Part shown: positions 1-64,000 of the stretch, piece by piece
How the letters are laid out: every line of letters starts with the position of its first letter
How positions within the stretch are numbered: position 1 is the stretch's first letter
Position numbers and translations under genes: made by a program
The notes under the pieces: model-generated
The model's database searches: none
Told to the model about the DNA's origin: nothing
Seen by the model: only the letters and a program-made list of their open reading frames with translations
IMG/VR virus record: IMGVR_UViG_3300025867_000005
DNA from: a virus
Lineage: Duplodnaviria; Caudoviricetes
Direction: 5' to 3' (one strand)
DNA length: 64,000 nt

Positions 1-423
1 GCCTATGTCGCTTTGCGTGTTTACCAATCCTATGCAAATGAGGGTGATGGTTATGATAGCTTCAGGAAATCAGCGATTAACAACTGTGTAGACTATCTTG
101 ATAAGAGCATAAGGACCCTAGAGGCCATAAAGAAGGAAGCCGCCGGGATTCTTCCTAAAGTCTATACGGCGGCTGAAATCGATCCTGCCTATGAACGGAA
201 TGAGATACTTAAATCAGCGCAGTATTTCGTCAGGATTGAAAAAGCTTGGGATAGCCTAAATGAATTGGTAGGGATGATTCAGAGAGATATCAACAATATG
301 GAAGAATCGGGCAAAGAAAAGACGGCGAAAGAAGATGCTGTCGCCGCCCTTAAATCAATAATCGGGAACGCAGATGCCGGGATTCGGGTGTTGTCGGTCA
401 TCAAGTCAAAGATAGCGAGATAA
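1..423 (+). CDS. hypothetical protein, 5'-truncated by window edge
   Basis: Frame is open from base 1 and its stop lies 2 nt before the next ATG; helical, no recognisable motif. Confidence 0.6.
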   Translation, partial: AYVALRVYQSYANEGDGYDSFRKSAINNCVDYLDKSIRTLEAIKKEAAGILPKVYTAAEIDPAYERNEILKSAQYFVRIEKAWDSLNELVGMIQRDINNMEESGKEKTAKEDAVAALKSIIGNADAGIRVLSVIKSKIAR

Positions 424-425
424 TC

Positions 426-1190
426 ATGATAGCCACTGGAATCATACAACAAATCGCGGATAAGATAGCAGGACAATATGTTTTGCTTACAGCTCCTGTT
501 TTAGAAATCCAAACATCGGCAAGTCCAGAATACTTCCCGATAGTGACGGAAAGTGACGATTACGGGTTTGAATCCATCATGAACCCTTTCTTGAAGAATG
601 ATGTTTGGACGACAGCCCCAATTGTTAAAGCTTCTCCACTTAGCAGCGTTGTTTGGGGTCTGATGACCTATTTCAATTCCAATCCTAACTATTGGTCAAT
701 AGAATACCCAGGAAGCCTGGATCAATACCTTTACATCAACGGGATGACGGTTAAAAAACCTTTTGCGGATGCCGTGTATGATGTTACGGGTTTCAAAATG
801 TCAGGCGCGGTTGTTGAAAACACGGATGTTATGACTTTTGTAAGATTCGGAAAGACGGCAAGCGATGTACCTTATTTTACTTCAGTCACAAGTTACCAGA
901 CGGAAGCTTTAAACCTTCCTTATGGCACCTATGATTCATATGTATACTTCGCCCCTACTGACAAAGTTGAAGCATATATTGAAAACGGGTCAATAAATTT
1001 TGATATTCGATTGATATGCAAAGACAAAAACGGCGAGACTTTCATACACGAACAGAATCTAACAGGAAGTACGGGAAGCAAAATCGGATTGCAACTGTCT
1101 GAGAAGATTGTCGGTTTTTCGGGGATGACAACGCTTTATAATGGAGCTGCGAACGATTTGATAAGAATCCAAACAGCACCGGAGGATTAA
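426..1190 (+). CDS. putative virion structural protein
   Basis: 254 aa ORF immediately upstream of the tail-tube-like gene; function inferred from context only. Confidence 0.45.
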   Translation: MIATGIIQQIADKIAGQYVLLTAPVLEIQTSASPEYFPIVTESDDYGFESIMNPFLKNDVWTTAPIVKASPLSSVVWGLMTYFNSNPNYWSIEYPGSLDQYLYINGMTVKKPFADAVYDVTGFKMSGAVVENTDVMTFVRFGKTASDVPYFTSVTSYQTEALNLPYGTYDSYVYFAPTDKVEAYIENGSINFDIRLICKDKNGETFIHEQNLTGSTGSKIGLQLSEKIVGFSGMTTLYNGAANDLIRIQTAPED

Positions 1191-1194
1191 TACT

Positions 1195-2169
1195 ATGGGA
1201 ATGGGATATGCAGGATATGCGGTTTTAGGTTCAGATGCAGCGGCAGAACCTATTCTTTTGACGAGTTGCAACATCAATCCGGAACTGAACCCGATCATTT
1301 CTCAGTCGGCAGTCGGTTACGGCTGGAAGAACGCGGCAGACCAAAGCCATTATGCCAACGGTGTCATGGATTACCGTGGAAGCATAGGTTTTGACCTTCC
1401 GACTTCTTTGTGGACTCTTCTCAACGAATGGGCTATCACAAAAAGGATATATGCGAAGGATTTTGAACATAGCCCAGACGGAACCTGTAAGTATCAGTAT
1501 TCAGGGGCTGCGGAAACAGAAGCGAATCTTAACGGGGCTTGGTGTGACAGCCTTGGAATCTCCACAAGCGCAGATTCTACCCTTCAGGCGACAATCAATA
1601 TCTTGGCTCTGACACGTACAGTAACGGCAGGTCTAGGATATTCCGCAAATGAAACCGGTATCTTGGCGGCTTCTTGCGACACCTTCCCTGTAGATCCTTT
1701 GAATCCCCTGAATGCCAATAATTCACCTATTCCTTTCTGGAGGACAAGTGCAAGAATTTTGATAGCCGACGCCGATCCAGACGCGGATGTAAGCACTCTT
1801 TCTTGGGGAATAGATTTGGCGAACAACGCTCAAATAATCAAAGCTTGCAATGCCGGAACCGGAACCTACGGAACCGCTTCGGCGGTTGTGATGGGGGCGA
1901 TGTCAGTAACAGGAAACATCGAATTGTATAAGCACAGCGGCGTTTGGGACCCGGTTCTGGACAACCCGATAATCGCTTCTACGGCTTCTTTGGTGGTGAC
2001 GATTGAAAACGGGACAACAGACAAGACAATCACGTTACCGGCAATCCGCTTGGAAAGCGATGATTACAGCCTGAATCTCAATGGACCTGTTGCAAGGCGT
2101 TTCAATCTGAAAGCAATGGGTGGCAAGTGTGCCACTAATGTTATTCAAGCCCCGATCATTATGGCATAA
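1195..2169 (+). CDS. major tail tube-like protein (paralog 1)
   Basis: Ala/Gly/Thr-rich, beta-type composition; GY-x-G N-terminus and PIPFW motif shared with two downstream paralogs; followed by a strong terminator; lies upstream of chaperones and tape measure. Confidence 0.6.
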   Translation: MGMGYAGYAVLGSDAAAEPILLTSCNINPELNPIISQSAVGYGWKNAADQSHYANGVMDYRGSIGFDLPTSLWTLLNEWAITKRIYAKDFEHSPDGTCKYQYSGAAETEANLNGAWCDSLGISTSADSTLQATINILALTRTVTAGLGYSANETGILAASCDTFPVDPLNPLNANNSPIPFWRTSARILIADADPDADVSTLSWGIDLANNAQIIKACNAGTGTYGTASAVVMGAMSVTGNIELYKHSGVWDPVLDNPIIASTASLVVTIENGTTDKTITLPAIRLESDDYSLNLNGPVARRFNLKAMGGKCATNVIQAPIIMA

Positions 2170-2200
2170 GCATTGGAATAAGAAAGATACATTTCATAAC

Positions 2201-2238
2201 AGAAGGGGGATGTTTAACAGACATCCCTTTCTTTGTTT
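2201..2238 (+). terminator. intrinsic terminator after tail-tube-like gene
   Basis: AGAAGGGGGATGT-loop-ACATCCCTTTCT inverted repeat followed by a T-rich tract. Confidence 0.75.
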
Positions 2239-2255
2239 AAAGAGGAATAAAAGAG

Positions 2256-3101
2256 ATGTTCGGATATGAATCTTGGGTATTGTTAAACGGGATATTCATG
2301 CCCGCTACGGCGGCAGACACACGCCTTGACCGTGCCCGTATCGACAGTTCCGGAATTTATGGAGGAACGATAACAGGAACGAATATACCTATAGGCCAAG
2401 TGCATTTATATGACTGGCCTAATGTTTCCGCTTCTTTCACAAGTGAAGCCACGCCGACGCTTATGGCGATAGTCAAGGAAATGATTCTTAAAAGACAAAG
2501 CCCTGTTTCTCTTGTTCTTAATTCAGGGCAATCGGGGTCACAGGAAATTCAGCAGGCTTGGTGGAACCAGATTACCGTATCTACAGGAGAAGATTCTTTA
2601 GTGACTGTCAGCATAGATTTCACAGCTCTTGAAAGAACAAAGTTTGACGTTGATGCCTTTGCCGCGTATTGGGCAAACGATATCGGAGGTTTCGCTAAAA
2701 CTTGCTTTCCGGAATATGCTCCGATTCCTTTCTGGAAAACCAAAATCCTTGAATTTGAATATGTCAAAAACTGGAATTTTACCATTTCTCAAGAAGTCGC
2801 AAAATTTTTCGGCTGTATGAATTATCCTTCCAACGTCCCTGCGAATCCATATGTCTTGGGATGTGGTGTTCTTTCAGGCACTCTGGCTTTTGCCACGCAT
2901 GAAGAAAATTCTTATGTGATAACCGCTATGCCTTCCGTGTTCTCTGGGACAGAGCTGAATACAAGAGATGTTCTGACTATTAATATAGATGGGATTTGGA
3001 TTACGTGCCAAGGAGAATTGAATACGGTTGACAATCCACTCTCCGGCACGTTGAACCTGAATGAAGTCGGATATAACTTCCAGATATACGGAGTATCTTA
3101 A
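2256..3101 (+). CDS. tail tube-like protein (paralog 2)
   Basis: MFGYESW..NG start; PIPFWKT matches PIPFWRT of 1195..2169. Confidence 0.5.
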   Translation: MFGYESWVLLNGIFMPATAADTRLDRARIDSSGIYGGTITGTNIPIGQVHLYDWPNVSASFTSEATPTLMAIVKEMILKRQSPVSLVLNSGQSGSQEIQQAWWNQITVSTGEDSLVTVSIDFTALERTKFDVDAFAAYWANDIGGFAKTCFPEYAPIPFWKTKILEFEYVKNWNFTISQEVAKFFGCMNYPSNVPANPYVLGCGVLSGTLAFATHEENSYVITAMPSVFSGTELNTRDVLTINIDGIWITCQGELNTVDNPLSGTLNLNEVGYNFQIYGVS

Positions 3102-3113
3102 AAAAGGACAAAG

Positions 3114-3584
3114 ATGAAAATAGAACCGAGAAACAGCAAAGCACAGCCACAGTCTGTTGAATTAAGTCTTCAGAAACCGGGAAAGTACGAATCCAATCCG
3201 GAACAGACATTCGATATCATCATCAATGTTCTGAACAGACAAGGACGATGGATTGTCATTCAGTCACCGATAAAAGGTAGTGAAGAACACAGGGTTACAT
3301 TCAGGCTTTGGACTTTTGAAGAAATGATTGAAATCAAAAGGAAAGCAACAACCGTAGATCCGATGTCAAGAAAGACGAACATTGACTTCGACTTGATGAA
3401 CAGGATGAAAGTACAGAAGTTGTTGACAAGTTGGACGTTTTCAAATGACAATCCGAGACTGTCTATCCAGCATGTGAACGGCGTCATGACAGATGAATCT
3501 TGGAAGGCGTTTACGAAACTCGATCCTTCGATTATTCAGAGAATACTTGATGAAATGAACTTTTTCTTGGATTGCGGCGGATGA
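3114..3584 (+). CDS. tail assembly chaperone-like protein
   Basis: FRLWTFEE...D...LL-SW pattern and size typical of tail chaperones; lies between tube and tape measure genes. Confidence 0.5.
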   Translation: MKIEPRNSKAQPQSVELSLQKPGKYESNPEQTFDIIINVLNRQGRWIVIQSPIKGSEEHRVTFRLWTFEEMIEIKRKATTVDPMSRKTNIDFDLMNRMKVQKLLTSWTFSNDNPRLSIQHVNGVMTDESWKAFTKLDPSIIQRILDEMNFFLDCGG

Positions 3585-3585
3585 A

Positions 3586-4209
3586 ATGGAAATAGACGAT
3601 GTAATTGATAATATCTGTCTTCTTGGAAGGAACGTAAAAATAGAAGTTCCTTTTGTCTCCTATTCCGGAATTGAAATTCCGACAAAAGAAAGCCTTACCA
3701 AGAAAATTTTCATCTTTAAGGAATTCACACTCAAAGACAGTTTGGAACTTGACAGGTTGTCTTATTCGATCCGTAATTTCAACAGCTTTTTCGACGCTTC
3801 TTTTACCGACTATAATATCTATCGCTACCTTATGATGCGAAGGACAATCATTTCCGTCGGAGACAAGACTTTCGAAAGGCAAAACGGATGGATGACAAAG
3901 AAAGACTGGGATGTTTTTAAAACATTTCCGGCACCAGTTTTGAACTATGCCCTTAGCTTGTATGAAGACTCCTTTTCGATGTCAGAAGAAGAACATAAGA
4001 AGCTGGAAAGGGAAACGGCTTTGTTGTTCGGCAGCAAGGCAGGAAAGGTTTTAGACCCTAGCCCAGGAATTTCCATGACGTTCACTCTTGAAAGCCTATG
4101 GGACAAGTTCGGCCTGACGAAACAAGATGTGGAAAACATGCCGTTGAAAGAATATTCGAAAATCAAACTCATTCTTACAAAGGAAGCTGAAAAGATGAGG
4201 GACGTATGA
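3586..4209 (+). CDS. tail assembly chaperone-like protein
   Basis: FKEFTLKD...DYNIYR pattern resembles 3114 and 5035 products; C-terminal GLTKQDVENMPL resembles GT-type chaperone tails. Confidence 0.4.
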   Translation: MEIDDVIDNICLLGRNVKIEVPFVSYSGIEIPTKESLTKKIFIFKEFTLKDSLELDRLSYSIRNFNSFFDASFTDYNIYRYLMMRRTIISVGDKTFERQNGWMTKKDWDVFKTFPAPVLNYALSLYEDSFSMSEEEHKKLERETALLFGSKAGKVLDPSPGISMTFTLESLWDKFGLTKQDVENMPLKEYSKIKLILTKEAEKMRDV

Positions 4210-5030
4210 CGGATACCATCACATCAATAAGATTGGGTTACGGAGGTCGTGGATTTATCAACGGGACAGAAGTCCTTATGACTTCCGGCAGCCTTGAAAA
4301 TTCCGTGTCTCCAGCCTACACGTCCGGATATCTTATCCCGATGAACGGAACAGACAGAAGCAGGGTCTTGCATGCCGATGGAACTGTTACCCATTCCGGC
4401 AGCATGGGTTTCGATTTGACCCTTAACGGCCTCAGCGTAATTGAAAGCCTGATGGCTAGAAACCAAAAATTTAACGTTGAAATGTATGACGGTAAATATG
4501 GTTTCAAAATCGGTGGTGTCGGTTTAGACGGATGTGTCGTGGATACCATTACCGTAAGTGGCGCTCCTAACGGATTCATCACGGGAAGCCTCAATTTCTC
4601 ATGTAGGAACCCCGCAACCAAACAATTTTCAAGCCTTGCAACGAACAACAGGGATATGAATATAGGAGATGTCATTCCTTATTGGTGGAGCGGTAATTCC
4701 TATGTAAGGGATTGGACGCTTACCTTTTCTCAGGCGGTGACTCCTAAATTTTCAAATTTAAATCGATACCAACTTACAACAGAAGGAATTCTTGCAAGTT
4801 CTCCGGTATACTTGTTCGTGGGTGAAATCACTGTAAGTCTTGAATTCAACACGTTTTGCCCGCTTGTCACGGATACCGTTTACATTGCTACAGATTCCTT
4901 TAAGGTCGTCGGCAGAACAACTTCTACAGGCTATTCGGTCGGCGGTCTGAACGAATTGCCTTCCTATCACTATTCTATCCAAAGTTCGGCGATAGGAAGC
5001 AACGATCATAACATACTAACCATAGGATGA
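4206..5030 (+). CDS. tail tube-like protein (paralog 3)
   Basis: LGYGGRGFING start; GSMGFDL matches GSIGFDL in paralog 1; VIPYWW motif. Confidence 0.5.
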   Translation: MTDTITSIRLGYGGRGFINGTEVLMTSGSLENSVSPAYTSGYLIPMNGTDRSRVLHADGTVTHSGSMGFDLTLNGLSVIESLMARNQKFNVEMYDGKYGFKIGGVGLDGCVVDTITVSGAPNGFITGSLNFSCRNPATKQFSSLATNNRDMNIGDVIPYWWSGNSYVRDWTLTFSQAVTPKFSNLNRYQLTTEGILASSPVYLFVGEITVSLEFNTFCPLVTDTVYIATDSFKVVGRTTSTGYSVGGLNELPSYHYSIQSSAIGSNDHNILTIG

Positions 5031-5034
5031 CAAC

Positions 5035-5688
5035 ATGAATGAAGACAGGGATGAAGGCATGAATGAAGGCATGAATGAAAAGGCACAGGATACGGGAATA
5101 GATAGTAAAAATACTGTTGAAGAGACAGAAGAAGCCGAAGGTGCAACAAGCTTAAGCAAAACAATTTTTTCAGACGAGGAAGGAATGAAGGCGGCGGCTT
5201 TCCGGTCGGTTACGGAATCGGTGAAAGGAATACCGATTGAACCTAAGAAACCGTCATTCTTTATGGAAGATGACCAGACTGTGCGTATCGATGTAGATGT
5301 CTGGAGCGATCCTGAAACAGGGAGACTCTTGTCTGTCACGAAGAAAGGGGATATCGACTCTCAGGCGATGGAAAAACTCATTCTGAAGACTGAACAGTGG
5401 TTTGAATTCAGTATCCCCAATTTTGATGATGTCTGTGTCTACCGTCAAAAGTCAAGCAGATATATCGGGAAGGAACAGGTTGTTGATACCAATCTTTTCC
5501 GTAATTTCATCCTGCTTGGACATATCAAAGCATGGTCTATGCAAGATAAAGACGGGAAACAGATTGAAATCGTAAGGGAAAAAGACGGAAACCTTTCTAT
5601 GGAAACGATCAACTGGATAAACAAGCTTCATACCGTAATCTGGGATATCGTGTTCACCCTTTTCGAAAGGCAGACCCTCATAAGCTAA
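5035..5688 (+). CDS. tail assembly chaperone-like protein
   Basis: FSIPNFDD...VDTNLFR...IKAWSM pattern; directly precedes the tape measure gene. Confidence 0.5.
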   Translation: MNEDRDEGMNEGMNEKAQDTGIDSKNTVEETEEAEGATSLSKTIFSDEEGMKAAAFRSVTESVKGIPIEPKKPSFFMEDDQTVRIDVDVWSDPETGRLLSVTKKGDIDSQAMEKLILKTEQWFEFSIPNFDDVCVYRQKSSRYIGKEQVVDTNLFRNFILLGHIKAWSMQDKDGKQIEIVREKDGNLSMETINWINKLHTVIWDIVFTLFERQTLIS

Positions 5689-5701
5689 AACAGGTGCTAA
5701 A

Positions 5702-8700
5702 ATGCCACAAGATATTCTTTCAAACATAAACCTTAAAGGACAGAACCTTGAAGGAGCGTCAAAAATCCTTTCAGATGCCAATCTTCGCGCATTCTGGGGG
5801 AAACTCACCAATTTCGAAAAGAAAGAACTTCTTGAGGGCACAAAACTGACGGTAGCGGAAATCAATAAGCTCGTAAAGGAACTAAATAAAGCCGCTAAAG
5901 CGATGGAAGAATATACGGGCAAAATCGACAAGTACGAATCCACTTTCAAAAAATTAACGAATTCTTACAAAGAAGGAAGGAACCAGGCAAAACTTTATTT
6001 GGACGAAGCTGCAAAATCAGGAGGTAAACTTGCGGTTTTGGGTGCGGCAGTCGCATTGGTGACAAAAGAAGTAAAAAAGAATATCGACGCGATGCAGGAT
6101 TATGTCAATGCCGTAAGAAGGTATGATATCGAACAGGAAAGGTTTTCAAAATCATCACTGATTCAGAAAAAGAGTCTGGACAGTATGCGCTGGTCCCTTT
6201 CTTTGACGAAGAATGAAATGGCTTCTTTCTTCGAAGAACTAAAACGAGGAGAAAGCCTTGGTTTCAATACCAAACAGATGGAACAATCCATCTTGAAACT
6301 TAAATCTGTCTACGGGAATGACGCGATGAAGATGTTCGGAAGTTATCAGGACATCCTCACCAAAATGCCGACTGTCAGCAATCAGATAAAAGCAGGAAAA
6401 GGCTTCCAGGGATTCAACGAAGGAGATGTCTATAACCTGATGGCAAGCGGACAATACGGGACAATGTTGGAACTTCAGGCGGGTGGCATGTTCGGCGGAG
6501 AAGCCGAGAAATCGAAATCAGCGGAAGTCGAAAACGTGCAGAAGATGATGGATAGTTTCACTGAATATGCTAAAGATGAAGCAAGCCGTTATTTCATGCC
6601 GTCTCTTTCATTGGCAAGCAAGACTCTGGACGGAGTTAACACAATCATAGATTATGCCGCCAAAGCTGTTGTTCTTTTGGGAATAATCTCTGCTGTCAAA
6701 GGAACAGGAGTCGTGGGTGATGTTGTAAAGAATTTAGGAGGTGGAAGTCTTATAACAGGAGCGAAAACTTTAGGCAAGGGATTGTTAGGAAAAGGAGGTG
6801 GACTTGCATTAAGAGGACTTTCGTTAAGCGGGTCAGCCTTGTCTCTTGGCGGGGCGATTGCGGCTGGTTTGGGAGGAGGTCAATTGTTGGGTGCCGGTAT
6901 TTCTAAGGCGTTCGATGGCACTACCTATAACCCCAAAGAACTTTATTCTGCCCTTACATCTGGACCCGGCGCTTTGAAGTCTTTCGGGAAAGGTTTGTTT
7001 TCAGGCTACGGCCAGTTTTATTCAGAAGACAAGGGAGAGGGTCTTAAAGAAAGAATCGCCGGTACGGTAAACACTGGAAGATATGTCAAGGATGAAAAAA
7101 CCGGGAAGACGGTAAGGATGGGTAAAGCTGACAGAAAGACTTTGTTGGATTTTGAAAAAGAAATGAAAGCCACATGGGAGAATCTTAATCTGATCAGAGA
7201 TTCTTGGCAGATGCAGTACGAATCTACAAAGAGAATTGCTGATATAGATATGGATATCGCTTCCAAATCAGGGGATATGGTTGAATACAAACAAGTCAGT
7301 GCGGAAAAACAAAACGCCCTTAACAAACAGCATTCAGAACTGATGGGATTATATGAAAAAGAAGAACAGGGAATAATATCCAAGATGAAGGAAATGGAAG
7401 GTATAAAGGGCTTTGAGAAGACGAGAGGGTACAAGGCGGCACAAGCCAATTTAAAGAGTCTTAGGGAAAAGATGGGTGACCTTGACAAGGTTCTTATTGA
7501 TGGCCGTATAGAAGTCATGAATAGTGTCATTCAGGAACAGATTTCCCAAGGTGGCGCAGGAAGTAAAGGGACAAATAAGTTAAGAATGGCGAAAGCCGCT
7601 GCGGAAGCCGCTTTGTCCAAGGCAAGATTCGTCGGAGGAGAATATCAGGCCGCTGGAGCCGCTAGAGGCATCAACATTAAAGAAGCCAAGAACTTCCTTG
7701 AAGGTATCGAAAAGGCTATGGCTATCGCCAGAGAAACAAGGGTAAAAGGCAATACTGCCGCTGAAAGGCTTGCGGCTGAAAAGTCATTGACGGAAATGGA
7801 AATCCAGCGCACGGAAGCGGAAGAAAAACTTAAGAACGCGATGATAGACACAAGAGACCTTGAAATCCTGACAAGGGACATCGAAATCTATCTGAAGGGC
7901 CTCGGTGCGCAGCAGTCCTATGTAGAGGACATCAACGGAAGTTTTCAGGCACTTAAGCCGTTCTGGCAAGCGGAAGTCGAAACAAAGAGGCGTCTGGCGG
8001 AAATCGCCAAACAAGACATGCAAAGGATGGCGGCTTCACACGGAATGGGATCTCAGGCTTACAAAGAAAAAGAAGCGGAATACGCTATCAAGTCTTTGGA
8101 TGCAAAAAAAGCGGAACTGGAACTTGCAAAGAAAGTCAGGGACAAGAAGAAAGAAGAAATCACTTTCGCTTCTGATTGGATGCGTGAACAGGCAGACTAC
8201 CTAGAAGAAATGGGCGGCGGTTTCAGTCAGATTCTAAGTCTTCGTTCTCAGGCGATAGAAAAGGAACGGGAAGCTATTTCCGCACAGCAGGACTTTATCG
8301 ATACAGGAATCAAGACCGGAACACTTGAAGGTTTTGAACTTATTAAAGCACAGACGGATTTGGAACGCATGAAGATGAAAATGACGAGAGACACCATAGG
8401 CGTTCAAAAATCAGCTTACGAAAAATTCGTCGGTATGGCATTCGGTCAACTTTCAGATATCGGAATCAAGAGGGGAAGGATGGATGATGCCGTTTTGATG
8501 GGAACTGCCGCAACACGCGTAAAAGGAAGAGACGGCATGTATGTCAAGGGGACTCCGAACATGACAAGGGACCAGGTGATGGCGGTGATGGCTACAGGCG
8601 GCAGCATCGACGGAATTACCGCGAATAAAGATACGAAGAAGGCAGACTATTTCACGGGTTCAAGAGTCGAAAGCGGGAAACCCAAAGAAGAACTTCAAGT

Positions 8701-8860
8701 TAACGGGAAGGTGCAGTTAGCCCTTGATCAGGGTTTGATTCTGAAGATGGAAGACTGGTCTTTCAATCTTTCGAAGAACAAGGAATTCGGTGCCGCGATT
8801 GTACAGGCGAATAGAATCGTAACGGAAAACAACACAAAGGCTTCTGGAGCGTCTAAATAA
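5702..8860 (+). CDS. tail tape measure protein
   Basis: 1052 aa, helical/coiled-coil, with a central Gly/Leu/Ala-rich hydrophobic stretch; canonical position. Confidence 0.75.
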   Translation: MPQDILSNINLKGQNLEGASKILSDANLRAFWGKLTNFEKKELLEGTKLTVAEINKLVKELNKAAKAMEEYTGKIDKYESTFKKLTNSYKEGRNQAKLYLDEAAKSGGKLAVLGAAVALVTKEVKKNIDAMQDYVNAVRRYDIEQERFSKSSLIQKKSLDSMRWSLSLTKNEMASFFEELKRGESLGFNTKQMEQSILKLKSVYGNDAMKMFGSYQDILTKMPTVSNQIKAGKGFQGFNEGDVYNLMASGQYGTMLELQAGGMFGGEAEKSKSAEVENVQKMMDSFTEYAKDEASRYFMPSLSLASKTLDGVNTIIDYAAKAVVLLGIISAVKGTGVVGDVVKNLGGGSLITGAKTLGKGLLGKGGGLALRGLSLSGSALSLGGAIAAGLGGGQLLGAGISKAFDGTTYNPKELYSALTSGPGALKSFGKGLFSGYGQFYSEDKGEGLKERIAGTVNTGRYVKDEKTGKTVRMGKADRKTLLDFEKEMKATWENLNLIRDSWQMQYESTKRIADIDMDIASKSGDMVEYKQVSAEKQNALNKQHSELMGLYEKEEQGIISKMKEMEGIKGFEKTRGYKAAQANLKSLREKMGDLDKVLIDGRIEVMNSVIQEQISQGGAGSKGTNKLRMAKAAAEAALSKARFVGGEYQAAGAARGINIKEAKNFLEGIEKAMAIARETRVKGNTAAERLAAEKSLTEMEIQRTEAEEKLKNAMIDTRDLEILTRDIEIYLKGLGAQQSYVEDINGSFQALKPFWQAEVETKRRLAEIAKQDMQRMAASHGMGSQAYKEKEAEYAIKSLDAKKAELELAKKVRDKKKEEITFASDWMREQADYLEEMGGGFSQILSLRSQAIEKEREAISAQQDFIDTGIKTGTLEGFELIKAQTDLERMKMKMTRDTIGVQKSAYEKFVGMAFGQLSDIGIKRGRMDDAVLMGTAATRVKGRDGMYVKGTPNMTRDQVMAVMATGGSIDGITANKDTKKADYFTGSRVESGKPKEELQVNGKVQLALDQGLILKMEDWSFNLSKNKEFGAAIVQANRIVTENNTKASGASK

Positions 8861-11418
8861 TGGCTGATACATATACAAATCTCACTACCAAGCAGGTATC
8901 TTTCCCTTCTCCGTCTAATCCGGAAGTCATCATTACAAATAATCTTTCGATACCGAGTTTGGGAAGTTTTAAAAGGAATATCTTTACTCGGATTCAATAC
9001 GCCGGGGAACCGTTCTTTATTCTTGCGCCTTATGCCAGCGATGTTTTTCTTACGGGCCAGAACGGATTTTTCTTGCACCCTCTCGGCAATGACTTTCCTT
9101 CTGCTTCTCAAATGCCGTCCTTTATGACAAAGGAAAGCTATGAGAACAATTTCAAGAAGACGCCGAGTGCTTTCCTTACGGCACAAAAAAGCCTGATGCC
9201 TAAGCTTTTCGTTCCTTCTCAGAGCATCGTTGACAACGGAATATCTGGAAGCATTTCTACCGGAGTATTCGCTTGGCAATTTGCAACAAATGATGACAGA
9301 AACAGATGTAACGTGACGACAGACGATCAGCAGTCTGCGGTTGTTTTAAAGAAGGGATACGGCAATTCTAAAATTGAAGTCAGACTTTCTAAAAACACTA
9401 CGTATGTTCCTCAATCGATTACAGACATCGATACAACGAATATCATAGGCGGAGGTGCTTTTCAGATGGTGATATCTATCTTCGACCCGGATATCCCTTC
9501 CAAAGCCCTTAGAGGCGAAGGTACGGATCTGCCTACAGATAAAGAAGGGAAAGACTTGGACAAAGTTTCGGACGAAAAGATACAGCCTAGAGTATTGATA
9601 CAAATGGGAGACCTGATGCTGTCTGTTGATATGGATGGGAAATGCGTAGGCTCTTGGTTAGGGGGAGAAAAGAATTCGGAAACCGTCAACCTTGTCAGTG
9701 GACCAGGAGAAGAATGTATCCCTCAAGGGAAATCAGCGTCTACAGATAAAAACAAGTCATTCGTGCTTACCGTTTATCCTCTTTGGGACGGTGTTGTTGT
9801 TCAAAGCGGTGTTCAGACAGGTAAGAATATTATTTCTTCAAGCGCCGCATATATCCCTGTTATCAAGAAAGCGTCTATTTTTGATTATGCCATTCAGAAG
9901 ACAAGATCTGACGGAACACAGGTCCCTTTCGACCCTGAAAATCCAGATGAAGTTTTCGTCACCACGGTTAAAGGCGGCAATTCGACAGTTCCGAATCTTG
10001 GAACAGCGGCAACAGAATTAATCGTTACGGCTTCTAATTGCAGTTGCTGCATCGCTTATGCTCCCATCTATTTCACAAAAAAGATGTCTTATATTCATAC
10101 GATCTGCGGTAACACTTCAGTTAATGGATATTCTTATAAATATAAAGGTTTCCCTATCTGGACAAGTAACGAAACTTATTACAGAATGGACGATGAAATT
10201 GCCTTCTCTACTACTTCGATACCGGGACCGGCAGAATATACGAAGGTTTTTAAGTCAAATAACATCGTCCTTTCCACCAATGCCGCGCAATATCAACGCC
10301 GCGCCGGGGAGGTTTTCGGAGAAATCATTCAGATGATCGAAACTGTTCCGGCATCAAGCACAAGTTCAGCCCCAAGTTATGACAATGGAATAACGGGATG
10401 GGAAGACTACATAACGAGCGTTACCCTTAATTCCACATTGGATTCGAATTCGGGAAGCTTTACGTTTGACAAATACGGGGCGACGAACGGAAACCAGTCA
10501 ACGCAGATTCAGCAAAGCGTGGGGAAAATAAACATCAATGTCAAGGGGTGTTACAATACCAATAAATCCACGTCCAAAGACGATACGACTTATTGCCTGT
10601 TTAAGGGATATTCCTACGAAAGCAGTGATTCTGCAAACAATTCTGGATGTGATGTTACTGTAAATCTGGTAGGAGTGGAAAAACGGCTTGAAGATGTCAA
10701 CCTTATCAATCCTCCGATTTTTGACGGATGGAAATTTGTGGATGTGGCCGCCTATATCTGTAAGTTCGCGGGTGTCGCATACAATCTTTCCAGTGCCGAT
10801 CAGGGTGTAAGACTTCAGATGTCAACAGACCCTATCGAAACCGTATGCTTCAACTGGACGACGGGGCTCATATGCAGACAGGCATTGGATGAAATCTGTA
10901 AAGACACGGCGCACGGATACGTTACGATTGACGGAGTGATCAAGTTCTTTCAGAGGGAAAGTGACGGAAGGCCGAACTATACAGGGACTACCTGGACGGG
11001 TTTTGACGGCACCAATATTCAGAATATCGAGATGAACCCTAATTTCGAAAACCTTAGAAACCAGATTGTTTTGATAGGTATGCGTAAAATTACAGAAGAC
11101 GCACAGAAGGACTTCCCTGATAAATTCCCGGTATTCCCAATGACATCTCTTAGAAACAATTCTACAACCCCGCATATTCCTTGGCCAAAACGACTTTGCT
11201 ATACCGTTCCTGGATTTCCGACTCAGAATGAACTTGACAAGATTGCGGACAAGATAGCAAAGGGTAGCAATTACTATGAAATCATGGGCAGCACGACAAT
11301 ACCTGGAGCTGATATCAAGATTTTGGACAAATTCCTTGGATATATTGTGATAGGAGTAACACATAATATAGACCTTGTTGGGAAAACTTGGACAACAAGT
11401 TTACAGTTGCAAAAGTAA
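8860..11418 (+). CDS. tail tip / baseplate hub-like protein
   Basis: 852 aa directly after the tape measure; C-terminal part (RQALDEIC..HGYVTIDGVIKF..RNQIVLIG..GVTHNID..WTTSLQL) resembles hub folds. Confidence 0.55.
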   Translation: MADTYTNLTTKQVSFPSPSNPEVIITNNLSIPSLGSFKRNIFTRIQYAGEPFFILAPYASDVFLTGQNGFFLHPLGNDFPSASQMPSFMTKESYENNFKKTPSAFLTAQKSLMPKLFVPSQSIVDNGISGSISTGVFAWQFATNDDRNRCNVTTDDQQSAVVLKKGYGNSKIEVRLSKNTTYVPQSITDIDTTNIIGGGAFQMVISIFDPDIPSKALRGEGTDLPTDKEGKDLDKVSDEKIQPRVLIQMGDLMLSVDMDGKCVGSWLGGEKNSETVNLVSGPGEECIPQGKSASTDKNKSFVLTVYPLWDGVVVQSGVQTGKNIISSSAAYIPVIKKASIFDYAIQKTRSDGTQVPFDPENPDEVFVTTVKGGNSTVPNLGTAATELIVTASNCSCCIAYAPIYFTKKMSYIHTICGNTSVNGYSYKYKGFPIWTSNETYYRMDDEIAFSTTSIPGPAEYTKVFKSNNIVLSTNAAQYQRRAGEVFGEIIQMIETVPASSTSSAPSYDNGITGWEDYITSVTLNSTLDSNSGSFTFDKYGATNGNQSTQIQQSVGKININVKGCYNTNKSTSKDDTTYCLFKGYSYESSDSANNSGCDVTVNLVGVEKRLEDVNLINPPIFDGWKFVDVAAYICKFAGVAYNLSSADQGVRLQMSTDPIETVCFNWTTGLICRQALDEICKDTAHGYVTIDGVIKFFQRESDGRPNYTGTTWTGFDGTNIQNIEMNPNFENLRNQIVLIGMRKITEDAQKDFPDKFPVFPMTSLRNNSTTPHIPWPKRLCYTVPGFPTQNELDKIADKIAKGSNYYEIMGSTTIPGADIKILDKFLGYIVIGVTHNIDLVGKTWTTSLQLQK

Positions 11419-11437
11419 AAGGAATAAGGCACAAGAT

Positions 11438-11665
11438 ATGAGTAACTGGTTGGGAAGTCAGCTTAAAGGATATGTGGAATCACAGATACCGGCTTGGGGT
11501 AATCTGCCCAATAATCCCATGTCGAAATCCGGTCAGGTCGTTATTACTCAGGTCGAGATTCCGGAACTATCTACAAACTATATCTATGTTGGTGAAGGAT
11601 GTTTCGTTCAACCGGCCGATGAACTTTATCCTTTTACCGTCAAGACGAAATACGTGGAGATTTAA
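11438..11665 (+). CDS. small hypothetical tail-module protein
   Basis: ATG 11438 after AAGG; fills the gap between structural genes. Confidence 0.5.
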   Translation: MSNWLGSQLKGYVESQIPAWGNLPNNPMSKSGQVVITQVEIPELSTNYIYVGEGCFVQPADELYPFTVKTKYVEI

Positions 11666-11668
11666 AAG

Positions 11669-12439
11669 ATGTCAGAGAACAATTATTTGAACAAGACAGT
11701 TTTCCAGAAATTCCAGACTCTCGGATATGGAGACAGGATATGGCCAGATGTGGAATCAGAAAATTGGCAAAAGGTGGAAAATGCCATGCTTGCCATGTCT
11801 ACAGAAAACCATATCAAACAGGTTGGGGGTTTCTCCACAGCACAAATAGACACAACTCAATCTACGGTTACTCTATCTATGGCAGGAATAACTCCTGCGT
11901 TTGAAGGTGTCATAAATTCAAGCTATTTCAAAGTCGAAGATCCTTTGGTCTGGAATGTAGATACTACCAATAACAACACCGCATACCTTTATCTGACTGA
12001 AATCAGCGGCCAGTATGACCCGACTTCAATAGATAGCCTCGACACAGAGGTTTCTATGGTGGAATACCGGACTCCCGCAGAACTAGAAAAAAGGCTATTG
12101 GTGGCTATCGCAACAGTAACGGGAGGCGTAGGCATAGCAAGTTTGAATATAGACCCTGAAGGTACTGAACTCTTGGAAGAAACAGTTTACGACGCAAGTC
12201 TGACTGTAGGCACAGATTTGGTTCTTGACTTAAGGACAATCTTGGGTACGCCTACATATGTCCCGGAACTGAAATTCGTAAACATCTGCGTTACTTCTTT
12301 TTCGGAACCGCCTGTCAATCCGTATTTTGTTTGGGTAGAGTACAATGTCGGAGGATATCCCTATGCCTTCACGATTAAAAGTGCGGGAAGCACCGCCTAT
12401 ATACTAGGTGTAAAACTTTTGCTAAGGTATAGTTTCTAA
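11669..12439 (+). CDS. putative tail tip/baseplate protein
   Basis: Acidic, beta-rich 256 aa ORF, translationally coupled to the next gene. Confidence 0.45.
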   Translation: MSENNYLNKTVFQKFQTLGYGDRIWPDVESENWQKVENAMLAMSTENHIKQVGGFSTAQIDTTQSTVTLSMAGITPAFEGVINSSYFKVEDPLVWNVDTTNNNTAYLYLTEISGQYDPTSIDSLDTEVSMVEYRTPAELEKRLLVAIATVTGGVGIASLNIDPEGTELLEETVYDASLTVGTDLVLDLRTILGTPTYVPELKFVNICVTSFSEPPVNPYFVWVEYNVGGYPYAFTIKSAGSTAYILGVKLLLRYSF

Positions 12440-13545
12440 TGGAAAATCTAGATAAATTTGACGACAACCTGAGTTTTTCCAATTACAGCTATTGTTCTCG
12501 AAGAATACAGCCTGTAGAATTGCCGAACGGAGACACCTATATTTTCTTTGTCGATATGTGTCCTGATGCCGGAGAAATGGACTTCGACATAAGCAAGATC
12601 GTAGGAGGAGAATCAAAGAAGGTCACAACAAAGAAACTTTCTGATTCCAGCTTAAAGAAAGGCATGCGGACTCTTGTCGGATGCAGAACCAGTTTACATG
12701 GAATGGCCAGTTCCGGACTAAAATGGGTAGGCTGGAAATCTGCGGCGACAGAAGACCAAAACTTGCCTTGGAAATACTACCCTTTCTACGAAGTCTATGA
12801 CTTTTCGATTTCCTACAACAAAGCCCAGAACATCCTTTCTCTTTTCTTCTGGACAAACATCTTTGATACGATCTCTATAGAAGTTCCAGAAGGTTATGAT
12901 TATGACAAAATCGCTTTCCAATACGCCCCTAACGAATTTAAAACCGCTGCCTCTTTTAGTTCGATAAACCTTTCAACGGTGCGTAAGGTTCTTTGTTGTG
13001 CCAAAGGAAGATTTATACAAGGTAGTGTAAGCGCCACAGTCGAATCGCCTTCGAATGAAAATTTCCCGTATATCAAATGTGTGGAATACATCCCGATATT
13101 TGAAAGACCGGTAATTTTGCATGAGTACCAGAACATGGACGCGATAATCACAGATTTCGGAAATGACGGAGGAAGTTTTAGCGAAAACCCTTGGCAAATC
13201 AGTTTCGAACAGGATGTCTCTGGAGACAGCGTAGTAAATTATGCTGTTTTTAAACATCTGTATACAAGAAGGGGTGGAATCCTTGTCGTGCATGAATCAG
13301 AGGGCACGGACATAAGGGTTACGCTTCCCACCGGCTACCAAGCAGGAGATAAATTATATGTCGGCTTAAGAATAGATACGACAAGTGGAGAATATGAAAT
13401 CCGTTTCGAACGGTATCTTTTATCTATTTCCGGATATGAAGATCTTCGAGTAAACATTCCCCTCTATATCTTGATTTATACAGGAAGAACGTTCAAAGTT
13501 CTGGTCGATTTGAGAAAAACAATAACACAGGACATCTACGAATAA
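12439..13545 (+). CDS. hypothetical tail-module protein
   Basis: 368 aa, overlapping stop/start codons with both neighbours. Confidence 0.55.
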   Translation: MENLDKFDDNLSFSNYSYCSRRIQPVELPNGDTYIFFVDMCPDAGEMDFDISKIVGGESKKVTTKKLSDSSLKKGMRTLVGCRTSLHGMASSGLKWVGWKSAATEDQNLPWKYYPFYEVYDFSISYNKAQNILSLFFWTNIFDTISIEVPEGYDYDKIAFQYAPNEFKTAASFSSINLSTVRKVLCCAKGRFIQGSVSATVESPSNENFPYIKCVEYIPIFERPVILHEYQNMDAIITDFGNDGGSFSENPWQISFEQDVSGDSVVNYAVFKHLYTRRGGILVVHESEGTDIRVTLPTGYQAGDKLYVGLRIDTTSGEYEIRFERYLLSISGYEDLRVNIPLYILIYTGRTFKVLVDLRKTITQDIYE

Positions 13546-16136
13546 TGCCTACAATTACAAAAGACAACAAACCGGTTCCGGTAAGAACATTCCCCAGACG
13601 TTATGGATTGATTTTTATAACGTCTGCCTTCATGATTTTAGGATATCCTTGGTGGGCGAGAAATGACAGGCACATTATGGGAGAAGACTTCGCCGATGCC
13701 GCAGCCGCCCTTCAGGAACGGACAAAGATTCCTTATTTTTATAATAAAGAGACTGTCATGGAGGTCATAGACGGGAGTAAGACAACATATGTAAATGTAG
13801 TGACTTCCGATGGCGTTACCTTCGGTCTTAACTCAAGTTCAAACGTAATCGCAACCACAAACTACTTCGTGAATCTAAGTCTGAAACTTGAAAGTGACCA
13901 CCTTTTCGCCACTTTTGTAAACGGAACCAACATCATGCGGTGGGACAAGGTTGAAAGTCGCGGTGGATTTGCAGACATCAGAATATTCAACAGGAGAAAT
14001 TTCCCAACAAACGAAAGTGCTTCAGCAGATCTCGTTATTTCCGGGTCGGGTCTGGAAGACGTTACGATTCCGATAACGGTAAAGGCATACGGAAGCGCGG
14101 AAGATTCTGTTCTAGAAGATGACCCTCCGTCTTGGGGAATCGTAAGGCAACATAAAAAAATAAACATGGCCTACTATAACAAAATCTTCACGGAAAGGAT
14201 TTCTTTTAGTGGAGGGACATGGGATCATCCTGAAACGCATTGGGAACAACTTTCAAATACCGTCACTTCTGTTACTAATTACAGTTGGACAGCGAAAGAT
14301 ACAGAATATTATGATTCTGCCCATATAGAAAGAGAAAGAATGATCGACTTATTCAATGGTTTCAGAGAATTGACGGCTACATATGACTGGGTAGACCCTT
14401 CAGAATTTATCCAGTCTGCGGTGCCTGTTTTCGGATGGCAGGATCATATATGGTCGTCTACAAATGAATTTGTTTCTACGGAATGCCCTCTCCCGTTTGA
14501 TTCCACGACCAATGGAATTGTGTTTACTCTTAACATGGACAATACGGGAACGATAGCACATGTGACATTTGTTACATCCAAGTCCATGATTAGGAATTCA
14601 ATAACGGGAAGATATCCTCTCTATCCTAATATCTGGTGGAATCAAGACAGGAATCCAGGCTTTGGAGAACTTTTCCCAGATGATCCTTATTTTGATTCAA
14701 GTCAAATAGAAGAATGGCTTGCTTATTGGAACACGAACGACTTATGTGTGATGTCTTGTTTTACCCTTCCCAATATTTACCCTTTCAGTAAAAAGATTGA
14801 AGATGTCGATGTCGGGAAGGTTTTCGACGGCAAGGGATATTGGTGGTCGATTCTTCCAAATAGGTTGGGGATGGAAACCAACTGTTATGTTTATCCGAGT
14901 TTGGAAACGATGACAAACACTATGGATTTCTTTATTTCATTTACAAATGAAGCTCCTTATTTCGTAACTAACTGGTATACAAAATATGATGTCGCATATA
15001 ATGCCCACATAAATGTGACGAATACCTTTCAGGAATTGATGGAAGTTGCCAAGAAACTAAATGCGACATTGCATCAAGCCAGTCAGGTTTGTGATGACAA
15101 AACGATCACGCATTCATATTATTCAAGCATTAGCGATGGCGGAAACGGACCTTATGAAACATATTCAGATTGGTATAACGATGCACTGTTTGAAGAGTCT
15201 GACAATGTTTCGTCAAATAACGGTATCGGAACGTTCTTCTATGAAAGCTGTAATTTTGACGAATACGTGATAGCCACATCTTCAGAAACAACAAAAGAAT
15301 TTCCTGATGGTACGAAAGAAGTGACTTCGTATAACAATTCATATGGTGGATTCTCCGGAAACGCAGAAGGGAGTGCGGAGAAAGTTACGGGTCTGATGCT
15401 TAACTATCCTAGCCTTTACGCTCTGACGAACGGATATGTCAGCGAAGTTTGGATATATGCGGTTGTTGAAACGGATGTAATTGTTCCAATGGCCACATGT
15501 GCGCCGCAACAATCAAGTTCTTCCGCATTGCTTGACAATCCTGAAGGCGCTCCGATTGAAAAATATACCACATATGAAAGATATTCTGTCACCCCTACGG
15601 CAGATTCTACACAGTTGCAAACGTTCAATCTCGCCGGGTATGATTGTTGTGAATATGATCTCCCGGCAGGTTTTAAAAGAACGCCTACGCAAAAAGATGA
15701 AATCTTTTCCGATATCCCCATAAAGAAAGAAAAATTGAATCTTGTCAAGCATGTGGCAAATCCTGTGGATTTGATAAGGTTCGATTTCGGGATAGAGGGG
15801 GCGACGATTCCGGCAGGCAATTATCAGGTGGTTTCAGCTAAAGAAGAAACTTGGTCTGGCCATGAAGACCTTCAATATCTCTGGCATGACGATGATCCGA
15901 GCAACTGGGTAACGGAAGCAAGTGATTCTTACGTCTCGTACGATGTTTCTTATTCAAAAATAGAAGGACATTCAGCGAACGTAAGTTTCTGGGTGATGGT
16001 AAAGTGGAATTGGAAACACATGAACGAAGACAATATCTATAAGCCAGACGAATACAAGCCGATTTGGTATACTAATTCCTATGAGAAGATCAGGCATCCG
16101 GCATATACGAATGAACCGCAAACCAGTAAACCGTGA
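13545..16136 (+). CDS. large hypothetical protein with N-terminal hydrophobic segment (possible receptor-binding or exported protein)
   Basis: 863 aa, Thr/Asn/Ser/Trp-rich; RRYGLIFITSAFMILGYPWW near the N-terminus; last gene of the + strand structural run. Confidence 0.5.
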   Translation: MPTITKDNKPVPVRTFPRRYGLIFITSAFMILGYPWWARNDRHIMGEDFADAAAALQERTKIPYFYNKETVMEVIDGSKTTYVNVVTSDGVTFGLNSSSNVIATTNYFVNLSLKLESDHLFATFVNGTNIMRWDKVESRGGFADIRIFNRRNFPTNESASADLVISGSGLEDVTIPITVKAYGSAEDSVLEDDPPSWGIVRQHKKINMAYYNKIFTERISFSGGTWDHPETHWEQLSNTVTSVTNYSWTAKDTEYYDSAHIERERMIDLFNGFRELTATYDWVDPSEFIQSAVPVFGWQDHIWSSTNEFVSTECPLPFDSTTNGIVFTLNMDNTGTIAHVTFVTSKSMIRNSITGRYPLYPNIWWNQDRNPGFGELFPDDPYFDSSQIEEWLAYWNTNDLCVMSCFTLPNIYPFSKKIEDVDVGKVFDGKGYWWSILPNRLGMETNCYVYPSLETMTNTMDFFISFTNEAPYFVTNWYTKYDVAYNAHINVTNTFQELMEVAKKLNATLHQASQVCDDKTITHSYYSSISDGGNGPYETYSDWYNDALFEESDNVSSNNGIGTFFYESCNFDEYVIATSSETTKEFPDGTKEVTSYNNSYGGFSGNAEGSAEKVTGLMLNYPSLYALTNGYVSEVWIYAVVETDVIVPMATCAPQQSSSSALLDNPEGAPIEKYTTYERYSVTPTADSTQLQTFNLAGYDCCEYDLPAGFKRTPTQKDEIFSDIPIKKEKLNLVKHVANPVDLIRFDFGIEGATIPAGNYQVVSAKEETWSGHEDLQYLWHDDDPSNWVTEASDSYVSYDVSYSKIEGHSANVSFWVMVKWNWKHMNEDNIYKPDEYKPIWYTNSYEKIRHPAYTNEPQTSKP

Positions 16137-16148
16137 AAACAGGAATAA

Positions 16149-16871
16149 TCAAGGTTCTTCCGCAGGTTCTGAAAGTGTAGAAACGAAGTAAGACAGCTTC
16201 CACCCTGCTTCCTGAATGCTGGCCGTAAAGAAGATGTCTATGGCCCCAGAACCGGAATACACAAGATTTGAAATACAGATGTTTTCTGAAGCCTGTGCAG
16301 GGGCTATGAGTGTAGGGAAAATGATGTCTTGCGGCTGCAATGAAAGATGCAGTCTATCGGAGCCAGAAGGGATATCAACGACATTCAGGGATTCGATACT
16401 CGGTTCAATGATTACTGAATATTCAAGATTGGTATACAGATTGAAATAGCCGCTGCATGCCGTATACCTTTTGCCGTTGGACAGGATAAGGACGGTTTGA
16501 AAATAGTATTGTGTCGGTTCCAGGTCTTTTGTATCAGCCGCAGTCAGGAAGAAAATGACTTCACCTCTTTCAGGAGTCCTTACGACGCCCTCAGAATAGA
16601 CACTTGTGGATTTTCGTATGATATACGTACTGCTTTTAGATGATTCCGATACATAAAACCGGGCTTCCGCTCCATTCAAGTCAATGATGTCAAGATTTTC
16701 ATCTTTCATAAAGACACGGATCATTCTGTCGTCGCCCTTGCTCATTTCGAAATTGTTATTCGGCATCTTGTAAAGTCTCCTTGGCTTCCCCGGAAAGCCG
16801 TACATCGTCGTGGTTCTGTTTATGATACCAGTCATTTGGAACGGATAGCTGTATATGATTTGATAGGCCAT
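16149..16871 (-). CDS. BppU N-terminal-like (baseplate upper/Ig-like) domain protein
   Basis: KGDDR..IDLNGAEARF..GEVIFFLTAADTKDL...YYFQ pattern of BppU-like domains; only long minus-strand gene. Confidence 0.6.
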   Translation of the reverse strand: MAYQIIYSYPFQMTGIINRTTTMYGFPGKPRRLYKMPNNNFEMSKGDDRMIRVFMKDENLDIIDLNGAEARFYVSESSKSSTYIIRKSTSVYSEGVVRTPERGEVIFFLTAADTKDLEPTQYYFQTVLILSNGKRYTACSGYFNLYTNLEYSVIIEPSIESLNVVDIPSGSDRLHLSLQPQDIIFPTLIAPAQASENICISNLVYSGSGAIDIFFTASIQEAGWKLSYFVSTLSEPAEEP

Positions 16872-16939
16872 ATTATTAGTATGGCAAAACAAAAAACATT
16901 CTGCCTAAACCTATCTTCATTAATCAAACAAAGGAAAAA

Positions 16940-19792
16940 ATGTCAAGAATCACAATAGACCCTTCTGACCGCATGCTTGCAGTTTACGATAGTTATGAAG
17001 ATAAAGAAAGATGCCAGACCGCCGGATGCTTCTGGGACGGACTATCTAAAACATGGAAAATGTCTTTTACAATCTCCACTTTCGAAAGGCTGATTGAAAA
17101 TCTTCCGCATGCCGATATCGACCCCTGCGTTCCTTTGGCCTTGGAAGAACAGGCAGAAAAGGAAAAGAAGCTCAAGGAAATCCGCGAGTTGGCAAAAAAC
17201 AACCAAAATGTCAATTTCAGGGTTCCAGGACTCAAAGTCACTCCGTTCCCGTTTCAGAAACTAGGTATTCTCTATGCTGTTACCAACCAACAGGGAATGC
17301 TTATCGGGGATTCTATGGGACTCGGAAAGGGCTTAACCGTTGATAGTCAAGTACTTAGCCTAGCTGGTAAAGTTAGAATCGGAGACCTGAAAGTAGGTGA
17401 TAAGGTAGTCGGTAGAGACGGAGAAGAACATAATGTCACCGGGGTATATCCTAAACCGATGCAAGATGTTTATCGTGTTACTTTCAATGATGGATTCTCA
17501 CTTGATGTTGATTACGACCATTTATGGTATGTTGAATCAGCAAGTCAAAAGAAAACGAAATCGGGAAACGGTATCGTTTTGTCTATGTCTCAGCTTTTAG
17601 ACAAGAATGGCGTCGCTACCAGACAGGGAGTGGGACACAACAGCGACAAGGTTTATGAATTCAACACCTACTATAAAAAAGACAACGGGAATAATTCCTG
17701 GAGTATTCCTATCGTTTCTCCTGTTAACTTCCCTTGGAAAACTATTCAAATTGATCCTTATCTTCTAGGGGTTTTTTTGGGAGATGGATATATTTCAAAA
17801 GAAGGGGATGTTAGAATAGAGAAATTGTTTCCGGATTTAGTAGAAATGATCCCGTATAAAGAAATTAAACACGTACATGGAAGGCCGAAAGTCGGAGGAT
17901 GCTCTTTCTACAATTACAAGAAGGAACTGATTGAACTCGGTCTTAACGGGAAACGGTCTTGGGAGAAGTTTATACCAAGATGTTACAAATACAATAGCGT
18001 TGATGTAAGGCTGGGGTTGCTGCAAGGCCTTATGGATACCGATGGATGTGCAGGAGACTGTTCTACAGAGTACTGTACGGTTTCTAAGACCCTCTGTGAT
18101 GACGTTGTGGAAATCGTACAGACATTGGGAGGGATAGCAAGAATCAGTACCAAAACGCCGACATACACTTACAAGGGGGTAAAGAAGACTGGAAGGACGG
18201 CTTATCGGGTAAACATCAAACTTCCTCCTGAGATGGAACTCTTCCGTTTGAAGAGGAAAAAGGAAGTATATGACAAGTATGATAAATATTTACCAGCGCG
18301 TTACATTTCAAATATTGAGAAACTGCCCGAGAAGCAAGAGACCGTTTGTATCGCTGTAGACGCTCCTGATCATCTGTATGTCACAGAACACTGTATCGTC
18401 ACCCATAACACGATTCAGGGAATAGCGACGGCGATAGCCTTGAAGAATCAGGGCAAGATAAAGAATTGCCTTGTCATTACACCGGCAAGCTTGAAATTCA
18501 ACTGGCCTCTGGAAATAGAAAAATTCAGCAATGAAAAGTGCGTTGTCATTAACGGGAAGAAACCAGAGGACAGAATCAGCCAATGGTTTGATGACAGCGC
18601 TTTCTTCAAAATCGCGAATTATGAACTGGTAGTGGAAGATCTTGGGGCTGGGCGCGAAATCAAGATCAAGAAGTCCATGACGGCAGAGGAACAAGAAAAG
18701 GCAATGCTTCGCAAACTCCACAAACTCGTCAAACAGAAACGTTTGGAAAGCATTAAAGACAGGGTTTGGGATCTTGTTATTATGGACGAGGTGCACAGTT
18801 TGAAGCACAACGGCAGTAAGAGATATCAGGCTTTGAAGAACCTCAAAGCAAGGATTAAAATAGGTCTTTCGGGGACCCCGATGGACGGCAGGCTTGAAGA
18901 ATTGTTCAACGTCTTGAATGTCATATGTCCAGGAGTCTTAGGATCGAGAGAAATTTTCTTTAAAGACCATATGGTTACGGACATCTTCGGGACCGTAAAA
19001 GGGTATAAGAAACTTCAGGAAGTACAGGAAAAAATCGCCCCGTTCTTTATCCGTAGGTTGAAAAAAGACGTGCTGAAGGATTTGCCGGAAAAGCTGTATG
19101 AGAACAAGGTCATTTCTTTGTCTGATGAAGAAATGAAAATCTACAAGATGATTAAGGCGGGTAAACATCCTTGTGTCATCGACAAGGATGGACAACCGTG
19201 TTCTGCTATGGTAAGGGCGATCCGTTGTATGCAATTCGTCAACTTCCCGCAAATGCTTGAACCGAATTGCAAGAAGACGACGAAGCTGGATGTTTTCAGA
19301 GAAATCATAGAAGAGATTATTAAAGATAACGGACAGAAGATCATCATTTTTACTCAATTCAAGAAACTCTTGGATATTGTTGATAAAATCATGAAAGAAA
19401 TGAATTTGAAATTCCTCAGGATTGACGGAGACACAGACAAGAAGATACGCGCTGATTACCAGAAGATATTCAACGAAGACATGAGTGTTGATGCCATAAT
19501 CGGAACCGATGCTATGTCAACAGGACTTAACCTCATAGGTGGAGATACGGTTTTAAATCTGACACAGTGCTGGCAACCTGCTATTATGTCTCAAAGAGAA
19601 GACCGGAGTTATAGAATCGGAAGAAAGGGAAATGTCACGGTATTGAATTTCCTTTGCAAAGATACTATAGAAGAAAAGATCAGAAGCGCATTGTATTCAA
19701 AAGACAAAATCACTTCTGATACCTTGGGTGACGGAACCGATGAAGCGGTTCTTCTGAAGATGAGTCCGGAAGAAATCGAAAAGCTCATGTAG
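16940..19792 (+). CDS. SNF2-family helicase containing an intein
   Basis: GDSMGLGK/T Walker A, PASL, DEVH, LSGTP, RRLKKDV, RIDG, GLNL and QREDRSYRIG motifs. Confidence 0.92.
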   Translation: MSRITIDPSDRMLAVYDSYEDKERCQTAGCFWDGLSKTWKMSFTISTFERLIENLPHADIDPCVPLALEEQAEKEKKLKEIRELAKNNQNVNFRVPGLKVTPFPFQKLGILYAVTNQQGMLIGDSMGLGKGLTVDSQVLSLAGKVRIGDLKVGDKVVGRDGEEHNVTGVYPKPMQDVYRVTFNDGFSLDVDYDHLWYVESASQKKTKSGNGIVLSMSQLLDKNGVATRQGVGHNSDKVYEFNTYYKKDNGNNSWSIPIVSPVNFPWKTIQIDPYLLGVFLGDGYISKEGDVRIEKLFPDLVEMIPYKEIKHVHGRPKVGGCSFYNYKKELIELGLNGKRSWEKFIPRCYKYNSVDVRLGLLQGLMDTDGCAGDCSTEYCTVSKTLCDDVVEIVQTLGGIARISTKTPTYTYKGVKKTGRTAYRVNIKLPPEMELFRLKRKKEVYDKYDKYLPARYISNIEKLPEKQETVCIAVDAPDHLYVTEHCIVTHNTIQGIATAIALKNQGKIKNCLVITPASLKFNWPLEIEKFSNEKCVVINGKKPEDRISQWFDDSAFFKIANYELVVEDLGAGREIKIKKSMTAEEQEKAMLRKLHKLVKQKRLESIKDRVWDLVIMDEVHSLKHNGSKRYQALKNLKARIKIGLSGTPMDGRLEELFNVLNVICPGVLGSREIFFKDHMVTDIFGTVKGYKKLQEVQEKIAPFFIRRLKKDVLKDLPEKLYENKVISLSDEEMKIYKMIKAGKHPCVIDKDGQPCSAMVRAIRCMQFVNFPQMLEPNCKKTTKLDVFREIIEEIIKDNGQKIIIFTQFKKLLDIVDKIMKEMNLKFLRIDGDTDKKIRADYQKIFNEDMSVDAIIGTDAMSTGLNLIGGDTVLNLTQCWQPAIMSQREDRSYRIGRKGNVTVLNFLCKDTIEEKIRSALYSKDKITSDTLGDGTDEAVLLKMSPEEIEKLM
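17330..18409 (+). mobile_element. class 3-type intein (Gly1, W-C-T triplet) with LAGLIDADG homing endonuclease
   Basis: Interrupts GLGK|T; block B DHLW, block F VCIAVD, ends VTHN|T; LLGVFLGDG and LLQGLMDTDG motifs. Confidence 0.88.
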
Positions 19793-19800
19793 GAAGGTTT

Positions 19801-20001
19801 ATGAAAAAGAGTATTCTTAAAATCAATGAATTGATACAAGGCTTAGAAGCAAAGAAAGCAATAATTCAGGAACGGTGCAAACACGTCAATGTTAGGATCG
19901 AACATTGCGGAGATACTGGGAATTACGATCCATCGGAAGACAGATATTGGAGAACAATGTCTTGTCCTGATTGTGGAAAATATTGGGAAGAAGATGAATA
20001 G
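19801..20001 (+). CDS. small Cys/His (zinc-binding) hypothetical protein
   Basis: CKH...CPDCG motif; RBS present. Confidence 0.6.
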   Translation: MKKSILKINELIQGLEAKKAIIQERCKHVNVRIEHCGDTGNYDPSEDRYWRTMSCPDCGKYWEEDE

Positions 20002-20023
20002 CCTATTAACAAAGGAATCATGA

Positions 20024-20284
20024 ATGTTTAAAAATGACATGGTAGAAGAGAAAAGTTGGGAAGAATTCAGAAAGTCAAAAATGCTTTGGTTCACGAATCG
20101 CTTGATTCACGTTTTCGGATGGGCGATTGTCATTGAAGATTTGGAAGCAGGCGGTTCAAGGGCGTTTCCTGCCAGAGTAAAATTCAGGGGGTTTTCTGAA
20201 AAGGTAGAAGATGAAGGTTTCATCGGAATTTCACAATACATGAAAGACAACGCGGAAGAACTTTTAAAGGAGTCAAAGGAATGA
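20024..20284 (+). CDS. hypothetical phage protein
   Basis: RBS present; coupled to next gene. Confidence 0.6.
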   Translation: MFKNDMVEEKSWEEFRKSKMLWFTNRLIHVFGWAIVIEDLEAGGSRAFPARVKFRGFSEKVEDEGFIGISQYMKDNAEELLKESKE

Positions 20285-20805
20285 GAGTGATAACAGCAGT
20301 AGAACAATACGAAAAGAAACCGGGAGACATTTCGATTTTTCTTGCCGGAGGCATTCAGAACACAAAGGAATGGCAGAAAGAAGTCATTGCAAGCCTTCAG
20401 AAAAAGTTTGACAGCATAGACCAGGTTGTTGTTTTCAATCCTCGGCGTGAAAATTTTCCTATTCATGATCCGAATGCCGCACAGGAACAAATCACTTGGG
20501 AATATAGAATGCTGGAAACGGCAGATATCTTTTCCATGTATTTTGCCGGAGGCACAAGTGATCAACCTATTTGCATGTACGAACTTGGCAAACACCTTGA
20601 AAGGCGTTCAAGGAACAATGATTTAGACAGGGTTATTGTCTCTTCTGAACCGGATTACAAAAGGGTTCAGGATGTTAAAATTCAGACGCGCCTAGTCTAT
20701 CCTAAGATGGTCATCGGAGATTCTCTTGAAGATCATATCGAAAGCATAATTTCTGTGATCCGTTGGCAATTGATATTGCAAAACAAAAAGGATGGTAATC
20801 AATAA
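20281..20805 (+). CDS. nucleoside 2-deoxyribosyltransferase-like protein
   Basis: IFLAGGI..WQ..VFNPRR..QITWEY..LE.AD..ELG signature. Confidence 0.8.
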   Translation: MRVITAVEQYEKKPGDISIFLAGGIQNTKEWQKEVIASLQKKFDSIDQVVVFNPRRENFPIHDPNAAQEQITWEYRMLETADIFSMYFAGGTSDQPICMYELGKHLERRSRNNDLDRVIVSSEPDYKRVQDVKIQTRLVYPKMVIGDSLEDHIESIISVIRWQLILQNKKDGNQ

Positions 20806-22334
20806 TGGGTGTATTCGACAGTGGAGTAGAACTTGAACGGACGGTATTGAAAAGTCTTTTGACAGACGAATCTTGTTGTCAGATCAACACGACAAAGCTG
20901 AAGGAAGATTATTTCAGCTCAGAAGCCAGACGGTTCATTTTCAATGAAATCAATCGTGAATTGCTCCAGAACAATTGTGCGTTATCAGAGCAGGTGCTGG
21001 AAAACATCATCACTTTGCAACACAGTGATGAATATGTCACATTCATGGGTGAAAAGAATTTGGTCATCAATTCCAAGCCGACCAAAAACATCAATTCGGT
21101 TATCCGGTTGCTTCATGAAATGTGGGTGGGTAGAGAGACAAATGCTTGTTTGGAATCCGTAGCAGAACTTATAGGAAGCGGCCATTTTGTGGATGCCGCG
21201 AAATTGTTCCGTCAAAAGGCTTTCACAATCCAGATTGAACAGAACATCAAAAAGACCAAGGAATTTTTCTCTTCAATCAAAGAACGTATTTCAAGAGTGA
21301 GAGACAAGAGAGATAACCCTGAAAAATACAGGGGTCTAAAAACAGGCTTTGCCACATTCGACTTACAGACCGGAGGCTTGTTTCCTGGTGAAATGACCTT
21401 GCTTGCTGGTGTAACTGGTTTGGGTAAATCAACAATTCTGAAACAGATGGAATACGGTTTGCTGATTAACAATCCAGGTAAGAACGTTCTGCATATCGCA
21501 AACGAAGAGTATGAAGAACAGGTAGATTCAAAATTCGACTCCGTGTTTACAGGGATTGATTACCATAGTTTCAAATTCGCAAGGAAAGAAGATGTTCCAG
21601 AAGAAGTACTTAAAAGCTGGGAGATACACATCGAAAAGATTGCAAAACAGTGCAAAGGCAAGCTTTATACAAAGGAAGTCCCTGCGTTTTCAGATGTCAG
21701 CATTATCAGAAGGGCAGTCCATGAACTAAAGGCACAGGGAATAGAAATCCATGCCATTTTCATTGACCATCTTCCCAACATGAAACCGGTACAACCGGCA
21801 TACGGTGAGAACAATGAGAGAGAGAAGTGCGCGGCAGAATGTAAGGAATTGGCAAGGGAATTGCAGGTTCCTGTTGTCGTCCCTACTCAGGCGGCGACAG
21901 TCGTTGAAGAAAAACAGAACAAAGGCAAGAGGGCAAGCAAATTGGACGTTTACGGTTCAAAAGCACAGATTCACCATGCCAATACGTTTTTCATTATTAC
22001 ATTCCTTGGAAAGGATGCGAAGACAATAAGAAGTGATGGAAGTCCTGAAACTCTTGATTATCTTCGGGATGTGTTTATCCTATGTGACGTTAAGAAGAAC
22101 CGTGACGGAGCTTGTTTCACCTTTAAGCTCAGGCACCACGTAAGAAACGGAAGGATGGAAGAAATAGAAATCAGCCCTGAAATCAAGAAACGCTTTGAAG
22201 AAGAAATGGCGGCAGCACTTAAATCAGGAGATTTCTCTACTTCTGTCGTTGATGAAGAAGCGCCGAAAAAGGATTCCGCAAAGGGAATTACGGTGTTGGA
22301 ACAAGATGAATCAGAGCATGGTGAAGGATTCTAA
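20805..22334 (+). CDS. dnaB: replicative DNA helicase (DnaB-like)
   Basis: GLKTGF..D..TGGL.PGE, Walker A GVTGLGKS, NEE, IFIDH, ELARELQVPVV.PTQ, KKNRDG. Confidence 0.9.
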   Translation: MGVFDSGVELERTVLKSLLTDESCCQINTTKLKEDYFSSEARRFIFNEINRELLQNNCALSEQVLENIITLQHSDEYVTFMGEKNLVINSKPTKNINSVIRLLHEMWVGRETNACLESVAELIGSGHFVDAAKLFRQKAFTIQIEQNIKKTKEFFSSIKERISRVRDKRDNPEKYRGLKTGFATFDLQTGGLFPGEMTLLAGVTGLGKSTILKQMEYGLLINNPGKNVLHIANEEYEEQVDSKFDSVFTGIDYHSFKFARKEDVPEEVLKSWEIHIEKIAKQCKGKLYTKEVPAFSDVSIIRRAVHELKAQGIEIHAIFIDHLPNMKPVQPAYGENNEREKCAAECKELARELQVPVVVPTQAATVVEEKQNKGKRASKLDVYGSKAQIHHANTFFIITFLGKDAKTIRSDGSPETLDYLRDVFILCDVKKNRDGACFTFKLRHHVRNGRMEEIEISPEIKKRFEEEMAAALKSGDFSTSVVDEEAPKKDSAKGITVLEQDESEHGEGF

Positions 22335-22383
22335 ACAAGAATCTATTAATGACTGATGAACGGAAAAACAGAAAGGGAATAAA

Positions 22384-23328
22384 ATGTCAGAACACAAGCT
22401 ATTGACTCAACAGGAAACCGGAACGAAATTTGAAGGAACGTACTTTGTTTCTGCGGTTTCAATCAAGAAGACTGTCACTAAGAAAGACTATACAGAAATT
22501 ACTCTTCGTGACAAGAGTGGTGCAGTTTTCGCCAAACAGTGGGAAAACAACCAGAATGTCAAAAAGGGTGACTTTGTAGAAGCGGCAATTAGCGTTGAAG
22601 ATTACAAGGGGGCACCTTCGTATATCATTAACGAAATAAAGACCACGAATCCGCCTTTGGATATGACTGATTACTTGCCTTGTGTGGAAAACATTGAAGA
22701 AGAATTTTCGACATTCAAATCATACCTTTCGATTGTGAAGTCGATGGCTGAAGATTTGGAATCTGGAATTGAAGACGTGCTTTCCGGTGTCTTTTCAGAG
22801 GCTATTCTTCGTGCATTGAAGCGTTCCCCGTCTAGTCTCGGTGTGTTCTACGGCAAGTCTGGAAGCGCGATACAGAATTCAAACAGGCTTTACAAGATCG
22901 CGAGTTCTTTGGTAGAGACTTACGGACTGAAAGATGATGAGAAGCTAGTTCTTCTTTCAAGTTGTCTATTGTCAAGAGTCCCATGTGTGGATTGTTATGT
23001 CATGCAGGATTGCGCCCCAGAAGAGACGAAGACAGCGCGGCTTATCAATTTCAGGACCTTGATGCAGATGCGTATGTTCGAGGCGTGGAAGGGTCTTAAA
23101 TCTTCTCCGAACCGCGAATGGCTATTCCGTATCATGCACGTTCTCGGATGCAGTGAAAACGATCTAAAGCCCTGTACAAGGGAAGCGATTGTGTTCTCGA
23201 AGATTCTTGAAATCGACAACGCGATTAGTGAAAGCTTTGATTACATCGAACGTGAAGAATGTTGGGAAAACGGGTTCACTACTTATGACGTGAAAAATGG
23301 ACGCCGTTACTATGTTTCAGAAAAGTGA
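22384..23328 (+). CDS. OB-fold + degenerate HD-domain protein (YhaM/Cbf1-like)
   Basis: N-terminal OB fold (LRDKSG...AKQW); HD-region architecture including P.TREA, but LLSR where LLHD is expected. Confidence 0.6.
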   Translation: MSEHKLLTQQETGTKFEGTYFVSAVSIKKTVTKKDYTEITLRDKSGAVFAKQWENNQNVKKGDFVEAAISVEDYKGAPSYIINEIKTTNPPLDMTDYLPCVENIEEEFSTFKSYLSIVKSMAEDLESGIEDVLSGVFSEAILRALKRSPSSLGVFYGKSGSAIQNSNRLYKIASSLVETYGLKDDEKLVLLSSCLLSRVPCVDCYVMQDCAPEETKTARLINFRTLMQMRMFEAWKGLKSSPNREWLFRIMHVLGCSENDLKPCTREAIVFSKILEIDNAISESFDYIEREECWENGFTTYDVKNGRRYYVSEK

Positions 23329-24430
23329 AGAAAAGTCACAGGCATGGGAAAGATATCGGGATATCAAGTGGTTGATGGAAATCATAGATCTACCGACTTG
23401 TCTTGACCGCCTTAATATAGAAATGACGAAAACCTCTGGCTTGGAATGGGAAGGGTTTTGCCCTGATCATTTCTTGTTTAAGGGGTGTGCCCCTTCTGAT
23501 CCTAAATGGTATATCAATACCATTACCGGTGAAACATGTTGTCAGACAGAAGGAAGAGGCAGCAACATCCTATTCGTTTCAGCAAGGCTTTTGAAGTCCC
23601 CCAACAATTCTAAAATTTCTGAAGCCGATTGCGAACGTGCCGTTTCTTTCCTTGCCGGACGTGATATCAGCGAAAATGATATTTCTTTCCTAAAGACACA
23701 AAGCCTGTTGAAAAGAATAAACGGGCAAGGCAAGAAGGCAATAAGCAAAGAACAGACTTATGTTGAAGAAGTCGAAAGATATATGAAGTCCGGTTATCTT
23801 TCAAACCGCGCGATAAACTATTTCCTTTCCCCAGTAGGTAAGCCGAAAACAGATATCAGAAGGGAAACGCTTAAACACTATAACGTTTTTGAACGGACAA
23901 CAGGGAAGTATGTTAATCGGGCCACCGTACCTATTATCATGCGTGGGAAAGTAGAAGGGTTCGTGGCGATTGATATCTTGGGAAAAGAAGAATGGATGAA
24001 ACAGCATCCGACACTTGAAGAACGGGAATACAGAAAGACGATTTATCCAGGCCAAAAAGCCGGGTTTTCAAAGAAGGATGTTTTGTTCGGATATGATGAT
24101 TGCAAGAAGAATGCTGATTACATAATTCTGACAGAAGGTGCCAGAGAGGTCATGAAGCTTTGGCAAGAGGGATATTCTGATAGTCTTGCGATTCTCGGTG
24201 CGTACATGAATGATGAACAGATACTTCTGCTAACAGAACTTGCACCTTCAAAAGTCATCCTTATGTTCGACGGAGATATCGCTGGAAGGAAAATCGCGAA
24301 GACGGTAAAAGAAAAACTTGAAAAACTGTTTCCTGTTTCTATCGTATGTCTTCCAGACGGCGTAGACCCGAAACAATTAGACCACAATCAGATCAAAGGA
24401 TATTTAGAATGTGCGGAAACCCAGATATAG
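23297..24430 (+). CDS. dnaG: DNA primase (DnaG-like)
   Basis: N-terminal CPDH..C zinc-finger variant; TOPRIM motifs ILTEG, FDGDIAG, PDGVDP. Confidence 0.88.
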   Translation: MDAVTMFQKSEEKSQAWERYRDIKWLMEIIDLPTCLDRLNIEMTKTSGLEWEGFCPDHFLFKGCAPSDPKWYINTITGETCCQTEGRGSNILFVSARLLKSPNNSKISEADCERAVSFLAGRDISENDISFLKTQSLLKRINGQGKKAISKEQTYVEEVERYMKSGYLSNRAINYFLSPVGKPKTDIRRETLKHYNVFERTTGKYVNRATVPIIMRGKVEGFVAIDILGKEEWMKQHPTLEEREYRKTIYPGQKAGFSKKDVLFGYDDCKKNADYIILTEGAREVMKLWQEGYSDSLAILGAYMNDEQILLLTELAPSKVILMFDGDIAGRKIAKTVKEKLEKLFPVSIVCLPDGVDPKQLDHNQIKGYLECAETQI

Positions 24431-24651
24431 ATGAAATCAAGGAATTGTTAGAGCTTATTGAACAGCATCGGGTTCACGCCTTGCTGATGCCAGAAGACGG
24501 AATAAGGATAACATATTGTTACCCGAAAGGAACTGTCAGCTTCACAAACGACATGAATGAAATCCGTATCAAGACGGGAGATTACGTTTCTGTGTTCAGT
24601 AATCCATTGTCTATTCAACAAATCAAGAAGATGATAGAAAGCCTAAAATGA
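24409..24651 (+). CDS. hypothetical protein
   Basis: Bridges primase and helicase genes with overlaps; AAAGGA RBS. Confidence 0.5.
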   Translation: MCGNPDIDEIKELLELIEQHRVHALLMPEDGIRITYCYPKGTVSFTNDMNEIRIKTGDYVSVFSNPLSIQQIKKMIESLK

Positions 24652-25517
24652 AGACTTCTGATTTTCCTTATCTTCAATTCCCGTTCTATGAATTTAATCC
24701 GGTCCAATCCAAAGTGATACCTTTGATCGAAAAGGATGGCAACCTCATTGTCTCTTTTAAGCCAGGAACCGGTAAGACAGTAATTGCTGAAGCGTGTTTT
24801 GCCTACCATCTGAATACAAGTGATAAGAAAGTAGCCTATATATGTCCTTTTAGAGCCTTGGCGAATCAGAAATTCGAATCATGGAAAGAAAAATTCCACG
24901 GATACGGGATTAAAGTAATTTCCGGAGATTCAGATACTTCGATAAGAGACGTTGGAGAAAAAGACAGGATTCTCATTTTCACCACAGAAAGCTTCGACAT
25001 GCAGGTTAAAGATTGTCATGAATATTCTTGCATCTGCTTTGATGAAGGTCATCTTGTGGGAGATCCTGAAAGAGGTAAGAGCTATGAGAGCGCAGTGATC
25101 AAAGCCGCTGAAGCATCAAGGATCATTTTGCTTTCAGGAACATTGTCAAACGCTAAAGATTTGGCGAAATGGATTAAAACAGTTTCCGGCAAGCCTACTT
25201 ATTGTTGTGAAAGCAAATGGACTCCTAACAAATTTGATGTCAGATACCACTATGTTGAAAGATATAAGGAAATTGAAACAGCCGTTAAGCTTGTTAGGGA
25301 ATACAAAAACACTAAGACGATCATTTTTGTACATTCAAAACTAGTCGGTAAATCAGTTATGGATGAATTGAAAAAGAGTAAAATCAGGGCTGTTTTCCAT
25401 AATTCCACACTCCCAGAAGGCAAACGGAAGCGGTATGAAGATTTATTCGAAAATATCTATAGCGGGATAGACGTGATCGTTGCGACATCTACACTTGCGG
25501 CGGGCGTCAATTTGTGA
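24648..25517 (+). CDS. Ski2/Hel308-like SF2 helicase, N-terminal part (motifs Q to V)
   Basis: FNPVQ, PGTGKT, PFRALANQK, DEGH, LSGT, IFVHS, FHNS; ends ATSTLAAGVNL-stop. Confidence 0.88.
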   Translation: MKTSDFPYLQFPFYEFNPVQSKVIPLIEKDGNLIVSFKPGTGKTVIAEACFAYHLNTSDKKVAYICPFRALANQKFESWKEKFHGYGIKVISGDSDTSIRDVGEKDRILIFTTESFDMQVKDCHEYSCICFDEGHLVGDPERGKSYESAVIKAAEASRIILLSGTLSNAKDLAKWIKTVSGKPTYCCESKWTPNKFDVRYHYVERYKEIETAVKLVREYKNTKTIIFVHSKLVGKSVMDELKKSKIRAVFHNSTLPEGKRKRYEDLFENIYSGIDVIVATSTLAAGVNL

Positions 25518-25588
25518 ATTGATTTTATCCGGGAAATGGTTTCTCGGGTTTCAGAAACGTGTATAACACTAGCGAAAGGAAGAAAGAA

Positions 25589-25816
25589 ATGTTTACGAAA
25601 TATGAGTTGGTCGGGTTCAATGAACAAGGTAAGGAAAATTTCCCGGACATCGCGGATTCGGTTTTCTTGTTTGTCGCCAATATCCCCAACAATGAAAGCT
25701 ACTGTATTGTAAAGGGATTCAGGGGAAAGTATACGCTTGGAAATGAATTCGTTGAACTTTCTTCAGATTTGAGAAAGCTGACTACGGAAGAGATCGAAAA
25801 TTGGTTTTCTGAATAA
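25589..25816 (+). CDS. hypothetical protein
   Basis: AAGGA RBS; lies between the helicase halves. Confidence 0.55.
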   Translation: MFTKYELVGFNEQGKENFPDIADSVFLFVANIPNNESYCIVKGFRGKYTLGNEFVELSSDLRKLTTEEIENWFSE

Positions 25817-25863
25817 CTGGGAGGGCTTAACAGCCCTTCATGAATTTTAACAAGGTATAAGAT

Positions 25864-26208
25864 ATGAGAACAATTATCGCTGGAAGCAGAGACTGCAAGG
25901 ATTACAGCAAAGTGATTCAGGCTATCAAGGAATGTGGATGGAAACCTACTGTTGTTATATCCGGAACAGCTTCTGGAGGAGATAGACTAGGAGAACTTTG
26001 GGCAAGGAATAACGGAATCAAGATTGAACAGCATCCTGCGGATTGGGACAAATACGGAAGAAAGAGAGCCGGATATATCAGGAATGTAGAAATGGCTGAG
26101 GTCGCGGAAGCACTTATCGCACTATGGAACGGTCAAAGCGCAGGAACGAAAGATATGATTGAAATAGCCAAAAAAAAGGGTCTAAAAATCTTTGTATTGA
26201 TGGTGTAA
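25864..26208 (+). CDS. SLOG/YspA (DUF2493)-like protein
   Basis: IIAGSR, VISG.A.G.D.LGE.WA, ADW.KYG..AG..RN..MA, S.GT..MI. Confidence 0.85.
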   Translation: MRTIIAGSRDCKDYSKVIQAIKECGWKPTVVISGTASGGDRLGELWARNNGIKIEQHPADWDKYGRKRAGYIRNVEMAEVAEALIALWNGQSAGTKDMIEIAKKKGLKIFVLMV

Positions 26209-26211
26209 TGA

Positions 26212-26796
26212 ATGACAATCGAAGAATTAAAAGCAGAATGTGAAAGTTGTAGGTCTTGCGAAATAGGAGGCCAGACTCTAAACGAGCATACTTGTACTGT
26301 TTTGTCTAATCTCAATTCCGCTGCAAAGATCATGGTAGTAGGGCAGAATCCTGGATTTGAAGAAGTCCTCAGGGCAACACCTTTTGTCGGCATTTCCGGA
26401 AAGATATTCGACAAGGCACTTTCAGAGAATACAAGTCTTACAAGGGATGATTTGTATATCTGTAATGCCGTTTGCTGCTTTACTCCAGGGAACAGGAAAC
26501 CGACAGGGGCTGAATTTAAGAATTGTTCCGTTTGGCTTAGAAGACAGATTAAGGAGATAAACCCGATTGTCATAGTAACGCTAGGAGGTGTCGCCTTAAA
26601 GGCGCTGACAGGACGCACAAAGATATCGGAAGCACACGGGAAGCTTATTAGAAGTGAAATTTACGATGTTGATGTCTATCCTATCCTTCATCCTTCCCCT
26701 TTGAACACAAATAGACCTGACAAAAAGAAAGAATTTGTTTCTGATATGATCGGTCTACAGAAAGTCTTGGAAAGTAAAAAATGGCAGAACACGTAA
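26212..26796 (+). CDS. uracil-DNA glycosylase, family 4
   Basis: C-x2-C at N-terminus, VGQNPG..E, PFVG.SG, NAVCC..PGNRKP, HPSP. Confidence 0.9.
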   Translation: MTIEELKAECESCRSCEIGGQTLNEHTCTVLSNLNSAAKIMVVGQNPGFEEVLRATPFVGISGKIFDKALSENTSLTRDDLYICNAVCCFTPGNRKPTGAEFKNCSVWLRRQIKEINPIVIVTLGGVALKALTGRTKISEAHGKLIRSEIYDVDVYPILHPSPLNTNRPDKKKEFVSDMIGLQKVLESKKWQNT

Positions 26797-27731
26797 TCAT
26801 CACAGGAGTAAGAAGAGCAAGGGAACTTGTCGGTATCTCTGAACTTAAGCAGATGTGTGGACGTGGAGGCCGCACACAGGACGGTAGAACCTATTGCGCA
26901 GACATCATCCTGACATATGATGATATGGTGATAGAAGATTCCTTACAGAAGGAAGAATCTATGCCTGTTATATCTACTCTTTCAGACATGAAGAACTTTT
27001 GTTTTTATCTTCTTCCAAGACTCTCTCAAATAGGAAGATTTACAGAATCTGATATTCAAAATCTGTATTCTAAGACACTGGCATTTTGTCAAGGTAGGGA
27101 AATGGATATTTCGAAGGTGATTTCTTATCTTGAAGAAAACGAGGCGATTGCCGAAGTGACGGGACCGGACGAAACCAGACGTTGGATTGTTGATGTTCTA
27201 GGGGCTATCGCCAGCCACCTTTTTATACCCGTGAAAGACGTAAAACTGCTTCATGACAATTTTTTGTATTTGAAGAAGAATGGAAATCTTGATCAAGATG
27301 CTTGTTTGGCTTGGGCATTGGGTAATCTCGACAGCATACGGATAAACGGGGATTATGGAGAACAGCATCGGGAAGAAATATCCAACTTCAAAGGAGATCT
27401 TCCTATTGATTATTCTTGTGAAGACGGGACAGTCCTGACGGCTTCCCTTTGGTGGTGCATTCTCGGTAATGGAATTCCAGGGAAGAATATGGCTACGAAT
27501 GTAAGACAGTTGAAAAAGACTTGGCATCGGCTGAAACTTGCATTATCTTGGTTTCCGGAGTTTGAAGAATATATCAAGGTTTGGGATATCCGCGTCACAA
27601 AGAGCATCAAAAAAGAATTGGTTCCATTCTTCGACGGTTGTTTCCAAATGTCCAAAAACAGGGCGATGTCTCTGTATGAGCTCGGGTACAAGTCTTGGGA
27701 AGGCACTGAATCTGTTGAAATAGATGATTGA
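26781..27731 (+). CDS. Ski2/Hel308-like helicase, C-terminal part (motif VI onward)
   Basis: Starts MAEHVII and contains ELKQMCGRGGR (motif VI), followed by a winged-helix/ratchet-like region. Confidence 0.8.
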   Translation: MAEHVIITGVRRARELVGISELKQMCGRGGRTQDGRTYCADIILTYDDMVIEDSLQKEESMPVISTLSDMKNFCFYLLPRLSQIGRFTESDIQNLYSKTLAFCQGREMDISKVISYLEENEAIAEVTGPDETRRWIVDVLGAIASHLFIPVKDVKLLHDNFLYLKKNGNLDQDACLAWALGNLDSIRINGDYGEQHREEISNFKGDLPIDYSCEDGTVLTASLWWCILGNGIPGKNMATNVRQLKKTWHRLKLALSWFPEFEEYIKVWDIRVTKSIKKELVPFFDGCFQMSKNRAMSLYELGYKSWEGTESVEIDD

Positions 27732-27780
27732 AAAAATCATGTTGCTAAACTATTCTGACATGACAAGAAAGTGAAAACGT

Positions 27781-28539
27781 ATGTCTGCTTTAGAAATAGA
27801 TCCGAACACACCTGAAATCGTGTTTATGTCGAGCCTTAGAACGATGCTTAAAAGCGTTGGCATCACTCAGAATCAAGAGGCGATGGATTACTTCAAACTG
27901 ATGGAAGAAGCTGTTATACGTGATGTATTCCACCGTCAAAACCCCGACAATACGGAACGCTACAAAGAACACAGAAGCCGCCAGATTTTCATTAAGATTT
28001 TTCAGAGCCGATACAAGCTGACTTATGACATTGATTATGAAATTCCAGTAGGCGATAAAAGCGCGAAGATGATAGGGAATCTCCTGACCAAATTGGAAAA
28101 AGATGAAATCCCTATTGACTATTATCTAGAATGGTTTTTTGAGACCTATATCCAGGAAAAGAAATTCACGGTTGAAAGCATTATGAATCCCTGCCAAGCT
28201 TGGGTTTTGCAATCCTTCAAACTCCAAAACCGTGATTCGATGGAAGAAATTAAAGAGAAGAAAAAAGAAGAACTTGAAATCGTTTCATTACTTGATAAGG
28301 CAAGGGAACTTGTAAGAACAGCAAGGGTGTTGAACGAAAACACTTTGGAAGAAGAAATTGTACAGACATCTAAATCTTTCAAGGCGAAAGGAATCAATCT
28401 GGAAACCTATAGGGAGATGGTAAAATCATTCTCACGAAGAATGAAGACCATTAAAGAACAGAAGATGCTAGGACGACAGGAAAAACAGACGGAAGGAGAA
28501 AAAGAAAATGGATGTGGAATTGTTTCAGAATCTGAATGA
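27781..28539 (+). CDS. hypothetical protein (replication cluster)
   Basis: 252 aa helical ORF; no motif recognised. Confidence 0.65.
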   Translation: MSALEIDPNTPEIVFMSSLRTMLKSVGITQNQEAMDYFKLMEEAVIRDVFHRQNPDNTERYKEHRSRQIFIKIFQSRYKLTYDIDYEIPVGDKSAKMIGNLLTKLEKDEIPIDYYLEWFFETYIQEKKFTVESIMNPCQAWVLQSFKLQNRDSMEEIKEKKKEELEIVSLLDKARELVRTARVLNENTLEEEIVQTSKSFKAKGINLETYREMVKSFSRRMKTIKEQKMLGRQEKQTEGEKENGCGIVSESE

Positions 28540-29101
28540 TGGCATTGACAAACTAAAGTCGTTTGATATCTCTGGGGTTAGGCTTGAATGCCCTGAACCT
28601 GGAGTTTTGGTAATGGACCAAGATGACTTTGAAACACACGTATTGATTCAAGCACCTGCTATTACGTTTTACGGTTGGCATCTTGGACGTGCTGAAGCTC
28701 ACGTTAAACAGCTTAAAGAAGACTATGACAAATGGATGAAAATCAAAAAGGCAGAAGCACAGGCTCAAATCATGGGGAAAGATCCTGATGCCTACAAACC
28801 GAGTGAAGCTGCCAAAGAAGCAAGGGTTTTTATCAATTCAAGGGAATCCGCTAAAAATTCTGAAAACGGAATAGATGAAGATGAAGAATGGAAAAACAAG
28901 ATCCGTCTTGCTGAAGAATATCGAGACACTATCAAAGCATGGTATGACGGGTTTGTCGCCAAGAACTGGCTACTTAAAGTATTTGCCAATATTCAGGAAA
29001 ATGACGGTCGTGGAGTCCGGAAAATTGACGAGAAAGATTCGGTTTACGGTAAGACTTCTATCAAGTCGAGAGTGAAAGAAAGCTTTAAGAAAATTCAATA
29101 A
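28508..29101 (+). CDS. putative recombination mediator (UvsY-like) protein
   Basis: Helical protein upstream of SSB and RecA; resemblance to UvsY is loose. Confidence 0.35.
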   Translation: MDVELFQNLNDGIDKLKSFDISGVRLECPEPGVLVMDQDDFETHVLIQAPAITFYGWHLGRAEAHVKQLKEDYDKWMKIKKAEAQAQIMGKDPDAYKPSEAAKEARVFINSRESAKNSENGIDEDEEWKNKIRLAEEYRDTIKAWYDGFVAKNWLLKVFANIQENDGRGVRKIDEKDSVYGKTSIKSRVKESFKKIQ

Positions 29102-29189
29102 AACAATCTATTATGGGATGTGCAAAGATGGTTGTCTTTGTCACCTGTAAAAGTGAAAAAAGGCCGGTTTACGGCAAAGTGAGGTAAAA

Positions 29190-30179
29190 ATGAATAACGC
29201 AGATAAGTTAAACAAACGTGAGAACAAGTCTTCCGATAAAGGAAGCAAAAATGGTACTGGAGAGAAGAAGGGTTACGTGAAGATGGGTACGGTTCATGCG
29301 AAGTGGGAGCCGGGCACCACGACAGTAAGAGCTGTCGGTGATTTCTTTGAAACACACATGCATGGACTTTCTCCAAATGATTTCGGAAGCGTAGGCGTTA
29401 TGCCCAAATCTGCTTTCGGAGGCAAAGGTAAAGACTTTATCCCGTGGGAAGTGTGTTGCTTGGATTGGGATATGATCAATGATGAATACCGCAAGGAAAG
29501 ATCTTGTCCTTTCTGCAAGTTGAATTTCCGTGCTTCTTGCATGTTGAAGAAAGAAGACTTGTCAAAAGAAGATATCGCCAAGTATACAAGGATTAAGAAC
29601 GCTTGTCATGCTGGTTCTAAAATCCGTTGGAATATCATCGATAGAGAAAATCCGACATACACGATCGTCAATCCGGACGGAACAGAATCTGATGTCAAAG
29701 GATACAAGATCGGTGGTTTCGGTATGTCCGTCTTTAAGACAGGAATCAAGGGTCTGTTTGAGATGGCAGGTGGAGATATCGCAGATGTAGATAGCGGCAT
29801 TGACTTCAACCTTAAGCGTAGCAAAGACGAAAAAGGAAAGACTGTCTATGAAGCCGTTGCCGTTATGGAAAAAGGTGCGATGAAGTTTACTCCCCTTACT
29901 GATGAACAGAAATCTTGGACGCTTTGGAATATCCCTGAAATTTTCGGGAAGGACTGGAGCTTTGAAAAGATTTACCCGCTTATGCATGAAGAGTTCCGCG
30001 AATTGCTGGACATGACGGATGAAGAGTTCCGTGAATTCAGCGGCTATACCGGAAAGAAGGCTGAAGAGCCTACAGAAGAAAAAGAAGACAAGAAAGATGT
30101 AAAAAAAAACAAGAAGGTAAAGTCAGCTCCTGTGCAGGAACAACAGGAACCGCAGGACGAAGAGATTCTTCCATTCTAA
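29190..30179 (+). CDS. single-stranded DNA-binding protein (gp32-like)
   Basis: H/C..CPFC zinc ligands, NIIDR, GIDF.LKR; charged linker ending in SSB-type acidic tail DEEILPF; upstream of recA. Confidence 0.75.
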   Translation: MNNADKLNKRENKSSDKGSKNGTGEKKGYVKMGTVHAKWEPGTTTVRAVGDFFETHMHGLSPNDFGSVGVMPKSAFGGKGKDFIPWEVCCLDWDMINDEYRKERSCPFCKLNFRASCMLKKEDLSKEDIAKYTRIKNACHAGSKIRWNIIDRENPTYTIVNPDGTESDVKGYKIGGFGMSVFKTGIKGLFEMAGGDIADVDSGIDFNLKRSKDEKGKTVYEAVAVMEKGAMKFTPLTDEQKSWTLWNIPEIFGKDWSFEKIYPLMHEEFRELLDMTDEEFREFSGYTGKKAEEPTEEKEDKKDVKKNKKVKSAPVQEQQEPQDEEILPF

Positions 30180-30331
30180 AGGAAGATCCTGTAGAAACAT
30201 CGAATGAAGCATCTGATTCTTTGGGCTTGTCTGTCGCCAAGAGTTTTCCTTGTTGGGGATATTATGATCCCAATGAATCAGAATGCAAATCTTGTAAGTT
30301 CAAATCCGAATGTGTAAAGAACACGAAGTAA
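30101..30331 (+). other. start-less -1 frame extension of SSB encoding a Cys4 finger, entered at an A9 run
   Basis: A9 at 30101-30109; -1 frame open to TAA 30329-30331; encodes ...CWGYYDPNESECKSCKFKSECVKNTK; no ATG in the frame. Confidence 0.65.
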
Positions 30332-30344
30332 AGGTATAAAAACA

Positions 30345-33300
30345 ATGGCTAAAGAAGCAAAAGCAAAGCCTACTCGCTTTGAAAACATGCAGAAATTGGC
30401 TGACCTTATCAATAAGAGTCAGTGGGGTGGTGAAAACCACGATATCGCGGGTGTCCTTGGTGGAACCGTAGTCTCAAACGTGGAACGTATCTCAACGACA
30501 TGTAGAGACATCGATTGGGCGTGGGGTGGTGGTTTGCCAATAGGTAAAATCGTAGAACTCTTCGGCGGAGAATCTTGTCTTGATAAGGACACTTTTGTCC
30601 ATTATCAGACATGGAAGAATGGCAAGCAGATTAACGATAAGGGCGGAACGATAGAACGTCTTTATGAACGTTTCACGGGTGACACCGCGACAGGTAAGAA
30701 ACAAGGAAGACATCTTCAGGAAAAAGATTGCGATTTCTTTGTAATTTCTTGTGACAATGAAATGAAAATGGTACGCAATAGGGTTATCGGAGTTGTTAAA
30801 ACAGGAAAGAAGACTTGTTTCGAGGTTACGACAGAAGATGGACAGAAGATTACATCAACTCTTGAACACAAATTCATGGTGGAATCTGGATTTAAACCTC
30901 TTTCTGATTTGAAAATCGGAGATGTCGTCTATGTCCACAACAATACAAGGATACATGGGCAAAAAGATCGTGAATATTATCCTGAAATTATGGTTAAATA
31001 TCATCCACACGCGAAAACAAAGATTGTGAATGGTTATACCTATTTCCGCGTAAGGAAATCACATGCGGTTCTTGAAGCAGATAGGAATCAAATGTCGTTT
31101 GACGAATATCAACACTTTTTGAATACGGCTTCAAAAGAAGAAATCAACAGAATAAAAACGATTCCAGAAGGCCTACATGTCCATCATATTGATGAAAATG
31201 TGAACAATAACACTATTTCTAATCTTTTAGTGATTAATCCAAAAGATCATGGTGTTTATCATTCGAAAATGAAGCTTAAAAATCTTAGTTTTGTAGCGGC
31301 TCCTGTCAGGATTACTTCAATTGTGAACGTAGGAGAACGCGACACTTATGACATTAAGTGTGATTTCCCTAACAATAACTTCGTAGCCAACGACTTTGTT
31401 GTTCATAATTCCGGCAAATCCACACTTGCTTATCACATCATCGCTAGTTTCCAAGACAAATATCCTGATAAGGGAATCTTGCTTTTGGACACTGAACACA
31501 GCTATGATCCTCTCTATGCAGAAGCTCTTGGCGTTAAGGCACAAGGGATTATCCACACTGAAGCTGAATCGGGAACTGATGCGTTGAATATCGCTAAGCT
31601 TGCTGTAGAATCAGAATGTGGTGTCGGACTGGTTATTATTGACAGCATCGCGGCTCTTACTACAAAGAGCGATGATGAAGGGGATATCGGAGATCAGACG
31701 ATGGCAGAACAGGCTAGAATGGTCAGCCAGGCTATGCGTGTTTTGAACAGCTTGATTACCAAGCACAAGATCACGTTGCTTTGTACCAACCAAGTCCGTG
31801 AAGCCGTTGGACAGTGTTTTGATTATAGCACTCCAATTACGCTTAAAGATGGCACTATCATGGAAATCGGAAAACTTGTTAATCAAAAGATTAACTGCGA
31901 AGTTCTTTCATATGATCCTGTTTCAAACAAAATAGAACCGAAGACGGTTACTAATTGGTTCGACAATGGACCAATGGCAGATGGCGAACATTTCTTACAG
32001 TTTAAGCTTTCAACTCTATGTGGCTTTGGTAAGGGAGGAATTCGTAAAATAAACGTTACCCCTAATCATATTATTTTCGTTCCTCATGGAGAAAAGATGG
32101 CTAGTGAAATTAAACCAGGAGAATCAGTATTGATTCCAGAATGGAGTTATTATTCTAAAGACCAGCATGAAATTATTCTTGGAAGTATGTTTGGAGACGG
32201 AAACCTTAGATATGACAAGGGTTCTCCTCGTGGAACGTTAAGGTTTATTCATTGTCAAGAACAGACCGATTATTGTTCTTGGAAAGCGGAATCTTTCGGC
32301 GAAGAAGTGCGTTTTGATATAAGAGGCCGTCCTCAATTTGAGACAAAATCATCTTCGGAGTTTGACCAGTATAAAGATTTCGGGAAGAAGCAGTTTCCGC
32401 GAGAAATTAGTCAAGAACACATAGACAATCTTTCTCCTAAATCTTTTGCGATTTGGTATATGGATGATGGCAACTTTAGCGGAAGTCATGAAAAAATAGG
32501 TTTTGGGAAGTGTAGAATCGGTTCTTCCTCAATTATTGGTAGAGACTTGGAAAAAATTGCCAGAAAATCAGAGGAACTTGGTCTTGGACTTCCAATGTTT
32601 AAAGAAGGTGTTGGTCTTGTTTGGTATGGAGAACAAAGCGGGATGTTCCAGCGTGGAATTTCAAAATATGTCCATCCGAACATGAGATATAAAATAAAGA
32701 AAGGGATGCCTGATTTTGATTGGACCGTAGAACGGAAAGAGAAAGAACTTGTCCCTGTCGCTAGGACCGTTCAGTCAGTTTCTGTTTATGTCCCTCCCAA
32801 AAGACAAAGGAACAAATTCGATATAGAGGTTGACGGAAACCATTCTTACATCGCTGGAGGAATGATTGTCCACAACAGTTACGGAGATAAGACAACGACT
32901 CCAGCAGGAAAGGCATTGCGGCACTATGCCCACATTAGAGCTAAACTTTCCCGTATCGGACAAATCAAAGTCGGGGATGACGTTGTTGGTGTGAAGGTTA
33001 AAATGAGTTGTGTCAAGAACAAGGTGGCACCTCCTTTCAGGAATGCAGAATACACCATTACTTTCGGTATCGGTATTGATGCCGTTGTAGGAAGTGTAGA
33101 AAAGGCTATCGCCCTTGGGGTTATTGTTAAGAAGGGCGGTTGGTTCTCTTTCAACGGGAAGACTTGGCAGGGCCAACAGACGGTTGTTGATGAACTCAGA
33201 GGGAATGCTGACTTGCGTAAAGAAATCGACGCCGCTATTGATGCCAAGACGGCTGCTTCTGATAAACCTGAAGGTACTGAGATGACGGAAGAAGAAAAGA

Positions 33301-33347
33301 AGGAGATCGCTTCTGAAGAAGATACTGCTGAAATTTCGGTTGTCTAG
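30345..33347 (+). CDS. recA: RecA recombinase with two inteins (about 368 aa after splicing)
   Basis: GGGLPIGKIVELFGGES|SGKST, DTEH, IIDSIAAL, QARMVSQAMR, NQVR, GKALRHYA, KNKVAPPF. Confidence 0.95.
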   Translation: MAKEAKAKPTRFENMQKLADLINKSQWGGENHDIAGVLGGTVVSNVERISTTCRDIDWAWGGGLPIGKIVELFGGESCLDKDTFVHYQTWKNGKQINDKGGTIERLYERFTGDTATGKKQGRHLQEKDCDFFVISCDNEMKMVRNRVIGVVKTGKKTCFEVTTEDGQKITSTLEHKFMVESGFKPLSDLKIGDVVYVHNNTRIHGQKDREYYPEIMVKYHPHAKTKIVNGYTYFRVRKSHAVLEADRNQMSFDEYQHFLNTASKEEINRIKTIPEGLHVHHIDENVNNNTISNLLVINPKDHGVYHSKMKLKNLSFVAAPVRITSIVNVGERDTYDIKCDFPNNNFVANDFVVHNSGKSTLAYHIIASFQDKYPDKGILLLDTEHSYDPLYAEALGVKAQGIIHTEAESGTDALNIAKLAVESECGVGLVIIDSIAALTTKSDDEGDIGDQTMAEQARMVSQAMRVLNSLITKHKITLLCTNQVREAVGQCFDYSTPITLKDGTIMEIGKLVNQKINCEVLSYDPVSNKIEPKTVTNWFDNGPMADGEHFLQFKLSTLCGFGKGGIRKINVTPNHIIFVPHGEKMASEIKPGESVLIPEWSYYSKDQHEIILGSMFGDGNLRYDKGSPRGTLRFIHCQEQTDYCSWKAESFGEEVRFDIRGRPQFETKSSSEFDQYKDFGKKQFPREISQEHIDNLSPKSFAIWYMDDGNFSGSHEKIGFGKCRIGSSSIIGRDLEKIARKSEELGLGLPMFKEGVGLVWYGEQSGMFQRGISKYVHPNMRYKIKKGMPDFDWTVERKEKELVPVARTVQSVSVYVPPKRQRNKFDIEVDGNHSYIAGGMIVHNSYGDKTTTPAGKALRHYAHIRAKLSRIGQIKVGDDVVGVKVKMSCVKNKVAPPFRNAEYTITFGIGIDAVVGSVEKAIALGVIVKKGGWFSFNGKTWQGQQTVVDELRGNADLRKEIDAAIDAKTAASDKPEGTEMTEEEKKEIASEEDTAEISVV
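30576..31409 (+). mobile_element. intein in RecA P-loop carrying an HNH endonuclease
   Basis: C1 CLDKDT, block B TLEHKF, ends VVHN|S; internal VHHIDENVNNN..SNL...H motif. Confidence 0.9.
31815..32876 (+). mobile_element. intein in RecA L2 region carrying a LAGLIDADG endonuclease
   Basis: C1 CFDYST, block B TPNH, ends IVHN|S; ILGSMFGDG and AIWYMDDG motifs. Confidence 0.92.
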
Positions 33348-33367
33348 ATCAGATGACAGAAGTTAAA

Positions 33368-33404
33368 GAAAGAGGGTGGTATGAAAATTACCCCCTCTTT
33401 TTCT
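33368..33404 (+). terminator. intrinsic terminator after recA
   Basis: AAAGAGGGTGGT-loop-ATTACCCCCTCTTT followed by a T tract. Confidence 0.65.
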
Positions 33405-33428
33405 ATTTTCAAAGAGAGGAATTCAGAC

Positions 33429-34340
33429 ATGAAAAATCTTATACTTATTGACGCTCACAACCTAGCCTACAGAATGCTTTTCGGGTTCAAGACAGGAAAA
33501 CAGGAATTATCAAGTTCGGGGAAAGAAACAAGCATTATCTACGGGTTTGTCCGTCAGATATTGTCTTTGATGAAAGATTACCAGAATTCTGATGTCATCA
33601 TATGTTGGGATTGCAAATCGAAAAGAAGAATCGCGTTGACAAACAAGGCTAAAGCGGAAGGATTAATCAAGACAGGGTACAAAGAAGAACGTCAATCTCT
33701 TTCAGAAGCCGACAAAGAAACCCTAAGTGTACAGATGGCCTATCTTAAAACGGAAATCCTTCCTAAACTTGCGGTATGTCAAATCAGTGTTGACGGATAT
33801 GAAGCTGATGATGTCATCTTCAGTTATGTTAAGAAGTACAAAGAACATGCTTGCTATATTGTTAGCAGTGACAGGGATTTTTATCAGGCGCTATCAATGC
33901 CGAATGTCCAGGTTATAGATTGTATCAATCATCGGGTTTGGACAAAAGAAAAGTTCATGGAAGAATATGGTTTTGACCCCAATCTGTATGTGGATTACGG
34001 AGCTTTTGTGGGGGAAGGCGGCGGCGGAGACAACATACCAGGAGTCCCGAATTGCGGAGATAAGACGGCACGTAAATTTGTCAAGGAATACGGCAACGTT
34101 GAAGCGATCATAAGTGCGTTACAGAAAAAAGAAACCCGCACTTTCAGAGAAGAATCTGTTTTGAAGAATCTAACTTTACTTGGTTTGTCTTATGAATTAA
34201 AGAAAATGGACTATATCGAACTTCCGGATTATTCGATACAAGAAACAGATGTTGAAGAAACCAAAAAGATGCTTGTTTCATGGGGGTTCATAAGTTTCCT
34301 CAAAAACGCAAATGTCCTTTGCCGAATTTCTCAGGACTAA
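33429..34340 (+). CDS. 5'-3' exonuclease / flap endonuclease (PolI N-terminal / T4 RNase H-like)
   Basis: LIDAHN..YR, WD, YK..R, YEADDVI, SSDRDFYQ, DNIPGV..CG.KTA. Confidence 0.92.
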   Translation: MKNLILIDAHNLAYRMLFGFKTGKQELSSSGKETSIIYGFVRQILSLMKDYQNSDVIICWDCKSKRRIALTNKAKAEGLIKTGYKEERQSLSEADKETLSVQMAYLKTEILPKLAVCQISVDGYEADDVIFSYVKKYKEHACYIVSSDRDFYQALSMPNVQVIDCINHRVWTKEKFMEEYGFDPNLYVDYGAFVGEGGGGDNIPGVPNCGDKTARKFVKEYGNVEAIISALQKKETRTFREESVLKNLTLLGLSYELKKMDYIELPDYSIQETDVEETKKMLVSWGFISFLKNANVLCRISQD

Positions 34341-34367
34341 AACTATACTATTCAAAAGGTGGTGAAG

Positions 34368-34937
34368 ATGAAAATAGCATTGGCAGGCCCGGCTGGAACC
34401 GGCAAATCAAAGGTAGCGGAATCCATAAGCAATGAAAAAGGAATCCTTTTTCTACGGGCGAAAGAGATTACAAATCCGATTCTGAAAAGGGACGGATATG
34501 ATTATTCCAGCGGGATGAAAGTGGAAAAATTTCTACAAACGATACCTAGACAGATGGAATTGCTGAAGAAAACCAAAGAAATGCAATCCGTTTCGATGTT
34601 TATTACAGACAGGTGTTTCGTGGATCTTGCCGCTTACGCTTTGTCAAGTTCAGAGACACTCGACACAGAAACGATAGACAAAATTGTTTCAGATTCCAAA
34701 ACCTATTGCTTGCGATATTCGCACATCTATCTTTTCAAATTGGGCAAACTTTTGGACAACCAGAAAAGAACACTTTGTCGGAATTATCAAGAGATGATCT
34801 ATATGCTGGAATTGGGATTGCTTACCGATTGGGGTATTCCTTTCACGATTATTGAGAACAATGATCTTGACCCTGTTCCTAAAGTACAAAGGATAATCAA
34901 TGACGTATGGACTGCGGTAAAACAAGATGCGCATTAA
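34368..34937 (+). CDS. P-loop nucleotide kinase-like protein (AAA_28/NadR-like)
   Basis: KIALAGPAGTGKS Walker A; ITDRCFVD. Confidence 0.75.
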   Translation: MKIALAGPAGTGKSKVAESISNEKGILFLRAKEITNPILKRDGYDYSSGMKVEKFLQTIPRQMELLKKTKEMQSVSMFITDRCFVDLAAYALSSSETLDTETIDKIVSDSKTYCLRYSHIYLFKLGKLLDNQKRTLCRNYQEMIYMLELGLLTDWGIPFTIIENNDLDPVPKVQRIINDVWTAVKQDAH

Positions 34938-35185
34938 ACTATAATGTCTATGTCGTCAAGAACAGTAGAATCGTCGTGACATGGTGCAGAAATTGTGAAA
35001 AAGCGAAAAGATTGAAAAATGCGTTCTGTTTGCTCAGCAAAGTTGTTCAGAAAAAAGAAGACGTATTTAAGAAGTTAACTTCTAATACTAATCACAAAAC
35101 CAGATTTAACGGGAATGTCATTGATGATTCCTGCATATTTGCTGTAGGATTTACATTCAGACTATGGAATAAGAAAAATGGCTAG
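34907..35185 (+). CDS. small Cys-rich hypothetical protein
   Basis: CxxC motif; overlaps both neighbours in operon fashion. Confidence 0.4.
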   Translation: MDCGKTRCALNYNVYVVKNSRIVVTWCRNCEKAKRLKNAFCLLSKVVQKKEDVFKKLTSNTNHKTRFNGNVIDDSCIFAVGFTFRLWNKKNG

Positions 35186-36128
35186 ATTCGGATTTTACAC
35201 AGATTCACATATTACCGAAAACCGTCCGGTACACCGCACGGATGATTATGTCAATACTATCCCTGAAAAGATAGAAATGATTTATGATTTCGCCGCACAG
35301 AATGACTTTGACTTTATGACATTCGGAGGAGACCTTTGCGACAGATATCAAATCTTTTCCTATCCCGTCATTAACAGGGTCATCAAGGCAATCAATCTCA
35401 CCACATATGCCTGTATCGGAGAACATGACCTATACGGACATGCTCCAGAAACCTTCAGCGGTTCAGCGTTATCATTTATCTGTAACTATTGCCATAATTT
35501 CCGGATATTGTGGCAACCCGTACATCTGGAAAACGGAATCTCCATATATGCCAAACACGAATGGGAGACAATGGAATCAGCAGCCAAGACTGAAGTTGAC
35601 AAGTCACGGTTTAATGTCTTGCTTTGTCACGAATTGTTATACAATAAGAAGATGCCTTTCGGGATAATAGACACTAAGGATTTGGATTTGCCTTTTGATC
35701 TTGTGTGTTCAGGGGATTTGCATTGCGGATATACTACGCACAAGGTTAAAAACACATGGTATTGTAATCCTGGAAGTCTGGCTAGAAAAACTACGGCTGA
35801 TGCGAAAAGAATGCCGAAATTACTGATGATAGATGCCGTCAAGGGTAAAGAACCAGGCATTCGCGAAATTATCGTTCCGAGGTCAAGACCGGGTAATGAA
35901 GTTTTCTCTGTCGGTATTTCTGAAACGGTTAAGAAACTGATTTCAGAAATGGATATCAGCGGAGTCGTAGATTCGATTAATGAAACCACTAACCTTAGTA
36001 GAGATGAACACACTGACATCTTTGAACTCTTCCAACAGCATTCTCAACAAGTGAAGATTCCGGATAAAGTGCTTGAATACTACAAAGAAGTCTGTGAACG
36101 CATAAACAAAGAGAAGGCAAAGAAATGA
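35178..36128 (+). CDS. SbcD/Mre11-like metallophosphoesterase nuclease
   Basis: DSH, GGDLCD, GEHD, CHE, GDLH, NPGSL.R. Confidence 0.88.
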   Translation: MARFGFYTDSHITENRPVHRTDDYVNTIPEKIEMIYDFAAQNDFDFMTFGGDLCDRYQIFSYPVINRVIKAINLTTYACIGEHDLYGHAPETFSGSALSFICNYCHNFRILWQPVHLENGISIYAKHEWETMESAAKTEVDKSRFNVLLCHELLYNKKMPFGIIDTKDLDLPFDLVCSGDLHCGYTTHKVKNTWYCNPGSLARKTTADAKRMPKLLMIDAVKGKEPGIREIIVPRSRPGNEVFSVGISETVKKLISEMDISGVVDSINETTNLSRDEHTDIFELFQQHSQQVKIPDKVLEYYKEVCERINKEKAKK

Positions 36129-37024
36129 AGACTTATTATGATCTGTCTACTTGCTATAGCATTACAGTAGATGACGGGGAAATCATTAAGGTCAGCAATA
36201 AAAGACTTTTCAAGTACGATGTTGCCTTGACGTATACCGAAGAAGAAAAGGTCAAGTACGGAAGTTTTGGAACCGCTATGTATTCTGGTAGACAGGGAAA
36301 GCAATATGTAGAATACATCAACACGTTTTTGGTAGACAGTAGCGGAGGCAGCCAGAAGGTTGATATATTAAGCGGTAGCGCGATTTGCAGTATTACCCAG
36401 CCTGATATATCAGTTTTAAAAGAACTCGGTGTACCGGCTTTCTGGACGAACTTGACAGACTTCATGCCGATATTTGGATACGTGTGTTTTCATGAAAAGT
36501 TGGCCCCGATGCATTCTTATTTTGAATCCAAGGCACAGCCGTTAGAAGAATCCGAATACAAGAAAGTTGCAGAAGTCTTGGATTTTCTTCCTGGTGATGA
36601 TATCGGGCAACTTGCGCAATACCTTCTTCACGGCGGCATTGCCTATAACGGAATAATGGAATCTGTTCTACCCAATCCTTTCTATGGCAAGACGCTTTCT
36701 CTTTTGCCGCTTTCTAAACCGACAGGAAAACAAACGGTTCTGATTACCAGAGATATGTTTCAGAACAAAGTTACGAAAGACCATTTTGTCAATGAATTGG
36801 CAACTTATTGTCCTGTTTCTGTGACTTTAGATGAAGAACAGAAAAAGATTTTCGGTGATTTTGAAAACCTAAGCTTTTATTGTGGAACCTACCCTCAATA
36901 TCTGTCTTCTTTTTGGGGACTTATAACCAAGTTGTCAGACTCTAAGGTCGGATATGTGTTCTCTTATGACATGCCTTATGCCGTTGTCGCTGGCACTAAT
37001 ATGATCGGACAAAAACAAATCTAA
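36125..37024 (+). CDS. hypothetical protein
   Basis: 299 aa ORF coupled to the sbcD-like gene. Confidence 0.65.
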   Translation: MKTYYDLSTCYSITVDDGEIIKVSNKRLFKYDVALTYTEEEKVKYGSFGTAMYSGRQGKQYVEYINTFLVDSSGGSQKVDILSGSAICSITQPDISVLKELGVPAFWTNLTDFMPIFGYVCFHEKLAPMHSYFESKAQPLEESEYKKVAEVLDFLPGDDIGQLAQYLLHGGIAYNGIMESVLPNPFYGKTLSLLPLSKPTGKQTVLITRDMFQNKVTKDHFVNELATYCPVSVTLDEEQKKIFGDFENLSFYCGTYPQYLSSFWGLITKLSDSKVGYVFSYDMPYAVVAGTNMIGQKQI

Positions 37025-37070
37025 GTTCAATCTATTATCTTGAACCTTATCTGAAAAGAAAGAAAATGCT

Positions 37071-38834
37071 ATGAATAATGAAATATACCCCGAATCCTGC
37101 GTCGACAGGCTGGAAAATTGCAAGAAAATCCTTATCGTCAAGCCGAATAAAGAATACGACGGTTCAAAAGAACTGAAAGAAATGTGCATTGACAAAAGGG
37201 AAGTCAGTTTCACCTATCCTAAACCCGATGTCGATTTAGTTTCAGAAGCATATGCCAGTGGCGCTGATCTCGTGATACAAATCGGAAGCAGACAGACAAG
37301 GAAACTGCGGTATTATGAAGGCATGGATGACACTCTTAGGAAAGACATTTTCAACTGTGTAGAAGATAAATTCTTCAATTACCACCACCATGATGAATAC
37401 AGTTGGCGGGATGCTCTTGAAACAGTCGGGCGTTATGACAAAGAAACGAAGAAATGGAAGGGACTGGCAGGTCTTCTATTGGCGCAAAACCGCAAGTTTA
37501 TGTCAGTCACGAATCACGGCGGCATCGCCGGATGGATCAAACAGAGTCAGGTCTGTGATGAAACAGGAATCAAACCTATCTATGGGCTAGAGGCATACTA
37601 TAGCAATTACAGAGGTGAAGACCCGGAACAGAAGAAGTTAAACAGAAGTGCAAACCATCTTATTCTTCTAGCTAAAAACATCGAAGGCTATTACAACATC
37701 ATCAAGATACACAATGACGCTCAACTCAATGGATTCTACTACAGCCCGAGAACTTGTGATGAGGCTTTAAAGAAATACGGGAAAGGAATTGTAGCGACTT
37801 CAGCATGTTTTGCTGGAGAATTAGCCCAGTTGGTGATGGCAGACAAATGGGAAGAGGCGAAAGAAAGATACCGGTTCTATGAATCTTGTTTCGACAAGTT
37901 CTTTATCGAAATCCAATTGATCGAGATGAAGGAACAAAAAGAAGTAAACAGAAGGCTGATCAAGCTTGCCGGAGAAGTCGGGGCAGAACTGACAATCGGC
38001 ATTGACAGTCATTATCTCTATCCTGAACATAGTGAAACCCATGAATTGATGATGTGTATCCGTCAAGGAAGGACTATTCAAGACCTTCAGAAAGAAGATG
38101 ATGATACTTGGAAATTCACGGTAAAGAATCTGTTCTACAGGAACTATGAACAAATCCTTGACTTGTTCACAACCGGATTTATAGACAATGAAGGCGAGCA
38201 TGTGGAACCATACGAAGACGATGTTTTTACAATGGAGGTCTTTGAAAAGGCTTGTCAAAACACCAGATGGATAGCCGTCAACTGTGAAGATTATAAAATC
38301 GACAAGTCAATCAAGCTCCCGAAGCTGTATGATAACAGTGAAGAAGTTTTGTCTAAAATGGCATGGGAAGGTTTCAAAAGAAAAGGGTTCGATATCCAAC
38401 CAGATCCTAAAACCTATTCTGAACGTTTAGAATATGAATTGGATGTCATCTGTTTGGCGGGTTGGGCAGACTATTTCCTTATCACGAAAATGATAGTGGA
38501 TAAGGCTATCGAATTGAGAGGTGAATGGGGAACCGGAATAGGGCGCGGGTGTTTTGTTCCTTGGAACAGGGTAATTACAGAGAACAAAATACCAGTATTT
38601 ATATCTGATGTTAAAATCGGTGAATTTGTGTATTCGCATGACGGAACACTTAATGAAGTAATTGACAAATTTATTTATGATGTAAAAGAAGAATTAATAG
38701 AAATTGAAACTGAAGATGGAAGAAAAATCAATTGTACTTTAAACCATAGAATTCTTGTAACAAGGAACCAAAAAGAAGAATGGGTAGAAGCTCAAAACCT
38801 ACTAGAAGGAGATGATATCGTAGATCTTTTTTGA
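37071..38834 (+). CDS. dnaE: DNA polymerase III alpha, part 1: PHP domain to GRG, fused to split-intein N-fragment
   Basis: HHHDEYS, TNHG, KPIYGLEAY, HLILLAKN, SACFAGE, DSHY, ERLEYEL, DYFLI, GIGRG|CF... Confidence 0.93.
   Translation: MNNEIYPESCVDRLENCKKILIVKPNKEYDGSKELKEMCIDKREVSFTYPKPDVDLVSEAYASGADLVIQIGSRQTRKLRYYEGMDDTLRKDIFNCVEDKFFNYHHHDEYSWRDALETVGRYDKETKKWKGLAGLLLAQNRKFMSVTNHGGIAGWIKQSQVCDETGIKPIYGLEAYYSNYRGEDPEQKKLNRSANHLILLAKNIEGYYNIIKIHNDAQLNGFYYSPRTCDEALKKYGKGIVATSACFAGELAQLVMADKWEEAKERYRFYESCFDKFFIEIQLIEMKEQKEVNRRLIKLAGEVGAELTIGIDSHYLYPEHSETHELMMCIRQGRTIQDLQKEDDDTWKFTVKNLFYRNYEQILDLFTTGFIDNEGEHVEPYEDDVFTMEVFEKACQNTRWIAVNCEDYKIDKSIKLPKLYDNSEEVLSKMAWEGFKRKGFDIQPDPKTYSERLEYELDVICLAGWADYFLITKMIVDKAIELRGEWGTGIGRGCFVPWNRVITENKIPVFISDVKIGEFVYSHDGTLNEVIDKFIYDVKEELIEIETEDGRKINCTLNHRILVTRNQKEEWVEAQNLLEGDDIVDLF
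38550..38831 (+). mobile_element. split intein N-fragment (94 aa)
   Basis: Block A CFVPWNRV, block B CTLNHRI, WVEAQNL.EGD, then stop with no C-terminal HN. Confidence 0.92.
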
Positions 38835-38856
38835 TTTTGGCCTCTATGCTTAGATA

Positions 38857-40410
38857 GTGGTAGTATTTAAAAGGAAGCTTTACATGGGGAACGTTTATCA
38901 CAGAATAGAAGATGTGCCAGAATGGATTCGTCCTTTCATTGAAGAACGTACAATAAAAAGCATAGATGTCAGAACGAACAAGAATGTAGAATACAAATAT
39001 TTCGGGAAACTACCGATTCCTATAAACGAAATGCTAATTCATGAAAATGAATTGAATAAACATTTGAAGTGGGATGTGTCTGGTACGTGTTATAGTTGTG
39101 GAAATCATTTTGTTACGACTTGGAATTCACTTTTAGCAAGAAAGAAACATGCAAAAGAAGAATTCTGTGGTAAATGTCTTCGAAAGGAACAATTTACTGA
39201 AGAATGGCGGCGGCATAATTCAGAAGCTCAGAAAAAAGTGCAAGGCACACCAGAAGCTAGACGTAAAATGTCTGAAATTTTGAAAGAAGTACATCGAAAA
39301 GACCCAGAAATAAGAAAAAGGATTGGAGAATCTTTACGTCGTGGATACAAAGAACATCCAGAAAGAAGAGAAAAAGTTTCTGAAGACTTAAGAAAACGCT
39401 GGAAGGATGCCGAAGGTCAGCAGAAGTTTATGGGACGTGGATTTTATTATGGATGGGTATTTACAAGGTGTGGAAGAATCTTTTTTGCTAGTTCTTGGGA
39501 ATTGATGTTTCTTTTATGGTGTGACAATAACACGGAAGTTTGTTCTTTCAAAAGGTGTACGGATCATGTTCCTTACAAAACGACATTAGGGAAACCCTCA
39601 AACTATTATCCAGATTTCGAAATGGAAATTGGTGGAACTCAATATGTCGTGGAAATCAAAGGAAATCTTTCTGAATTTGAAACAGTTCAACGTAAAAAAG
39701 AGGCAGCAGAATCTTTTTATTTTGGCAATAAAAGATATATTATTCTTTACAAGGCTGACTTGGAAAGAATGGGAATTCTAAAGTATAACAAAAAAGTAGA
39801 ACTTTGGATTTCTGAACTTTGTGATTCTAATAAAATCGAATGTTGTGGTTTCGGCAAGTTTAAGAACACCAAAAGCTTCGAAAATTATCTCGCGAATAAA
39901 TTATCCGAAAGGAAAGAAAAGCAGCGGATAAAAGAAGAGAAAAAACACAAAATGCGTCTTGATGTTAAGTGCCCTGAGTTACTCTTACAGTGGAACTACA
40001 ACAAGAATGATAAAGGTCCAGACTTTTATCCATATTGGTCTTCGGAAAAGGCATGGTGGATTTGTTCAGACTGCGGGAATGAATGGAAACAAACAATTTC
40101 TAGCAGGACATGCACGCCCATAAGAAATTCTTGTCCAGTTTGTGCCAAAAAGAGGTTACGGAAGGAAATGTCAGAAAGATCCAAAAGGATGTCTTTAATA
40201 CGTTTCGGTCAGAAAAATCTTGAAGAAGAAAGACTAAAGTACATTAACGAAATTAAGCGTCAAATTTCTGAGACAGGAATCGTTCCGACAAGGGAAGAAT
40301 TTTTAATGAAATCAAAAATGTCGTTTGTTTATTTGTATAAAATTTTCGGGGCTTATAACTTATTAGTAGAAGAATCAGGATTTACTCCAAGAAAAAGAAA
40401 GAGAGAATAG
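38857..40410 (+). CDS. free-standing putative homing endonuclease (TnsA-like PD-(D/E)XK with zinc ribbons and basic helical repeats)
   Basis: ASSWE..F, YYPDF...VVEIKG nuclease motif; CxxC pairs; W-C..CG.EW...I..R....CP.C ribbon; sits between the intein halves (ATG 38884 is the likely start). Confidence 0.78.
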   Translation: MVVFKRKLYMGNVYHRIEDVPEWIRPFIEERTIKSIDVRTNKNVEYKYFGKLPIPINEMLIHENELNKHLKWDVSGTCYSCGNHFVTTWNSLLARKKHAKEEFCGKCLRKEQFTEEWRRHNSEAQKKVQGTPEARRKMSEILKEVHRKDPEIRKRIGESLRRGYKEHPERREKVSEDLRKRWKDAEGQQKFMGRGFYYGWVFTRCGRIFFASSWELMFLLWCDNNTEVCSFKRCTDHVPYKTTLGKPSNYYPDFEMEIGGTQYVVEIKGNLSEFETVQRKKEAAESFYFGNKRYIILYKADLERMGILKYNKKVELWISELCDSNKIECCGFGKFKNTKSFENYLANKLSERKEKQRIKEEKKHKMRLDVKCPELLLQWNYNKNDKGPDFYPYWSSEKAWWICSDCGNEWKQTISSRTCTPIRNSCPVCAKKRLRKEMSERSKRMSLIRFGQKNLEEERLKYINEIKRQISETGIVPTREEFLMKSKMSFVYLYKIFGAYNLLVEESGFTPRKRKRE

Positions 40411-40650
40411 ATGTCTAAAATTAAATCGTTAAAAAAGATGGAATATAATGGGAAAGTATATGATTTGTGTGTTAGGAATACGCACACATACAATATAGAA
40501 GGATTAGCGGTACATAATTCAGCCGGTGGGTCATTAGTTTCGTTTTGTACGGGTATTACAGATATTGACCCGATCAAGTACGATCTTCTGTTCGAACGTT
40601 TTCTTGATTTTAGCCGAAGTGAAATCAAGGTCAATGGATTTGAAGCCTAA
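40411..40650 (+). CDS. dnaE: split intein C-fragment (36 aa) fused to DnaE part 2 (43 aa)
   Basis: MSKIKS...VYDLCV..TH.Y...LAVHN|[30 protein letters not shown]. Confidence 0.93.
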
Positions 40651-40653
40651 TAC

Positions 40654-40682
40654 TTGACAGTCGTGTTCTTAAATGCTAAAGT
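40654..40682 (+). promoter_or_regulatory. sigma70-type promoter
   Basis: TTGACA (40654-40659), 17 nt spacer, TGn-TAAAGT (40677-40682), upstream of the methylase genes. Confidence 0.7.
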
Positions 40683-40709
40683 GTTTGTCAACTTGAAAGG
40701 TGTAAAAGA

Positions 40710-41576
40710 ATGAATGTTTTGTCCTTGTGCGATGGAATTAGTTGCGGTAGGCTTGCTCTGCAACGGGCAGGTCTAAATGTCGAAAGATATTTTAGTTCTG
40801 AAATTGACAACAATGCGATTGCAATTTCCGAAAAGAACTGGACTGATCAAATCAGGTTGGGTGATCTTAATCTGATTACTCATGAACTAATTGATTCTAT
40901 GCCACAAATAAACCTTGTGATGTTCGGAAGTCCATGTCAGAGTTTTTCACGTCTTGGGAAACAAGAAGGCTTTGATGGGAAATCTGGGCTATTTCATATC
41001 TGTCAAAGAATACTTTCCTATATCCAATCGAAGAATACAGACGTGAAGTTTCTCGTGGAAAACGTAGATATGAAAGAAGAATGGAAGGACATAATCTCTT
41101 CCAAGCTTGGTGTTAGCCCTATTAAAATAGACAGTCGTCTACTTTCTCCTGCTAAACGCAAACGCATTTACTGGACGAATATCAAAACCGATATTCCACA
41201 AGAACTAGGTTTGACATTCGATGACATTAATGATGGTTCTCAAAACTGGATTGACGATAATATTATTCGTAAAATTGAGGCATGGAAAGCACAACAAAAA
41301 CCCCTTAAAAATGCTGTTGTTATCGGCGCTAAACAAAAGCTTCCTTGTTTAACCGCAAGAGGATATAATCAGTACCATTCTGGTATGATTCTTATTACTG
41401 ATGGAAACGGAAGGTATCGGTATTTAACGAACCTTGAAGGTGAACGGGCAATGACACTTCCGGACGGATACACAGATGCTTTTACCGGAAAGCAATCAGA
41501 CAAATTTCGTAGTCATGCTATCGGAAACGGCTGGACTGTAGACGTGATCGCCCATATCCTAAAAGGAATCAAGTAA
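40710..41576 (+). CDS. DNA (cytosine-5)-methyltransferase
   Basis: VLSLCDG, GSPCQ, ENV, KRKRIYW, GNGW. Confidence 0.92.
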   Translation: MNVLSLCDGISCGRLALQRAGLNVERYFSSEIDNNAIAISEKNWTDQIRLGDLNLITHELIDSMPQINLVMFGSPCQSFSRLGKQEGFDGKSGLFHICQRILSYIQSKNTDVKFLVENVDMKEEWKDIISSKLGVSPIKIDSRLLSPAKRKRIYWTNIKTDIPQELGLTFDDINDGSQNWIDDNIIRKIEAWKAQQKPLKNAVVIGAKQKLPCLTARGYNQYHSGMILITDGNGRYRYLTNLEGERAMTLPDGYTDAFTGKQSDKFRSHAIGNGWTVDVIAHILKGIK

Positions 41577-42481
41577 TGAATTCATTTGAAGGGATTAACG
41601 TCCTAAGCTTATTTGACGGAATGAGTTGCGGACAGTTGGCACTTAAACGTATCGGAATCATTCCTGACAACTATTTTGCAAGTGAAATCAAGACTGATGG
41701 AATTTCGGTCACTATGTCTAACTTCCCGAATACTAAACAAGTAGGAGATGTCACCAAGCTTGACGGTAAGAGTCTTGGTAAGATTGACCTTCTTATCGGT
41801 GGGAGCCCTTGTCAGGATCTGTCAATTGCGACGCATGACAGAACGGGTCTGTCAGGAATTAAGTCGAAGCTTTTCTACGAATATGTCAGGCTTCTTAAAG
41901 AGACGAATCCGACCTATTTCCTTCTTGAAAACGTCGTGATGAAGCCACAGTGGGTTAAAACTATCAGCCTTTACCTGAAGACAGTGGAACCCCACAGGAT
42001 CAATTCTGATTTGGTAAGCGCTCAAAATAGGCCAAGACTTTATTGGACGAATCTTATCGCCACTGAAATTCAAGACAAGAGGATTGCTCTCAAAGACATC
42101 CTTACTGACTTTCCTAAACGTTGCTACCGTTGGCTAAGCAAGGTACAATTACAGAAGCTAGAGAACAAAGGATACCGTTATCAAAGCATGTACCGGGTTC
42201 TAAGCCCTGAAGAAAAGGCTGGATGTGTAAGCGCAAGCGGGTTCTGTAATAGCCAAGACAACAAAGTCAGGATCGGAGATGGAATCAGATATCTTACCAA
42301 TGAAGAAAACGAAAGGCTTCAGACTCTGCCATATGGCTATACTAGCGGCATTCCAGAATCAAAAAGGAAACACTGTATCGGCAATGGATGGACGGTGGAT
42401 GTCATCGCCGAATTCTTTAAGAAAATCGGGATGGAAGTCTATAAACAAGAAGAAATGTTCAGACTTGAAGAACTGAACTAA
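41576..42481 (+). CDS. DNA (cytosine-5)-methyltransferase (second, tandem)
   Basis: VLSLFDG, GGSPCQ, ENV, QNRPRLYW, ERLQT, GNGW. Confidence 0.93.
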   Translation: MNSFEGINVLSLFDGMSCGQLALKRIGIIPDNYFASEIKTDGISVTMSNFPNTKQVGDVTKLDGKSLGKIDLLIGGSPCQDLSIATHDRTGLSGIKSKLFYEYVRLLKETNPTYFLLENVVMKPQWVKTISLYLKTVEPHRINSDLVSAQNRPRLYWTNLIATEIQDKRIALKDILTDFPKRCYRWLSKVQLQKLENKGYRYQSMYRVLSPEEKAGCVSASGFCNSQDNKVRIGDGIRYLTNEENERLQTLPYGYTSGIPESKRKHCIGNGWTVDVIAEFFKKIGMEVYKQEEMFRLEELN

Positions 42482-42493
42482 ACGAGGAATAAA

Positions 42494-43537
42494 ATGATCA
42501 AAACTACACCTCTATATTCTTTTTCAGATATCGTGATGTTACCAGCGGATGTGTCTCGTGTTTTAAGCAGAAGCCAGTGTAACGTATATCTGCCGAACGG
42601 GAAGTTGCCATTGATTACGGCCCCCATGTTCAGCGTAATCAACGAAAACAATGCGTCGCTGTTTGTCAGCAATGCCATTCATGCTTGTTTGCCAAGGACA
42701 AGCAGGGATAAGTGGCTTGGAAAAACAGAAGAATGGATGATTCAAAGCTACGGGATGGATGAGTTTTTGTCCGTCATTCAGGAATGGAAGGATGACAAGG
42801 AAAAGCATTATGCCCTTATTGACATCGCCAACGGCCACATGCGAAAACTTATGGATGCCGTTAGGGAAGCAAAAACCAAGCTAGGCGACAGGTTATGGCT
42901 AATGGTTGGAAATGTTGCTCTACCTGAAACTTACGTGATTCTCTCGCAAGACGGAGCGGATGCCGTACGTTTGGGTATCGGGACTGGGAACGCATGCATC
43001 ACAAGCTGCAATTCTAGTATTCACTATCCATTAGTTTCTCTAATCGAAAGTTGTTACCGTGAAAAGATCCGTTTGGGATTGAATTCAGAAATCATCGCTG
43101 ATGGAGGCTTTAGCAATTTCGACCAGATTATCAAGGCAATCGGATTGGGAGCCGATAAGGTAATGTGTGGAAATCTTTTCAACAGGGCACTACAAAGCGC
43201 AGGGAAAACTACCGTTAAGGGAACCGATTGCGTAGTTGACCAGTATTCAGAGGAAATCAAACAGGCTTTCAAGAACGGTCTGGAACTCGAAAAAGAGTAT
43301 TACGGAATGTCCACGAAGAGGGCTCAGCGGGAAATGGGACATGAAACCCTTAAGACGAGTGAAGGCATTGTCAAGATTAATCGCGTAGAATACACATTAG
43401 GACAGTGGACGGAAAACTTTAAGCACTACCTTTCGACAGCTATGTCTTATACAGGAAAAACAAATTTGAATGATTTCCGTGGTAGGGTTGATTTTAATGT
43501 CGTTACACCACAGGCATTTCAGGCGTTTATAAAGTAA
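42494..43537 (+). CDS. guaC: GMP reductase / IMPDH-family protein
   Basis: TAPM, IDIANGH, GNV, GIGTGNACIT, IADGG, YYGMS, SEG; no CBS domains. Confidence 0.8.
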   Translation: MIKTTPLYSFSDIVMLPADVSRVLSRSQCNVYLPNGKLPLITAPMFSVINENNASLFVSNAIHACLPRTSRDKWLGKTEEWMIQSYGMDEFLSVIQEWKDDKEKHYALIDIANGHMRKLMDAVREAKTKLGDRLWLMVGNVALPETYVILSQDGADAVRLGIGTGNACITSCNSSIHYPLVSLIESCYREKIRLGLNSEIIADGGFSNFDQIIKAIGLGADKVMCGNLFNRALQSAGKTTVKGTDCVVDQYSEEIKQAFKNGLELEKEYYGMSTKRAQREMGHETLKTSEGIVKINRVEYTLGQWTENFKHYLSTAMSYTGKTNLNDFRGRVDFNVVTPQAFQAFIK

Positions 43538-43547
43538 GGAAAAATCT

Positions 43548-43874
43548 ATGCAGGTGATAATTCGTGAACAGAAGAACATCTTTGAATACATGGAAAAGTA
43601 TTTGAAAGAAGCGAAACTTTTAGTCGGACGGAAGAGAATTGATTTTGTCTTTCTGGAACTGAGTCTTCCTAATACCTGCACTTTAGTTATTGATGGAGAA
43701 GAATTCGAAACCACTAGAAGATTCTATTACAGAGAGGGAAAGTGTTTTTATGACATCTTTTGTTGGTTGGCGGATGAACTCCATTCGGAAATAAGAGCTT
43801 TCCCGAATGATTTTACAATTGAAGAAATGAATGCGTTTATCCTGTTACACGGGATGAAGGAGAAAGATTTATGA
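43548..43874 (+). CDS. hypothetical protein
   Basis: RBS AAGGA; operon-like packing. Confidence 0.6.
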   Translation: MQVIIREQKNIFEYMEKYLKEAKLLVGRKRIDFVFLELSLPNTCTLVIDGEEFETTRRFYYREGKCFYDIFCWLADELHSEIRAFPNDFTIEEMNAFILLHGMKEKDL

Positions 43875-44080
43875 CATGCAGCGAGTGTAATTCCGAAATC
43901 CCCAATGAGAAAGAGACGCATATGGAAAACGGAGATGTCCTGTGTCCAAAATGTCTTCTATCAGAAAGCGAAGACGAAGTTAAAAAGATTACCTCTTCAA
44001 TTTGTTCCGGACAGTGCCGTGAAGAAGAAGAATTCCGTGAAATAGAATTTATCATTCAAAGGAACGTAAGAGTTTTATGA
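43871..44080 (+). CDS. small zinc-finger protein
   Basis: CSEC...CPKC; strong RBS. Confidence 0.55.
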   Translation: MTCSECNSEIPNEKETHMENGDVLCPKCLLSESEDEVKKITSSICSGQCREEEEFREIEFIIQRNVRVL

Positions 44081-44322
44081 CTGACACAATGACACCGAAA
44101 CAGTTTGCGTTGAATAGGCTTTATCGGCTGTTGTCTTATTCGGGGATTAAAAAAGAAGTTTTCTTGAAAGAAAACAGGATAGAGTCTATAGAACAGCAAA
44201 CAGGTCTTGACTTCGCGGAAACAATGTGTTTGGTATCAGACAGGCTAGATATCGACGTAGATTATTTCTTCGACAGATTCAGACTTGAAAAAGGAGAAGC
44301 GAAATGGACATTCAAAGCGTAA
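44077..44322 (+). CDS. hypothetical protein, possibly HTH
   Basis: Ends L.I.VDYFF, as in Cro/CI-type HTH domains. Confidence 0.45.
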   Translation: MTDTMTPKQFALNRLYRLLSYSGIKKEVFLKENRIESIEQQTGLDFAETMCLVSDRLDIDVDYFFDRFRLEKGEAKWTFKA

Positions 44323-44600
44323 GCTGGGAAAGATTCAACGAAATCGTTAAATCAGCAGATCAAATTCTTGTTACCTCAAACTTGTTTGCATGTGGTGAAG
44401 AAGAATACCGTTTTTGGACTTTCTTAGACAATTTCAGCGATAATGTTGAACTTCAATTCATGGCGACGGACAATGATGAATTTTTCATCATCGGAAAACA
44501 GGAAGTTTCTTATGACGGGGATTACTATTCCTGTAAATGTGATGATTCAGTATTCAAGATGAAGTTCAACAAAGTTACGACAACCCCGATTCTCCCTTAA
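44304..44600 (+). CDS. hypothetical protein
   Basis: AAGGAG RBS; packed. Confidence 0.55.
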   Translation: MDIQSVSWERFNEIVKSADQILVTSNLFACGEEEYRFWTFLDNFSDNVELQFMATDNDEFFIIGKQEVSYDGDYYSCKCDDSVFKMKFNKVTTTPILP

Positions 44601-44604
44601 AAAA

Positions 44605-44820
44605 ATGGAAAACCAAATAACTATAGCGGACTTGATCAAACATCTTCAGACCTTCCCTCAAGATGTACCCATATTCTGGTATCATGATGAAAGCGGAACT
44701 TACGGTCAAAGAATAGAAATGCCAGGCAAATTTGAAGATGTCAAGTGGAATGAAAAATGGAATTGCTGGCGGGATGCTTTTGAAGAGAGTTCCAGCACGA
44801 AAAAGGTTTTTGTAATATGA
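44605..44820 (+). CDS. hypothetical phage protein
   Basis: T..DLI..LQ.FPQD.P pattern common in small phage proteins. Confidence 0.6.
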   Translation: MENQITIADLIKHLQTFPQDVPIFWYHDESGTYGQRIEMPGKFEDVKWNEKWNCWRDAFEESSSTKKVFVI

Positions 44821-45368
44821 GACCCAAGTGGACGGCGCAGCAAGTTGAAATCGCCGTTATCAATCATTTTAATCCAAGAAGAAACCTTATAGTCTCAAAT
44901 GTCAGTTGGGGCTTGTTCGCTTATCATGAGGCCGATCTAGTTATCCTTTCTCCATATAACTGTGGAACAGAAGTTGAAATCAAGGTAACTGCGGCTGATA
45001 TCAAAGCAGACCTTAAGAAAAGACACGGGCATAAGGAAGAAATAATCAGAGATGTCTGGTTCGCCGTACCAGAAGAATTGGCCGATGATCCTAACATCCC
45101 TTCTTATGCAGGCATCATAGCCGTCAAGAAGTGGAAAACTAGAAGTGGTAAACAAAGGTATTCTTGTGTCAGGAAAAGGTTGCCGGTAAAGAACAAAGAT
45201 TTTCGCAAGTTTACAGAAGCAGAAAGGCAGAAGCTTCTCAGACTCGGTTGTCTAAGGATTGTCGGACTGAAAGAAAAGCTGGATGACAAGTCTAACAAAA
45301 TTGATGAACTTAAACAGCGTATCCGGGAGCTTGAACTAAAGAAGGAGACAAAATATTTTGAAGACTGA
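44817..45368 (+). CDS. PD-(D/E)XK (MmcB-like) nuclease-fold protein
   Basis: HEADLV...EVEIKV...D..AD..K, WFAVP. Confidence 0.7.
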   Translation: MRPKWTAQQVEIAVINHFNPRRNLIVSNVSWGLFAYHEADLVILSPYNCGTEVEIKVTAADIKADLKKRHGHKEEIIRDVWFAVPEELADDPNIPSYAGIIAVKKWKTRSGKQRYSCVRKRLPVKNKDFRKFTEAERQKLLRLGCLRIVGLKEKLDDKSNKIDELKQRIRELELKKETKYFED

Positions 45369-45684
45369 AAGAGACAGGATGTTCCAGGTTGATTCTAAAA
45401 TCAGACAGAACAAACTGGATGATAAGACACGTAGGGAAAACAGAAACCGTAAAGTAAGTTATCTATTGACAGACAAGGTTGAATGTAGGATTGAAGTCTT
45501 AGACGGAATTTGTGAAGAAGGAAAAGAAGAAACAAGAATCTGGGGAAGTCAAATTGTTTTGGAAACGGATGAAGGAACGATTACAACAGTTGTCCGTGGA
45601 AAGACAAAGAATAGCGCAGAAGTTCTGACCCGTACTTTCTTAGACAAAATGGGCGTAAGGTACAAAATCACGAGAGGAAGTTAG
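45358..45684 (+). CDS. hypothetical protein
   Basis: AAGGAG RBS before a TTG start. Confidence 0.5.
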   Translation: MKTERDRMFQVDSKIRQNKLDDKTRRENRNRKVSYLLTDKVECRIEVLDGICEEGKEETRIWGSQIVLETDEGTITTVVRGKTKNSAEVLTRTFLDKMGVRYKITRGS

Positions 45685-45687
45685 AAT

Positions 45688-46341
45688 ATGTCAAACGGTT
45701 TATTCATTTCATTCGAAGGGCCGGAAGGCGGCGGTAAATCCACCATGCTGAAGAGAACAGCAGAATGGCTAATTGGACAGGGTAAGGAAGTTCTTTGCAC
45801 TAGAGAACCTGGAGGGACGAAACTCGGGGATTATATCCGCGACATGCTGAAACATGACAGCTGCGGTGAAAGTCCTACAAATGCTACTGAAGTTCTTCTT
45901 TTCCTTGCGAGTAGGGCGCAGCATGTAGACACCGTGATTGAACCTGCTTTGCTGACAGGGAAGATTGTCCTGTGTGACAGATTTGAAGATAGCACATTCG
46001 CCTATCAGAGTTACGCGAGAGGGTATGATTTGGGGGTGTTGCAAAATCTTAATTCTTTCGCCACGTCTGGGTTCTCACCAAGCATCGTTCTGATCTTTGA
46101 TATCGGTTTGGAAGATTCTCTAAAAAGGATGAAAAAGCGTCAAGCCATTACAGAAACGACAGCAGACAGAATCGAAATGGCCGGAAATGATTTTCACCAG
46201 AAGGTCAGAAACGGTTTTCTAAGCCTTCAGAAGGAAGATCCAGAACATAAATTCTTGATTGATGCAAGCCTTGAAGAAGAATTGGTTTGGGAACAAGTCA
46301 AAAAAGTCCTTACGGATAAAATACAACACAGGAGTCACTGA
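45688..46341 (+). CDS. tmk: thymidylate kinase
   Basis: FISFEGPEGGGKST, TREPGGT, LLF.A.RAQH, CDRF..ST.AYQ. Confidence 0.95.
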   Translation: MSNGLFISFEGPEGGGKSTMLKRTAEWLIGQGKEVLCTREPGGTKLGDYIRDMLKHDSCGESPTNATEVLLFLASRAQHVDTVIEPALLTGKIVLCDRFEDSTFAYQSYARGYDLGVLQNLNSFATSGFSPSIVLIFDIGLEDSLKRMKKRQAITETTADRIEMAGNDFHQKVRNGFLSLQKEDPEHKFLIDASLEEELVWEQVKKVLTDKIQHRSH

Positions 46342-46342
46342 A

Positions 46343-46525
46343 ATGAGTGAAGATAATGAAGGTTTCTTAAAGATGTCCCATAGTTTGACTATCACTGTGG
46401 ATGGAAGAGTTGTCTTACATTCATCTATCGGAAGCAATCCTGATACCGAAAGCCAGCTTTGCGAAGTTCTTGAAGAACTGATTGCTTTCATGAAAGCGCC
46501 AAAAACGGAAATAACTAACCTTTAA
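46343..46525 (+). CDS. hypothetical protein
   Basis: AGGAG RBS before ATG 46343. Confidence 0.5.
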   Translation: MSEDNEGFLKMSHSLTITVDGRVVLHSSIGSNPDTESQLCEVLEELIAFMKAPKTEITNL

Positions 46526-46571
46526 CGCGCCTTCGTCGATTCGTTATTATTTTTAGAAAAGGAGAACAAGA

Positions 46572-46751
46572 ATGAAAACTAGAAACATGAAAGTGCTGGA
46601 ATTAACTGATGAAGATGTCGTGCCTAAACGGAATAACATTCAGGTTTCAGAATCAGGGAAACAGGAATCAGAAGCGGAAGTTATTCTTTTCAAAGGATAC
46701 GTACTGAAGAACGTATATGGACCTAGAAGCGTTTACCCGGCGATGGCATAA
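46572..46751 (+). CDS. small hypothetical protein (59 aa, not in ORF track)
   Basis: AAGGAG RBS; MKTRNMKVLEL...YPAMA-stop. Confidence 0.5.
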   Translation: MKTRNMKVLELTDEDVVPKRNNIQVSESGKQESEAEVILFKGYVLKNVYGPRSVYPAMA

Positions 46752-46773
46752 TCTATTAAACAAGGGAACAGAC

Positions 46774-46986
46774 ATGGAAATTACAACAAAAAACGGATGG
46801 AAGCTTGAAATCAATGATAGCCAAGAAGCTAAAGACGAAGTTTTCCAGATCATTATTGATTGGATTAAAAAGTATGATGCTTTCAGTTGGGAAACGATTG
46901 GGCAAGACGATGACTGTCAAATATATGCCATAGACTGTCTCGGGCCTATTGTAGACAAGATTGTCAAAATGAAAGAATCAGACTAG
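46774..46986 (+). CDS. hypothetical protein
   Basis: AAGGGA RBS, preceded by TCTATT motif. Confidence 0.5.
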   Translation: MEITTKNGWKLEINDSQEAKDEVFQIIIDWIKKYDAFSWETIGQDDDCQIYAIDCLGPIVDKIVKMKESD

Positions 46987-47002
46987 TCTTGGATAATTGA
47001 AT

Positions 47003-47045
47003 GAAAAGTGGGATCGGTGTAAAAGCTGGTCCCACTTTCTATTTT
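47003..47045 (+). terminator. hairpin/terminator upstream of dnaE part 3
   Basis: AAAGTGGGATCGG-loop-CTGGTCCCACTTT followed by a T-rich tract. Confidence 0.6.
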
Positions 47046-47065
47046 CAGAGAGACAAGGAAACATT

Positions 47066-49549
47066 ATGAAATACCCAAACATCGAGACGATTAAGCAGAT
47101 TTGCGATCCGTTGGTTTCAGGACTAGGTAATGACTATCAGCAAAGATACAATGATGAACTTAAGGATTTGAAAAAGTGGGTTTTGTTTGTTCAGACAGAC
47201 AAGGCTAAAGAAATCCTTGAAATGAGAAACAATCCACCTAGCGAAACCAACAAGTCTGGAAGTCTGATCCTTTGGCTTTTGGGGATAAGCAGTGTTGACC
47301 CTATAAAAAACGGGATTCCTACCGCAATGAAGAAATTCGGCAAGGCGGACCCTCCTGATATCGACATGGATTTGATGCCGGATGTCAGAAATGAAGTCAA
47401 AGCTTTCCTTGTGGAAAAATTCGGGCAGTCTCGCGTCTGTAGCGTCGGCACCGTAGGCACCTACAAGACGAAGAACGTTATCCTGGACGTTGCTAGGGCG
47501 CTTGGATTGGACGTTAAAGAAGCGATGGAAGTTACGAAGAATCTTGATGCGGAAATCGGTGGAGAAGAAGATGGTGACGAAGACACAAAGCTTGACAAAG
47601 CAGGGTTTGATGAAATCTGCAAGGCACAGTCGGAACTTGCCAATTACTTTGAAAAATATCCTGAAGTGAGGGAACATGCTGAAATATTGAGGAATCAGGC
47701 TAAGAATTTCGGGACACATGCCGGAGGCGTAATCATTTCAAATCTTGATTTGACGGAGAAAATCCCTGTATATCGGGACAAAGAAGGTCGTGTCGTCAGC
47801 TCTTGGTCGGAAAGCGGAGAAAAACAGGAATTGTCCAGCCAGGGCTATATAAAATTTGACGTTTTAGGCCTTTCTAACTTGCCGATTATTAATGATACTA
47901 TACGTTTGATTAAGGAAAACCGTGGGATTGATATCCACAGGAAAGACATTCCGATTGATGATCATGAATCTATCAAGATGGGAACCCGTGGGGAGCTTCT
48001 AGGAATCTTCCAATTTGAGAACCCGTATACTAAAAAGATCGCCGACAAGGTAGGATGTGATAGTTTGGGAGATATTGCCGCTATTACGTCATTGATTCGC
48101 CCTGGACCTAAAGATGTCGGTCTAGATGTCGAATATGCTGAGCGTAAGAGCGGGAAAGAATATGATAAGAACGTCATCCTTGATAAAGTGATGGGAAACA
48201 CATACGGGGTTTTAACTTATCAGGAACAGCTACAATTGCTTGCAATCCATATGGCGGGAATGACTCCATTGGAAGCCAACAGACTCAGGAAGGGCGCGTC
48301 TAAGAAGAAAAAAGACATCATGGATGAACTAAAGCCGAAGTTCATTCAGGGATCTATCGAAAAGTGTGTCAAAACCGGAATCATGACGGAAGAACAGGTC
48401 AACAAAATTTGGGACATGATCGAATCAACAGCGTCTTATAGCTTCAACAAAAGTCACGCTTACGCATATTCCGCCATTACTACAACAGAAATATGGTTAA
48501 GATATCATTACTTCTATGAGTATATGACAGCTTTGCTTCAGAACAGTGATCCGAAGAAGGAAAAATTCGGGACCACGATCTTTGACAAGTATGTTAAATT
48601 CGCGATAGACAAGGGGATGGTTGTCCACAAGCCAAGCATTAATGAATCCCGTGTTGAATTCCGTCTTGAAGGTAATGACCTTTGGTATGCCCTTGGACAT
48701 GTAAAGAATGTCAGCAACAGCGCCCGCGCGATTGTCAAACACCAACCTTATGCAAGTCTGGAGGACTTCTATAATCGCTGTACGGTTGAAGTCGGGACGG
48801 AAGGTAAAACAAGAAGACCGAATACCAGAGTCGTAGAAAGTCTAATCTACGCAGGAGCCTTTGATTGTTTCGGAGACAGAGAAACGGTTTTCAAGAATTT
48901 CTATGAATTAACTGACAGGGTGGAGAAATGGAAACTACCGAAAGCTCATCCTTGTCTAAAAGCAGGTATCGGACATGTTGAGATTCTACCTGAAGGTGTG
49001 GAGATCAGTGCCTCTAATCTTTCGAAAAATCTTTGCAAGATCCGTAAGACGAAATCCGTTGTTGTCGATCAAGAGATAGAAAGCCGTAGGGTGTTGAATT
49101 ATGACAGCACACTGAAATACATTGATCTTCCGGCATTGGATCAAAAGACCTTAGATGAGATGGAGAAGGAAATGCTAAGCGTCAGGCTTTCGGACAACAT
49201 CTATTCGAAATACAGGAAACAGACAAGGGAAGTCAAGGGGCTTTGCAGCTATACGACAGCAAAGCTGGAAACAGAGAAAACCAGAATTAAAGTTCTGGGT
49301 GAAATCATGGGGATCAAAGAAGTCAATTTCAAATCAGGAAGTCAGGGGTTGAGGGTCTATATCAGTGACGGAAACAAAGAAATGAATTTCCTTGTGTTTT
49401 CAAGTGCCGTCATGCTTTTCAAAGACCATTTCCAAGAAGGAGATATTGCCGTCATTCCGTTGCGTAATTTCGGGCAGGATTCTGAAGACAAAACATTCAG
49501 ATTCTATGATGATAGAGAAACGGGATTCGTTTTGAAAAGGGAAGACTGA
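47066..49549 (+). CDS. dnaE: DNA polymerase III alpha, part 3: catalytic palm/thumb/fingers/OB, no PHP
   Basis: PDIDMD, GTHAGG, IKFDVLGL, GIFQFE, LIRPGP, YQEQ, YSFNKSHA, P.INES, OB-like C-terminus. Confidence 0.93.
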   Translation: MKYPNIETIKQICDPLVSGLGNDYQQRYNDELKDLKKWVLFVQTDKAKEILEMRNNPPSETNKSGSLILWLLGISSVDPIKNGIPTAMKKFGKADPPDIDMDLMPDVRNEVKAFLVEKFGQSRVCSVGTVGTYKTKNVILDVARALGLDVKEAMEVTKNLDAEIGGEEDGDEDTKLDKAGFDEICKAQSELANYFEKYPEVREHAEILRNQAKNFGTHAGGVIISNLDLTEKIPVYRDKEGRVVSSWSESGEKQELSSQGYIKFDVLGLSNLPIINDTIRLIKENRGIDIHRKDIPIDDHESIKMGTRGELLGIFQFENPYTKKIADKVGCDSLGDIAAITSLIRPGPKDVGLDVEYAERKSGKEYDKNVILDKVMGNTYGVLTYQEQLQLLAIHMAGMTPLEANRLRKGASKKKKDIMDELKPKFIQGSIEKCVKTGIMTEEQVNKIWDMIESTASYSFNKSHAYAYSAITTTEIWLRYHYFYEYMTALLQNSDPKKEKFGTTIFDKYVKFAIDKGMVVHKPSINESRVEFRLEGNDLWYALGHVKNVSNSARAIVKHQPYASLEDFYNRCTVEVGTEGKTRRPNTRVVESLIYAGAFDCFGDRETVFKNFYELTDRVEKWKLPKAHPCLKAGIGHVEILPEGVEISASNLSKNLCKIRKTKSVVVDQEIESRRVLNYDSTLKYIDLPALDQKTLDEMEKEMLSVRLSDNIYSKYRKQTREVKGLCSYTTAKLETEKTRIKVLGEIMGIKEVNFKSGSQGLRVYISDGNKEMNFLVFSSAVMLFKDHFQEGDIAVIPLRNFGQDSEDKTFRFYDDRETGFVLKRED

Positions 49550-50991
49550 TGCCGAAACAAAGAATTTACATAGAAGAAATTGAACTTGAGAATTTTGAGA
49601 GCCACGAATACACGGTTTTTAAGAATTTCAGTCAGGGTTTCAACTGTATCGCCGGATTGTCTGATGTCGGGAAAACAAGTGTAATCCGTGCGATCAAGCT
49701 TTGTGCCTATAATTGCTTTGACCAAAAGATGGTAAGGGTCGGTGCTGAGTTTTGTAGGGTTAAAATAACTACTAATATCGGAAGCGTGGAAGTTAAAAAA
49801 GGTCCTGGTTGTAATTTGTGGGTGATCAAGAGAAAAGACACCGTTGGGGAAATCAAACTGGACAAGGTGGGCAAAGCAGAAGTCAAACAGGCATGTGATG
49901 TTCTCGGAATGAAAATAATCACGCTTGGGGAGACAGAAGTGCCGATCAATATTATGGATCAGTTGGAACGGCATTTCTTTATTGACGGAATCGGAGATAA
50001 GAAGACGACTGGTTCCAGCAGGGCAGAAATCATCGATGAAATCTGCGGGCTTAACGGAGCCGAAGAATTGATAAGGGCAATCAGCCTAGACCAATATCGT
50101 TTGACAAGGGAAATCACTGAAGCCGAAAACAGGATGAAAGAACTTGAAGGGAAGATATATAGCGAGACTGACATTTTGCGGGATCAGATGCTTCTTGCCA
50201 AAGTGGAAAAGCTTGAAGAAGAAATCGGTTCTTGCGAATCGAATATTTCCTTCATGAATCAGTTATTTTCTTCATATGAAGAAAAGACAAATGAAATTTC
50301 TTCTCTTTTCTCCAAGATTGATGGAATCCAGATAATTTGTCGTGCTGAAGCATTATTGACGGAACTCATAGAAAACTTGTCTGTATACCGTAAAATAGAA
50401 GCTTTATGGAATACATATTCTCAATCATTGCAGAAGATTGAAGAACTGAAAAAATCTGTTTCCGACATGCCGGATATAGATGAAACACTTCTTGCTGATG
50501 TTAGGGATTCGACTTCAAAAAGGATACGGGTTTCTTCTTTGTTCGAAAAGTATACAGCGGATAATGAGAAGATTCAGGAAATTTCCTTTAAGTTGTCAGG
50601 GATGCCGGATATTGAAAGTCTGACAGATTGGACAATCAAAGATGATATTTTGTCTTCCCGGAAACTAGGTGAAGCCTTTAGGAAATATGAAGACTTGTTG
50701 TTGAAACTAGCTGACGTGAATACAAGACTACTTTCTGTAGATGTTGTGGAAGCCGCCGAAAACCATATCCGTGGTTTGGGTTTGGTTTCTGACAGGCAAA
50801 AGCTTTCTGGCTATTTGGATTCATACGGCATGATGTGCGGCAAGCTAAAATCCCTTCTTGGAGACTTGTCAAAAACAGAAGAAAACCTTTGTAATGCGGA
50901 AAACAAACTTAAGGAAATCTATCGTGATATTACGATATGCCCGGTGACAAAACTTCCTATAGGGAACACATGCAGCTTAGTCGGTAAATGA
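49549..50991 (+). CDS. SbcC/Rad50-like ATPase, N-terminal half with coiled coil
   Basis: IELENFESH, Walker A GLSDVGKTS, Q-loop DQ; coiled coil ending CPVT; no ABC signature or Walker B. Confidence 0.8.
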   Translation: MPKQRIYIEEIELENFESHEYTVFKNFSQGFNCIAGLSDVGKTSVIRAIKLCAYNCFDQKMVRVGAEFCRVKITTNIGSVEVKKGPGCNLWVIKRKDTVGEIKLDKVGKAEVKQACDVLGMKIITLGETEVPINIMDQLERHFFIDGIGDKKTTGSSRAEIIDEICGLNGAEELIRAISLDQYRLTREITEAENRMKELEGKIYSETDILRDQMLLAKVEKLEEEIGSCESNISFMNQLFSSYEEKTNEISSLFSKIDGIQIICRAEALLTELIENLSVYRKIEALWNTYSQSLQKIEELKKSVSDMPDIDETLLADVRDSTSKRIRVSSLFEKYTADNEKIQEISFKLSGMPDIESLTDWTIKDDILSSRKLGEAFRKYEDLLLKLADVNTRLLSVDVVEAAENHIRGLGLVSDRQKLSGYLDSYGMMCGKLKSLLGDLSKTEENLCNAENKLKEIYRDITICPVTKLPIGNTCSLVGK

Positions 50992-51009
50992 AAAATAAGG
51001 AATTAACAA

Positions 51010-51252
51010 ATGGACGCACAAGCCACACTTAAAGAAATCGAAGCCTTTCAGAAGCAAGTTGATTCTCTGAAACAACTTAAAAGCAGGATGGAAGGAGAAA
51101 AAGAAAGTCTTCTCAAGCAACAGCAGGATTTGGAGAAGCAGGCTATAGATGAAACCGGAAGTCCGATAACTGATTTTCCTAAGATGATAAAAGAGTACGA
51201 TGAAAAGATTCAGGAACGTCTGGAAGCCTTAAGGAAACTGTTGAACAAATGA
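51010..51252 (+). CDS. small coiled-coil protein
   Basis: Heptad-rich 80 aa ORF directly after the SbcC-like half. Confidence 0.6.
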   Translation: MDAQATLKEIEAFQKQVDSLKQLKSRMEGEKESLLKQQQDLEKQAIDETGSPITDFPKMIKEYDEKIQERLEALRKLLNK

Positions 51253-52100
51253 AAATTTCTAAGATATCGGCATCTTGTATCAAGACTTACGAAACTTGTC
51301 CTAAGAAGTGCTATACCGAATATGTCTTGAAAATCAAGCCTCCTACGCATCCTTCTGCTTTAATGGGTAAAGCATTCCATTCGATGTTCGAACTTGCCTG
51401 TAAGGCCAAAACACAAGGCAAGGAATTGAAGGAACAAGACCCGTTCTATTACAGAGAACAGGCTATCGCCGAAAACAAAGTGCTGGAAGAAGACTTTCCT
51501 ATTCTGGATCAACTGACAAAGAATTGTTTGGAATGGGGATATATGGATCTTTCGAATGCCGCAGGTTTTGAAAAAGAAATTAAATTCAACCTACCTTGCG
51601 GGATTCCTGTTATCGGCTATATCGACAGACTTGATATAGACAGGGACTGGAAAGCCAACATCATCGATTTGAAGACACAGAAGAACGTCTTTACGAAAGA
51701 AGAACTGGCAGACAATTGGCAAGCCAAGATATATTTTCTCGGTGCCGTGAATGACAATCCGTTTATCAATGGAGACGTGAATATCAATTTCTGGGTTGTC
51801 AGGCATAAGATACAGAACACCAAAATCAATGTCATGGCGTTTGATTCCGTCTTGGATTCTTTAGACAAGAAGACCGTGGAGATTCTGAATAGCGATGGTC
51901 AGGAATGCCGTCCTAGCGGCTTATGCAGGTTTTGTGCTTCACCAGATTGTAAGAATCATTCAGCTATAAAGGTTAACAGTTTTCAGAAGAAACAAGAATC
52001 TTCTTCAGTAAAGGATATCAAGGCTATGCTGAATAGGATCAAAGGTAAACCAGAAGCAGATAAAAAACAAGAAGATGTTGAAGACATTTCTATGTTCTAA
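51249..52100 (+). CDS. PD-(D/E)XK exonuclease (Cas4/RecB-like)
   Basis: S.S....YETCP, G..FH, GYIDRLD, IIDLKT, Q..IY, C-terminal C..C...C. Confidence 0.85.
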   Translation: MKISKISASCIKTYETCPKKCYTEYVLKIKPPTHPSALMGKAFHSMFELACKAKTQGKELKEQDPFYYREQAIAENKVLEEDFPILDQLTKNCLEWGYMDLSNAAGFEKEIKFNLPCGIPVIGYIDRLDIDRDWKANIIDLKTQKNVFTKEELADNWQAKIYFLGAVNDNPFINGDVNINFWVVRHKIQNTKINVMAFDSVLDSLDKKTVEILNSDGQECRPSGLCRFCASPDCKNHSAIKVNSFQKKQESSSVKDIKAMLNRIKGKPEADKKQEDVEDISMF

Positions 52101-52116
52101 CGATGGGGGATGAAAC

Positions 52117-52356
52117 ATGAAGGAATTCAGATGCAGTTGTGGTAACAGAGTTTTTTGGGGTAGCGGAGAGTCTCCAAAACCGTGTATCGTTTGTAAGGAT
52201 TGCGGGACAACGCTGCTTAAGCGTTTAGACGGAAGCTATGTGGATTCAGAACCGCATAAATGGACGACAGAAGAAACATATCTTGATGGTGAATTAGTTC
52301 ATTCTCGCACCTATTGTAAAAGGTGTTATGAAACGAAACCAGAGGAGAAGAAATGA
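52117..52356 (+). CDS. small zinc-ribbon protein
   Basis: Multiple CxC and CxxC motifs. Confidence 0.6.
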   Translation: MKEFRCSCGNRVFWGSGESPKPCIVCKDCGTTLLKRLDGSYVDSEPHKWTTEETYLDGELVHSRTYCKRCYETKPEEKK

Positions 52357-52952
52357 AGACGATTACGATAAGAACCAATGCTGATGGACAGAAGAAGTTT
52401 TATGACTTCATGAAAGATATGAAGCTTAACATGACGGGACTCCCTGAATTAAAGATTGACGGAGATTTTTTGACGATAGGAAACGTAGGAATAAAGGTTT
52501 ATACCGACTTTAATTCTGAAGAAATCTTTGTCGATTCAGAAAAAGACCTGCTAAAAATAAAACAGCTTTTCGATGGTCTGCTTAAAAAGCCAGAAGACTG
52601 TGAATGTTACGTCGTCCCGTATGATGACATTTTGGAAGGTAAAAAAGGGTGTTTCATGTGGTATGAAGATAAAACTGAAAAAAAGGAACACAATCTTCAA
52701 TTTTCATTTCAGAAACACAACAGGATTCAAAACTTAAAGAATTCGGTAGACCTTTCGGAATTCCTGGAATGTCTGACGGATAAGTCTTGGCACAATCTCT
52801 GTGACAATCCTATGACAAGGCAAGTCGGTTTTGCCAACTATATAAAGAGTGAAGCCCGTATGTTCAGGCTGACCTTTATCCGTGGGATAGAAAATCAAGA
52901 GACGCGAGAACTATTTAAACGTATTCACAACGAACTGGCAGGGGAAGTATAA
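52353..52952 (+). CDS. hypothetical protein
   Basis: GAGGAG RBS; coupled to previous gene. Confidence 0.6.
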   Translation: MKTITIRTNADGQKKFYDFMKDMKLNMTGLPELKIDGDFLTIGNVGIKVYTDFNSEEIFVDSEKDLLKIKQLFDGLLKKPEDCECYVVPYDDILEGKKGCFMWYEDKTEKKEHNLQFSFQKHNRIQNLKNSVDLSEFLECLTDKSWHNLCDNPMTRQVGFANYIKSEARMFRLTFIRGIENQETRELFKRIHNELAGEV

Positions 52953-52954
52953 CA

Positions 52955-53572
52955 ATGGAAACACCGAATCTAATACCCAATTTAAACAGAGTGTTCCCTG
53001 AAGGTGAAGAAGGAAAGACATATTTTCCTGAAGTCTTTGAAGATGGTAAAGACCCGATGGTTAAATATCAGATCGCGATAGACCCTGGAAATTTAGAAAC
53101 GGCAATCGTAGTTGTTGACTTCCAGAAGAAAACGATTTTAGAAACCGCCAAGCTTCCTAATGAACAGGTCGTAGAAAAGATTCAGGAATACAAGCAGAAA
53201 TACGGATGGTGCCAACAAACCGGTTTCGCTATAGAAATGATCGCCTCATATGGAATGCCAGTCGGCAAAAGCGTTTTTGACACCTGCCTGTGGATAGGTA
53301 GGTATGCTCAAATTTGGGGCAAACATACCAGATTGATTACAAGAAGCATGGTCAAAAACCATATCTGTAAATCTCCTAAAGCCAACGATGCCAATATCCG
53401 TCAAGCATTGATGGATCGCTATGGAAGCACAAGAGAAGCGGCAATCGGTACAAAGAAGAATCCTGGGCCGCTATTCGGGGTTGGTAATGATGAACGTGCG
53501 GCATTGGCCGTTGCTTTGACAGCGATAGAAACAGATCTTAAGTATATTACTTCTGGAGAAGAAGATGCATAA
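52955..53572 (+). CDS. RuvC-like Holliday junction resolvase-fold protein
   Basis: IAIDPG, AIEM, VK..IC....A.D, D..AALAVA. Confidence 0.75.
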   Translation: METPNLIPNLNRVFPEGEEGKTYFPEVFEDGKDPMVKYQIAIDPGNLETAIVVVDFQKKTILETAKLPNEQVVEKIQEYKQKYGWCQQTGFAIEMIASYGMPVGKSVFDTCLWIGRYAQIWGKHTRLITRSMVKNHICKSPKANDANIRQALMDRYGSTREAAIGTKKNPGPLFGVGNDERAALAVALTAIETDLKYITSGEEDA

Positions 53573-53780
53573 AGAAATTTTAGATATCCGTAGGTTCGGG
53601 AATACGATACTTCTTGAAAAGCATATGAATTGTACTTGTAGCTATTGTGGTGGATTCAAAGGATGGTACGGTTATGAATCTCCTGAAATTAAAGAATGGA
53701 ACTCATGGCGTGTTCTTTGGATACAGATATTCGGAACCAGATTCTATTTGCGCTGGACTTTAAGAGAACCAAAAGGATAA
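53565..53780 (+). CDS. hypothetical protein
   Basis: Packed ORF with GGAG RBS. Confidence 0.45.
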   Translation: MHKEILDIRRFGNTILLEKHMNCTCSYCGGFKGWYGYESPEIKEWNSWRVLWIQIFGTRFYLRWTLREPKG

Positions 53781-53783
53781 AAG

Positions 53784-54065
53784 ATGTGGTATTTAGCAGA
53801 ACCAAGAGAAGTTAGCTATTTAGGCAATAGTATTGAAGTGTTTCGTGACGGACGTTACAGCGTAAAGAAACAGGGTAGACATTTTCTTATCGCCGATGAC
53901 AAATATGTCCTTGCAGAAAAAGGGTTCTCCGTAATCTCTAATGACGAAATCTTAAAATGGATTGACGCTGTAAAAAGAAAAGACATGAAGAAGGTTGCGA
54001 AAATAAGGGAGATGATTAAGGATGCAGAATCATCCTGCCAATTTATAGAAGGGATTTGGAAATAA
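53784..54065 (+). CDS. hypothetical protein
   Basis: AAGGA RBS. Confidence 0.5.
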   Translation: MWYLAEPREVSYLGNSIEVFRDGRYSVKKQGRHFLIADDKYVLAEKGFSVISNDEILKWIDAVKRKDMKKVAKIREMIKDAESSCQFIEGIWK

Positions 54066-54125
54066 TGAAGATGAATATTTCCAGATAGCGAAGGCTAGAA
54101 TAGAATCTCTAACAAAAGGAAAAGA

Positions 54126-55388
54126 ATGAACAAAGTCACAATCGCAGAAGCGTTCAAAATGTTTCAGGACATTCAGGAAAAGGAAGAATTGATTCAACAG
54201 ATTGTCGGTGAAACTGGAGCCACAAGAAAAGCGGTTGTCCGCAAGCTCGGTCAACTGATGTCAGACGGGATCATAGAGGAAAAAGAAGAAGAGGAAGATA
54301 AGCAGGATGATTCCGATTGGACTGAAAAGATGTATGAAGTTACTCGCCCAGAAACTGATGATAGTTTCGAAGACGAAGATGAAGATCCTGTTAAACAGGC
54401 TTTGATTTCTGAAAACTCCAAACTGAAAAGACAGTTGAAGAAAATTCTACAGAATCGCGGAAGTGAAGAACTGAATCTTGAACGTCTTACTTCTGATATC
54501 CAGACGATTAAACCTTTCCCGATCATCTATAAGCCCCAGAAGCAAGGGGATAAGAAGGAAGCTACACTTGTTAGCCTTTTGGCAGACTTCCACATAGGGG
54601 CAAAGGAATACATTCCTGGCTTCAACAAATTTGACTATAGCATCGCTTGTCGTAGAGTAAACACTTATCTGAAGAAGGTTTTGGATTGGTGCGAACTTCA
54701 TAGGAATAGCTATATCGTAGATGAAATCTGTATTTGTTGTCTCGGTGACATGATCAGTGGTGACATCCATGACGAACTGATAAGAACCAACGAATTCAGT
54801 TGTCCTGAACAGGTCAAGAAGGCTTCAGAACTTTTATCAAGTCTGTTTGCAAGTCTGGCTCCGCACTTCAAGAAAGTCAGAATTGAATTTGTCGTACCGG
54901 ATAATCATAGCCGTGTAACTCAAAAGATAGAATTCGCTGACGGCACCAACAGTTACAACTACTTGGTTGGACATCTTACGAAAGCCTTGGTTTCAGGACA
55001 CAAGAATATTGAATTCAACATCTATCCTCAAATCCAGCAGATCATTAAAGTGCACGACAGGCGTTATCTTATCATGCACGGCAATTGTGTAAGGGGTGGT
55101 GGCGGTGCTTTGTTCCCGATGACAGGCATTACCAGAAAGCTTTGGAGAGAAAGCCATCTGAGAATGAATATGTCAGAAGATATGCACTTTGACAAGATTC
55201 TAATGGGCCATTACCACGCGCCTTGCAATACTCCTGATCTAGGAATTTCGGGTTGCTTGGTTTCAAGCACGGGATTCGATATGTCAGCGGCACGGCATAC
55301 ACCGGCTTGCATCACTTCATTCTTTGTCTGCGGAAAGTATGAGTTTGACTATACGGAATTCTGGTTGAACGAAGGTGAGACATACTAA
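54126..55388 (+). CDS. calcineurin-like metallophosphoesterase with N-terminal HTH-like and acidic region
   Basis: ADFHIG, LGDMISG.IH, DNH, MHG, GHYH. Confidence 0.85.
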   Translation: MNKVTIAEAFKMFQDIQEKEELIQQIVGETGATRKAVVRKLGQLMSDGIIEEKEEEEDKQDDSDWTEKMYEVTRPETDDSFEDEDEDPVKQALISENSKLKRQLKKILQNRGSEELNLERLTSDIQTIKPFPIIYKPQKQGDKKEATLVSLLADFHIGAKEYIPGFNKFDYSIACRRVNTYLKKVLDWCELHRNSYIVDEICICCLGDMISGDIHDELIRTNEFSCPEQVKKASELLSSLFASLAPHFKKVRIEFVVPDNHSRVTQKIEFADGTNSYNYLVGHLTKALVSGHKNIEFNIYPQIQQIIKVHDRRYLIMHGNCVRGGGGALFPMTGITRKLWRESHLRMNMSEDMHFDKILMGHYHAPCNTPDLGISGCLVSSTGFDMSAARHTPACITSFFVCGKYEFDYTEFWLNEGETY

Positions 55389-55417
55389 ACCAAAATAGTA
55401 GAATATCGAAAGAAACA

Positions 55418-55455
55418 AAGGGGACTGGATTTTATTCCTTCCCCTTCTTCTTTTT
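55418..55455 (+). terminator. intrinsic terminator
   Basis: AAGGGGA...TCCCCTT stem followed by CTTCTTTTT. Confidence 0.6.
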
Positions 55456-55474
55456 GATATGGAGAATGATAGGT

Positions 55475-55651
55475 ATGAAAGACAAACTGAAAGCAATCGC
55501 CAAGATTATAATCGAGGCAGACGGATGGAAACAACCTCTGCGGAATCAGCCGGATTACGGCGTAGGCGAATCTGTGTTGGATAAATTGGCAGAAAACGCA
55601 GGAACGGACTTAGAAACCCTATACAGGGATCACAAACCGTTTCCGGGATAA
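55475..55651 (+). CDS. small hypothetical protein
   Basis: GGAG RBS; starts MKDKLKAIAKIIIEADGW. Confidence 0.5.
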   Translation: MKDKLKAIAKIIIEADGWKQPLRNQPDYGVGESVLDKLAENAGTDLETLYRDHKPFPG

Positions 55652-55703
55652 TCATGATTGCGAAATCTATTTTCTTGAAGAATGGTCTAATGGGATTCAG
55701 CAT

Positions 55704-55883
55704 ATGGGAAGAATAGAATGTTGTCACAAAGACTGTATGCATTATCAGCATGACAGTTATTTCAAAAGGTTTTGCTGCGGCGGTAAGCATCTCGTCGAAG
55801 AATACGAAATTATACTTTGCCGTGGGATTAAACGCGATTGTCGGATGTGTAAGGGCTGCTGGTATTATGAAAAAGGAGAATAA
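55704..55883 (+). CDS. Cys-rich small protein (59 aa, not in ORF track)
   Basis: MGRIECCHKDC...CRMCKGCWYYEKGE; stop abuts the next ATG. Confidence 0.5.
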   Translation: MGRIECCHKDCMHYQHDSYFKRFCCGGKHLVEEYEIILCRGIKRDCRMCKGCWYYEKGE

Positions 55884-56156
55884 ATGAACATTTTGGTACT
55901 TGAAAACGGTTGTTTGGACTGTTCGGTCATAAAAGTCAATCTGGATTTAAGGAAAGTCGGGGATGATGCCTTTGAAGGCAATGGCGGAGAAAAAATTTGT
56001 GTTTTTTCTACTCTCTCCAGTCTTGGAACCAAGGAATTGACGCAAAGGCTTGGAATAGAAAACATTGCACCGGTATTGATCACTTCTGACGGAACGGTAA
56101 TAAAAGAAGTGAACGAAATTATCAAGAAAATAGGGCTTCTCGGATACAGAAAGTAA
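55884..56156 (+). CDS. glutaredoxin/thioredoxin-like protein
   Basis: CLDC motif and APVL..DG cis-Pro loop; near nrdDG. Confidence 0.6.
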   Translation: MNILVLENGCLDCSVIKVNLDLRKVGDDAFEGNGGEKICVFSTLSSLGTKELTQRLGIENIAPVLITSDGTVIKEVNEIIKKIGLLGYRK

Positions 56157-56248
56157 GATGTTTTTTTGATACAGAAAACATCTGTACAAAACGGGAAAAC
56201 GATGTCCGCGTGAAGTCAAAACTTCAGCGGATTTTGTGTCTAATTATT

Positions 56249-56659
56249 ATGCCGACTTACGATTATCAATGTTTAAAATGTGCTTCTGTTTTTGAAGTTT
56301 TCCACAGGATCGGGGAACAGCCTTCTGTTGATTGTCCTGTTTGTGGAGGAAGCCATATAAAGAAAACCGTATCCGGGTTTTATCTCGGGAACCAAGACTG
56401 TTCTGGGGCTTCTTCTAAGGCAGATATGATGTCAGACCTTAAAGAAAACTACGGCATAGAATCTGTGAAAATGCAAAACGGGAAATTCAATGATTGGTAT
56501 CGCGGCATTAAGAAAGACGGATCTAAAGTAAAGGAACAAATGTTGTCTGGAGAAGAGAAACAGAATGCCAAAATCGCAAAGAAGAACCGTGAATTCCTTT
56601 CTCGTCCCGCGACTGATTTAAAAGCAATCAAACATCAAAAGACTGTCATCAAAAAATGA
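56249..56659 (+). CDS. FmdB-family zinc-ribbon protein
   Basis: MPTYDYQC..C...FE......CPVCG. Confidence 0.8.
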   Translation: MPTYDYQCLKCASVFEVFHRIGEQPSVDCPVCGGSHIKKTVSGFYLGNQDCSGASSKADMMSDLKENYGIESVKMQNGKFNDWYRGIKKDGSKVKEQMLSGEEKQNAKIAKKNREFLSRPATDLKAIKHQKTVIKK

Positions 56660-56689
56660 TGGTCTTCGTTTTTTTAGGAGAATTTTAAA

Positions 56690-57154
56690 ATGGAAGTGTT
56701 CAAGCCGGTTATCAGTGTTGTATTAAGTGAATGTCCAGGAGAAATAAGTTTAGGGATCATGGTAGCCAATTGTCCTTACGGTTGTCGTGGATGCAGCTAT
56801 AAAAGTCTGGAAAAATACGGAAGAGTTGAATTAACATTGCCGATGTTTGAAACAGAACTCAAGAAGTATCAGGGTCAAGCTACTTGTGTGGTTTTTATGG
56901 GTGGTTGTTGGCTTAAAGATGAATTGACCGTTTATCTTGAACGTGCAAGAAGTTATGGATATAAGACTTGTCTATATACAGGACTCAAAAACATAGGAGA
57001 AATCGAACCTTCTATCGTCAAGAATCTAGACTTTTGCAAATACGGCAGATGGGAAGGGATTCCTCTTACAGACAAGAATTGCAACCAACGGTTTTGGGAT
57101 GTTAAAAACGACCAAGATATTACCTATAAGTTTCAAATCAATAAAGGAGAATGA
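56690..57154 (+). CDS. nrdG: anaerobic RNR activating protein (radical SAM)
   Basis: ECPGEISL, CxxxCxxC, FMGG, CLYTG, NQRF. Confidence 0.88.
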   Translation: MEVFKPVISVVLSECPGEISLGIMVANCPYGCRGCSYKSLEKYGRVELTLPMFETELKKYQGQATCVVFMGGCWLKDELTVYLERARSYGYKTCLYTGLKNIGEIEPSIVKNLDFCKYGRWEGIPLTDKNCNQRFWDVKNDQDITYKFQINKGE

Positions 57155-57158
57155 ACAG

Positions 57159-59057
57159 ATGTTTGTTAAATTGACGGATAAGCAGATTCAGGAGAAAATC
57201 GATTTCATCGGAAGTTATATTAAGGCAGAAAACGCGGCAACGGCTTCAGCGGTAGATTCAAATGCCAACGTAAGCAGCAAGAACATATGTACCTTAATGG
57301 GAGAACTTCATAAAGACTTTAACATCCAGATTAAACGCAAACTTGTTACAGACAATATCACAAAGTTGTTCGGTAAAGAACTCAGCGAAGAATATCTTAG
57401 ACAGCTCAAAGAGCATGAAATTTACGCACACGATGAATCATCGCTCTCGCCCTATTGCTGTAGCACAAGCCTCTATCCTTTTCTGTTGAACGGAATGAAT
57501 GGCCTCGGAGGAGAAGCTGGAGCTCCTAAGCACCTTTCAAGTTTCTGCGGCAATTATGTGAATCTGATGTTCGCCCTGTCTTCACAGCTTGCTGGGGCGG
57601 TGGGCGCACCAGAAACCCTGATGTGTTTCGATTACTTCGCAAGAAAAGATTACGGAGAGAACTATGCCGACTGGTTTATCGATCCGCAAACGGAACAAGA
57701 AAAGAATGACGCGAAGGAAATTGAAAATTATCTTCAGAGCGTAGTCTATGCCATCAATCAACCAGCTGCGGCAAGGGGATTTCAAAGCATATTCTGTAAC
57801 TGGTCAGTATTTGACAAGTATTACTTTGATGCGATTTTCAGTGATTTCATGTTCCCGGATTGCACCCCTACCAACTGGAAGAGTCTAGATAAGTTGCAGC
57901 GGTTCTTTTTGACATGGATTAACAAAGAACGCACAAAAGCCCTTCTTACTTTCCCTGTTATCACGGCCAGCGTATTGACATCTGATGGTAAACCGAAGGA
58001 TGAAGAATTCGCCAGGTTCCTTGCGAAAGAACTTAGTGAAGGGAACTCCTTCTTCATGTTTATGTCAAAGAATCCACAAGCGATCTCCTCATGCTGTCGG
58101 CTTTCAAATGAAATGACAGACACGACTTTCTCAAACAGTAGCGGGGCAGGCGGTGTCAGTACTGGATCTATGAATGTCATTACTATCAATATCAACCGCT
58201 TGGTTCAGAATGCCGTTAAAGACAATCCGGGTTGCCTTGCTGACAAGCTGAATGCCATTAAGAAGGTTCTCGGTGAACAGGTTCTTAAACTTCACAAATA
58301 TCAAGTCGCTACAAAGACCATCTTTGATGATTTGAAAACAGCAAAAATGCTTCCCCTTTATGACGCTGGTTTCGTGACAATGAAGAAACAGTATCTGACT
58401 GTCGGTGTCAATGGTGTTTTGGAAGGCGCAGAAAGTCTAGGCATTGAACCTAGCTATAACGAAGATTACAAGAAGTATCTCAAAGCGATTTTTGAAACCA
58501 TTTCTTCACTTAACAAACAGGCGAAGGAAACGTGGAAAGACCGTGAATTGATGTTCAATCTCGAAATGGTTCCGGCTGAAAATCTCGGGGTTAAATTCGC
58601 AGGTTGGGATAAAAAGGACGGATATATTGTTAAGCGTGATGCTTATAATTCCTATCTCTATCGGGTTGAGGATCAGGATATAAACATTATCGACAAGTTC
58701 AAACTTTACGAAGAAGATATATCTAAAACAATGGACGGTGGCTCTGCTGTACATCTCAATCTGTTGGAGTATCCGGATCAGGAAGCTTACTACAAGCTGA
58801 TGTGCTTGGCCGCTAGTCTCGGTGTTCCATATTGGTGCACGAATATCGCCATTACCTGTTGCGAAGAGGATGATTGCAAGTATATCAACAAGAACACCTC
58901 CAATCATTGCGTCAAGTGTGGAAGTCATAACGTAAGCCACGCGACAAGAATAATCGGCTATTTGCGTAAGAATACCAGTTTCTCAAAAGCCCGCCAAAAT
59001 GAAAATATCCTACGATTCTACCACAAGGTTTTTAAGAGTGGAGAATCTATTTCTTGA
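57159..59057 (+). CDS. nrdD: anaerobic ribonucleoside-triphosphate reductase (class III)
   Basis: IYAHD, PYC, SSCCRL, VPAENL, C-terminal zinc site and glycyl-radical motif TRIIGYL. Confidence 0.95.
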   Translation: MFVKLTDKQIQEKIDFIGSYIKAENAATASAVDSNANVSSKNICTLMGELHKDFNIQIKRKLVTDNITKLFGKELSEEYLRQLKEHEIYAHDESSLSPYCCSTSLYPFLLNGMNGLGGEAGAPKHLSSFCGNYVNLMFALSSQLAGAVGAPETLMCFDYFARKDYGENYADWFIDPQTEQEKNDAKEIENYLQSVVYAINQPAAARGFQSIFCNWSVFDKYYFDAIFSDFMFPDCTPTNWKSLDKLQRFFLTWINKERTKALLTFPVITASVLTSDGKPKDEEFARFLAKELSEGNSFFMFMSKNPQAISSCCRLSNEMTDTTFSNSSGAGGVSTGSMNVITININRLVQNAVKDNPGCLADKLNAIKKVLGEQVLKLHKYQVATKTIFDDLKTAKMLPLYDAGFVTMKKQYLTVGVNGVLEGAESLGIEPSYNEDYKKYLKAIFETISSLNKQAKETWKDRELMFNLEMVPAENLGVKFAGWDKKDGYIVKRDAYNSYLYRVEDQDINIIDKFKLYEEDISKTMDGGSAVHLNLLEYPDQEAYYKLMCLAASLGVPYWCTNIAITCCEEDDCKYINKNTSNHCVKCGSHNVSHATRIIGYLRKNTSFSKARQNENILRFYHKVFKSGESIS

Positions 59058-59119
59058 AAGATTCTTGATATAGTTACTATCTATTAGTGTACGAAATTCA
59101 TACGCTAATAGAGGTAATT

Positions 59120-60862
59120 ATGAATAAAGAAGAATTCGTTTCAAATGCAAAAAGAAAATACCCTGAATATGATTATTCTCTATCTATTTCATCGTTTTCT
59201 GATGAGATGGTTATCGGTTGTCCTATTCATGGATGTTTTACGAAGACAATCAGGAATAAGAACTATAGATGTCCAAAATGTTCTGGAGGACTGATTTCAA
59301 GAACCAAAACCATCGACACGAATACGTTTTGGGCCAAGGCCAATCTCGTACACGGCAATACATATGACTATTCGAAGGTAAACTACGTTAGATTCAACTC
59401 ACCAGTTATCATAATCTGCCGGAAACACGGAGAATTTTTACAACGGCCAGATAAACATTTACAGGGATGCGGATGCCAAAAATGTGGAAAAGACAGGATT
59501 GCCAATGCGAATCATGATGATACTGAAAGTTTTATCAAGAAAGCCCAAGAAGTTCATGGAAACAGGTATGATTATTCGGGATCAGAGTACCATTCATCTA
59601 AGGAAAACATTAGAATTGTCTGCCGTCAACACGGACCATTTTGGCAAAATCCAAACAACCACCTACAAGGCAAAGGTTGTCCTATCTGTTTGGGTCATCC
59701 TGAAAGGAATGATGATTTCATAAAAGAAGCTAAAGAAAAGTTTGGGGATCGCTACAATTACGACCAGACTGTCTACAGAAATAGAAAACGTAAAATATTT
59801 ATCGGATGCAAGGTTCACGGAGTCTTCGAAATGCTTCCAGATTTTCATTTGAAATACGGATGCCCAGAATGCAAGAAAGGTTCAGAAGATGAAAAATTTG
59901 AACTTAAAATGAAAGAATTAATCGAATTGGCAGACAAAGTACATAAAGGGAAATATGACTATAGCAAAACGACGTTTAATTCTATTATGGACAAAGCTGA
60001 AATTATATGCCCGAAACACGGGTCTTTCAATCAACGTTTTTATAACCACATAAAAGGGTCTGGTTGCCGCAAGTGTGGGTATGAAGATAAAGTACGAAGC
60101 TATACAAACTGTGGTAGAGAATGTTGTCCGCAAGATGAATTTATCAGGAAATGCAAACTGACACATGGCGAAAAATATGATTACAGCCTGGTGGAATATG
60201 TGAAAAGCAAACATAGGGTTAAGATCATGTGTCCTGAACATGGAACTTTTGAACAAATTGCCGCCAATCATTTACAAGGCGGGGATTGTCCTAAATGTGC
60301 AGTACTGCGACGCAGTAGACAAAAGGCAGAAAAGGCAGCATCTGAATTCGTTAAGAAAGCAATAAAGAAACATGGAAACCTTTATGACTATTCCAAAACT
60401 GTTTATAAGCATGCAAGACAGCCGGTAACGATTATCTGCCGCCGACACGGGGAATTCCTTCAGACACCCAACAAACACCTTACGGGTCAAGGATGCCCAC
60501 ATTGTAAGGAAAGCAATGGGGAACGGGAAACGGCGGAATTGCTGAAAGACAACGGCTTTGTTTTTGAAGCACAGAAACGTTTTCCTTGGTTGCATTTGCA
60601 AAGTCTGGATTTCTATATTCCCGCATTTAGACTTGCAATCGAAGTGCAGGGAATTCAGCATTTTGAACCTACGGATTTCAACGGGAAAGGAGATTTCAGT
60701 GCGGAAGTCGCTTTCATCAAAGCGCAGCTAAATGATATCAAAAAGTTCACCCTATGCCAGGAACACGGAATAATGATGGTTTATGTTTCAGAAGAAAAGA
60801 TGCAAGACGGACTCACATTCAAAGATTCAGCGGACCTGATTCGATATTTGAAGACATGTTGA
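59120..60862 (+). CDS. free-standing putative homing endonuclease with 7 zinc-ribbon repeats and a C-terminal DUF559/Vsr-like nuclease
   Basis: Seven F..KA...HG..YDYS...IC..HG.F.Q....H..G.GCP.C units; C-terminal LDFYIP..AIEVQG.QH. Confidence 0.8.
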   Translation: MNKEEFVSNAKRKYPEYDYSLSISSFSDEMVIGCPIHGCFTKTIRNKNYRCPKCSGGLISRTKTIDTNTFWAKANLVHGNTYDYSKVNYVRFNSPVIIICRKHGEFLQRPDKHLQGCGCQKCGKDRIANANHDDTESFIKKAQEVHGNRYDYSGSEYHSSKENIRIVCRQHGPFWQNPNNHLQGKGCPICLGHPERNDDFIKEAKEKFGDRYNYDQTVYRNRKRKIFIGCKVHGVFEMLPDFHLKYGCPECKKGSEDEKFELKMKELIELADKVHKGKYDYSKTTFNSIMDKAEIICPKHGSFNQRFYNHIKGSGCRKCGYEDKVRSYTNCGRECCPQDEFIRKCKLTHGEKYDYSLVEYVKSKHRVKIMCPEHGTFEQIAANHLQGGDCPKCAVLRRSRQKAEKAASEFVKKAIKKHGNLYDYSKTVYKHARQPVTIICRRHGEFLQTPNKHLTGQGCPHCKESNGERETAELLKDNGFVFEAQKRFPWLHLQSLDFYIPAFRLAIEVQGIQHFEPTDFNGKGDFSAEVAFIKAQLNDIKKFTLCQEHGIMMVYVSEEKMQDGLTFKDSADLIRYLKTC

Positions 60863-60921
60863 ACTCTTTTTGATATTCCCAATCGGTTTGAGACCAATAT
60901 CTATTTTACGGGGAGAAATTT

Positions 60922-61569
60922 ATGCCGGTACATTCAGAAAAAGAGGGTGGGAAGTGGAGAGTCGTAGAATCTGACGGAAGCATTGCGAAGAACAAAGCTG
61001 GAACCGCAATCGACGGCGGAGGGCATGACACTAGAGAAGATTCTGTTGCACAGGTTCAGGCAGTTAATATCAGCATGATGAAGAAGTCAAGTTTGAATAT
61101 GGTAGCCGCCGTAGAAAAGCTCGCCAAATTCATTCAGGCCGCAAGTCTAAGAGACGCGGAACGCATGATGCGTCCTGTTATGCAGAAGGCGATAGCAAGC
61201 CTTCAGAAAAGGTTTCAGCATGACGGTATCGACAGTCTTAAGCTTATCAAGGAACTACCGGCACAACAGGCCGTCAATTCCAATAGCTATTACCAGATCG
61301 CCTGGTACGGGCTTATGACAAGGCTGAATCCGTACGGAAGGTGTGGAACCATTCAGATCACCACTACTTTCAACAACGAAAGCGACGAGCAAGACATTAC
61401 GGTAAGTCTTAGGGTCAAGCTTGGAGAAGACAAATCTGTTGTATTTCCTTCAGCTAGCCCGATCGGTGTTATCACGAAAGTCTTGAATCATGTTACAAGA
61501 CTTGAACAGATGGGGAAAGACTTCGAATACTGGGTGAAGACCTATAAGCCAAGCAATCCGAAAGAATAA
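60922..61569 (+). CDS. hypothetical protein
   Basis: GGGGAG RBS; followed by a terminator. Confidence 0.65.
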   Translation: MPVHSEKEGGKWRVVESDGSIAKNKAGTAIDGGGHDTREDSVAQVQAVNISMMKKSSLNMVAAVEKLAKFIQAASLRDAERMMRPVMQKAIASLQKRFQHDGIDSLKLIKELPAQQAVNSNSYYQIAWYGLMTRLNPYGRCGTIQITTTFNNESDEQDITVSLRVKLGEDKSVVFPSASPIGVITKVLNHVTRLEQMGKDFEYWVKTYKPSNPKE

Positions 61570-61587
61570 TGACATGGTTTAAAGCAC

Positions 61588-61622
61588 AGAAGAAGGGGAC
61601 TGAATAAATCCCCTTCTTTTTT
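61588..61622. terminator. probable bidirectional terminator
   Basis: AGAAGGGGA-loop-TCCCCTTCT with a downstream T tract and an A-rich upstream flank; lies between convergent ORFs. Confidence 0.7.
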
Positions 61623-61636
61623 GTCTTTAAAAGTTT

Positions 61637-61873
61637 TCATACTCCCTTTAAGACTGACATCAGGGCTTTGGGATCTATCCTGTAGACTTCGAATCTGTTC
61701 TGTCCTGGGCGGTCTTCTTTCATCCACTTGGTTTCAGATCTCCCGTTTTACACCAAAGTCAGGCTTTGGCAATATTTCGGATTGGACATGATTATTGACT
61801 TGATGTTTTTGGGCATATCATCCCACATTGTTTTCGCGTTGTTATGCAATTCATCAATTTGTTTTTGTGTCAT
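61637..61873 (-). pseudogene. small minus-strand gene interrupted by one in-frame TAA
   Basis: GGAG RBS; MTQKQIDEL...SLTLV*NGRSETKW...VLKGV; TAA at 61748-61750. Confidence 0.45.
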
Positions 61874-61973
61874 CTATTTTCTCCATGCCAGATATAGATT
61901 CATTTCTCTGATTATCTATTTTAAATGTGAAACAGTTTTTGATATCTTCATGAAAGTAAAGGAGTTAAACAGT

Positions 61974-62591
61974 ATGGATTTTTGTGTAAATGTAGAAAGA
62001 ATGAAGCTGAGCCTATTGAAACCTGCGATGTACAATCCCCGCACAATTTCTGAAGACGCATTTTCAGGACTTGGTAAGAGTTTGGAAAGATTCGGAATAC
62101 TTGCCAATATCGTTTGGAACCGCAGAACAGGGAATATTGTCGGCGGACACCAACGTTACAAACAGTTGATTGAAAAGGGGATCAAAGAAACGGATGTGAT
62201 TGTTGTTGACTTGGATGACACGGAAGAAGTGACGTTGAATATCGCCTTGAACAGCGGTGCGATTAAAGGGGATTTTACACAGGGAGCTATCGCCGCATTG
62301 CGTATGACTGAAGCGAAAATCGGTGAGGCCTTTCAGGAGATAAAACTTGACGGGTTGCTTGAAAAACTCGAAAAGAAGAACAAGAAAAAGGAAAAGAAAC
62401 CAAAGAAAGATGGTGACGGATATCAAGACGCAGACCCGATGAACATGCAGATAGAACTTACCGAACCGATTATCAATTGCCCACACTGTGGAAGCAAATG
62501 GGAAATGGATTCTAAGAAAGTCATATTTGACAACAGTTCTTCTGTAGTAGATGCGAAAGAAGAAAAAGATGGAGAGGACAAGTCGATTTAA
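61974..62591 (+). CDS. ParB/Sulfiredoxin-like N-terminal domain protein with C-terminal zinc ribbon
   Basis: LKPA.YNPR, SLERFG, GGHQR, LNIALN, CPHCG; AAGGAG RBS before ATG 61974. Confidence 0.85.
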   Translation: MDFCVNVERMKLSLLKPAMYNPRTISEDAFSGLGKSLERFGILANIVWNRRTGNIVGGHQRYKQLIEKGIKETDVIVVDLDDTEEVTLNIALNSGAIKGDFTQGAIAALRMTEAKIGEAFQEIKLDGLLEKLEKKNKKKEKKPKKDGDGYQDADPMNMQIELTEPIINCPHCGSKWEMDSKKVIFDNSSSVVDAKEEKDGEDKSI

Positions 62592-62611
62592 AATTCAAGG
62601 AGATTGACGGT

Positions 62612-62992
62612 ATGAATGAAAACGTTTTCAAAGAAGAATATGACAGTAAAGTAGCCGGTTTCAGAAGGCAGGCGAATCAAGACCTTTCTGTTTTCAAGAA
62701 GGTTATCCTAAAATGTCTACAATCTGGTGTCGTTGAAGGCAAGGAAGCACAGATTCTTAAACGGGTCAATCAGAATCTTTCGTCCTATCCTTCAAACAGA
62801 TCTTCCGTTCTAAAAGATATCTCAGATGTTCTCAAAGCACTGGATATCAAAACCGGACAAGGATTGTCGGAAACAAATTCTAGACTTCAGGGTGTCATTT
62901 TGGATTTGTCTGAACTCTATGACAGGCTAAGTGGAATCCGCACGAAGATCGCGGAAGTCGCAAGGATGCTTTCAGAGAAGACAATAGTATAA
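62612..62992 (+). CDS. hypothetical protein
   Basis: AAGGAG RBS; helical. Confidence 0.6.
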   Translation: MNENVFKEEYDSKVAGFRRQANQDLSVFKKVILKCLQSGVVEGKEAQILKRVNQNLSSYPSNRSSVLKDISDVLKALDIKTGQGLSETNSRLQGVILDLSELYDRLSGIRTKIAEVARMLSEKTIV

Positions 62993-63008
62993 TGAAAGGA
63001 AACTAACG

Positions 63009-63599
63009 ATGAGTAAAGAAATCAAAGAGTGGAATGTTTTGCCTGTGGCGGTAGATGATGTTATCCCGATGCCTAATAATGAGCGCTTCATTGAACAGCG
63101 TAACATGGAAGGTCTGAAGCACAGCATAAGAAGATTCGGTTTGGTTGAATTGCCGATTTACAACCAACGGACAAAACATCTTATCGGAGGACATCAGCGT
63201 TTCTATTCGATGAAGGAAATGGGGGCTGAAATCATCGACATGCTTGTTGTCGACATGGACGAGGAAGAAGAACTCGCCGCTAATCTGACGATGAACAATC
63301 CCGAAATACAGGGAGACTTTACGGCGGGAACCGTAGACCTTTTGAACGAATTGGAACTCAAAGATAAGGACATGTTCCAAAGTCTTAACATGGATGTACT
63401 GAAAAAAGAAGTCGAGAAGCTTGTTCCTAAAGTACCGGCCTTGCCGAACAAAGATATAAGTCTTCCAAATCCTGATTTTGACAGTGTTTGCCCTTGCTGC
63501 GGCCACAAATGGACGGTGGGGATGAAAGACATTTCTGTTGAGAATATACCACAAATCAATGGAACCGGAGATGAAGAAAAAGAGGGTAAAGGTGAGTGA
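63009..63599 (+). CDS. ParB/Sulfiredoxin-like protein (paralog)
   Basis: NN.R, SIRRFG, GGHQR, ANLTMN, CPCCG. Confidence 0.85.
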   Translation: MSKEIKEWNVLPVAVDDVIPMPNNERFIEQRNMEGLKHSIRRFGLVELPIYNQRTKHLIGGHQRFYSMKEMGAEIIDMLVVDMDEEEELAANLTMNNPEIQGDFTAGTVDLLNELELKDKDMFQSLNMDVLKKEVEKLVPKVPALPNKDISLPNPDFDSVCPCCGHKWTVGMKDISVENIPQINGTGDEEKEGKGE

Positions 63600-64000
63600 A
63601 ATAAGGAATAGCCTTATACGTATTTCTAAGCTCTTACTTTCAGCAGACGGATGGGAAAGCCCGACAGGTAAACGTCATAGCTGGAGAAGGAAGCTAAATG
63701 ACGGCAATTACGAATATCGCTATAAAGATCCTTCTAATAAAGACGCGAAGAATCAGCCTCAGGAAACATCTTCTTATCCGACTAGAGTCCCACCGAAGTT
63801 GGCATCTGTCCTCAGTGTAAAGGAAGATTTGATCAGATATAACAGTTTTGAAACACTGGTTTGTTTTGATGAAAACGGAAATAAGATTTTTGATTTGACA
63901 GGGAACGAAGATTCAGTAGTATTTTCAGGTAAAGAATCTTTAGTCGTTGGGAATTGGCTTACCCATAATCATCCAAGATCAACTTCTTTCTCGCGAGAAG
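63592..64000 (+). CDS. 3'-truncated protein with a JAB/MPN-like motif
   Basis: GTG start overlapping the previous stop; open to window end; E.LVCFD..G...THNHPRSTSFSRE. Confidence 0.6.
   Translation, partial: MSEIRNSLIRISKLLLSADGWESPTGKRHSWRRKLNDGNYEYRYKDPSNKDAKNQPQETSSYPTRVPPKLASVLSVKEDLIRYNSFETLVCFDENGNKIFDLTGNEDSVVFSGKESLVVGNWLTHNHPRSTSFSRE

What the first reader, a model, noticed from the sequence alone, without database searches (positions are those of the whole stretch)
24648..27731. Hel308/Ski2-like helicase split exactly at the end of motif V, with three cargo genes in the gap
Seen: the N-half ends ATSTLAAGVNL-stop and the C-half begins M-AEHVII...ELKQMCGRGGR. Established: the family consensus is ATxTLAAGVNLPAxxVII...QMxGRAGR, so only the Pro is replaced by stop/Met and nothing else is lost. 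About 1.26 kb lies between the halves: a hypothetical gene, a SLOG gene and a family-4 UDG whose end overlaps the C-half start. No intein, intron or transposase hallmarks were seen. Inference: a functional two-chain helicase whose second RecA domain assembles in trans. The clean break could be the scar of a former mobile element.
Basis: partly seen in the sequence, partly recalled or inferred. Interest (0 to 1): 0.75.

Follow-up and report, generated by a model that had tools for sequence, protein, structure and literature searches.

The report
Anciently split two-gene phage Hel308 helicase
A 304-kb sludge phage encodes its only Hel308-type DNA helicase as two genes cut inside the second motor domain; about 90 related phage sequences keep the same cut under strong selection, and the slot between the halves collects other genes, here a small unknown gene, a SLOG gene and a long-resident uracil-DNA glycosylase.

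Summary
The N-half (24648-25517) stops right after motif V (…ATSTLAAGVNL). The C-half (26781-27731) starts M-AEHVII. An unsplit relative has exactly one codon, Pro, where the stop and Met lie.

The break is not a private accident. About 90 of 256 related N-regions end at the same residue, down to 30% identity, and nearly all fall in one clade of large-phage helicases. Every C-half found has its own start codon. Both halves are under strong purifying selection (dN/dS 0.04-0.13), and all catalytic motifs are invariant. A complex model docks two C-half strands into the N-half's RecA2 sheet (ipSAE 0.84, best control 0.00).

The gap varies across the clade: overlapping or 1-48 nt, UDG alone, or UDG plus others; nuclease genes, a methylase and unknown genes also occur. 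The UDG has diverged in step with the helicase, so it is an old resident. The closest relative (85%) lacks UDG and SLOG, and SLOG is unique to this phage.

No intron, intein or bypass signal is present. A mobile-element origin is possible but unproven: inteins sit three residues upstream in many unsplit relatives, and a second lineage seems to have split at the same bond independently.

This scan already noted the same split clade on other genomes. I found no paper describing it.

The parts
24648..25517 (+). Helicase N-half (289 aa): RecA1 plus the first part of RecA2, with motifs I (GTGKT), II (DEGH), III (SGT), IV and V. It stops directly after ...TLAAGVNL.
   Evidence: ORF. Pfam DEAD 3.6e-26 and Helicase_C 5e-08, matched only to profile position 81 of 110. 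Hel308 NCBIfam models 2e-27. Brr2/Hel308/Ski2 PDB hits.
25515..25517 (+). TGA stop at the position of the conserved Pro codon of unsplit relatives (the break point).
25589..25816 (+). Gap gene 1: 75-aa protein of unknown function with AGGAAG ahead of the ATG. Also present in the gaps of L018 (96% identical) and L019.
   Evidence: dN/dS 0.03-0.06 against L018. No Pfam, PHROG or NCBIfam family. Atlas search gave only unnamed clusters.
25820..25839 (+). G+C-rich hairpin after gap gene 1 (terminator-like, weak T tail). Not more than chance would give.
   Evidence: 1 found against 2.7 expected in shuffles.
25864..26208 (+). Gap gene 2: SLOG protein (YAcAr/YspA family), 114 aa. Found in this phage only among 97 loci.
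   Evidence: Pfam PF10686 3.8e-14, phrog_289 1.6e-27, jackhmmer hit in the window alone.
26212..26796 (+). Gap gene 3: family-4-like uracil-DNA glycosylase, 194 aa. Motifs GQNPG and HPSP and the Cys residues are invariant. Its last 16 nt overlap the C-half start.
   Evidence: A UDG follows the N-half in 16 split loci. Its divergence tracks that of the helicase.
26781..27731 (+). Helicase C-half (316 aa): the last two RecA2 strands, a short beta-hairpin, motif VI (QMCGRGGR), then winged-helix, ratchet and helix-hairpin-helix domains. It has its own ATG, with GGAAAG 6-11 nt upstream.
   Evidence: ORF. AF2 model pLDDT 88.6. Best folds Hjm 2zj8 and Hel308 2va8/2p6r. Collinear with Hel308 models at positions 350-637.

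Best explanation
The two ORFs are the two subunits of one Hel308-type (Ski2-like SF2) DNA helicase of a jumbo phage's replication and recombination module. The gene was cut long ago at the peptide bond between motif V (...GVNL) and the following Pro. The cut is inherited by a whole clade of large phages. Each half is translated from its own start codon, and the C-half is often coupled to whatever gene lies upstream of it. The halves then assemble without covalent joining. The first two strands of the C-half (HVIIT and ADIIL) slot into the RecA2 sheet of the N-half, bringing motif VI and the beta-hairpin next to motifs I-V. This restores a complete ATPase/translocase with its WH, ratchet and HhH domains. 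Shown here: the conserved break, selection on both halves, intact motifs, separate starts, and fold and family. Inferred: assembly and activity. The junction has become a slot for extra genes. A family-4-like UDG entered it early in one large sub-clade and has been co-inherited since. This phage also carries a small unknown gene, shared with its nearest relatives, and a SLOG gene of its own. How the first cut arose is open: invasion by a free-standing homing endonuclease gene that was later lost (my odds about 40-45%), or a plain stop/start fission at a structurally tolerant surface turn.
For: Conserved break:
- All 43 relatives of 270-308 aa end at GVN[LI] plus 0-3 residues, at 85% down to 30% identity.
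- In a search without length limits, 94 of 256 classifiable N-regions are split at this residue.

Phylogeny:
- 90 split sequences form one clade with 3 fused ones (FastTree, SH-like 73; IQ-TREE, 44 rows, SH-aLRT 85), inside a viral clade at 99.
- A clade of the 40 main split rows alone is not rejected (p-AU 0.205).

Selection:
- dN/dS window vs L018: N-half 0.07-0.08, C-half 0.12-0.13.
- L005 vs L028: 0.043 and 0.043. L033 vs L038: 0.06 and 0.10.

Invariant residues: G42 K43 T44, D132 H135, S163 T165, T280 L283 G286 in 39 N-halves; Q24 G27 R28 R31 in 18 C-halves.

Separate translation: each of the 18 split loci whose junction was printed shows an ATG, GTG or TTG with consensus M-[AS]-D-[RH]-V-I-I. 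Spacing to the N-half stop runs from a 4-nt overlap (TTGA, L037) through 1, 10, 24 and 48 nt to 1863 nt, and the frames differ.

Assembly: complex prediction ipSAE 0.84 (runs 0.83, 0.84, 0.84) against a best control of 0.00. The tool's mark was reached by 58 of 80 solved complexes and 2 of 110 mismatched pairs. At least 92% of contacts agree between runs and partner pLDDT is at least 84. C-half residues 1-13 and 37-47 touch N-half 222-230 and 195-205. Because single-chain Hel308 structures are solved, this pass may reflect likeness to them.

Fold: C-half model pLDDT 88.6, top matches Hjm and Hel308 (E 3e-10 to 8e-8), then the Pol theta helicase domain and Brr2.

Copy number: one copy only in the 304-kb genome.

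Unsplit outgroups carry ...GxNLPARRVVI... in one ORF.
Against: - No biochemical or RNA evidence exists for any member, and association and activity rest on a model.
- The complex pass may come from the model's memory of single-chain Hel308 structures.
- Support for the split clade is moderate (73 and 85), not decisive.
- The C-half evolves faster than the N-half (for example 46% vs 58% against L019), though it is still under purifying selection.
Confidence: 0.85

Rival explanations
1. The halves are joined after transcription or during translation, by a self-splicing intron that carries the three genes or by ribosomal bypass, so that a single-chain helicase is made.
For: In this window both halves happen to lie in the same reading frame (24648 and 26781 are both multiples of 3). 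T4 gene 60 shows that phages can bypass short gaps (established knowledge).
Against: - The Rfam scan at E<=5 finds no group I or II intron.
- In relatives the gap shrinks to a 4-nt overlap or 1-48 nt, leaving no room for an intron, and the frames differ between loci.
- Every C-half keeps its own start codon and Met, and every N-half keeps a stop straight after motif V.
- A 1.26-kb gap with three conserved, selected genes is far beyond known bypass.
Confidence: 0.03
2. The halves are ligated by protein trans-splicing (a split intein), as in the 'fractured genes' of marine phages.
For: The same genome is reported to hold a split intein in DnaE (scan note e1-5708564, not tested here). Its RecA holds two inteins. 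Relatives of this helicase carry inteins.
Against: The N-half ends at the extein residue L289 with no ~100-aa IntN. The C-half begins with extein sequence and has no ~35-aa IntC. Pfam finds no Hint or intein domain in either half or in the gap proteins. No nucleophile (C/S/T) stands at the +1 position, which is Ala.
Confidence: 0.01
3. The gene is broken and decaying, or the two halves have taken separate jobs and do not form one helicase.
For: The C-half diverges faster than the N-half. A half helicase cannot hydrolyse ATP alone, since motif VI is on the other chain (established knowledge of SF2 enzymes).
Against: - dN/dS is 0.04-0.13 on both halves in three independent pairs.
- Motifs are invariant on both chains.
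- Wherever the contig reaches far enough, the two halves lie in the same order and on the same strand.
- The break is conserved to 30% identity.
- The complex model passes its controls.
Confidence: 0.06
4. The UDG is not a passenger. N-half, UDG and C-half form one three-protein repair machine, and the gene order reflects co-assembly.
For: - A UDG sits in the gap of 16 split loci, always on the same strand.
- In several loci it is directly coupled to the C-half start.
- Its divergence tracks that of both halves (Spearman 0.80 and 0.84).
- Its catalytic motifs are invariant.
- No UDG lies within about 6 kb of the unsplit relatives.
Against: - The closest relative (L018, 85%) has no UDG between equally conserved halves.
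- Five split loci have empty gaps, and the apparently basal lineages lack UDG.
- Other genes can separate the UDG from the C-half (L019, L021, L041).
- Co-inheritance of tightly linked genes is expected without any physical interaction.
Confidence: 0.1

Closest known systems
Archaeal Hel308/Hjm and the helicase-like domain of Pol theta/HELQ (Ski2-like SF2 helicases; PDB 2p6r, 2va8, 2zj2/2zj8, 5a9j)
   Same: Same motif set (I, II DExH, III, V, VI). Same domain order: RecA1, RecA2, winged helix, ratchet, helix-hairpin-helix. Both halves align collinearly to the Hel308 models and structures.
   Different: It is encoded as two polypeptides cut inside RecA2. It belongs to a distant viral branch (about 20% identity in the C-half) that scores far below NCBIfam's Hel308 equivalog cut-off (95.6 and 22.6 bits against 1200). 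It sits in a phage replication module.
Phage 'genes in pieces' without inteins: Aeromonas phage Aeh1 nrdA split by the free-standing HNH endonuclease gene mobE, whose two NrdA parts form an active reductase (as summarised in PMC2677866, Discussion)
   Same: A conserved DNA-metabolism enzyme is cut at a conserved motif. Unsplit homologues exist in relatives. Foreign gene(s) lie between the pieces. The pieces are presumed to reassemble non-covalently.
   Different: - No homing endonuclease lies in this window's gap. Nuclease-like genes occur only in L003 (DUF559/Vsr-type with zinc ribbons) and L044 (GIY-YIG).
- The split is ancient and clade-wide (about 90 sequences), not confined to one phage.
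- The gap can be empty.
- The long-term resident is a UDG.
'Fractured genes': split inteins with a free-standing endonuclease gene between the halves (Dassa et al. 2009, PMC2677866)
   Same: Phage replication and repair enzymes are broken in two with a gene in between. This genome and this helicase family are rich in inteins.
   Different: No split-intein halves flank the break, so no protein splicing can occur. gp41-type helicases, not Hel308-type, were reported there.
Naturally split reverse gyrase of Nanoarchaeum equitans (PMC4117796)
   Same: An SF2-helicase-containing enzyme made of two separately encoded subunits that associate.
   Different: That split lies between the helicase and topoisomerase modules. 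Here the cut runs through the RecA2 fold itself, so neither chain holds a complete motor.

Membership tests
Hel308/Ski2-like SF2 helicases | SF2 motifs I (GxGKT), II (DExH), III (S/TAT-like), V (TxxLxxGVNLP) and VI (QxxGRxGR) | tested here: met
   GTGKT, DEGH, SGT and TSTLAAGVNL lie on the N-half and QMCGRGGR on the C-half. These positions are invariant in 39 N-halves and 18 C-halves. Only the Pro after motif V is missing.
Hel308/Ski2-like SF2 helicases | Domain order RecA1-RecA2-winged helix-ratchet-HhH | tested here: met
   The C-half model (pLDDT 88.6) matches Hjm, Hel308, Pol theta-HLD and Brr2 over about 330 columns. phmmer aligns residues 15-161 and 260-308 to Hjm 355-503 and 625-672. 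NCBIfam PRK01172 matches positions 350-637.
Hel308/Ski2-like SF2 helicases | Orthology to archaeal Hel308 (NCBIfam equivalog NF040935, cut-off 1200 bits) | tested here: not met
   95.6 bits (N-half) and 22.6 bits (C-half). Even the unsplit viral relative from L006 scores 189.5. This is a distant viral branch of the family, not an orthologue.
Hel308/Ski2-like SF2 helicases | DNA-dependent ATPase and 3'-5' unwinding | not testable with these tools
   Needs purified, co-expressed halves.
Phage genes-in-pieces made by free-standing homing endonuclease genes (Aeh1 nrdA/mobE type) | A homing endonuclease gene between the two pieces | tested here: not met
   The window gap holds an unknown gene, a SLOG gene and a UDG. 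Nuclease-like genes occur only in the gaps of L003 and L044. Five relatives have empty gaps.
Phage genes-in-pieces made by free-standing homing endonuclease genes (Aeh1 nrdA/mobE type) | Unsplit homologues in relatives, and pieces that together cover the whole enzyme with nothing lost | tested here: met
   L001, L006-L015 and many others are fused. Exactly one codon separates the two matches.
Phage genes-in-pieces made by free-standing homing endonuclease genes (Aeh1 nrdA/mobE type) | Pieces reassemble non-covalently into an active enzyme | tested here: inconclusive
   The complex model scores 0.84 against a best control of 0.00 and selection acts on both halves. There is no experiment.
Fractured genes with split inteins | IntN at the end of the first piece and IntC at the start of the second | tested here: not met
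   No Hint or intein domain in either half. The halves end and begin with extein sequence.
Self-splicing group I/II intron with ORFs | Ribozyme core detectable, with exon junctions in one frame | tested here: not met
   No Rfam intron at E<=5 in 24000-28500. Relatives have overlapping or 1-48 nt junctions and differing frames.

The most novel reading that the evidence does not exclude
The peptide bond after motif V is a recurrent, convergent fission point driven by selfish elements that home to the conserved motif-V DNA: inteins three residues upstream in at least 14 unsplit clusters, and nuclease genes in some gaps. On this reading the resulting inter-half slot has been domesticated as a heritable cargo bay, and its oldest tenant, the UDG, works together with the two-chain helicase as one uracil-repair or replication-restart machine.
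Probability: 0.12. Interest if true: 0.8.

Novelty: new variant of a known kind. Interest (0 to 1): 0.6.

Why it matters
Natural enzymes cut through the middle of a RecA motor domain are rare. Here a whole clade of large phages has kept such a cut for a very long time. This makes a natural test case for three things: how gene fission is tolerated, by strand complementation inside a fold; how phages cope with selfish-element pressure on replication genes; and how a break point turns into a landing slot for accessory repair genes.

It also bears on annotation. These halves are called 'DEAD/DEAH box helicase' and 'hypothetical protein' in public records. Phage gene catalogues therefore undercount Hel308-type helicases and mislabel the C-half.

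The pair could serve as a ready-made split-helicase scaffold for engineering.

Tried and rejected
The genomic contexts of database proteins (P0002-P0044, P0145, P0168, P0171, P0055, P0064, P0109) could therefore not be fetched. Contexts come only from the search for related loci.
- blastn of the region against GenBank phages: no match.
- Single-protein scans of IMG/VR with either half: no relatives. The scan with P0109 found none. The scan with P0145 gave only a fused 51% relative, L098.
- No RNA holder is listed among public runs, so nothing can be said about transcripts. The two DNA runs that hold the stretch may be its source.
- Rfam at E<=5 gave only three sub-threshold, irrelevant hits.
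- The promoter and terminator scan gave no more sites than shuffles.
- The 75-aa gap protein has no family in Pfam, PHROGs or NCBIfam, and the Atlas search returned only unnamed clusters.
- Literature searches for a split Hel308 or split SF2 helicase in phages found nothing relevant.
- Re-fusion of P0055, P0064 and P0109 could not be proven from the N-half tree, because excluding them from the split clade is not rejected (p-AU 0.205).
- A direct intein scar was considered and rejected. The inteins of unsplit relatives sit after ...LAWG, three residues upstream of the break, and no Hint remnant is present.
Full report
**1. What is in the window**

The window is bases 84571-148570 of a 304,025-base IMG/VR virus record rated complete. 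Two activated-sludge DNA runs hold the stretch unchanged in 205-kb and 303-kb contigs, and these may be its source.

All genes around the finding lie on the + strand, in a replication and recombination module:
- a 509-aa gene at 20805-22334, annotated as a helicase in an earlier scan note (not tested here)
- an unknown protein, 22384-23328
- a Toprim primase, 23297-24430
- the helicase N-half, three small genes, and the helicase C-half
- two unknown genes
- a gene at 29190-30179, read as SSB in an earlier scan note (not tested here)
- a RecA with two inteins

The N-half (24648-25517, 289 aa) ends ...VATSTLAAGVNL-TGA. The C-half (26781-27731, 316 aa) begins MAEHVIITGV and carries QMCGRGGR.

Between them, over 1263 nt, lie three genes:
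- a 75-aa gene, 25589-25816
- a SLOG gene, 25864-26208 (PF10686, 3.8e-14)
- a UDG gene, 26212-26796 (PF03167, 4.1e-30), whose last 16 nt overlap the C-half ATG

**2. Only one residue is replaced**

The 595-kb uncultured phage LR756511.1 encodes a 675-aa unsplit homologue with ...ATSTLAWGLNLPARRVVILG.... The N-half match ends at L001 4942 and the C-half match, from its second residue, begins at 4946. The stop and the Met therefore occupy exactly the Pro codon.

**3. The break is conserved, not private**

A length-restricted search returned 43 relatives of 270-308 aa at 85% down to 30% identity. All end at GVN[LI] plus 0-3 residues.

A search of 1.84 billion representatives without length limits gave 6907 hits. 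The best are again about 300-aa proteins ending at this residue. Some are longer only because they carry inteins in the P-loop or near motif II.

I classified 256 N-regions: 94 split at this bond, 146 fused, and 14 fused with an intein in motif V.

I fetched 95 related loci. In every split locus where the contig reaches far enough, the C-half follows on the same strand.

**4. One main origin, probably a second one**

- FastTree places 90 split sequences and three fused ones in one clade (SH-like 73), next to the fused P0069.
- IQ-TREE on 86 rows gives the same clade (44 rows, SH-aLRT 85), inside a viral clade supported at 99.
- Holding all 43 split rows together is rejected (p-AU 0.00026). Holding the 40 main ones together is not (p-AU 0.205). 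The rejection therefore comes from P0145, P0171/P0197 and P0168.
- These three end at ...WGINI...WGVNI and ...FGINV but group with fused mega-phage helicases such as L008. They lie on contigs of 466 kb, up to 20 kb (three contigs) and 44 kb, so truncation by a contig end is unlikely. This looks like a second, independent fission at the same bond. I could not fetch their contexts, so this remains probable only.
- Three fused proteins near or inside the split clade have odd junctions: GVNL-MADR-ILV (P0109), GVNL-SCDR-AIIV (P0064) and GVNI-LSSNDRE-HVVIV (P0055). The canonical junction is GVNL-PARR-VVI. P0109 keeps the Met of a C-half. They are either re-fusions or intermediates, and the tree cannot decide.

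**5. Both halves are working genes**

dN/dS values:

| Pair | N-half | C-half |
|---|---|---|
| window vs L018 (85% identical) | 0.07-0.08 | 0.12-0.13 |
| L005 vs L028 | 0.043 | 0.043 |
| L033 vs L038 | 0.06 | 0.10 |

Motif residues are invariant on both chains.

In all 18 split loci whose junction was printed, the C-half has its own ATG, GTG or TTG, with consensus M-[AS]-D-[RH]-V-I-I. The distance from the N-half stop varies: a 4-nt overlap (TTGA, L037), 1 nt (TAAAATG, L005), 10, 24 and 48 nt, and up to 1863 nt. Reading frames differ among loci.

This variety, the absence of any Rfam intron and the absence of Hint domains exclude RNA splicing, ribosomal bypass and protein splicing as general ways of joining the halves.

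**6. How the halves fit together**

Both halves map collinearly onto Hel308/Hjm. The N-half matches Brr2, Hel308 and Ski2. The C-half matches Hjm residues 355-503 and 625-672 and NCBIfam Hel308-type models at positions 350-637.

The AlphaFold model of the C-half (pLDDT 88.6, pTM 0.78) shows, in order:
- strand 4-8
- a short hairpin
- helix 19-27 (motif VI)
- strand 39-43
- helical WH, ratchet and HhH parts

Its best structural matches are Hjm 2zj8 (E 3e-10), Hel308 2va8 and 2p6r, then the Pol theta helicase domain and Brr2.

The complex prediction scored 0.84 (ipSAE) against 0.00 for the best of three controls. The runs agree in at least 92% of contacts, and the partner's pLDDT is at least 84. 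The tool's mark was reached by 58 of 80 solved complexes and 2 of 110 mismatched pairs.

C-half residues 1-13 and 37-47 pair with N-half residues 222-230 and 195-205. Two strands of the C-half thus complete the RecA2 sheet of the N-half. Because single-chain Hel308 structures are solved, this pass may reflect likeness to them. It shows that the halves can rebuild the fold, not that they bind in the cell.

From established knowledge of Hel308, the strand-separating beta-hairpin lies between motifs V and VI. It would therefore sit on the C-half, just after the break.

**7. The gap is a slot with changing tenants**

Contents of the gap among split loci:

| Gap content | Loci |
|---|---|
| Empty or nearly empty | L005, L028, L037, L059, L096 |
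| UDG alone | L004/L030, L024, L027, L064 |
| UDG plus others | window; L019 (75-aa gene, UDG, small ORFs); L003 (DUF559/Vsr-type zinc-ribbon endonuclease, UDG); L021; L041 (UDG, N6/N4 DNA methylase) |
| UDG right after the N-half, then the contig ends | L020, L023, L029, L032, L040, L047 |
| No UDG, other genes | L018 (75-aa gene only), L016, L033/L038, L044 (GIY-YIG protein) |

The UDGs of nine loci share invariant GQNPG, HPSP and Cys residues. Their pairwise identities track those of the N- and C-halves (Spearman 0.80 and 0.84; the pairs are not independent). The UDG has therefore been inherited together with the helicase since early in one large sub-clade.

The apparently basal lineages have no UDG: the clade of L016, L037, L033 and L038, and the P0059/L096-like forms. 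This fits 'split first, UDG later'.

The closest relative, L018, keeps the 75-aa gene (96% identical, dN/dS 0.03-0.06). It lacks SLOG and UDG. Homology with the window stops 6 nt after that gene's stop and resumes 22 nt before the C-half ATG. By parsimony with L019, L018 lost the UDG and this phage gained SLOG, which occurs in no other locus. No UDG lies within about 6 kb of any fused relative.

**8. Origin of the break**

Evidence for a selfish-element origin:
- 14 fused clusters carry an insert after ...ATSTLAWG, three residues upstream of the break. L009 (Intein_splicing 1e-17 plus LAGLIDADG) and P0093 were confirmed as inteins by Pfam; P0081 gave only a weak Hint match. The rest are inferred from the same junction and extra length. 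The DNA that encodes motif V is thus a repeated homing target.
- Nuclease genes of types used by free-standing homing endonucleases sit in the gaps of L003 and L044.
- The same bond seems to have been cut twice.
- This genome's other replication genes are also hit: two RecA inteins, and a three-piece DnaE noted earlier in this scan.

Evidence against:
- The basal split lineages have empty gaps.
- No endonuclease or remnant lies in this window's gap.
- The intein site is not the break site.
- A surface turn followed by a buried strand is also where a plain fission would be best tolerated.

I put a mobile-element origin at about 40-45%.

**9. Comparison with what is known**

By family, this is a distant viral branch of the Hel308/Ski2-like helicases. 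It has the motifs and the domain order but falls far below the Hel308 equivalog cut-off.

By mechanism, it is closest to phage genes in pieces that reassemble without splicing, such as Aeh1 nrdA split by mobE (summarised in PMC2677866). It differs in four ways: it has no endonuclease here, it is clade-wide and ancient, the gap may be empty, and the gap holds a long-term UDG.

It is not a split-intein 'fractured gene' (PMC2677866). It also differs from the split reverse gyrase of Nanoarchaeum, which is cut between modules (PMC4117796). Here the cut runs through RecA2.

I found no paper on a split Hel308-type helicase in phages. Earlier notes of this scan describe the same split clade on other genomes. 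My results were obtained independently and agree with them.

**10. Verdict**

The case is a new variant of a known kind (genes in pieces) and of moderate to high interest.

Noticed in passing
window 30345-33347: The RecA gene (1000 aa) carries two inteins, one with an HNH domain and one with a LAGLIDADG domain (Pfam RecA 1.4e-56, Intein_splicing 5.6e-23, LAGLIDADG_2, HNH_3).
   Followed up: partly
L009 7940-9280, and proteins P0081, P0093, P0122, P0124, P0137, P0147, P0150, P0158, P0175, P0176, P0181, P0187, P0189: Unsplit relatives carry an insert in motif V, after ...ATSTLAWG and before C/S/A, three residues upstream of the split point. L009 and P0093 were confirmed as inteins by Pfam; P0081 gave only a weak Hint match. 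The rest are inferred from the junction pattern and length.
   Followed up: partly
L034 3804-6011; proteins P0051, P0060, P0053; L041 2-1513: N-halves of the split clade can also carry in-frame inserts. P0051, P0060 and L034 hold LAGLIDADG inteins in the P-loop, and P0053 has a weaker intein match (below Pfam's cut-off) near motif II. L041 has an insert of about 230 aa with no Pfam hit.
   Followed up: partly
proteins P0145 (466-kb contig), P0171/P0197, P0168: N-halves that end at ...WGINI, ...WGVNI and ...FGINV but group with fused mega-phage helicases that have a zinc-ribbon N-terminal extension. This is a probable second, independent fission at the same bond. Their contexts could not be fetched.
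   Followed up: partly
proteins P0109, P0064, P0055: Single-chain helicases near or inside the split clade with non-canonical junctions (GVNL-MADR-, GVNL-SCDR-, GVNI-LSSNDRE-H). They are either re-fusions of split genes or intermediates.
   Followed up: partly
window 19214-19534, and about 5.5-6.5 kb upstream of the N-half in L003, L004, L005, L018, L021, L024, L028: A second SF2 helicase C-terminal domain, in a different gene, lies at a conserved distance upstream. Synteny of the module is therefore kept across the split clade.
   Followed up: no
L041 2140-3033; L044 547-801; L003 7918-8814: Other tenants of the inter-half slot are an N6/N4 DNA methylase, an 84-aa GIY-YIG protein, and a 298-aa DUF559/Vsr-type endonuclease with zinc ribbons.
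   Followed up: partly
window 24346-24651: A 101-aa ORF with no family overlaps the primase end, and its stop overlaps the N-half start codon by 4 nt (ATGA-type coupling).
   Followed up: no
window 26212-26796, and the UDGs of L003, L004, L019, L021, L024, L027, L041, L064: The gap UDGs form a distinct subfamily with an invariant GQNPG in place of the family-4 GE[AG]PG motif. They score just below the TIGR00758 cut-off (113 against 125.3 bits).
   Followed up: partly

Follow-up and report, generated by a model that had tools for sequence, protein, structure and literature searches.

Our comparisons point to the SSB gene of the phage studied here as very probably subject to programmed recoding, by RNA polymerase or by the ribosome, because slippery site and downstream Cys4 module are conserved together, the module cysteines are invariant, the -1 frame has a pN/pS of 0.20 and four homologous loci have no start codon ahead of the module. 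Decoded in the standard way, the gene would give a 329-aa SSB of the gp32 type with a disordered acidic tail and a DEEILPF tip; a shift at a run of nine adenines (A9) would bring part of the products into the -1 frame, through a Gly/Thr/Ala linker and past the frame-0 stop, and so to a 380-aa form that ends in a 38-aa Cys4 module and does without the acidic tip. That one locus makes both isoforms, the long one by RNA polymerase slippage at A9, is a proposal we hold to be about evenly poised. Literature searches found no description of a recoded SSB, and, as an instance of programmed recoding in a replication gene, the locus seems not to have been described before.

Layout of the SSB locus

The window (the whole 64,000-nucleotide stretch of DNA analysed, with all features below on its plus strand) carries the 329-aa frame-0 coding sequence of the gp32-like SSB at 29190..30179, from an ATG start up to and including TAA 30177-30179. 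The slippery A9 run (30101..30109) is read in frame 0 as GTA AAA AAA AAC and provides two heptamers in phase with that frame, A-AAA-AAA (30101-30107) and A-AAA-AAC (30104-30110). The acidic tip DEEILPF follows at residues 323-329 (30156..30176). By frame scan, the -1 frame has its last stop 5' of the run at TGA 30062..30064 and is then open, for 88 codons and without ATG, from 30065 to TAA 30329-30331, while the first +1-frame stop past the run is TAA 30118..30120. Entered at the run, the -1 frame adds an extension of 74 codons plus its TAA (30107..30331); over the dual-coding stretch 30110..30176 the translations read as acidic tail in frame 0 and as Gly/Thr/Ala-rich linker in -1. The extension closes with the Cys4 module (30215..30328; 38 aa, C-x10-C-x2-C-x5-C), which was delimited by aligned modules and an AlphaFold2 model and has its Cys codons at 30251, 30284, 30293 and 30311. 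An intrinsic terminator was sought between the frame-0 stop and recA, which starts at 30345, and none was found; the SSB gene adjoins recombination and replication genes. The phage itself is a jumbo phage with a whole genome of 304 kb. In all these coordinates (SSB ORF, DEEILPF end, A9 position, TGA and TAA limits of the ATG-less -1 frame) our data agree with the initial annotation, whose second isoform of about 380 aa comes out at 380 aa by translation.

Evidence for recoding

Within the SSB gene, 29 stops interrupt the first 291 codons of the -1 frame (about 0.1 per codon), and the next 88 codons are free of them, a stretch with a chance probability of about 1e-4. Three A9 and two T9 runs make up the total of the 304-kb genome, and the A9 in the SSB gene is the only such run with a long alternative frame after it; inspection of the remaining A9, T9 and A8 runs turned up no such frame. 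Past the frame-0 stop, comparison of the window with its relative L001 gave a pN/pS of 0.20 for the -1 frame as against 1.16 and 1.89 for the other frames, which shows purifying selection on the -1 frame. In the dual-coding stretch, the same two loci differ by indels of 9 and 3 nt, and therefore both frames are kept.

Viral-contig relatives were gathered with subfamily alignments A4, A6 and A7, and of the 19 viral loci found with A4, 11 are recoded. In each of 18 distinct homologous loci (27-90% identity), the module lies in the -1 frame, and this frame opens at a slippery site, which is A9 in 13 of them, A10 in two, A7 in two and C-CCT-TTT plus stop in one. Opening of the -1 frame at the run is seen in the window, L001, L002, L005 and L003, and further recoded loci are L006, L007, L008, L041 and L065; L046 (P0077) has TGA after an A8 run and an open -1 frame, and its contig ends 24 nt later. 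In 16 of 17 recoded loci, a stop closes the +1 frame at a distance of 0-7 codons from the site. A conserved site with an overlapping ORF under selection, as expected of -1 frameshifting, is present in at least 18 distantly related lineages, with a pN/pS of 0.20. In about 40% of family members (42 of 114 rows), SSB and module are fused in a single reading frame, and those fused loci for which DNA was read lack an A run where the two are joined. In the family tree, recoded and fused forms are interleaved and proteins ending in a K run group with verified recoded loci. The family also includes module-free relatives. Neither the locus nor the SSB found a match in a phage GenBank collection; the fused relative P0015 has a 27% match to Bacillus phage SBSphiC. 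Hence, the two-isoform recoding reading of the initial annotation gains support from conservation, selection on the -1 frame and fusion in relatives, and the look at homologs that it called for finds slippery site and overlapping frame kept in 18 loci, down to about 27% identity.

An alternative view would take the Cys4 peptide as a separate protein of about 36 aa started from in-frame TTG 30221, with the A9 run being incidental. Such a TTG does stand 8-10 codons ahead of the first Cys in the window, L001 and L003, and gene callers could list a 36-aa ORF. As a refutation of recoding, however, an independent TTG start is not general: separate initiation is excluded in L006, L014, L017 and L030 since these have no ATG, GTG or TTG from the shift site to the first Cys, while in L010, L016 and L018 the sole start adjoins the first Cys and its use would lose a conserved upstream part of the module. 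Moreover, no locus has a -1-frame stop between the slippery site and the module, when elsewhere that frame has about one stop per 10 codons, the module is covalently joined to the SSB in the fused part of the family, and a profile search for other contexts among longer proteins retrieved SSB-family members only and no free-standing one. To our minds, independent translation of the peptide is therefore very improbable.

Homopolymers are error-prone, one added A would fuse the two frames and fused relatives exist, so one may also ask whether the out-of-frame state is an assembly error or a recent frameshift in a gene that is truly, or was ancestrally, fused (A10), with an acidic tail that is accidental or decaying. 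Several findings speak against this. A9 was obtained in four independent assemblies (window, L001, L002 and L005; ENA plus two JGI samples), and the out-of-frame state recurs in 18 divergent lineages, none of which has an A run of the in-frame length; the frame-0 LPF tip is kept in relatives of 46% (P0003) and 41% (P0005) identity, purifying selection acts on the -1 region, and the fused relatives are devoid of an A run at the junction. A homopolymer error, already disfavoured in the initial annotation, is thus in our view about the least credible of the explanations considered.

In bacteria, tracts of nine bases act as hypermutable contingency loci, which may count in favour of phase variation at the DNA level, i.e. 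mutation between A9 and A10 during replication with genetic, population-level switching between the two forms. In line with this, A10 does occur in two lineages (L008 and L065). These A10 lineages, however, keep the module in the -1 frame, so A10 is not the 'on' variant of A9; besides, no assembly among the 18 lineages is in the in-frame state and the L030 site has no mutable tract. A switch of this kind thus strikes us as most improbable.

SSB body and acidic tail

The AlphaFold2 model of the 329-aa SSB (pLDDT 87.9) was compared with known structures, and its core aligned by VIA-align with RB69 gp32 (2a1k_B; Z 12.2, rmsd 3.5 A, 175 residues aligned), T4 gp32 (1gpc; Z 11.4) and two more gp32 entries (Z 9.2-10.0), the next best and unrelated match reaching only Z 4.0; Foldseek returned the same six gp32 chains with E 3e-5 to 1e-3. 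Going by the model, the predicted fold is T4 gp32-like and has the gp32 topology in its OB-fold core, which covers residues about 28-286 (29271..30047, from the model ranges aligned to gp32 structures). At the level of sequence, the only links of the SSB to known families are PHROG 1192 'SSB' (E 0.01) and one Atlas cluster with PF08804 in 17% of its members. A Pfam search of the 329-aa protein gave no match, nor did the profile from the 95-sequence alignment A2 match any PDB chain, gp32 chains included; PF08804 (gp32) found nothing in the whole genome in a search that ran without a positive control. In A2, conservation is at least 90% for each of C90, C106 and C109, and the close relatives aligned in A1 and A6 all have H58; the four residues are a likely His/Cys3 zinc site in the core.

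Residues 290-329 have a pLDDT below 60 and are disordered in the model. DEEILPF conforms to bacterial SSB-Ct ends of the D-D-D-I-P-F type, being acidic with a hydrophobic-Pro-Phe end after a disordered linker, and a frame-0 LPF ending is kept in P0002, P0003 and P0005. By analogy, the tip is a putative docking site for SSB-interacting proteins.

The Cys4 module

All four module Cys residues are invariant, both in an alignment of 41 modules and in one of 56, and the AlphaFold2 model of the module has a pLDDT of 86.7. About 40% of family members carry the module as an in-frame continuation of the same SSB, which shows it to be a real C-terminal domain of this protein; in the genome, searched in all six frames with an HMM, it occurs only once. 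One of the 56 modules touched Pfam Whib (E 0.04) and none matched the EndoIII Fe-S Pfam model; the -1 peptide had no match in Pfam or PHROGs, the module fold had none with Foldseek against the PDB or with VIA-align against 48,161 chains, and the module profile had none among PDB sequences. In the ESM Atlas, features for the module scored 0.87 or less and belonged to unnamed clusters, and a shape search retrieved unnamed phage and bacterial proteins together with one gp32-bearing cluster. The module is predicted to bind metal, with Zn and an Fe-S cluster equally possible. As a suggestion, it may serve as an alternative head, partner-recruiting or DNA-contacting, on a sub-population of the SSBs in a filament.

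Route of the proposed frame switch

How might the long form come about? In our proposal, RNA polymerase would slip on the nine-A tract and add one A in a fraction of mRNAs, from which ordinary translation would yield the long form; transcripts that lose an A would meet a stop three codons on, at TAA 30118-30120, and yield a truncated SSB with neither tail. Ribosomes slipping into the -1 frame at A-AAA-AAA or A-AAA-AAC may contribute. Both the RNA-level shift and the isoform ratio are parts of this explanation that we infer.

With nine residues, the A run of the window has the length (8-9 or more) at which polymerase slippage is expected, a threshold taken from PMC5009743, which also describes high-efficiency slippage by bacterial RNA polymerase on runs of nine A/T and productive use of a tract of the nine-A/T type in Thermus dnaX. 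Among the A-run loci, 15 of 17 have A9 or A10 whatever the codon phase, and the finding of A9 in 13 of the 17 together with varying phase (0, 1 and 2 all occur) is as predicted if selection acts on the length of the tract and not on a heptamer.

The same two isoforms might, on the other hand, be made chiefly by ribosomal -1 frameshifting, with tandem tRNA-Lys slippage on A-AAA-AAA/A-AAA-AAC and mRNA that is uniformly A9, a serious possibility in our estimate even if one short of an even chance. All 19 sites examined (L030 included) hold an in-phase X-XXY-YYZ heptamer, 11 of 17 tabulated loci have a frame-0 stop right after the heptamer (e.g. A-AAA-AAG-TAA or A-AAA-AAC-TGA), a layout suiting ribosomal frameshifting, and codon phase 2 predominates (12 of 16 tabulated A-run loci); these features disfavour the polymerase route, as do the two A7 sites, which are short for efficient slippage. 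A-AAA-AAG is, in addition, the shift site of E. coli dnaX (see also PMC5009743). Yet a heptamer needs 7 nt, and 9-10 A's are kept in 15 of the 17 A-run loci regardless of phase. Nor was a shared downstream stimulatory RNA structure found when 90 nt were folded in six loci (z-scores -1.7, 0.4, 0.2, -0.4, -0.15 and -3.6), and the window site has no abutting frame-0 stop, its frame 0 running 22 codons further. On balance, we lean slightly towards RNA polymerase slippage for the A9 sites. L030 differs, as it has no A run and no homopolymer long enough for polymerase slippage: here, a canonical C-CCT-TTT abuts the frame-0 TAA and the -1 frame opens 3 nt upstream of the heptamer, which together suggest hardly anything but a ribosomal -1 shift.

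Implications

SSB tails are hubs that bring replication, repair and recombination enzymes to ssDNA. Two SSBs with different heads from one gene, their ratio set by slippage, would reveal a novel means of splitting an ssDNA filament between partner sets, and recoding here would place one more replication gene besides dnaX on the short list of conserved bacterial and phage events. With A9, A10, A7, C-CCT-TTT, fused and module-free members in one family, a comparative series for transcriptional versus translational slippage is at hand. There is also a lesson for annotation: gene callers cut these SSBs short (so that they 'end in KKK') and leave an 'intergenic' gap of 130-260 nt before recA; as a result, about one family member in four is annotated without its Cys4 module. 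A wider and, in our judgement, rather unlikely scenario is that throughout this large, mostly uncultivated family of gp32-like phage SSBs recoding sets the stoichiometry of an isoform whose hitherto unclassified Cys4 module is a redox-active [4Fe-4S] cluster domain rather than a zinc knuckle, by polymerase slippage in some lineages and ribosomal slippage in others. If true, it would give a first example of a recoded SSB and of an SSB with an Fe-S module, and a second dnaX-like case of homologous replication genes with both slippage routes.

Comparison with known systems

The dnaX gene with its tau and gamma products offers the nearest likeness among replication genes: two products share an N-terminal body and differ at the C-terminus, with an A-rich heptamer or a tract of nine A's as the slippery element. 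E. coli dnaX uses programmed -1 ribosomal frameshifting at A-AAA-AAG. Thermus thermophilus dnaX relies on transcriptional slippage at an A9 tract, and some dnaX genes have a frame-0 stop straight after the site, as described in PMC5009743 and as seen in many of the SSB relatives. Homologous genes seem to use either ribosomal or polymerase slippage in both systems, with C-CCT-TTT of L030 set against the A9 sites in ours. Unlike dnaX, which encodes a clamp-loader subunit, our gene encodes a gp32-type SSB; its two outcomes in the window are distinct tails (acidic tip versus Cys4) rather than a long and a truncated form, and neither a downstream hairpin nor an upstream SD-like stimulator was found at its site.

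T4 and RB69 gp32 share with the SSB the core fold, a disordered acidic C-terminal tail and a neighbourhood of recombination and replication genes. The structural zinc site of gp32 is formed by one His and three Cys, and the conserved His and three Cys in the SSB core are consistent with it. In contrast to gp32, the SSB ends in an LPF tip of the bacterial type and may carry a C-terminal Cys4 module, which gp32 lacks; to our knowledge, gp32 is not recoded.

Phage tail assembly chaperones (G/GT) and T7 gene 10A/10B undergo conserved -1 frameshifts that add a C-terminal extension at a fixed low ratio. Such phage cases are listed in PMC10885494, and no SSB case is mentioned in that source or in the part of PMC5009743 that was read. 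Unlike the SSB, a replication gene, these are structural or assembly genes.

As for the module, the cluster loop of EndoIII/MutY and the [4Fe-4S] motifs of WhiB have an identical spacing of the last three Cys. MutY and WhiB motifs follow a C-x2-C-P-type spacing, and many of our modules read C-x2-C-P-[LFV]-x3-C as both of these do.

In paramyxovirus P/V genes, the polymerase stutters on a short purine run and a shared N-terminal body thereby receives a Cys-rich, metal-binding C-terminus. This is the closest analogy for a frame switch that adds a Cys-rich domain, and it is an analogy only: paramyxoviruses are RNA viruses whose RNA-dependent polymerase inserts G, and proteins and hosts are unrelated to those considered here.

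Anatomy of the SSB locus

We hold it to be highly probable that the SSB gene of this phage is recoded, whichever route is taken. The ORF (29190..30179, + strand) encodes 329 aa with DEEILPF as its C-terminal end and carries an A9 run (30101-30109, +) that frame 0 reads as GTA AAA AAA AAC. Of the 29 stops that its -1 frame has in the first 291 codons, the TGA at 30062-30064 (+) is the last, and the next 88 codons up to the TAA at 30329-30331 (+) are open; this open stretch is without ATG and terminates in C-x10-C-x2-C-x5-C, the Cys4 module. A shift at the A9 run leads to a 380-aa product, in line with the roughly 380 aa of the initial annotation, whose coordinates at the locus all proved correct by ORF list and frame scan. 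The virus record holding the window is 304,025 bp long and rated complete (CheckV), hence the virus is a jumbo phage. Its entire genome holds three A9 and two T9 runs, and the SSB's A9 is the sole homopolymer with a long alternative frame behind it. A single 648-codon ORF (genome C1:75361-77307), which lies some 7-9 kb upstream of where the window starts, contains two of the three A9 runs (76572, 77270) and an A8 run (75955); the alternative frames there hit stops a few codons on, so that slippage could do no more than shorten the product.

Homologous loci

A word-indexed protein search with the SSB returned two relatives. In three independent assemblies of a 90% relative (L001, L002, L005), the window's A9 run and -1 module recur, and in a 46% relative (L003) the run occupies a different codon phase (TCT AAA AAA AAA CTG), with a -1-frame TAA abutting it and the frame open onward to a clearly homologous module. 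An exhaustive profile search added 100 remote relatives whose C-termini are either acidic tips ending in x-P-F, in-frame fusions of the Cys4 module (about 40%) or ORF stops right at a lysine run. DNA was checked for the nearest relatives and for those stopping at the lysine run: L006, L007 and L008/L009 all have an A9 or A10 run and the module in the -1 frame. A viral-contig scan with a subfamily alignment gave 19 loci, 11 recoded (A9 or A7, -1 frame every time) and eight fused in frame without an A run; none of the 19 lacked the module. Further scans contributed recoded L041 (A9) and L065 (A10), the fused pair L069/L070 and module-free loci with acidic tips (L029, L031, L042-L045).

The slippery site and finger frame proposed for the window thus recur together in homologous SSB loci, with 18 distinct recoded loci confirmed in DNA (A9 in 13, A10 in two, A7 in two, C-CCT-TTT followed by TAA in one). 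Their last -1-frame stop lies 0-68 nt upstream of the site and the -1 frame then extends 42-95 codons. For 16 of the 17 loci tabulated, a +1-frame stop comes within 0-7 codons of the site. On the family tree recoded and fused forms are interleaved, and since 'K-end' proteins group with the verified recoded loci, probably about a quarter of the family is recoded. A marine Tara Oceans contig (L046:1236-1247, protein P0077) reads A8 then TGA (A-AAA-AAC-TGA), with a -1-frame TAA abutting the A8 and the frame still open where the truncated contig breaks off, 24 nt further on; this is a further probable case of recoding.

Probable translation of the -1 frame

Comparing the window with L001 past the frame-0 stop yields a pN/pS of 0.20 for the -1 frame; the other two frames score 1.16 and 1.89. 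Within the overlap, indel lengths are divisible by three. All modules keep the four Cys, in an alignment of 41 as in one of 56, and conservation also extends to an [IV]-x-P-x-[ED]-[DE]-aromatic segment upstream of them. Separate translation of the finger from an in-frame TTG, a possibility raised at the outset, fails as a general model because four loci (L006, L014, L017, L030) have no ATG, GTG or TTG between shift site and first Cys. The in-frame fusions in relatives tell us that the module belongs on SSB; a profile search among longer proteins did not find it outside the SSB family, and the genome carries it once. The count of independent assemblies and lineages, together with the conserved frame-0 LPF tip, excludes assembly error and pseudogene decay, which bears out the earlier argument against a simple homopolymer error.

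Possible routes of the shift

Both classical routes are compatible with the data. RNA polymerase slippage would be the main one at the window's A9, a reading to which we give an even chance: 15 of the 17 A-run loci keep a tract length of 9-10 across differing codon phases, and no shared RNA structure was found downstream of the six shift sites folded, both of which we count in its favour. According to a review, bacterial RNA polymerase slips efficiently on nine-base A or T tracts, and such a tract is put to productive use in Thermus dnaX (PMC5009743). Ribosomal -1 frameshifting as the main route is a somewhat doubtful but serious candidate, given an in-phase X-XXY-YYZ heptamer at every site and a frame-0 stop immediately 3' of it in 11 of 17 loci. 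It is also favoured by L030 (2469-2484; relative P0007), where a canonical C-CCT-TTT heptamer directly followed by the frame-0 TAA (C-CCT-TTT-TAA) replaces the homopolymer: TGA TGA TGA blocks the -1 frame until 3 nt before the heptamer, and with neither A run nor start codon the module is reached through a signal unlike that of other loci.

Identity of the SSB and its two tails

A Pfam search of the 329-aa protein gave no match and PHROG 1192 (SSB) matched weakly (E 0.01). Its AlphaFold2 model, built from a 95-sequence alignment, is confident (pLDDT 87.9; residues 290-329 disordered), and its core aligns over 175 residues with RB69 gp32 (Z 12.2, rmsd 3.5 A) and, at Z 11.4, with T4 gp32; the nearest unrelated chain scores Z 4.0. 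C90, C106 and C109 are near-invariant family-wide and H58 is invariant in close relatives, which fits the structural zinc site of gp32. There is no PF00436 SSB in the genome, so this gp32-like protein is the phage's only recognisable SSB.

Frame 0 in the window encodes a tail that is acidic and disordered and whose tip resembles that of bacterial SSB, putatively a place where SSB-interacting proteins dock. Frame 0 of many relatives ends straight after the shift site; the alternatives there are an SSB that has the module and one that lacks it. The subfamily in which it stops right at the end of the run (L008, L010-L018 and L025) conserves an acidic motif of the D-G-D-G-L-L-x-G type shortly before the site, which is therefore common to both isoforms; it may be a separate partner-binding motif.

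The model of the Cys4 module is confident (pLDDT 86.7) and shows a small fold that has three short helices. Comparison with Pfam and with the folds and sequences of the PDB gave no match for it; an Atlas shape search had gp32-bearing phage proteins among its returns. Its core, C-x2-C-(P)-x4-C, resembles the [4Fe-4S] motifs of MutY/EndoIII and WhiB, only a lead since Pfam Whib was touched by one of 56 modules; zinc is an equally possible metal. We infer that the module would give some of the SSB molecules an alternative head that recruits partners or contacts DNA.

Gene neighbourhood

SSB belongs to a conserved recombination/replication cassette, found in module-free loci too, with two genes of unknown function ahead of it and RecA, followed by a 5'-3' exonuclease, behind it. 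The unknown pair (window 27781-29101), which encodes about 220-250 aa and about 180-200 aa and whose genes overlap or abut, is always upstream of SSB (window, L003, L006-L008, L029-L031). Downstream, recA (30345-33347, 1000 aa) is interrupted by two inteins, one with an HNH motif and one with a LAGLIDADG endonuclease (Pfam); it is intein-free (367-375 aa) in L003, L007 and L029. In the 46% relative a 118-aa RyR-domain (PF02026) gene (L003:5212-5568) lies between the SSB/Cys4 locus and recA.

Comparison with known systems

Searching full-text papers for SSB or gp32 in connection with frameshifting or with slippage in transcription turned up nothing relevant, and no SSB case is mentioned in the PRFect paper (PMC10885494) or in part of the Atkins et al. 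review (PMC5009743). The mechanism class has precedents; what appears new is the gene family, the module and how broadly the arrangement is conserved, which makes the case matter to workers on recoding and on phage replication. In the dnaX family both slippage routes are used, and by analogy the SSB family may likewise employ polymerase as well as ribosomal slippage.

Follow-up and report, generated by a model that had tools for sequence, protein, structure and literature searches.

Introduction

In phage Aeh1, the gene nrdA is split by the free-standing endonuclease gene mobE, and tails that stem from the insertion bring the enzyme back together (Crona et al. 2011, PMC3045599). Fractured genes, in which a split intein and a free-standing endonuclease gene lie between the gene halves, have also been described, with three DnaE loci listed among them (Dassa et al. 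2009, PMC2677866). In cyanobacteria, a natural split intein joins the separately encoded pieces of DnaE (Wu et al. 1998; Caspi et al. 2003, cited in PMC2677866). Additionally, DNA polymerase III alpha of group 2.2 jumbo phages takes a split, 'minimal' form (Iyer et al. 2021, PMC7824862), whose Pol-beta-like palm is predicted to be divided between an N-terminal NTP-binding protein and a C-terminal Mg/DNA-template-binding protein encoded by separate genes.

The window analysed here, a stretch of 64,000 nucleotides, belongs to a 304-kb phage genome (estimated complete) in which a DnaE-type DNA polymerase is spread over three genes. The locus shares separate genes and a natural split intein with cyanobacterial DnaE, but the insertion site is another one, and splicing, which restores a complete single-chain DnaE in cyanobacteria, would here yield only a PHP subunit. 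It resembles the group 2.2 polymerase in the predicted division of the palm; unlike that version, which is described as minimal, without PHP or other DnaE domains, and accompanied by a family B polymerase, it possesses PHP, fingers, HhH and OB domains and is the only polymerase found. The account of the group 2.2 polymerase does not appear to mention a duplicated segment, which is a feature of the present locus. It is likely that this dnaE was cut twice by two selfish elements, and that intein repair together with non-covalent docking builds one catalytic site.

Organization of the three-gene polymerase

All pieces lie within 37071-49549 on the plus strand, and all of their reading frames are open. 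Part 1 (37071-38834, a 587-aa ORF) comprises a 493-aa extein and the intein half IntN; part 2 (40411-40650, 79 aa) comprises IntC and a middle extein of 43 aa; and part 3 (47066-49549, 827 aa, with its ATG at 47066) is the catalytic subunit bearing the PDID motif, in agreement with the anatomy originally predicted. A 6.4-kb spacer of cargo genes (40651..47065) separates parts 2 and 3. Together, the pieces follow the domain order of a C-family DnaE (Pol III alpha), running from PHP through a Pol-beta-like palm and fingers to HhH, with Pfam matches to PF02811, PF07733 (on three pieces), PF17657 and PF14579, while positions 4-1044 of the NCBIfam DnaE models are covered across them. Independent profiles reveal an overlap of part 2 and part 3: in PF07733, parts 1, 2 and 3 match positions 2-65, 65-100 and 68-260, and in NCBIfam PRK05673 they match positions 4-372, 366-398 and from 368 onward.

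The DnaE active-site set is complete, with each motif present once but on different polypeptides, GIGRG/S (the slash marking the intein junction) and ERF..R being carried by parts 1 and 2, and D98, D100 and D265 by part 3. No further DnaE piece and no other PDID-containing continuation was found elsewhere in the 304-kb genome, and a genome search identified no family A or B polymerase and no DnaQ-type exonuclease. The three-gene DnaE is the phage's only recognisable DNA polymerase. Assignment to the minimal module of group 2.2 phages was rejected, given the PHP, HhH and OB domains and the lack of a family B polymerase in the genome.

The split intein

The part 1 extein (37071..38549; Pfam PHP, E 2e-27) consists of an N-terminal domain of ~95 aa, the PHP domain and the palm's first half, which closes with the P-beta1 strand and GIGRG. 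All nine metal-ligand positions of the PHP domain are present, in columns conserved in the PHP-subunit alignment. The extein is followed by IntN (38550..38834, 94 aa plus stop; Hint and intein matches), which starts with CFVPW and contains Cys1 and a TxxH block (TLNH). IntC (40411..40518, 36 aa), matching positions 121-155 of the Intein_splicing profile, ends in VHN, so that the split intein motifs read CFVPW..TLNH in part 1 and ..AVHN/S in part 2. In the middle extein (40519..40650, 43 aa plus stop), S+1 is the Ser of the GS motif, the Arg of the ERF helix corresponds to E. coli R390, and SR corresponds to E. coli R396.

The intein exactly interrupts the host sequence, which reads G-R-G-S-A-A-G-S-L-V without interruption in intein-less homologues. 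Three alleles occur at the GRG/S site, namely intein-less (P0124), contiguous intein (P0126) and split intein. The contiguous mini-intein of P0126, which has 5 residues at the split point, is 44% identical to IntN in its N-part, and the stretch of P0126 matching the whole of part 2, where the intein is contiguous, is 73% identical to it. In 11 relatives, a split intein at GRG/S rejoins an otherwise normal DnaE. These sequence relationships suggest that parts 1 and 2 trans-splice to a 536-aa PHP subunit, a predicted length that matches the intein-less PHP subunits of relatives (520-547 aa).

Between the intein halves lies a free-standing ORF (38857..40410, plus strand, 517 aa), the stop of which abuts the IntC ATG. 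It matches the Pfam DUF4379 zinc ribbon (E 2.7e-13) and an HNH-associated repeat (E 3.6e-4), while showing no NCBIfam match, no informative PDB match and no recognised nuclease core. It is presumed to be a homing endonuclease.

The second, intein-less cut

The cut just before PDID carries no intein motifs at either terminus: part 2 stops after its tail, and part 3 has its own ATG, preceded by the RBS AAGGAAA. The last 10 residues of part 2 (40618-40647, plus strand) form this conserved tail, a pseudo P-beta2 strand added to the first reading of the locus, which resembles the PDID strand in degenerate form.

A survey of related phages, as the original prediction had proposed, found that uncultured large phages share this cut, in at least 26 catalytic subunits and 38 PHP subunits. 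The 38 PHP subunits end in ..ERFLD.SR plus the tail, which is conserved with its invariant Phe, and the 26 catalytic subunits carry a degenerate N-terminus. Residues G491, R492, G493, S494, R520, R526 and F534 do not vary among the 38 PHP subunits, while GRGS or ERF occurs in 0/26 catalytic subunits, among which PDID.D is invariant; the duplicated segment has thus lost its motifs reciprocally between the two kinds of subunit. Eight PHP/catalytic pairs appear to share a contig, judging from equal lengths of their longest contigs, and two of them were seen side by side (P0149+P0062 and P0141+P0014). Dozens of relatives, 40-86% identical, retain the design. The tail and the 95-aa domain at the N-terminus of the catalytic subunit are limited to split alleles and absent from full-length relatives.

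Comparison of L007 with L008 reveals a clean 1372-bp insertion replacing 30 bp, with flanks 77-80% identical. In a tree of the catalytic core, the split forms are scattered among full-length forms, requiring 14 or more changes; a constraint that unites them in one clade was rejected (delta lnL 1217, p-AU 1.4e-4) for a split-form group chosen after the first tree was seen. The degenerate N-terminal copies, in contrast, fall into one group (26/26, SH-aLRT 100). With the split forms scattered on the core tree and their N-terminal copies in one group, the PDID cut is not lineage-specific and is read as a laterally spreading gene-splitting cassette, which presumably spread by homing.

In the window, the spacer encodes two C5 cytosine methyltransferases (40710-42481), a gene resembling IMPDH/GMP reductase (42494-43537) and a thymidylate kinase (45688-46341), identified with Pfam and PHROGs, together with an ORF (44817-45368) of unknown PHROG function that sits where L012 has its MmcB-like gene. 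Small ORFs are also present. A signal scan placed a promoter-like site after part 2 (40654-40682) and a strong terminator-like hairpin upstream of part 3 (47005-47038). In relatives, the spacer ranges from 350 bp to >10 kb. No endonuclease gene was recognised with Pfam and PHROGs among the scanned ORFs of the window's spacer, and none lies in the gaps of L011 and L007; the gaps of L010 and L009 each contain an endonuclease-like gene, matching a PHROG HNH endonuclease (E 2e-28) and a PHROG endonuclease (E 7.5e-25), respectively.

The catalytic subunit and its degenerate N-terminal copy

Part 3 begins with ~95 aa (47066..47350, plus strand) of degenerate palm segment, which keeps the Y..R...E helix and GSLILWLLGISSVDPIK, lacks GRGS and ERF, and has TNKS where GRGS stood. 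The profile of the 26 catalytic N-termini was aligned by hhalign to that of the 38 PHP-subunit C-termini, with PDID excluded (probability 95.8%, E 8e-9, 85 columns), and to the same region of full-length relatives (98.7%, E 4.7e-16). The duplicated palm segment is statistically real at the level of these profiles, and the second copy recognised at the outset is thereby confirmed.

The rest of part 3 (47351..49549, plus strand; fingers E 7e-40, HHH_6) opens with the P-beta2 motif PDIDMD (47354-47371), which contains D98 and D100, followed by the third Asp, D265, in KFD, the thumb, fingers with FNKSHA, HhH and a C-terminal OB fold. VIA-align matched part 3 to Taq and E. coli Pol III alpha (2hpi, 3e0d, 2hnh) with Z 21-25, the match beginning at model residue ~92, equivalent to E. 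coli 398.

A predicted active site shared by two proteins

In E. coli, dGTP has R362, G363 and S364 of P-beta1, and also R390, within 4 A; no activity is left in R362A, and the catalytic efficiency of R390A is 27-fold lower (bioRxiv 10.64898/2026.06.29.735100). The corresponding nucleotide-binding set here consists of the GS loop, the Arg of GRG, the Arg of ERF and the following Arg.

The complex prediction was run on the intein-less cognate pair P0149+P0062, 41-46% identical to the window's proteins, in place of the window's three chains. It gave an ipSAE of 0.81 in three runs, a mark reached by 58/80 solved complexes and 2/110 mismatched pairs, while the best control gave 0.00. At least 90% of contacts were common to the runs, and partner pLDDT was at least 82. 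The GS strand of the PHP subunit was placed against the DxD strand of its partner: the best contact pairs (487:107, 488:106 and 489:105) form an antiparallel ladder, the extension of which puts G491-G493 opposite D103-D101. The PHP subunit modelled alone lacks the P-beta1 strand, and its tail is disordered. Both the tail and the degenerate N-terminal copy lie in the modelled interface; from their presence in the interface list, they probably act as an extra clamp, and the N-terminal copy is read as a docking domain. The complex model may only rebuild the full-length DnaE fold from its halves after solved structures, a likeness rather than proof of binding or of a common active site.

Conservation and the model together support a two-subunit enzyme, with nucleotide-binding residues on the spliced PHP subunit and metal-binding aspartates on the catalytic subunit. 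The heterodimer originally proposed is upheld in this division of residues and in the reciprocal loss; its proposed origin by partial duplication and complementary decay within this lineage is not, as the module is scattered over many unrelated dnaE lineages.

Alternative explanations

Part 3 could instead be a self-sufficient PHP-less polymerase, its N-terminal copy completing the palm in cis with a substitute N-K/R-S-x-S, and the spliced PHP protein serving only as an accessory proofreader or scaffold. The copy does fold in the single-chain model (pLDDT 82-93), and the catalytic subunits keep N-K/R-S-x-S where GRGS..GS stood, with N62 nearly invariant and S66 invariant at the place of the GS and helix cap, so that this motif could be an alternative phosphate-binding loop in cis; PHP-less DnaE relatives that retain GRGS also exist (P0283, P0306, P0331), and the PHP metal ligands are intact. 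In the catalytic subunits, however, R362 and R390, which are highly important in E. coli, have no counterpart; GRGS and both arginines, invariant in all PHP subunits, would be left with no catalytic role. Moreover, the complex model uses the trans copy, and most DnaE superpositions of the catalytic subunit start only at ~92, leaving the cis copy outside the canonical position. This stand-alone reading, which had been offered from the beginning as the alternative, is improbable, and less likely than the two-subunit enzyme.

The suggestion that assembly gates replication found no support; a simpler reading is that two selfish insertions lie one on top of the other and are each repaired in their own way. 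As a regulatory device, the three-piece layout would time polymerase activity by the rate of trans-splicing and assembly; the position of part 3, 6.4 kb downstream behind the terminator-like hairpin, and the promoter-like site after part 2 mean that the pieces could be expressed separately. Yet close relatives have no intein, a contiguous intein or an unsplit gene, and the tree shows many switches of the split state, as expected of neutral selfish insertions rather than of a conserved control circuit, which makes such a device very unlikely. It is harder still to credit that the pieces are a decaying, non-functional dnaE in a phage using the host polymerase, or an assembly artefact, for which the fragmentation itself, and nothing beyond, speaks. 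The frames are open with every catalytic motif in place, dozens of relatives keep the design with invariant active-site residues, and the genome, estimated complete, offers no other polymerase. Independent assemblies also agree on the arrangement. Misassembly was ruled out by an independently assembled relative (ENA and JGI contigs, 81-86% protein identity), in which the genes, starting with the free-standing ORF and the 79-aa IntC gene, follow one another as they do in the window; this relative has a 587-aa PHP-IntN protein on an equally long contig.

Proposed origin of the divided polymerase

From the anatomy, duplicate homology, reciprocal conservation and scattered cassette distribution observed here, the preferred reading of a dnaE cut twice can be set out as two events. 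Different selfish elements would have made the cuts, which lie 33 codons apart and fall on the palm's two best-conserved motifs. One would have brought the split intein and the free-standing ORF to GRG/S, where trans-splicing would join the 493-aa and 43-aa exteins. The other would be the entry of a cassette between the Arg after ERF and PDID, a permanent split that would add the 10-aa pseudo-strand tail upstream and the 95-aa degenerate first half of a palm downstream. Judging from the model, the two proteins would dock non-covalently, the PHP subunit giving P-beta1 with Arg-Gly-Ser and two arginines holding the incoming dNTP, and the catalytic subunit giving P-beta2 with two metal-binding Asp, the third Asp, the thumb and the fingers; we infer a shared active site on this basis.

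A more tentative extension, perhaps somewhat short of an even chance, is that a self-contained 'split-and-dock' mobile cassette homes into the PDID site of intact phage dnaE, carrying its own antidote, the tail and a pseudo-palm from an old duplication of the target, which clamps the halves; here, the intein's covalent repair and the cassette's non-covalent repair would both be needed for one catalytic centre. If true, the 43-aa middle piece carries the dNTP-binding arginines of a catalytic centre built by two repairs.

Comparison with known systems

The first cut resembles the fractured genes of Dassa et al., having IntN, a free-standing ORF and IntC in order, an ORF stop abutting the IntC start and insertion at a conserved motif. 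Unlike in those genes, the C-extein runs into a stop after just 43 aa, since the second, intein-less split comes next, and in place of the endonuclease described there, the middle ORF shows only the DUF4379 zinc ribbon and the HNH-associated repeat.

The second cut finds its closest counterpart in Aeh1 nrdA/mobE. In both, a selfish insertion that involves neither intron nor intein interrupts the active-site region of an essential replication-related enzyme, extra peptides occur on split alleles only, at the new C- and N-termini, and the active site extends across two polypeptides, as predicted in the present case. In contrast to mobE, the window's gap holds cargo genes with no recognisable endonuclease, and the system is known here from genes and models. 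Here DnaE is the target, what is added downstream is not a short charged tail but a 95-aa degenerate duplicate of DnaE's own palm segment, and the design, found in one phage for Aeh1 nrdA, is here present in dozens of divergent phages.

Gene anatomy of the three-piece polymerase

The window corresponds to bases 84571-148570 of a virus record of 304,025 bp, complete according to CheckV. It has a G+C content of about 41% and carries nearly all of its genes on the + strand. Its dnaE is distributed over three genes, all on that strand. Part 1 (37071-38834) encodes 587 aa, with an N-terminal domain of about 95 aa, a PHP domain (Pfam E 2e-27) and the leading portion of the DnaE palm (PF07733 positions 2-65); its extein ends in GIGRG and is followed in frame by the 94-aa IntN, which begins CFVPW and contains a TLNH block. 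Between the intein halves lies a 517-aa ORF (38857-40410, + strand) with a DUF4379 zinc ribbon and an HNH-associated repeat, whose stop directly abuts the ATG of part 2 (40411-40650). Part 2 consists of a 36-aa IntC ending in VHN, 43 residues (sequence not shown) and a stop, covering PF07733 positions 65-100. After 6.4 kb of cargo, comprising two C5 methyltransferases, an IMPDH/GMP-reductase-like gene, small ORFs and a thymidylate kinase, part 3 (47066-49549) starts at ATG 47066 behind the ribosome-binding site AAGGAAA and encodes 827 aa with PF07733 positions 68-260, fingers, HhH and a C-terminal OB fold. PDIDMD occupies its residues 97-102, and the third Asp is D265 in KFD. On the NCBIfam E. 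coli-type DnaE model, parts 1, 2 and 3 cover positions 4-372, 366-398 and 368-1044, and because parts 2 and 3 overlap, about 30 profile positions occur twice.

A search of the genome revealed no DnaE piece beyond these three, and no family A polymerase, family B polymerase or DnaQ-type exonuclease was matched in the genome. Misassembly is excluded by independent contigs. The three-piece anatomy described in the original prediction is real, and as an observation it is well supported.

Several further features accompany these genes. Residues 1-95 of part 1 (37071-37355) form the conserved N-terminal domain preceding the PHP motif HHHDE, and this domain is predicted in the homologue P0149 with pLDDT of about 95. 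A sigma-70-like promoter (40654-40682; TTGACA-17-TAAAGT, with TG) directly follows the part 2 stop, and a terminator-like hairpin (47005-47038; 14-bp stem, T-rich tail) is located directly 5' of the part 3 ribosome-binding site and ATG. Judging from these signals, part 3 may be transcribed or regulated separately from parts 1 and 2.

Intein-less two-gene DnaE in related phages

Relatives were gathered with part 3 and the part 1 extein as queries; tblastn of the phage collection with part 3 returned only relatives at no more than 31% identity, and a pattern scan of viral_contigs gave no matches. The homologues form one DnaE clade; the phages that carry them are uncultured and for the most part very large, with contigs of up to 477 kb. 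Three architectures occur in the clade: a full-length form of 1190-1320 aa, an intein-split form and an intein-less two-gene form. In the last of these, the upstream PHP subunit (38 sequences of 431-633 aa, most of 517-549 aa) ends in a 25-residue segment (not shown) and a conserved tail of about 10 aa, typically hydrophobic-x-hydrophobic-x-Thr-Phe-acidic-hydrophobic, as in GNIVACTFDL of P0141. The downstream catalytic subunit (26 sequences) carries a domain of about 95 aa before PPDID, in which C13, Y24, E31, N62, S66, L71 and P79 are conserved. Eight PHP/catalytic pairs appear to share a contig, as judged by the matching size of their longest contigs, and for P0149+P0062 and P0141+P0014 both genes stand side by side in fetched loci. 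The break before PDID is found in at least 38 PHP and 26 catalytic subunits of related phages, and the predicted 536-aa spliced product of parts 1 and 2 is the exact counterpart of these intein-less PHP subunits. Literature searches yielded no description of a full-size two-gene DnaE.

More distant PHP-less DnaE proteins (P0251, P0256, P0268, P0296, P0312, P0354, P0359, P0283, P0306, P0331 and P0257) are of two kinds, some having neither GRGS nor ERF, as in part 3, and others starting at the same palm segment and keeping both; cuts have therefore hit this part of DnaE, or its vicinity, repeatedly and in different ways.

Probable distribution of the active site over two chains

The two subunits show reciprocal conservation of active-site residues. 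G491, R492, G493, S494, R520 (of ERF), R526 and F534 are invariant in all 38 PHP subunits, where mean column identity is 46%, and GRGS or ERF is present in none of the 26 catalytic subunits. In the E. coli enzyme, the incoming dGTP has R362, G363 and S364 (palm strand P-beta1) and R390 within 4 A, D401 and D403 are located on P-beta2, and R362A abolishes activity while R390A lowers efficiency 27-fold (bioRxiv 10.64898/2026.06.29.735100).

A complex was modelled from the cognate intein-less pair P0149 (residues 90-536) and P0062 (residues 1-550), standing in for the window chains, with the alignment of each chain restricted to split-type sequences. The pair reached an ipSAE of 0.81 in three of three runs against 0.00 for the best control; among solved complexes 58 of 80 attain this mark, and among mismatched pairs 2 of 110. 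Both chains are halves of a protein with a solved full-length structure, so that the pass may merely echo that structure and speaks for likeness, not binding. At least 90% of contacts were common to the runs, with partner pLDDT of at least 82. The surest modelled contacts (487:107, 488:106 and 489:105) form an antiparallel ladder, which, when extended, would place G491-G493 opposite D103-D101 in the canonical P-beta1/P-beta2 geometry; the modelled interface also includes the tail (519-536) and the degenerate N-terminal copy of the catalytic subunit (31-78). A model of the PHP subunit by itself leaves the tail disordered and lacks the P-beta1 strand, a predicted fold that is consistent with the need for a partner and is not decisive.

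Alternatively, the catalytic subunit could supply the missing element in cis, with the conserved N-K/R-S-x-S of its degenerate copy replacing the GS loop. When this subunit is modelled alone, its N-terminal copy folds (pLDDT 82-93) and Foldseek with the single-chain model retrieves DnaE matches. When it is superposed on Taq and E. coli Pol III alpha with VIA-align, most of the alignments begin only at about model residue 92 (E. coli 398), and since the reported ranges give first and last residues only, the exact place of the N-terminal copy in that model is uncertain. Taking conservation and the complex model together, an active site shared between the two chains is the best explanation and a probable one. 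The original prediction of a site divided between PHP and catalytic subunits is borne out to this extent; its suggestion that the arrangement gates replication found no support.

The degenerate copy and the tail

The N-terminal domain of the catalytic subunits is, by profile comparison, a degenerate duplicate of the palm segment. With PDID left out, hhalign matched the 26 N-termini to the last 125 aa of the 38 PHP subunits over 85 columns (probability 95.8%, E 8e-9), and to the same region of full-length enzymes at 98.7% (E 4.7e-16). Searched against 1.84 billion representatives, the degenerate-domain profile hit 18 clusters at E<=1e-10, all at protein N-termini, and at weaker E-values the internal palm segment (positions ~270-500) of ordinary DnaEs of ~1000-1200 aa. 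The tail, in turn, resembles a decayed version of the element that follows, P-beta2: in an alignment made by hand, the hhalign alignment having stopped short of the tail, I-V-A-C-T-F-D-L of P0141 falls over D-I-D-T-D-F-D-P when set on the invariant Phe, and both catalytic Asp are replaced by hydrophobic residues. Together, these likenesses indicate a duplicated unit that begins at the Y..R...E helix, continues over P-beta1/GS and the ERF helix and extends to P-beta2. GS and the arginines survive in its upstream copy, from which the aspartates are gone; the downstream copy shows the reverse.

The split intein at GRG/S

The Ser of the GS motif stands at the +1 nucleophile position of the window intein. 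In intein-less relatives (P0124 and 37 others), G-R-G-S-A-A-G-S-L-V is uninterrupted. P0126 carries a contiguous mini-intein at exactly the same GRG/S site: its N-part shares 44% identity with the window IntN, its C-part plus the adjoining extein shares 73% with part 2, and only 5 residues lie between the two parts where the window intein is split. In 11 relatives, the catalytic chain starts with an IntC at this site and continues as a normal DnaE (..HN/SAAGSLV..LLFERF..PPDID). In locus L012, the intein-less PHP gene P0124 is followed by the cargo order of the window (IMPDH-like, small ORFs, MmcB-like, thymidylate kinase), so the intein is a later arrival in this sub-lineage. Situated 33 codons upstream of the second, intein-less cut, it yields a three-piece enzyme. 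No nuclease type was named for the ORF at 38857-40410 by PHROG, Pfam, NCBIfam or PDB searches.

Other insertions occur in this phage group. Large DUF4379 zinc-ribbon ORFs recur, inside the split intein (38857-40410) and after an SMC-like gene in L005 (14754-15950). P0004, which is 86% identical to part 3 (L005:10001-12913), has an extra intein in the fingers at FNK/..SNSHA that the window lacks, which brings the intein or insertion sites of this dnaE family to three. The IMPDH/GMP-reductase-like cargo gene, whole in the window (42494-43537), is fractured in L005 (4052-6564) and L012 (3083-5623) into an N part with a Hint-type match (Pfam scan on L005 only), a middle ORF of 334-339 aa with faint DUF559 or restriction-enzyme-like matches, and a C part, a layout like that of the fractured IMPDH genes in Dassa et al. 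2009.

Origin of the split

The original prediction attributed the split to partial duplication and complementary decay; that this took place within the lineage of the window is not supported by the phylogeny. A tree built from the 395 aa that follow PPDID intersperses the split forms with the full-length and intein-split ones, and in IQ-TREE with 52 rows the starred branches force at least 14 changes. Holding the split forms together, as a group defined after the first tree was seen, is 1217 log-likelihood units worse (p-AU 1.4e-4). The 26 degenerate N-terminal domains all fall into one group (SH-aLRT 100) apart from the canonical segments, among which those of full-length enzymes and PHP subunits intermix; cores 83% identical may carry N-terminal domains merely 31% identical. 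Independent duplication in each lineage is rejected, because the degenerate copies all group together and share derived motifs.

P0032 (split) and P0043 (full-length) make the clearest case. They are 85% identical overall, nearly identical for ~500 residues after PDIDTDF and unrelated upstream, and the PHP gene beside P0032 is 82% identical to P0043 residues 1-508, similarity ending at ERFLDESR. At the DNA level, 1372 bp in L007 stand in place of 30 bp in L008, between flanks 77-80% identical. The gap is 350 bp long with no ORF in L011, holds one 367-aa ORF in L010 (7896-8999; PHROG 'HNH endonuclease', E 2e-28) and seven ORFs in L009, of which the first is endonuclease-like (4550-4996; E 7.5e-25), and measures 6.4 kb in the window and >10 kb in L004; no endonuclease was found in the window's own gap by PHROG, Pfam, NCBIfam or PDB searches. 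Sequence comparison and analogy suggest that the split originated as a spreading cassette, for which we infer a homing step.

Implications and comparison with known systems

If the shared site is true, a replicative C-family polymerase would be able to work with its nucleotide-binding loop and metal-binding strand on separate polypeptides. Nature would then have provided a complementation system in which the parts played by the GS loop and the R390/R396 equivalents could be dissected, along with two docking modules ready for use. A widespread gene-splitting cassette with a target-derived docking domain is suggested by the data, and in the window two kinds of selfish element are stacked 33 codons apart. 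Present annotation calls these genes 'PHP domain protein' or 'hypothetical', and it may make the polymerase seem truncated.

The split pattern matches homing-endonuclease-driven 'genes in pieces', best studied in Aeh1, where nrdA is split by mobE and the enzyme cannot do without the tails that the insertion brought along (Crona et al. 2011, PMC3045599); the cassette would extend this single well-studied case to the main replicase of many large phages. For group 2.2 jumbo phages, Iyer et al. 2021 predicted a 'minimal' Pol III alpha divided into an NTP-binding and a Mg/template-binding protein (PMC7824862), cut at the same functional boundary as the window DnaE. The minimal enzyme has no PHP domain and occurs alongside a family B polymerase, neither of which holds for the window DnaE. 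The order IntN, 517-aa ORF, IntC follows the 'fractured gene' layout, for which Dassa et al. 2009 listed three DnaE loci (PMC2677866). The arrangement in the window is a fractured gene and genes in pieces combined.
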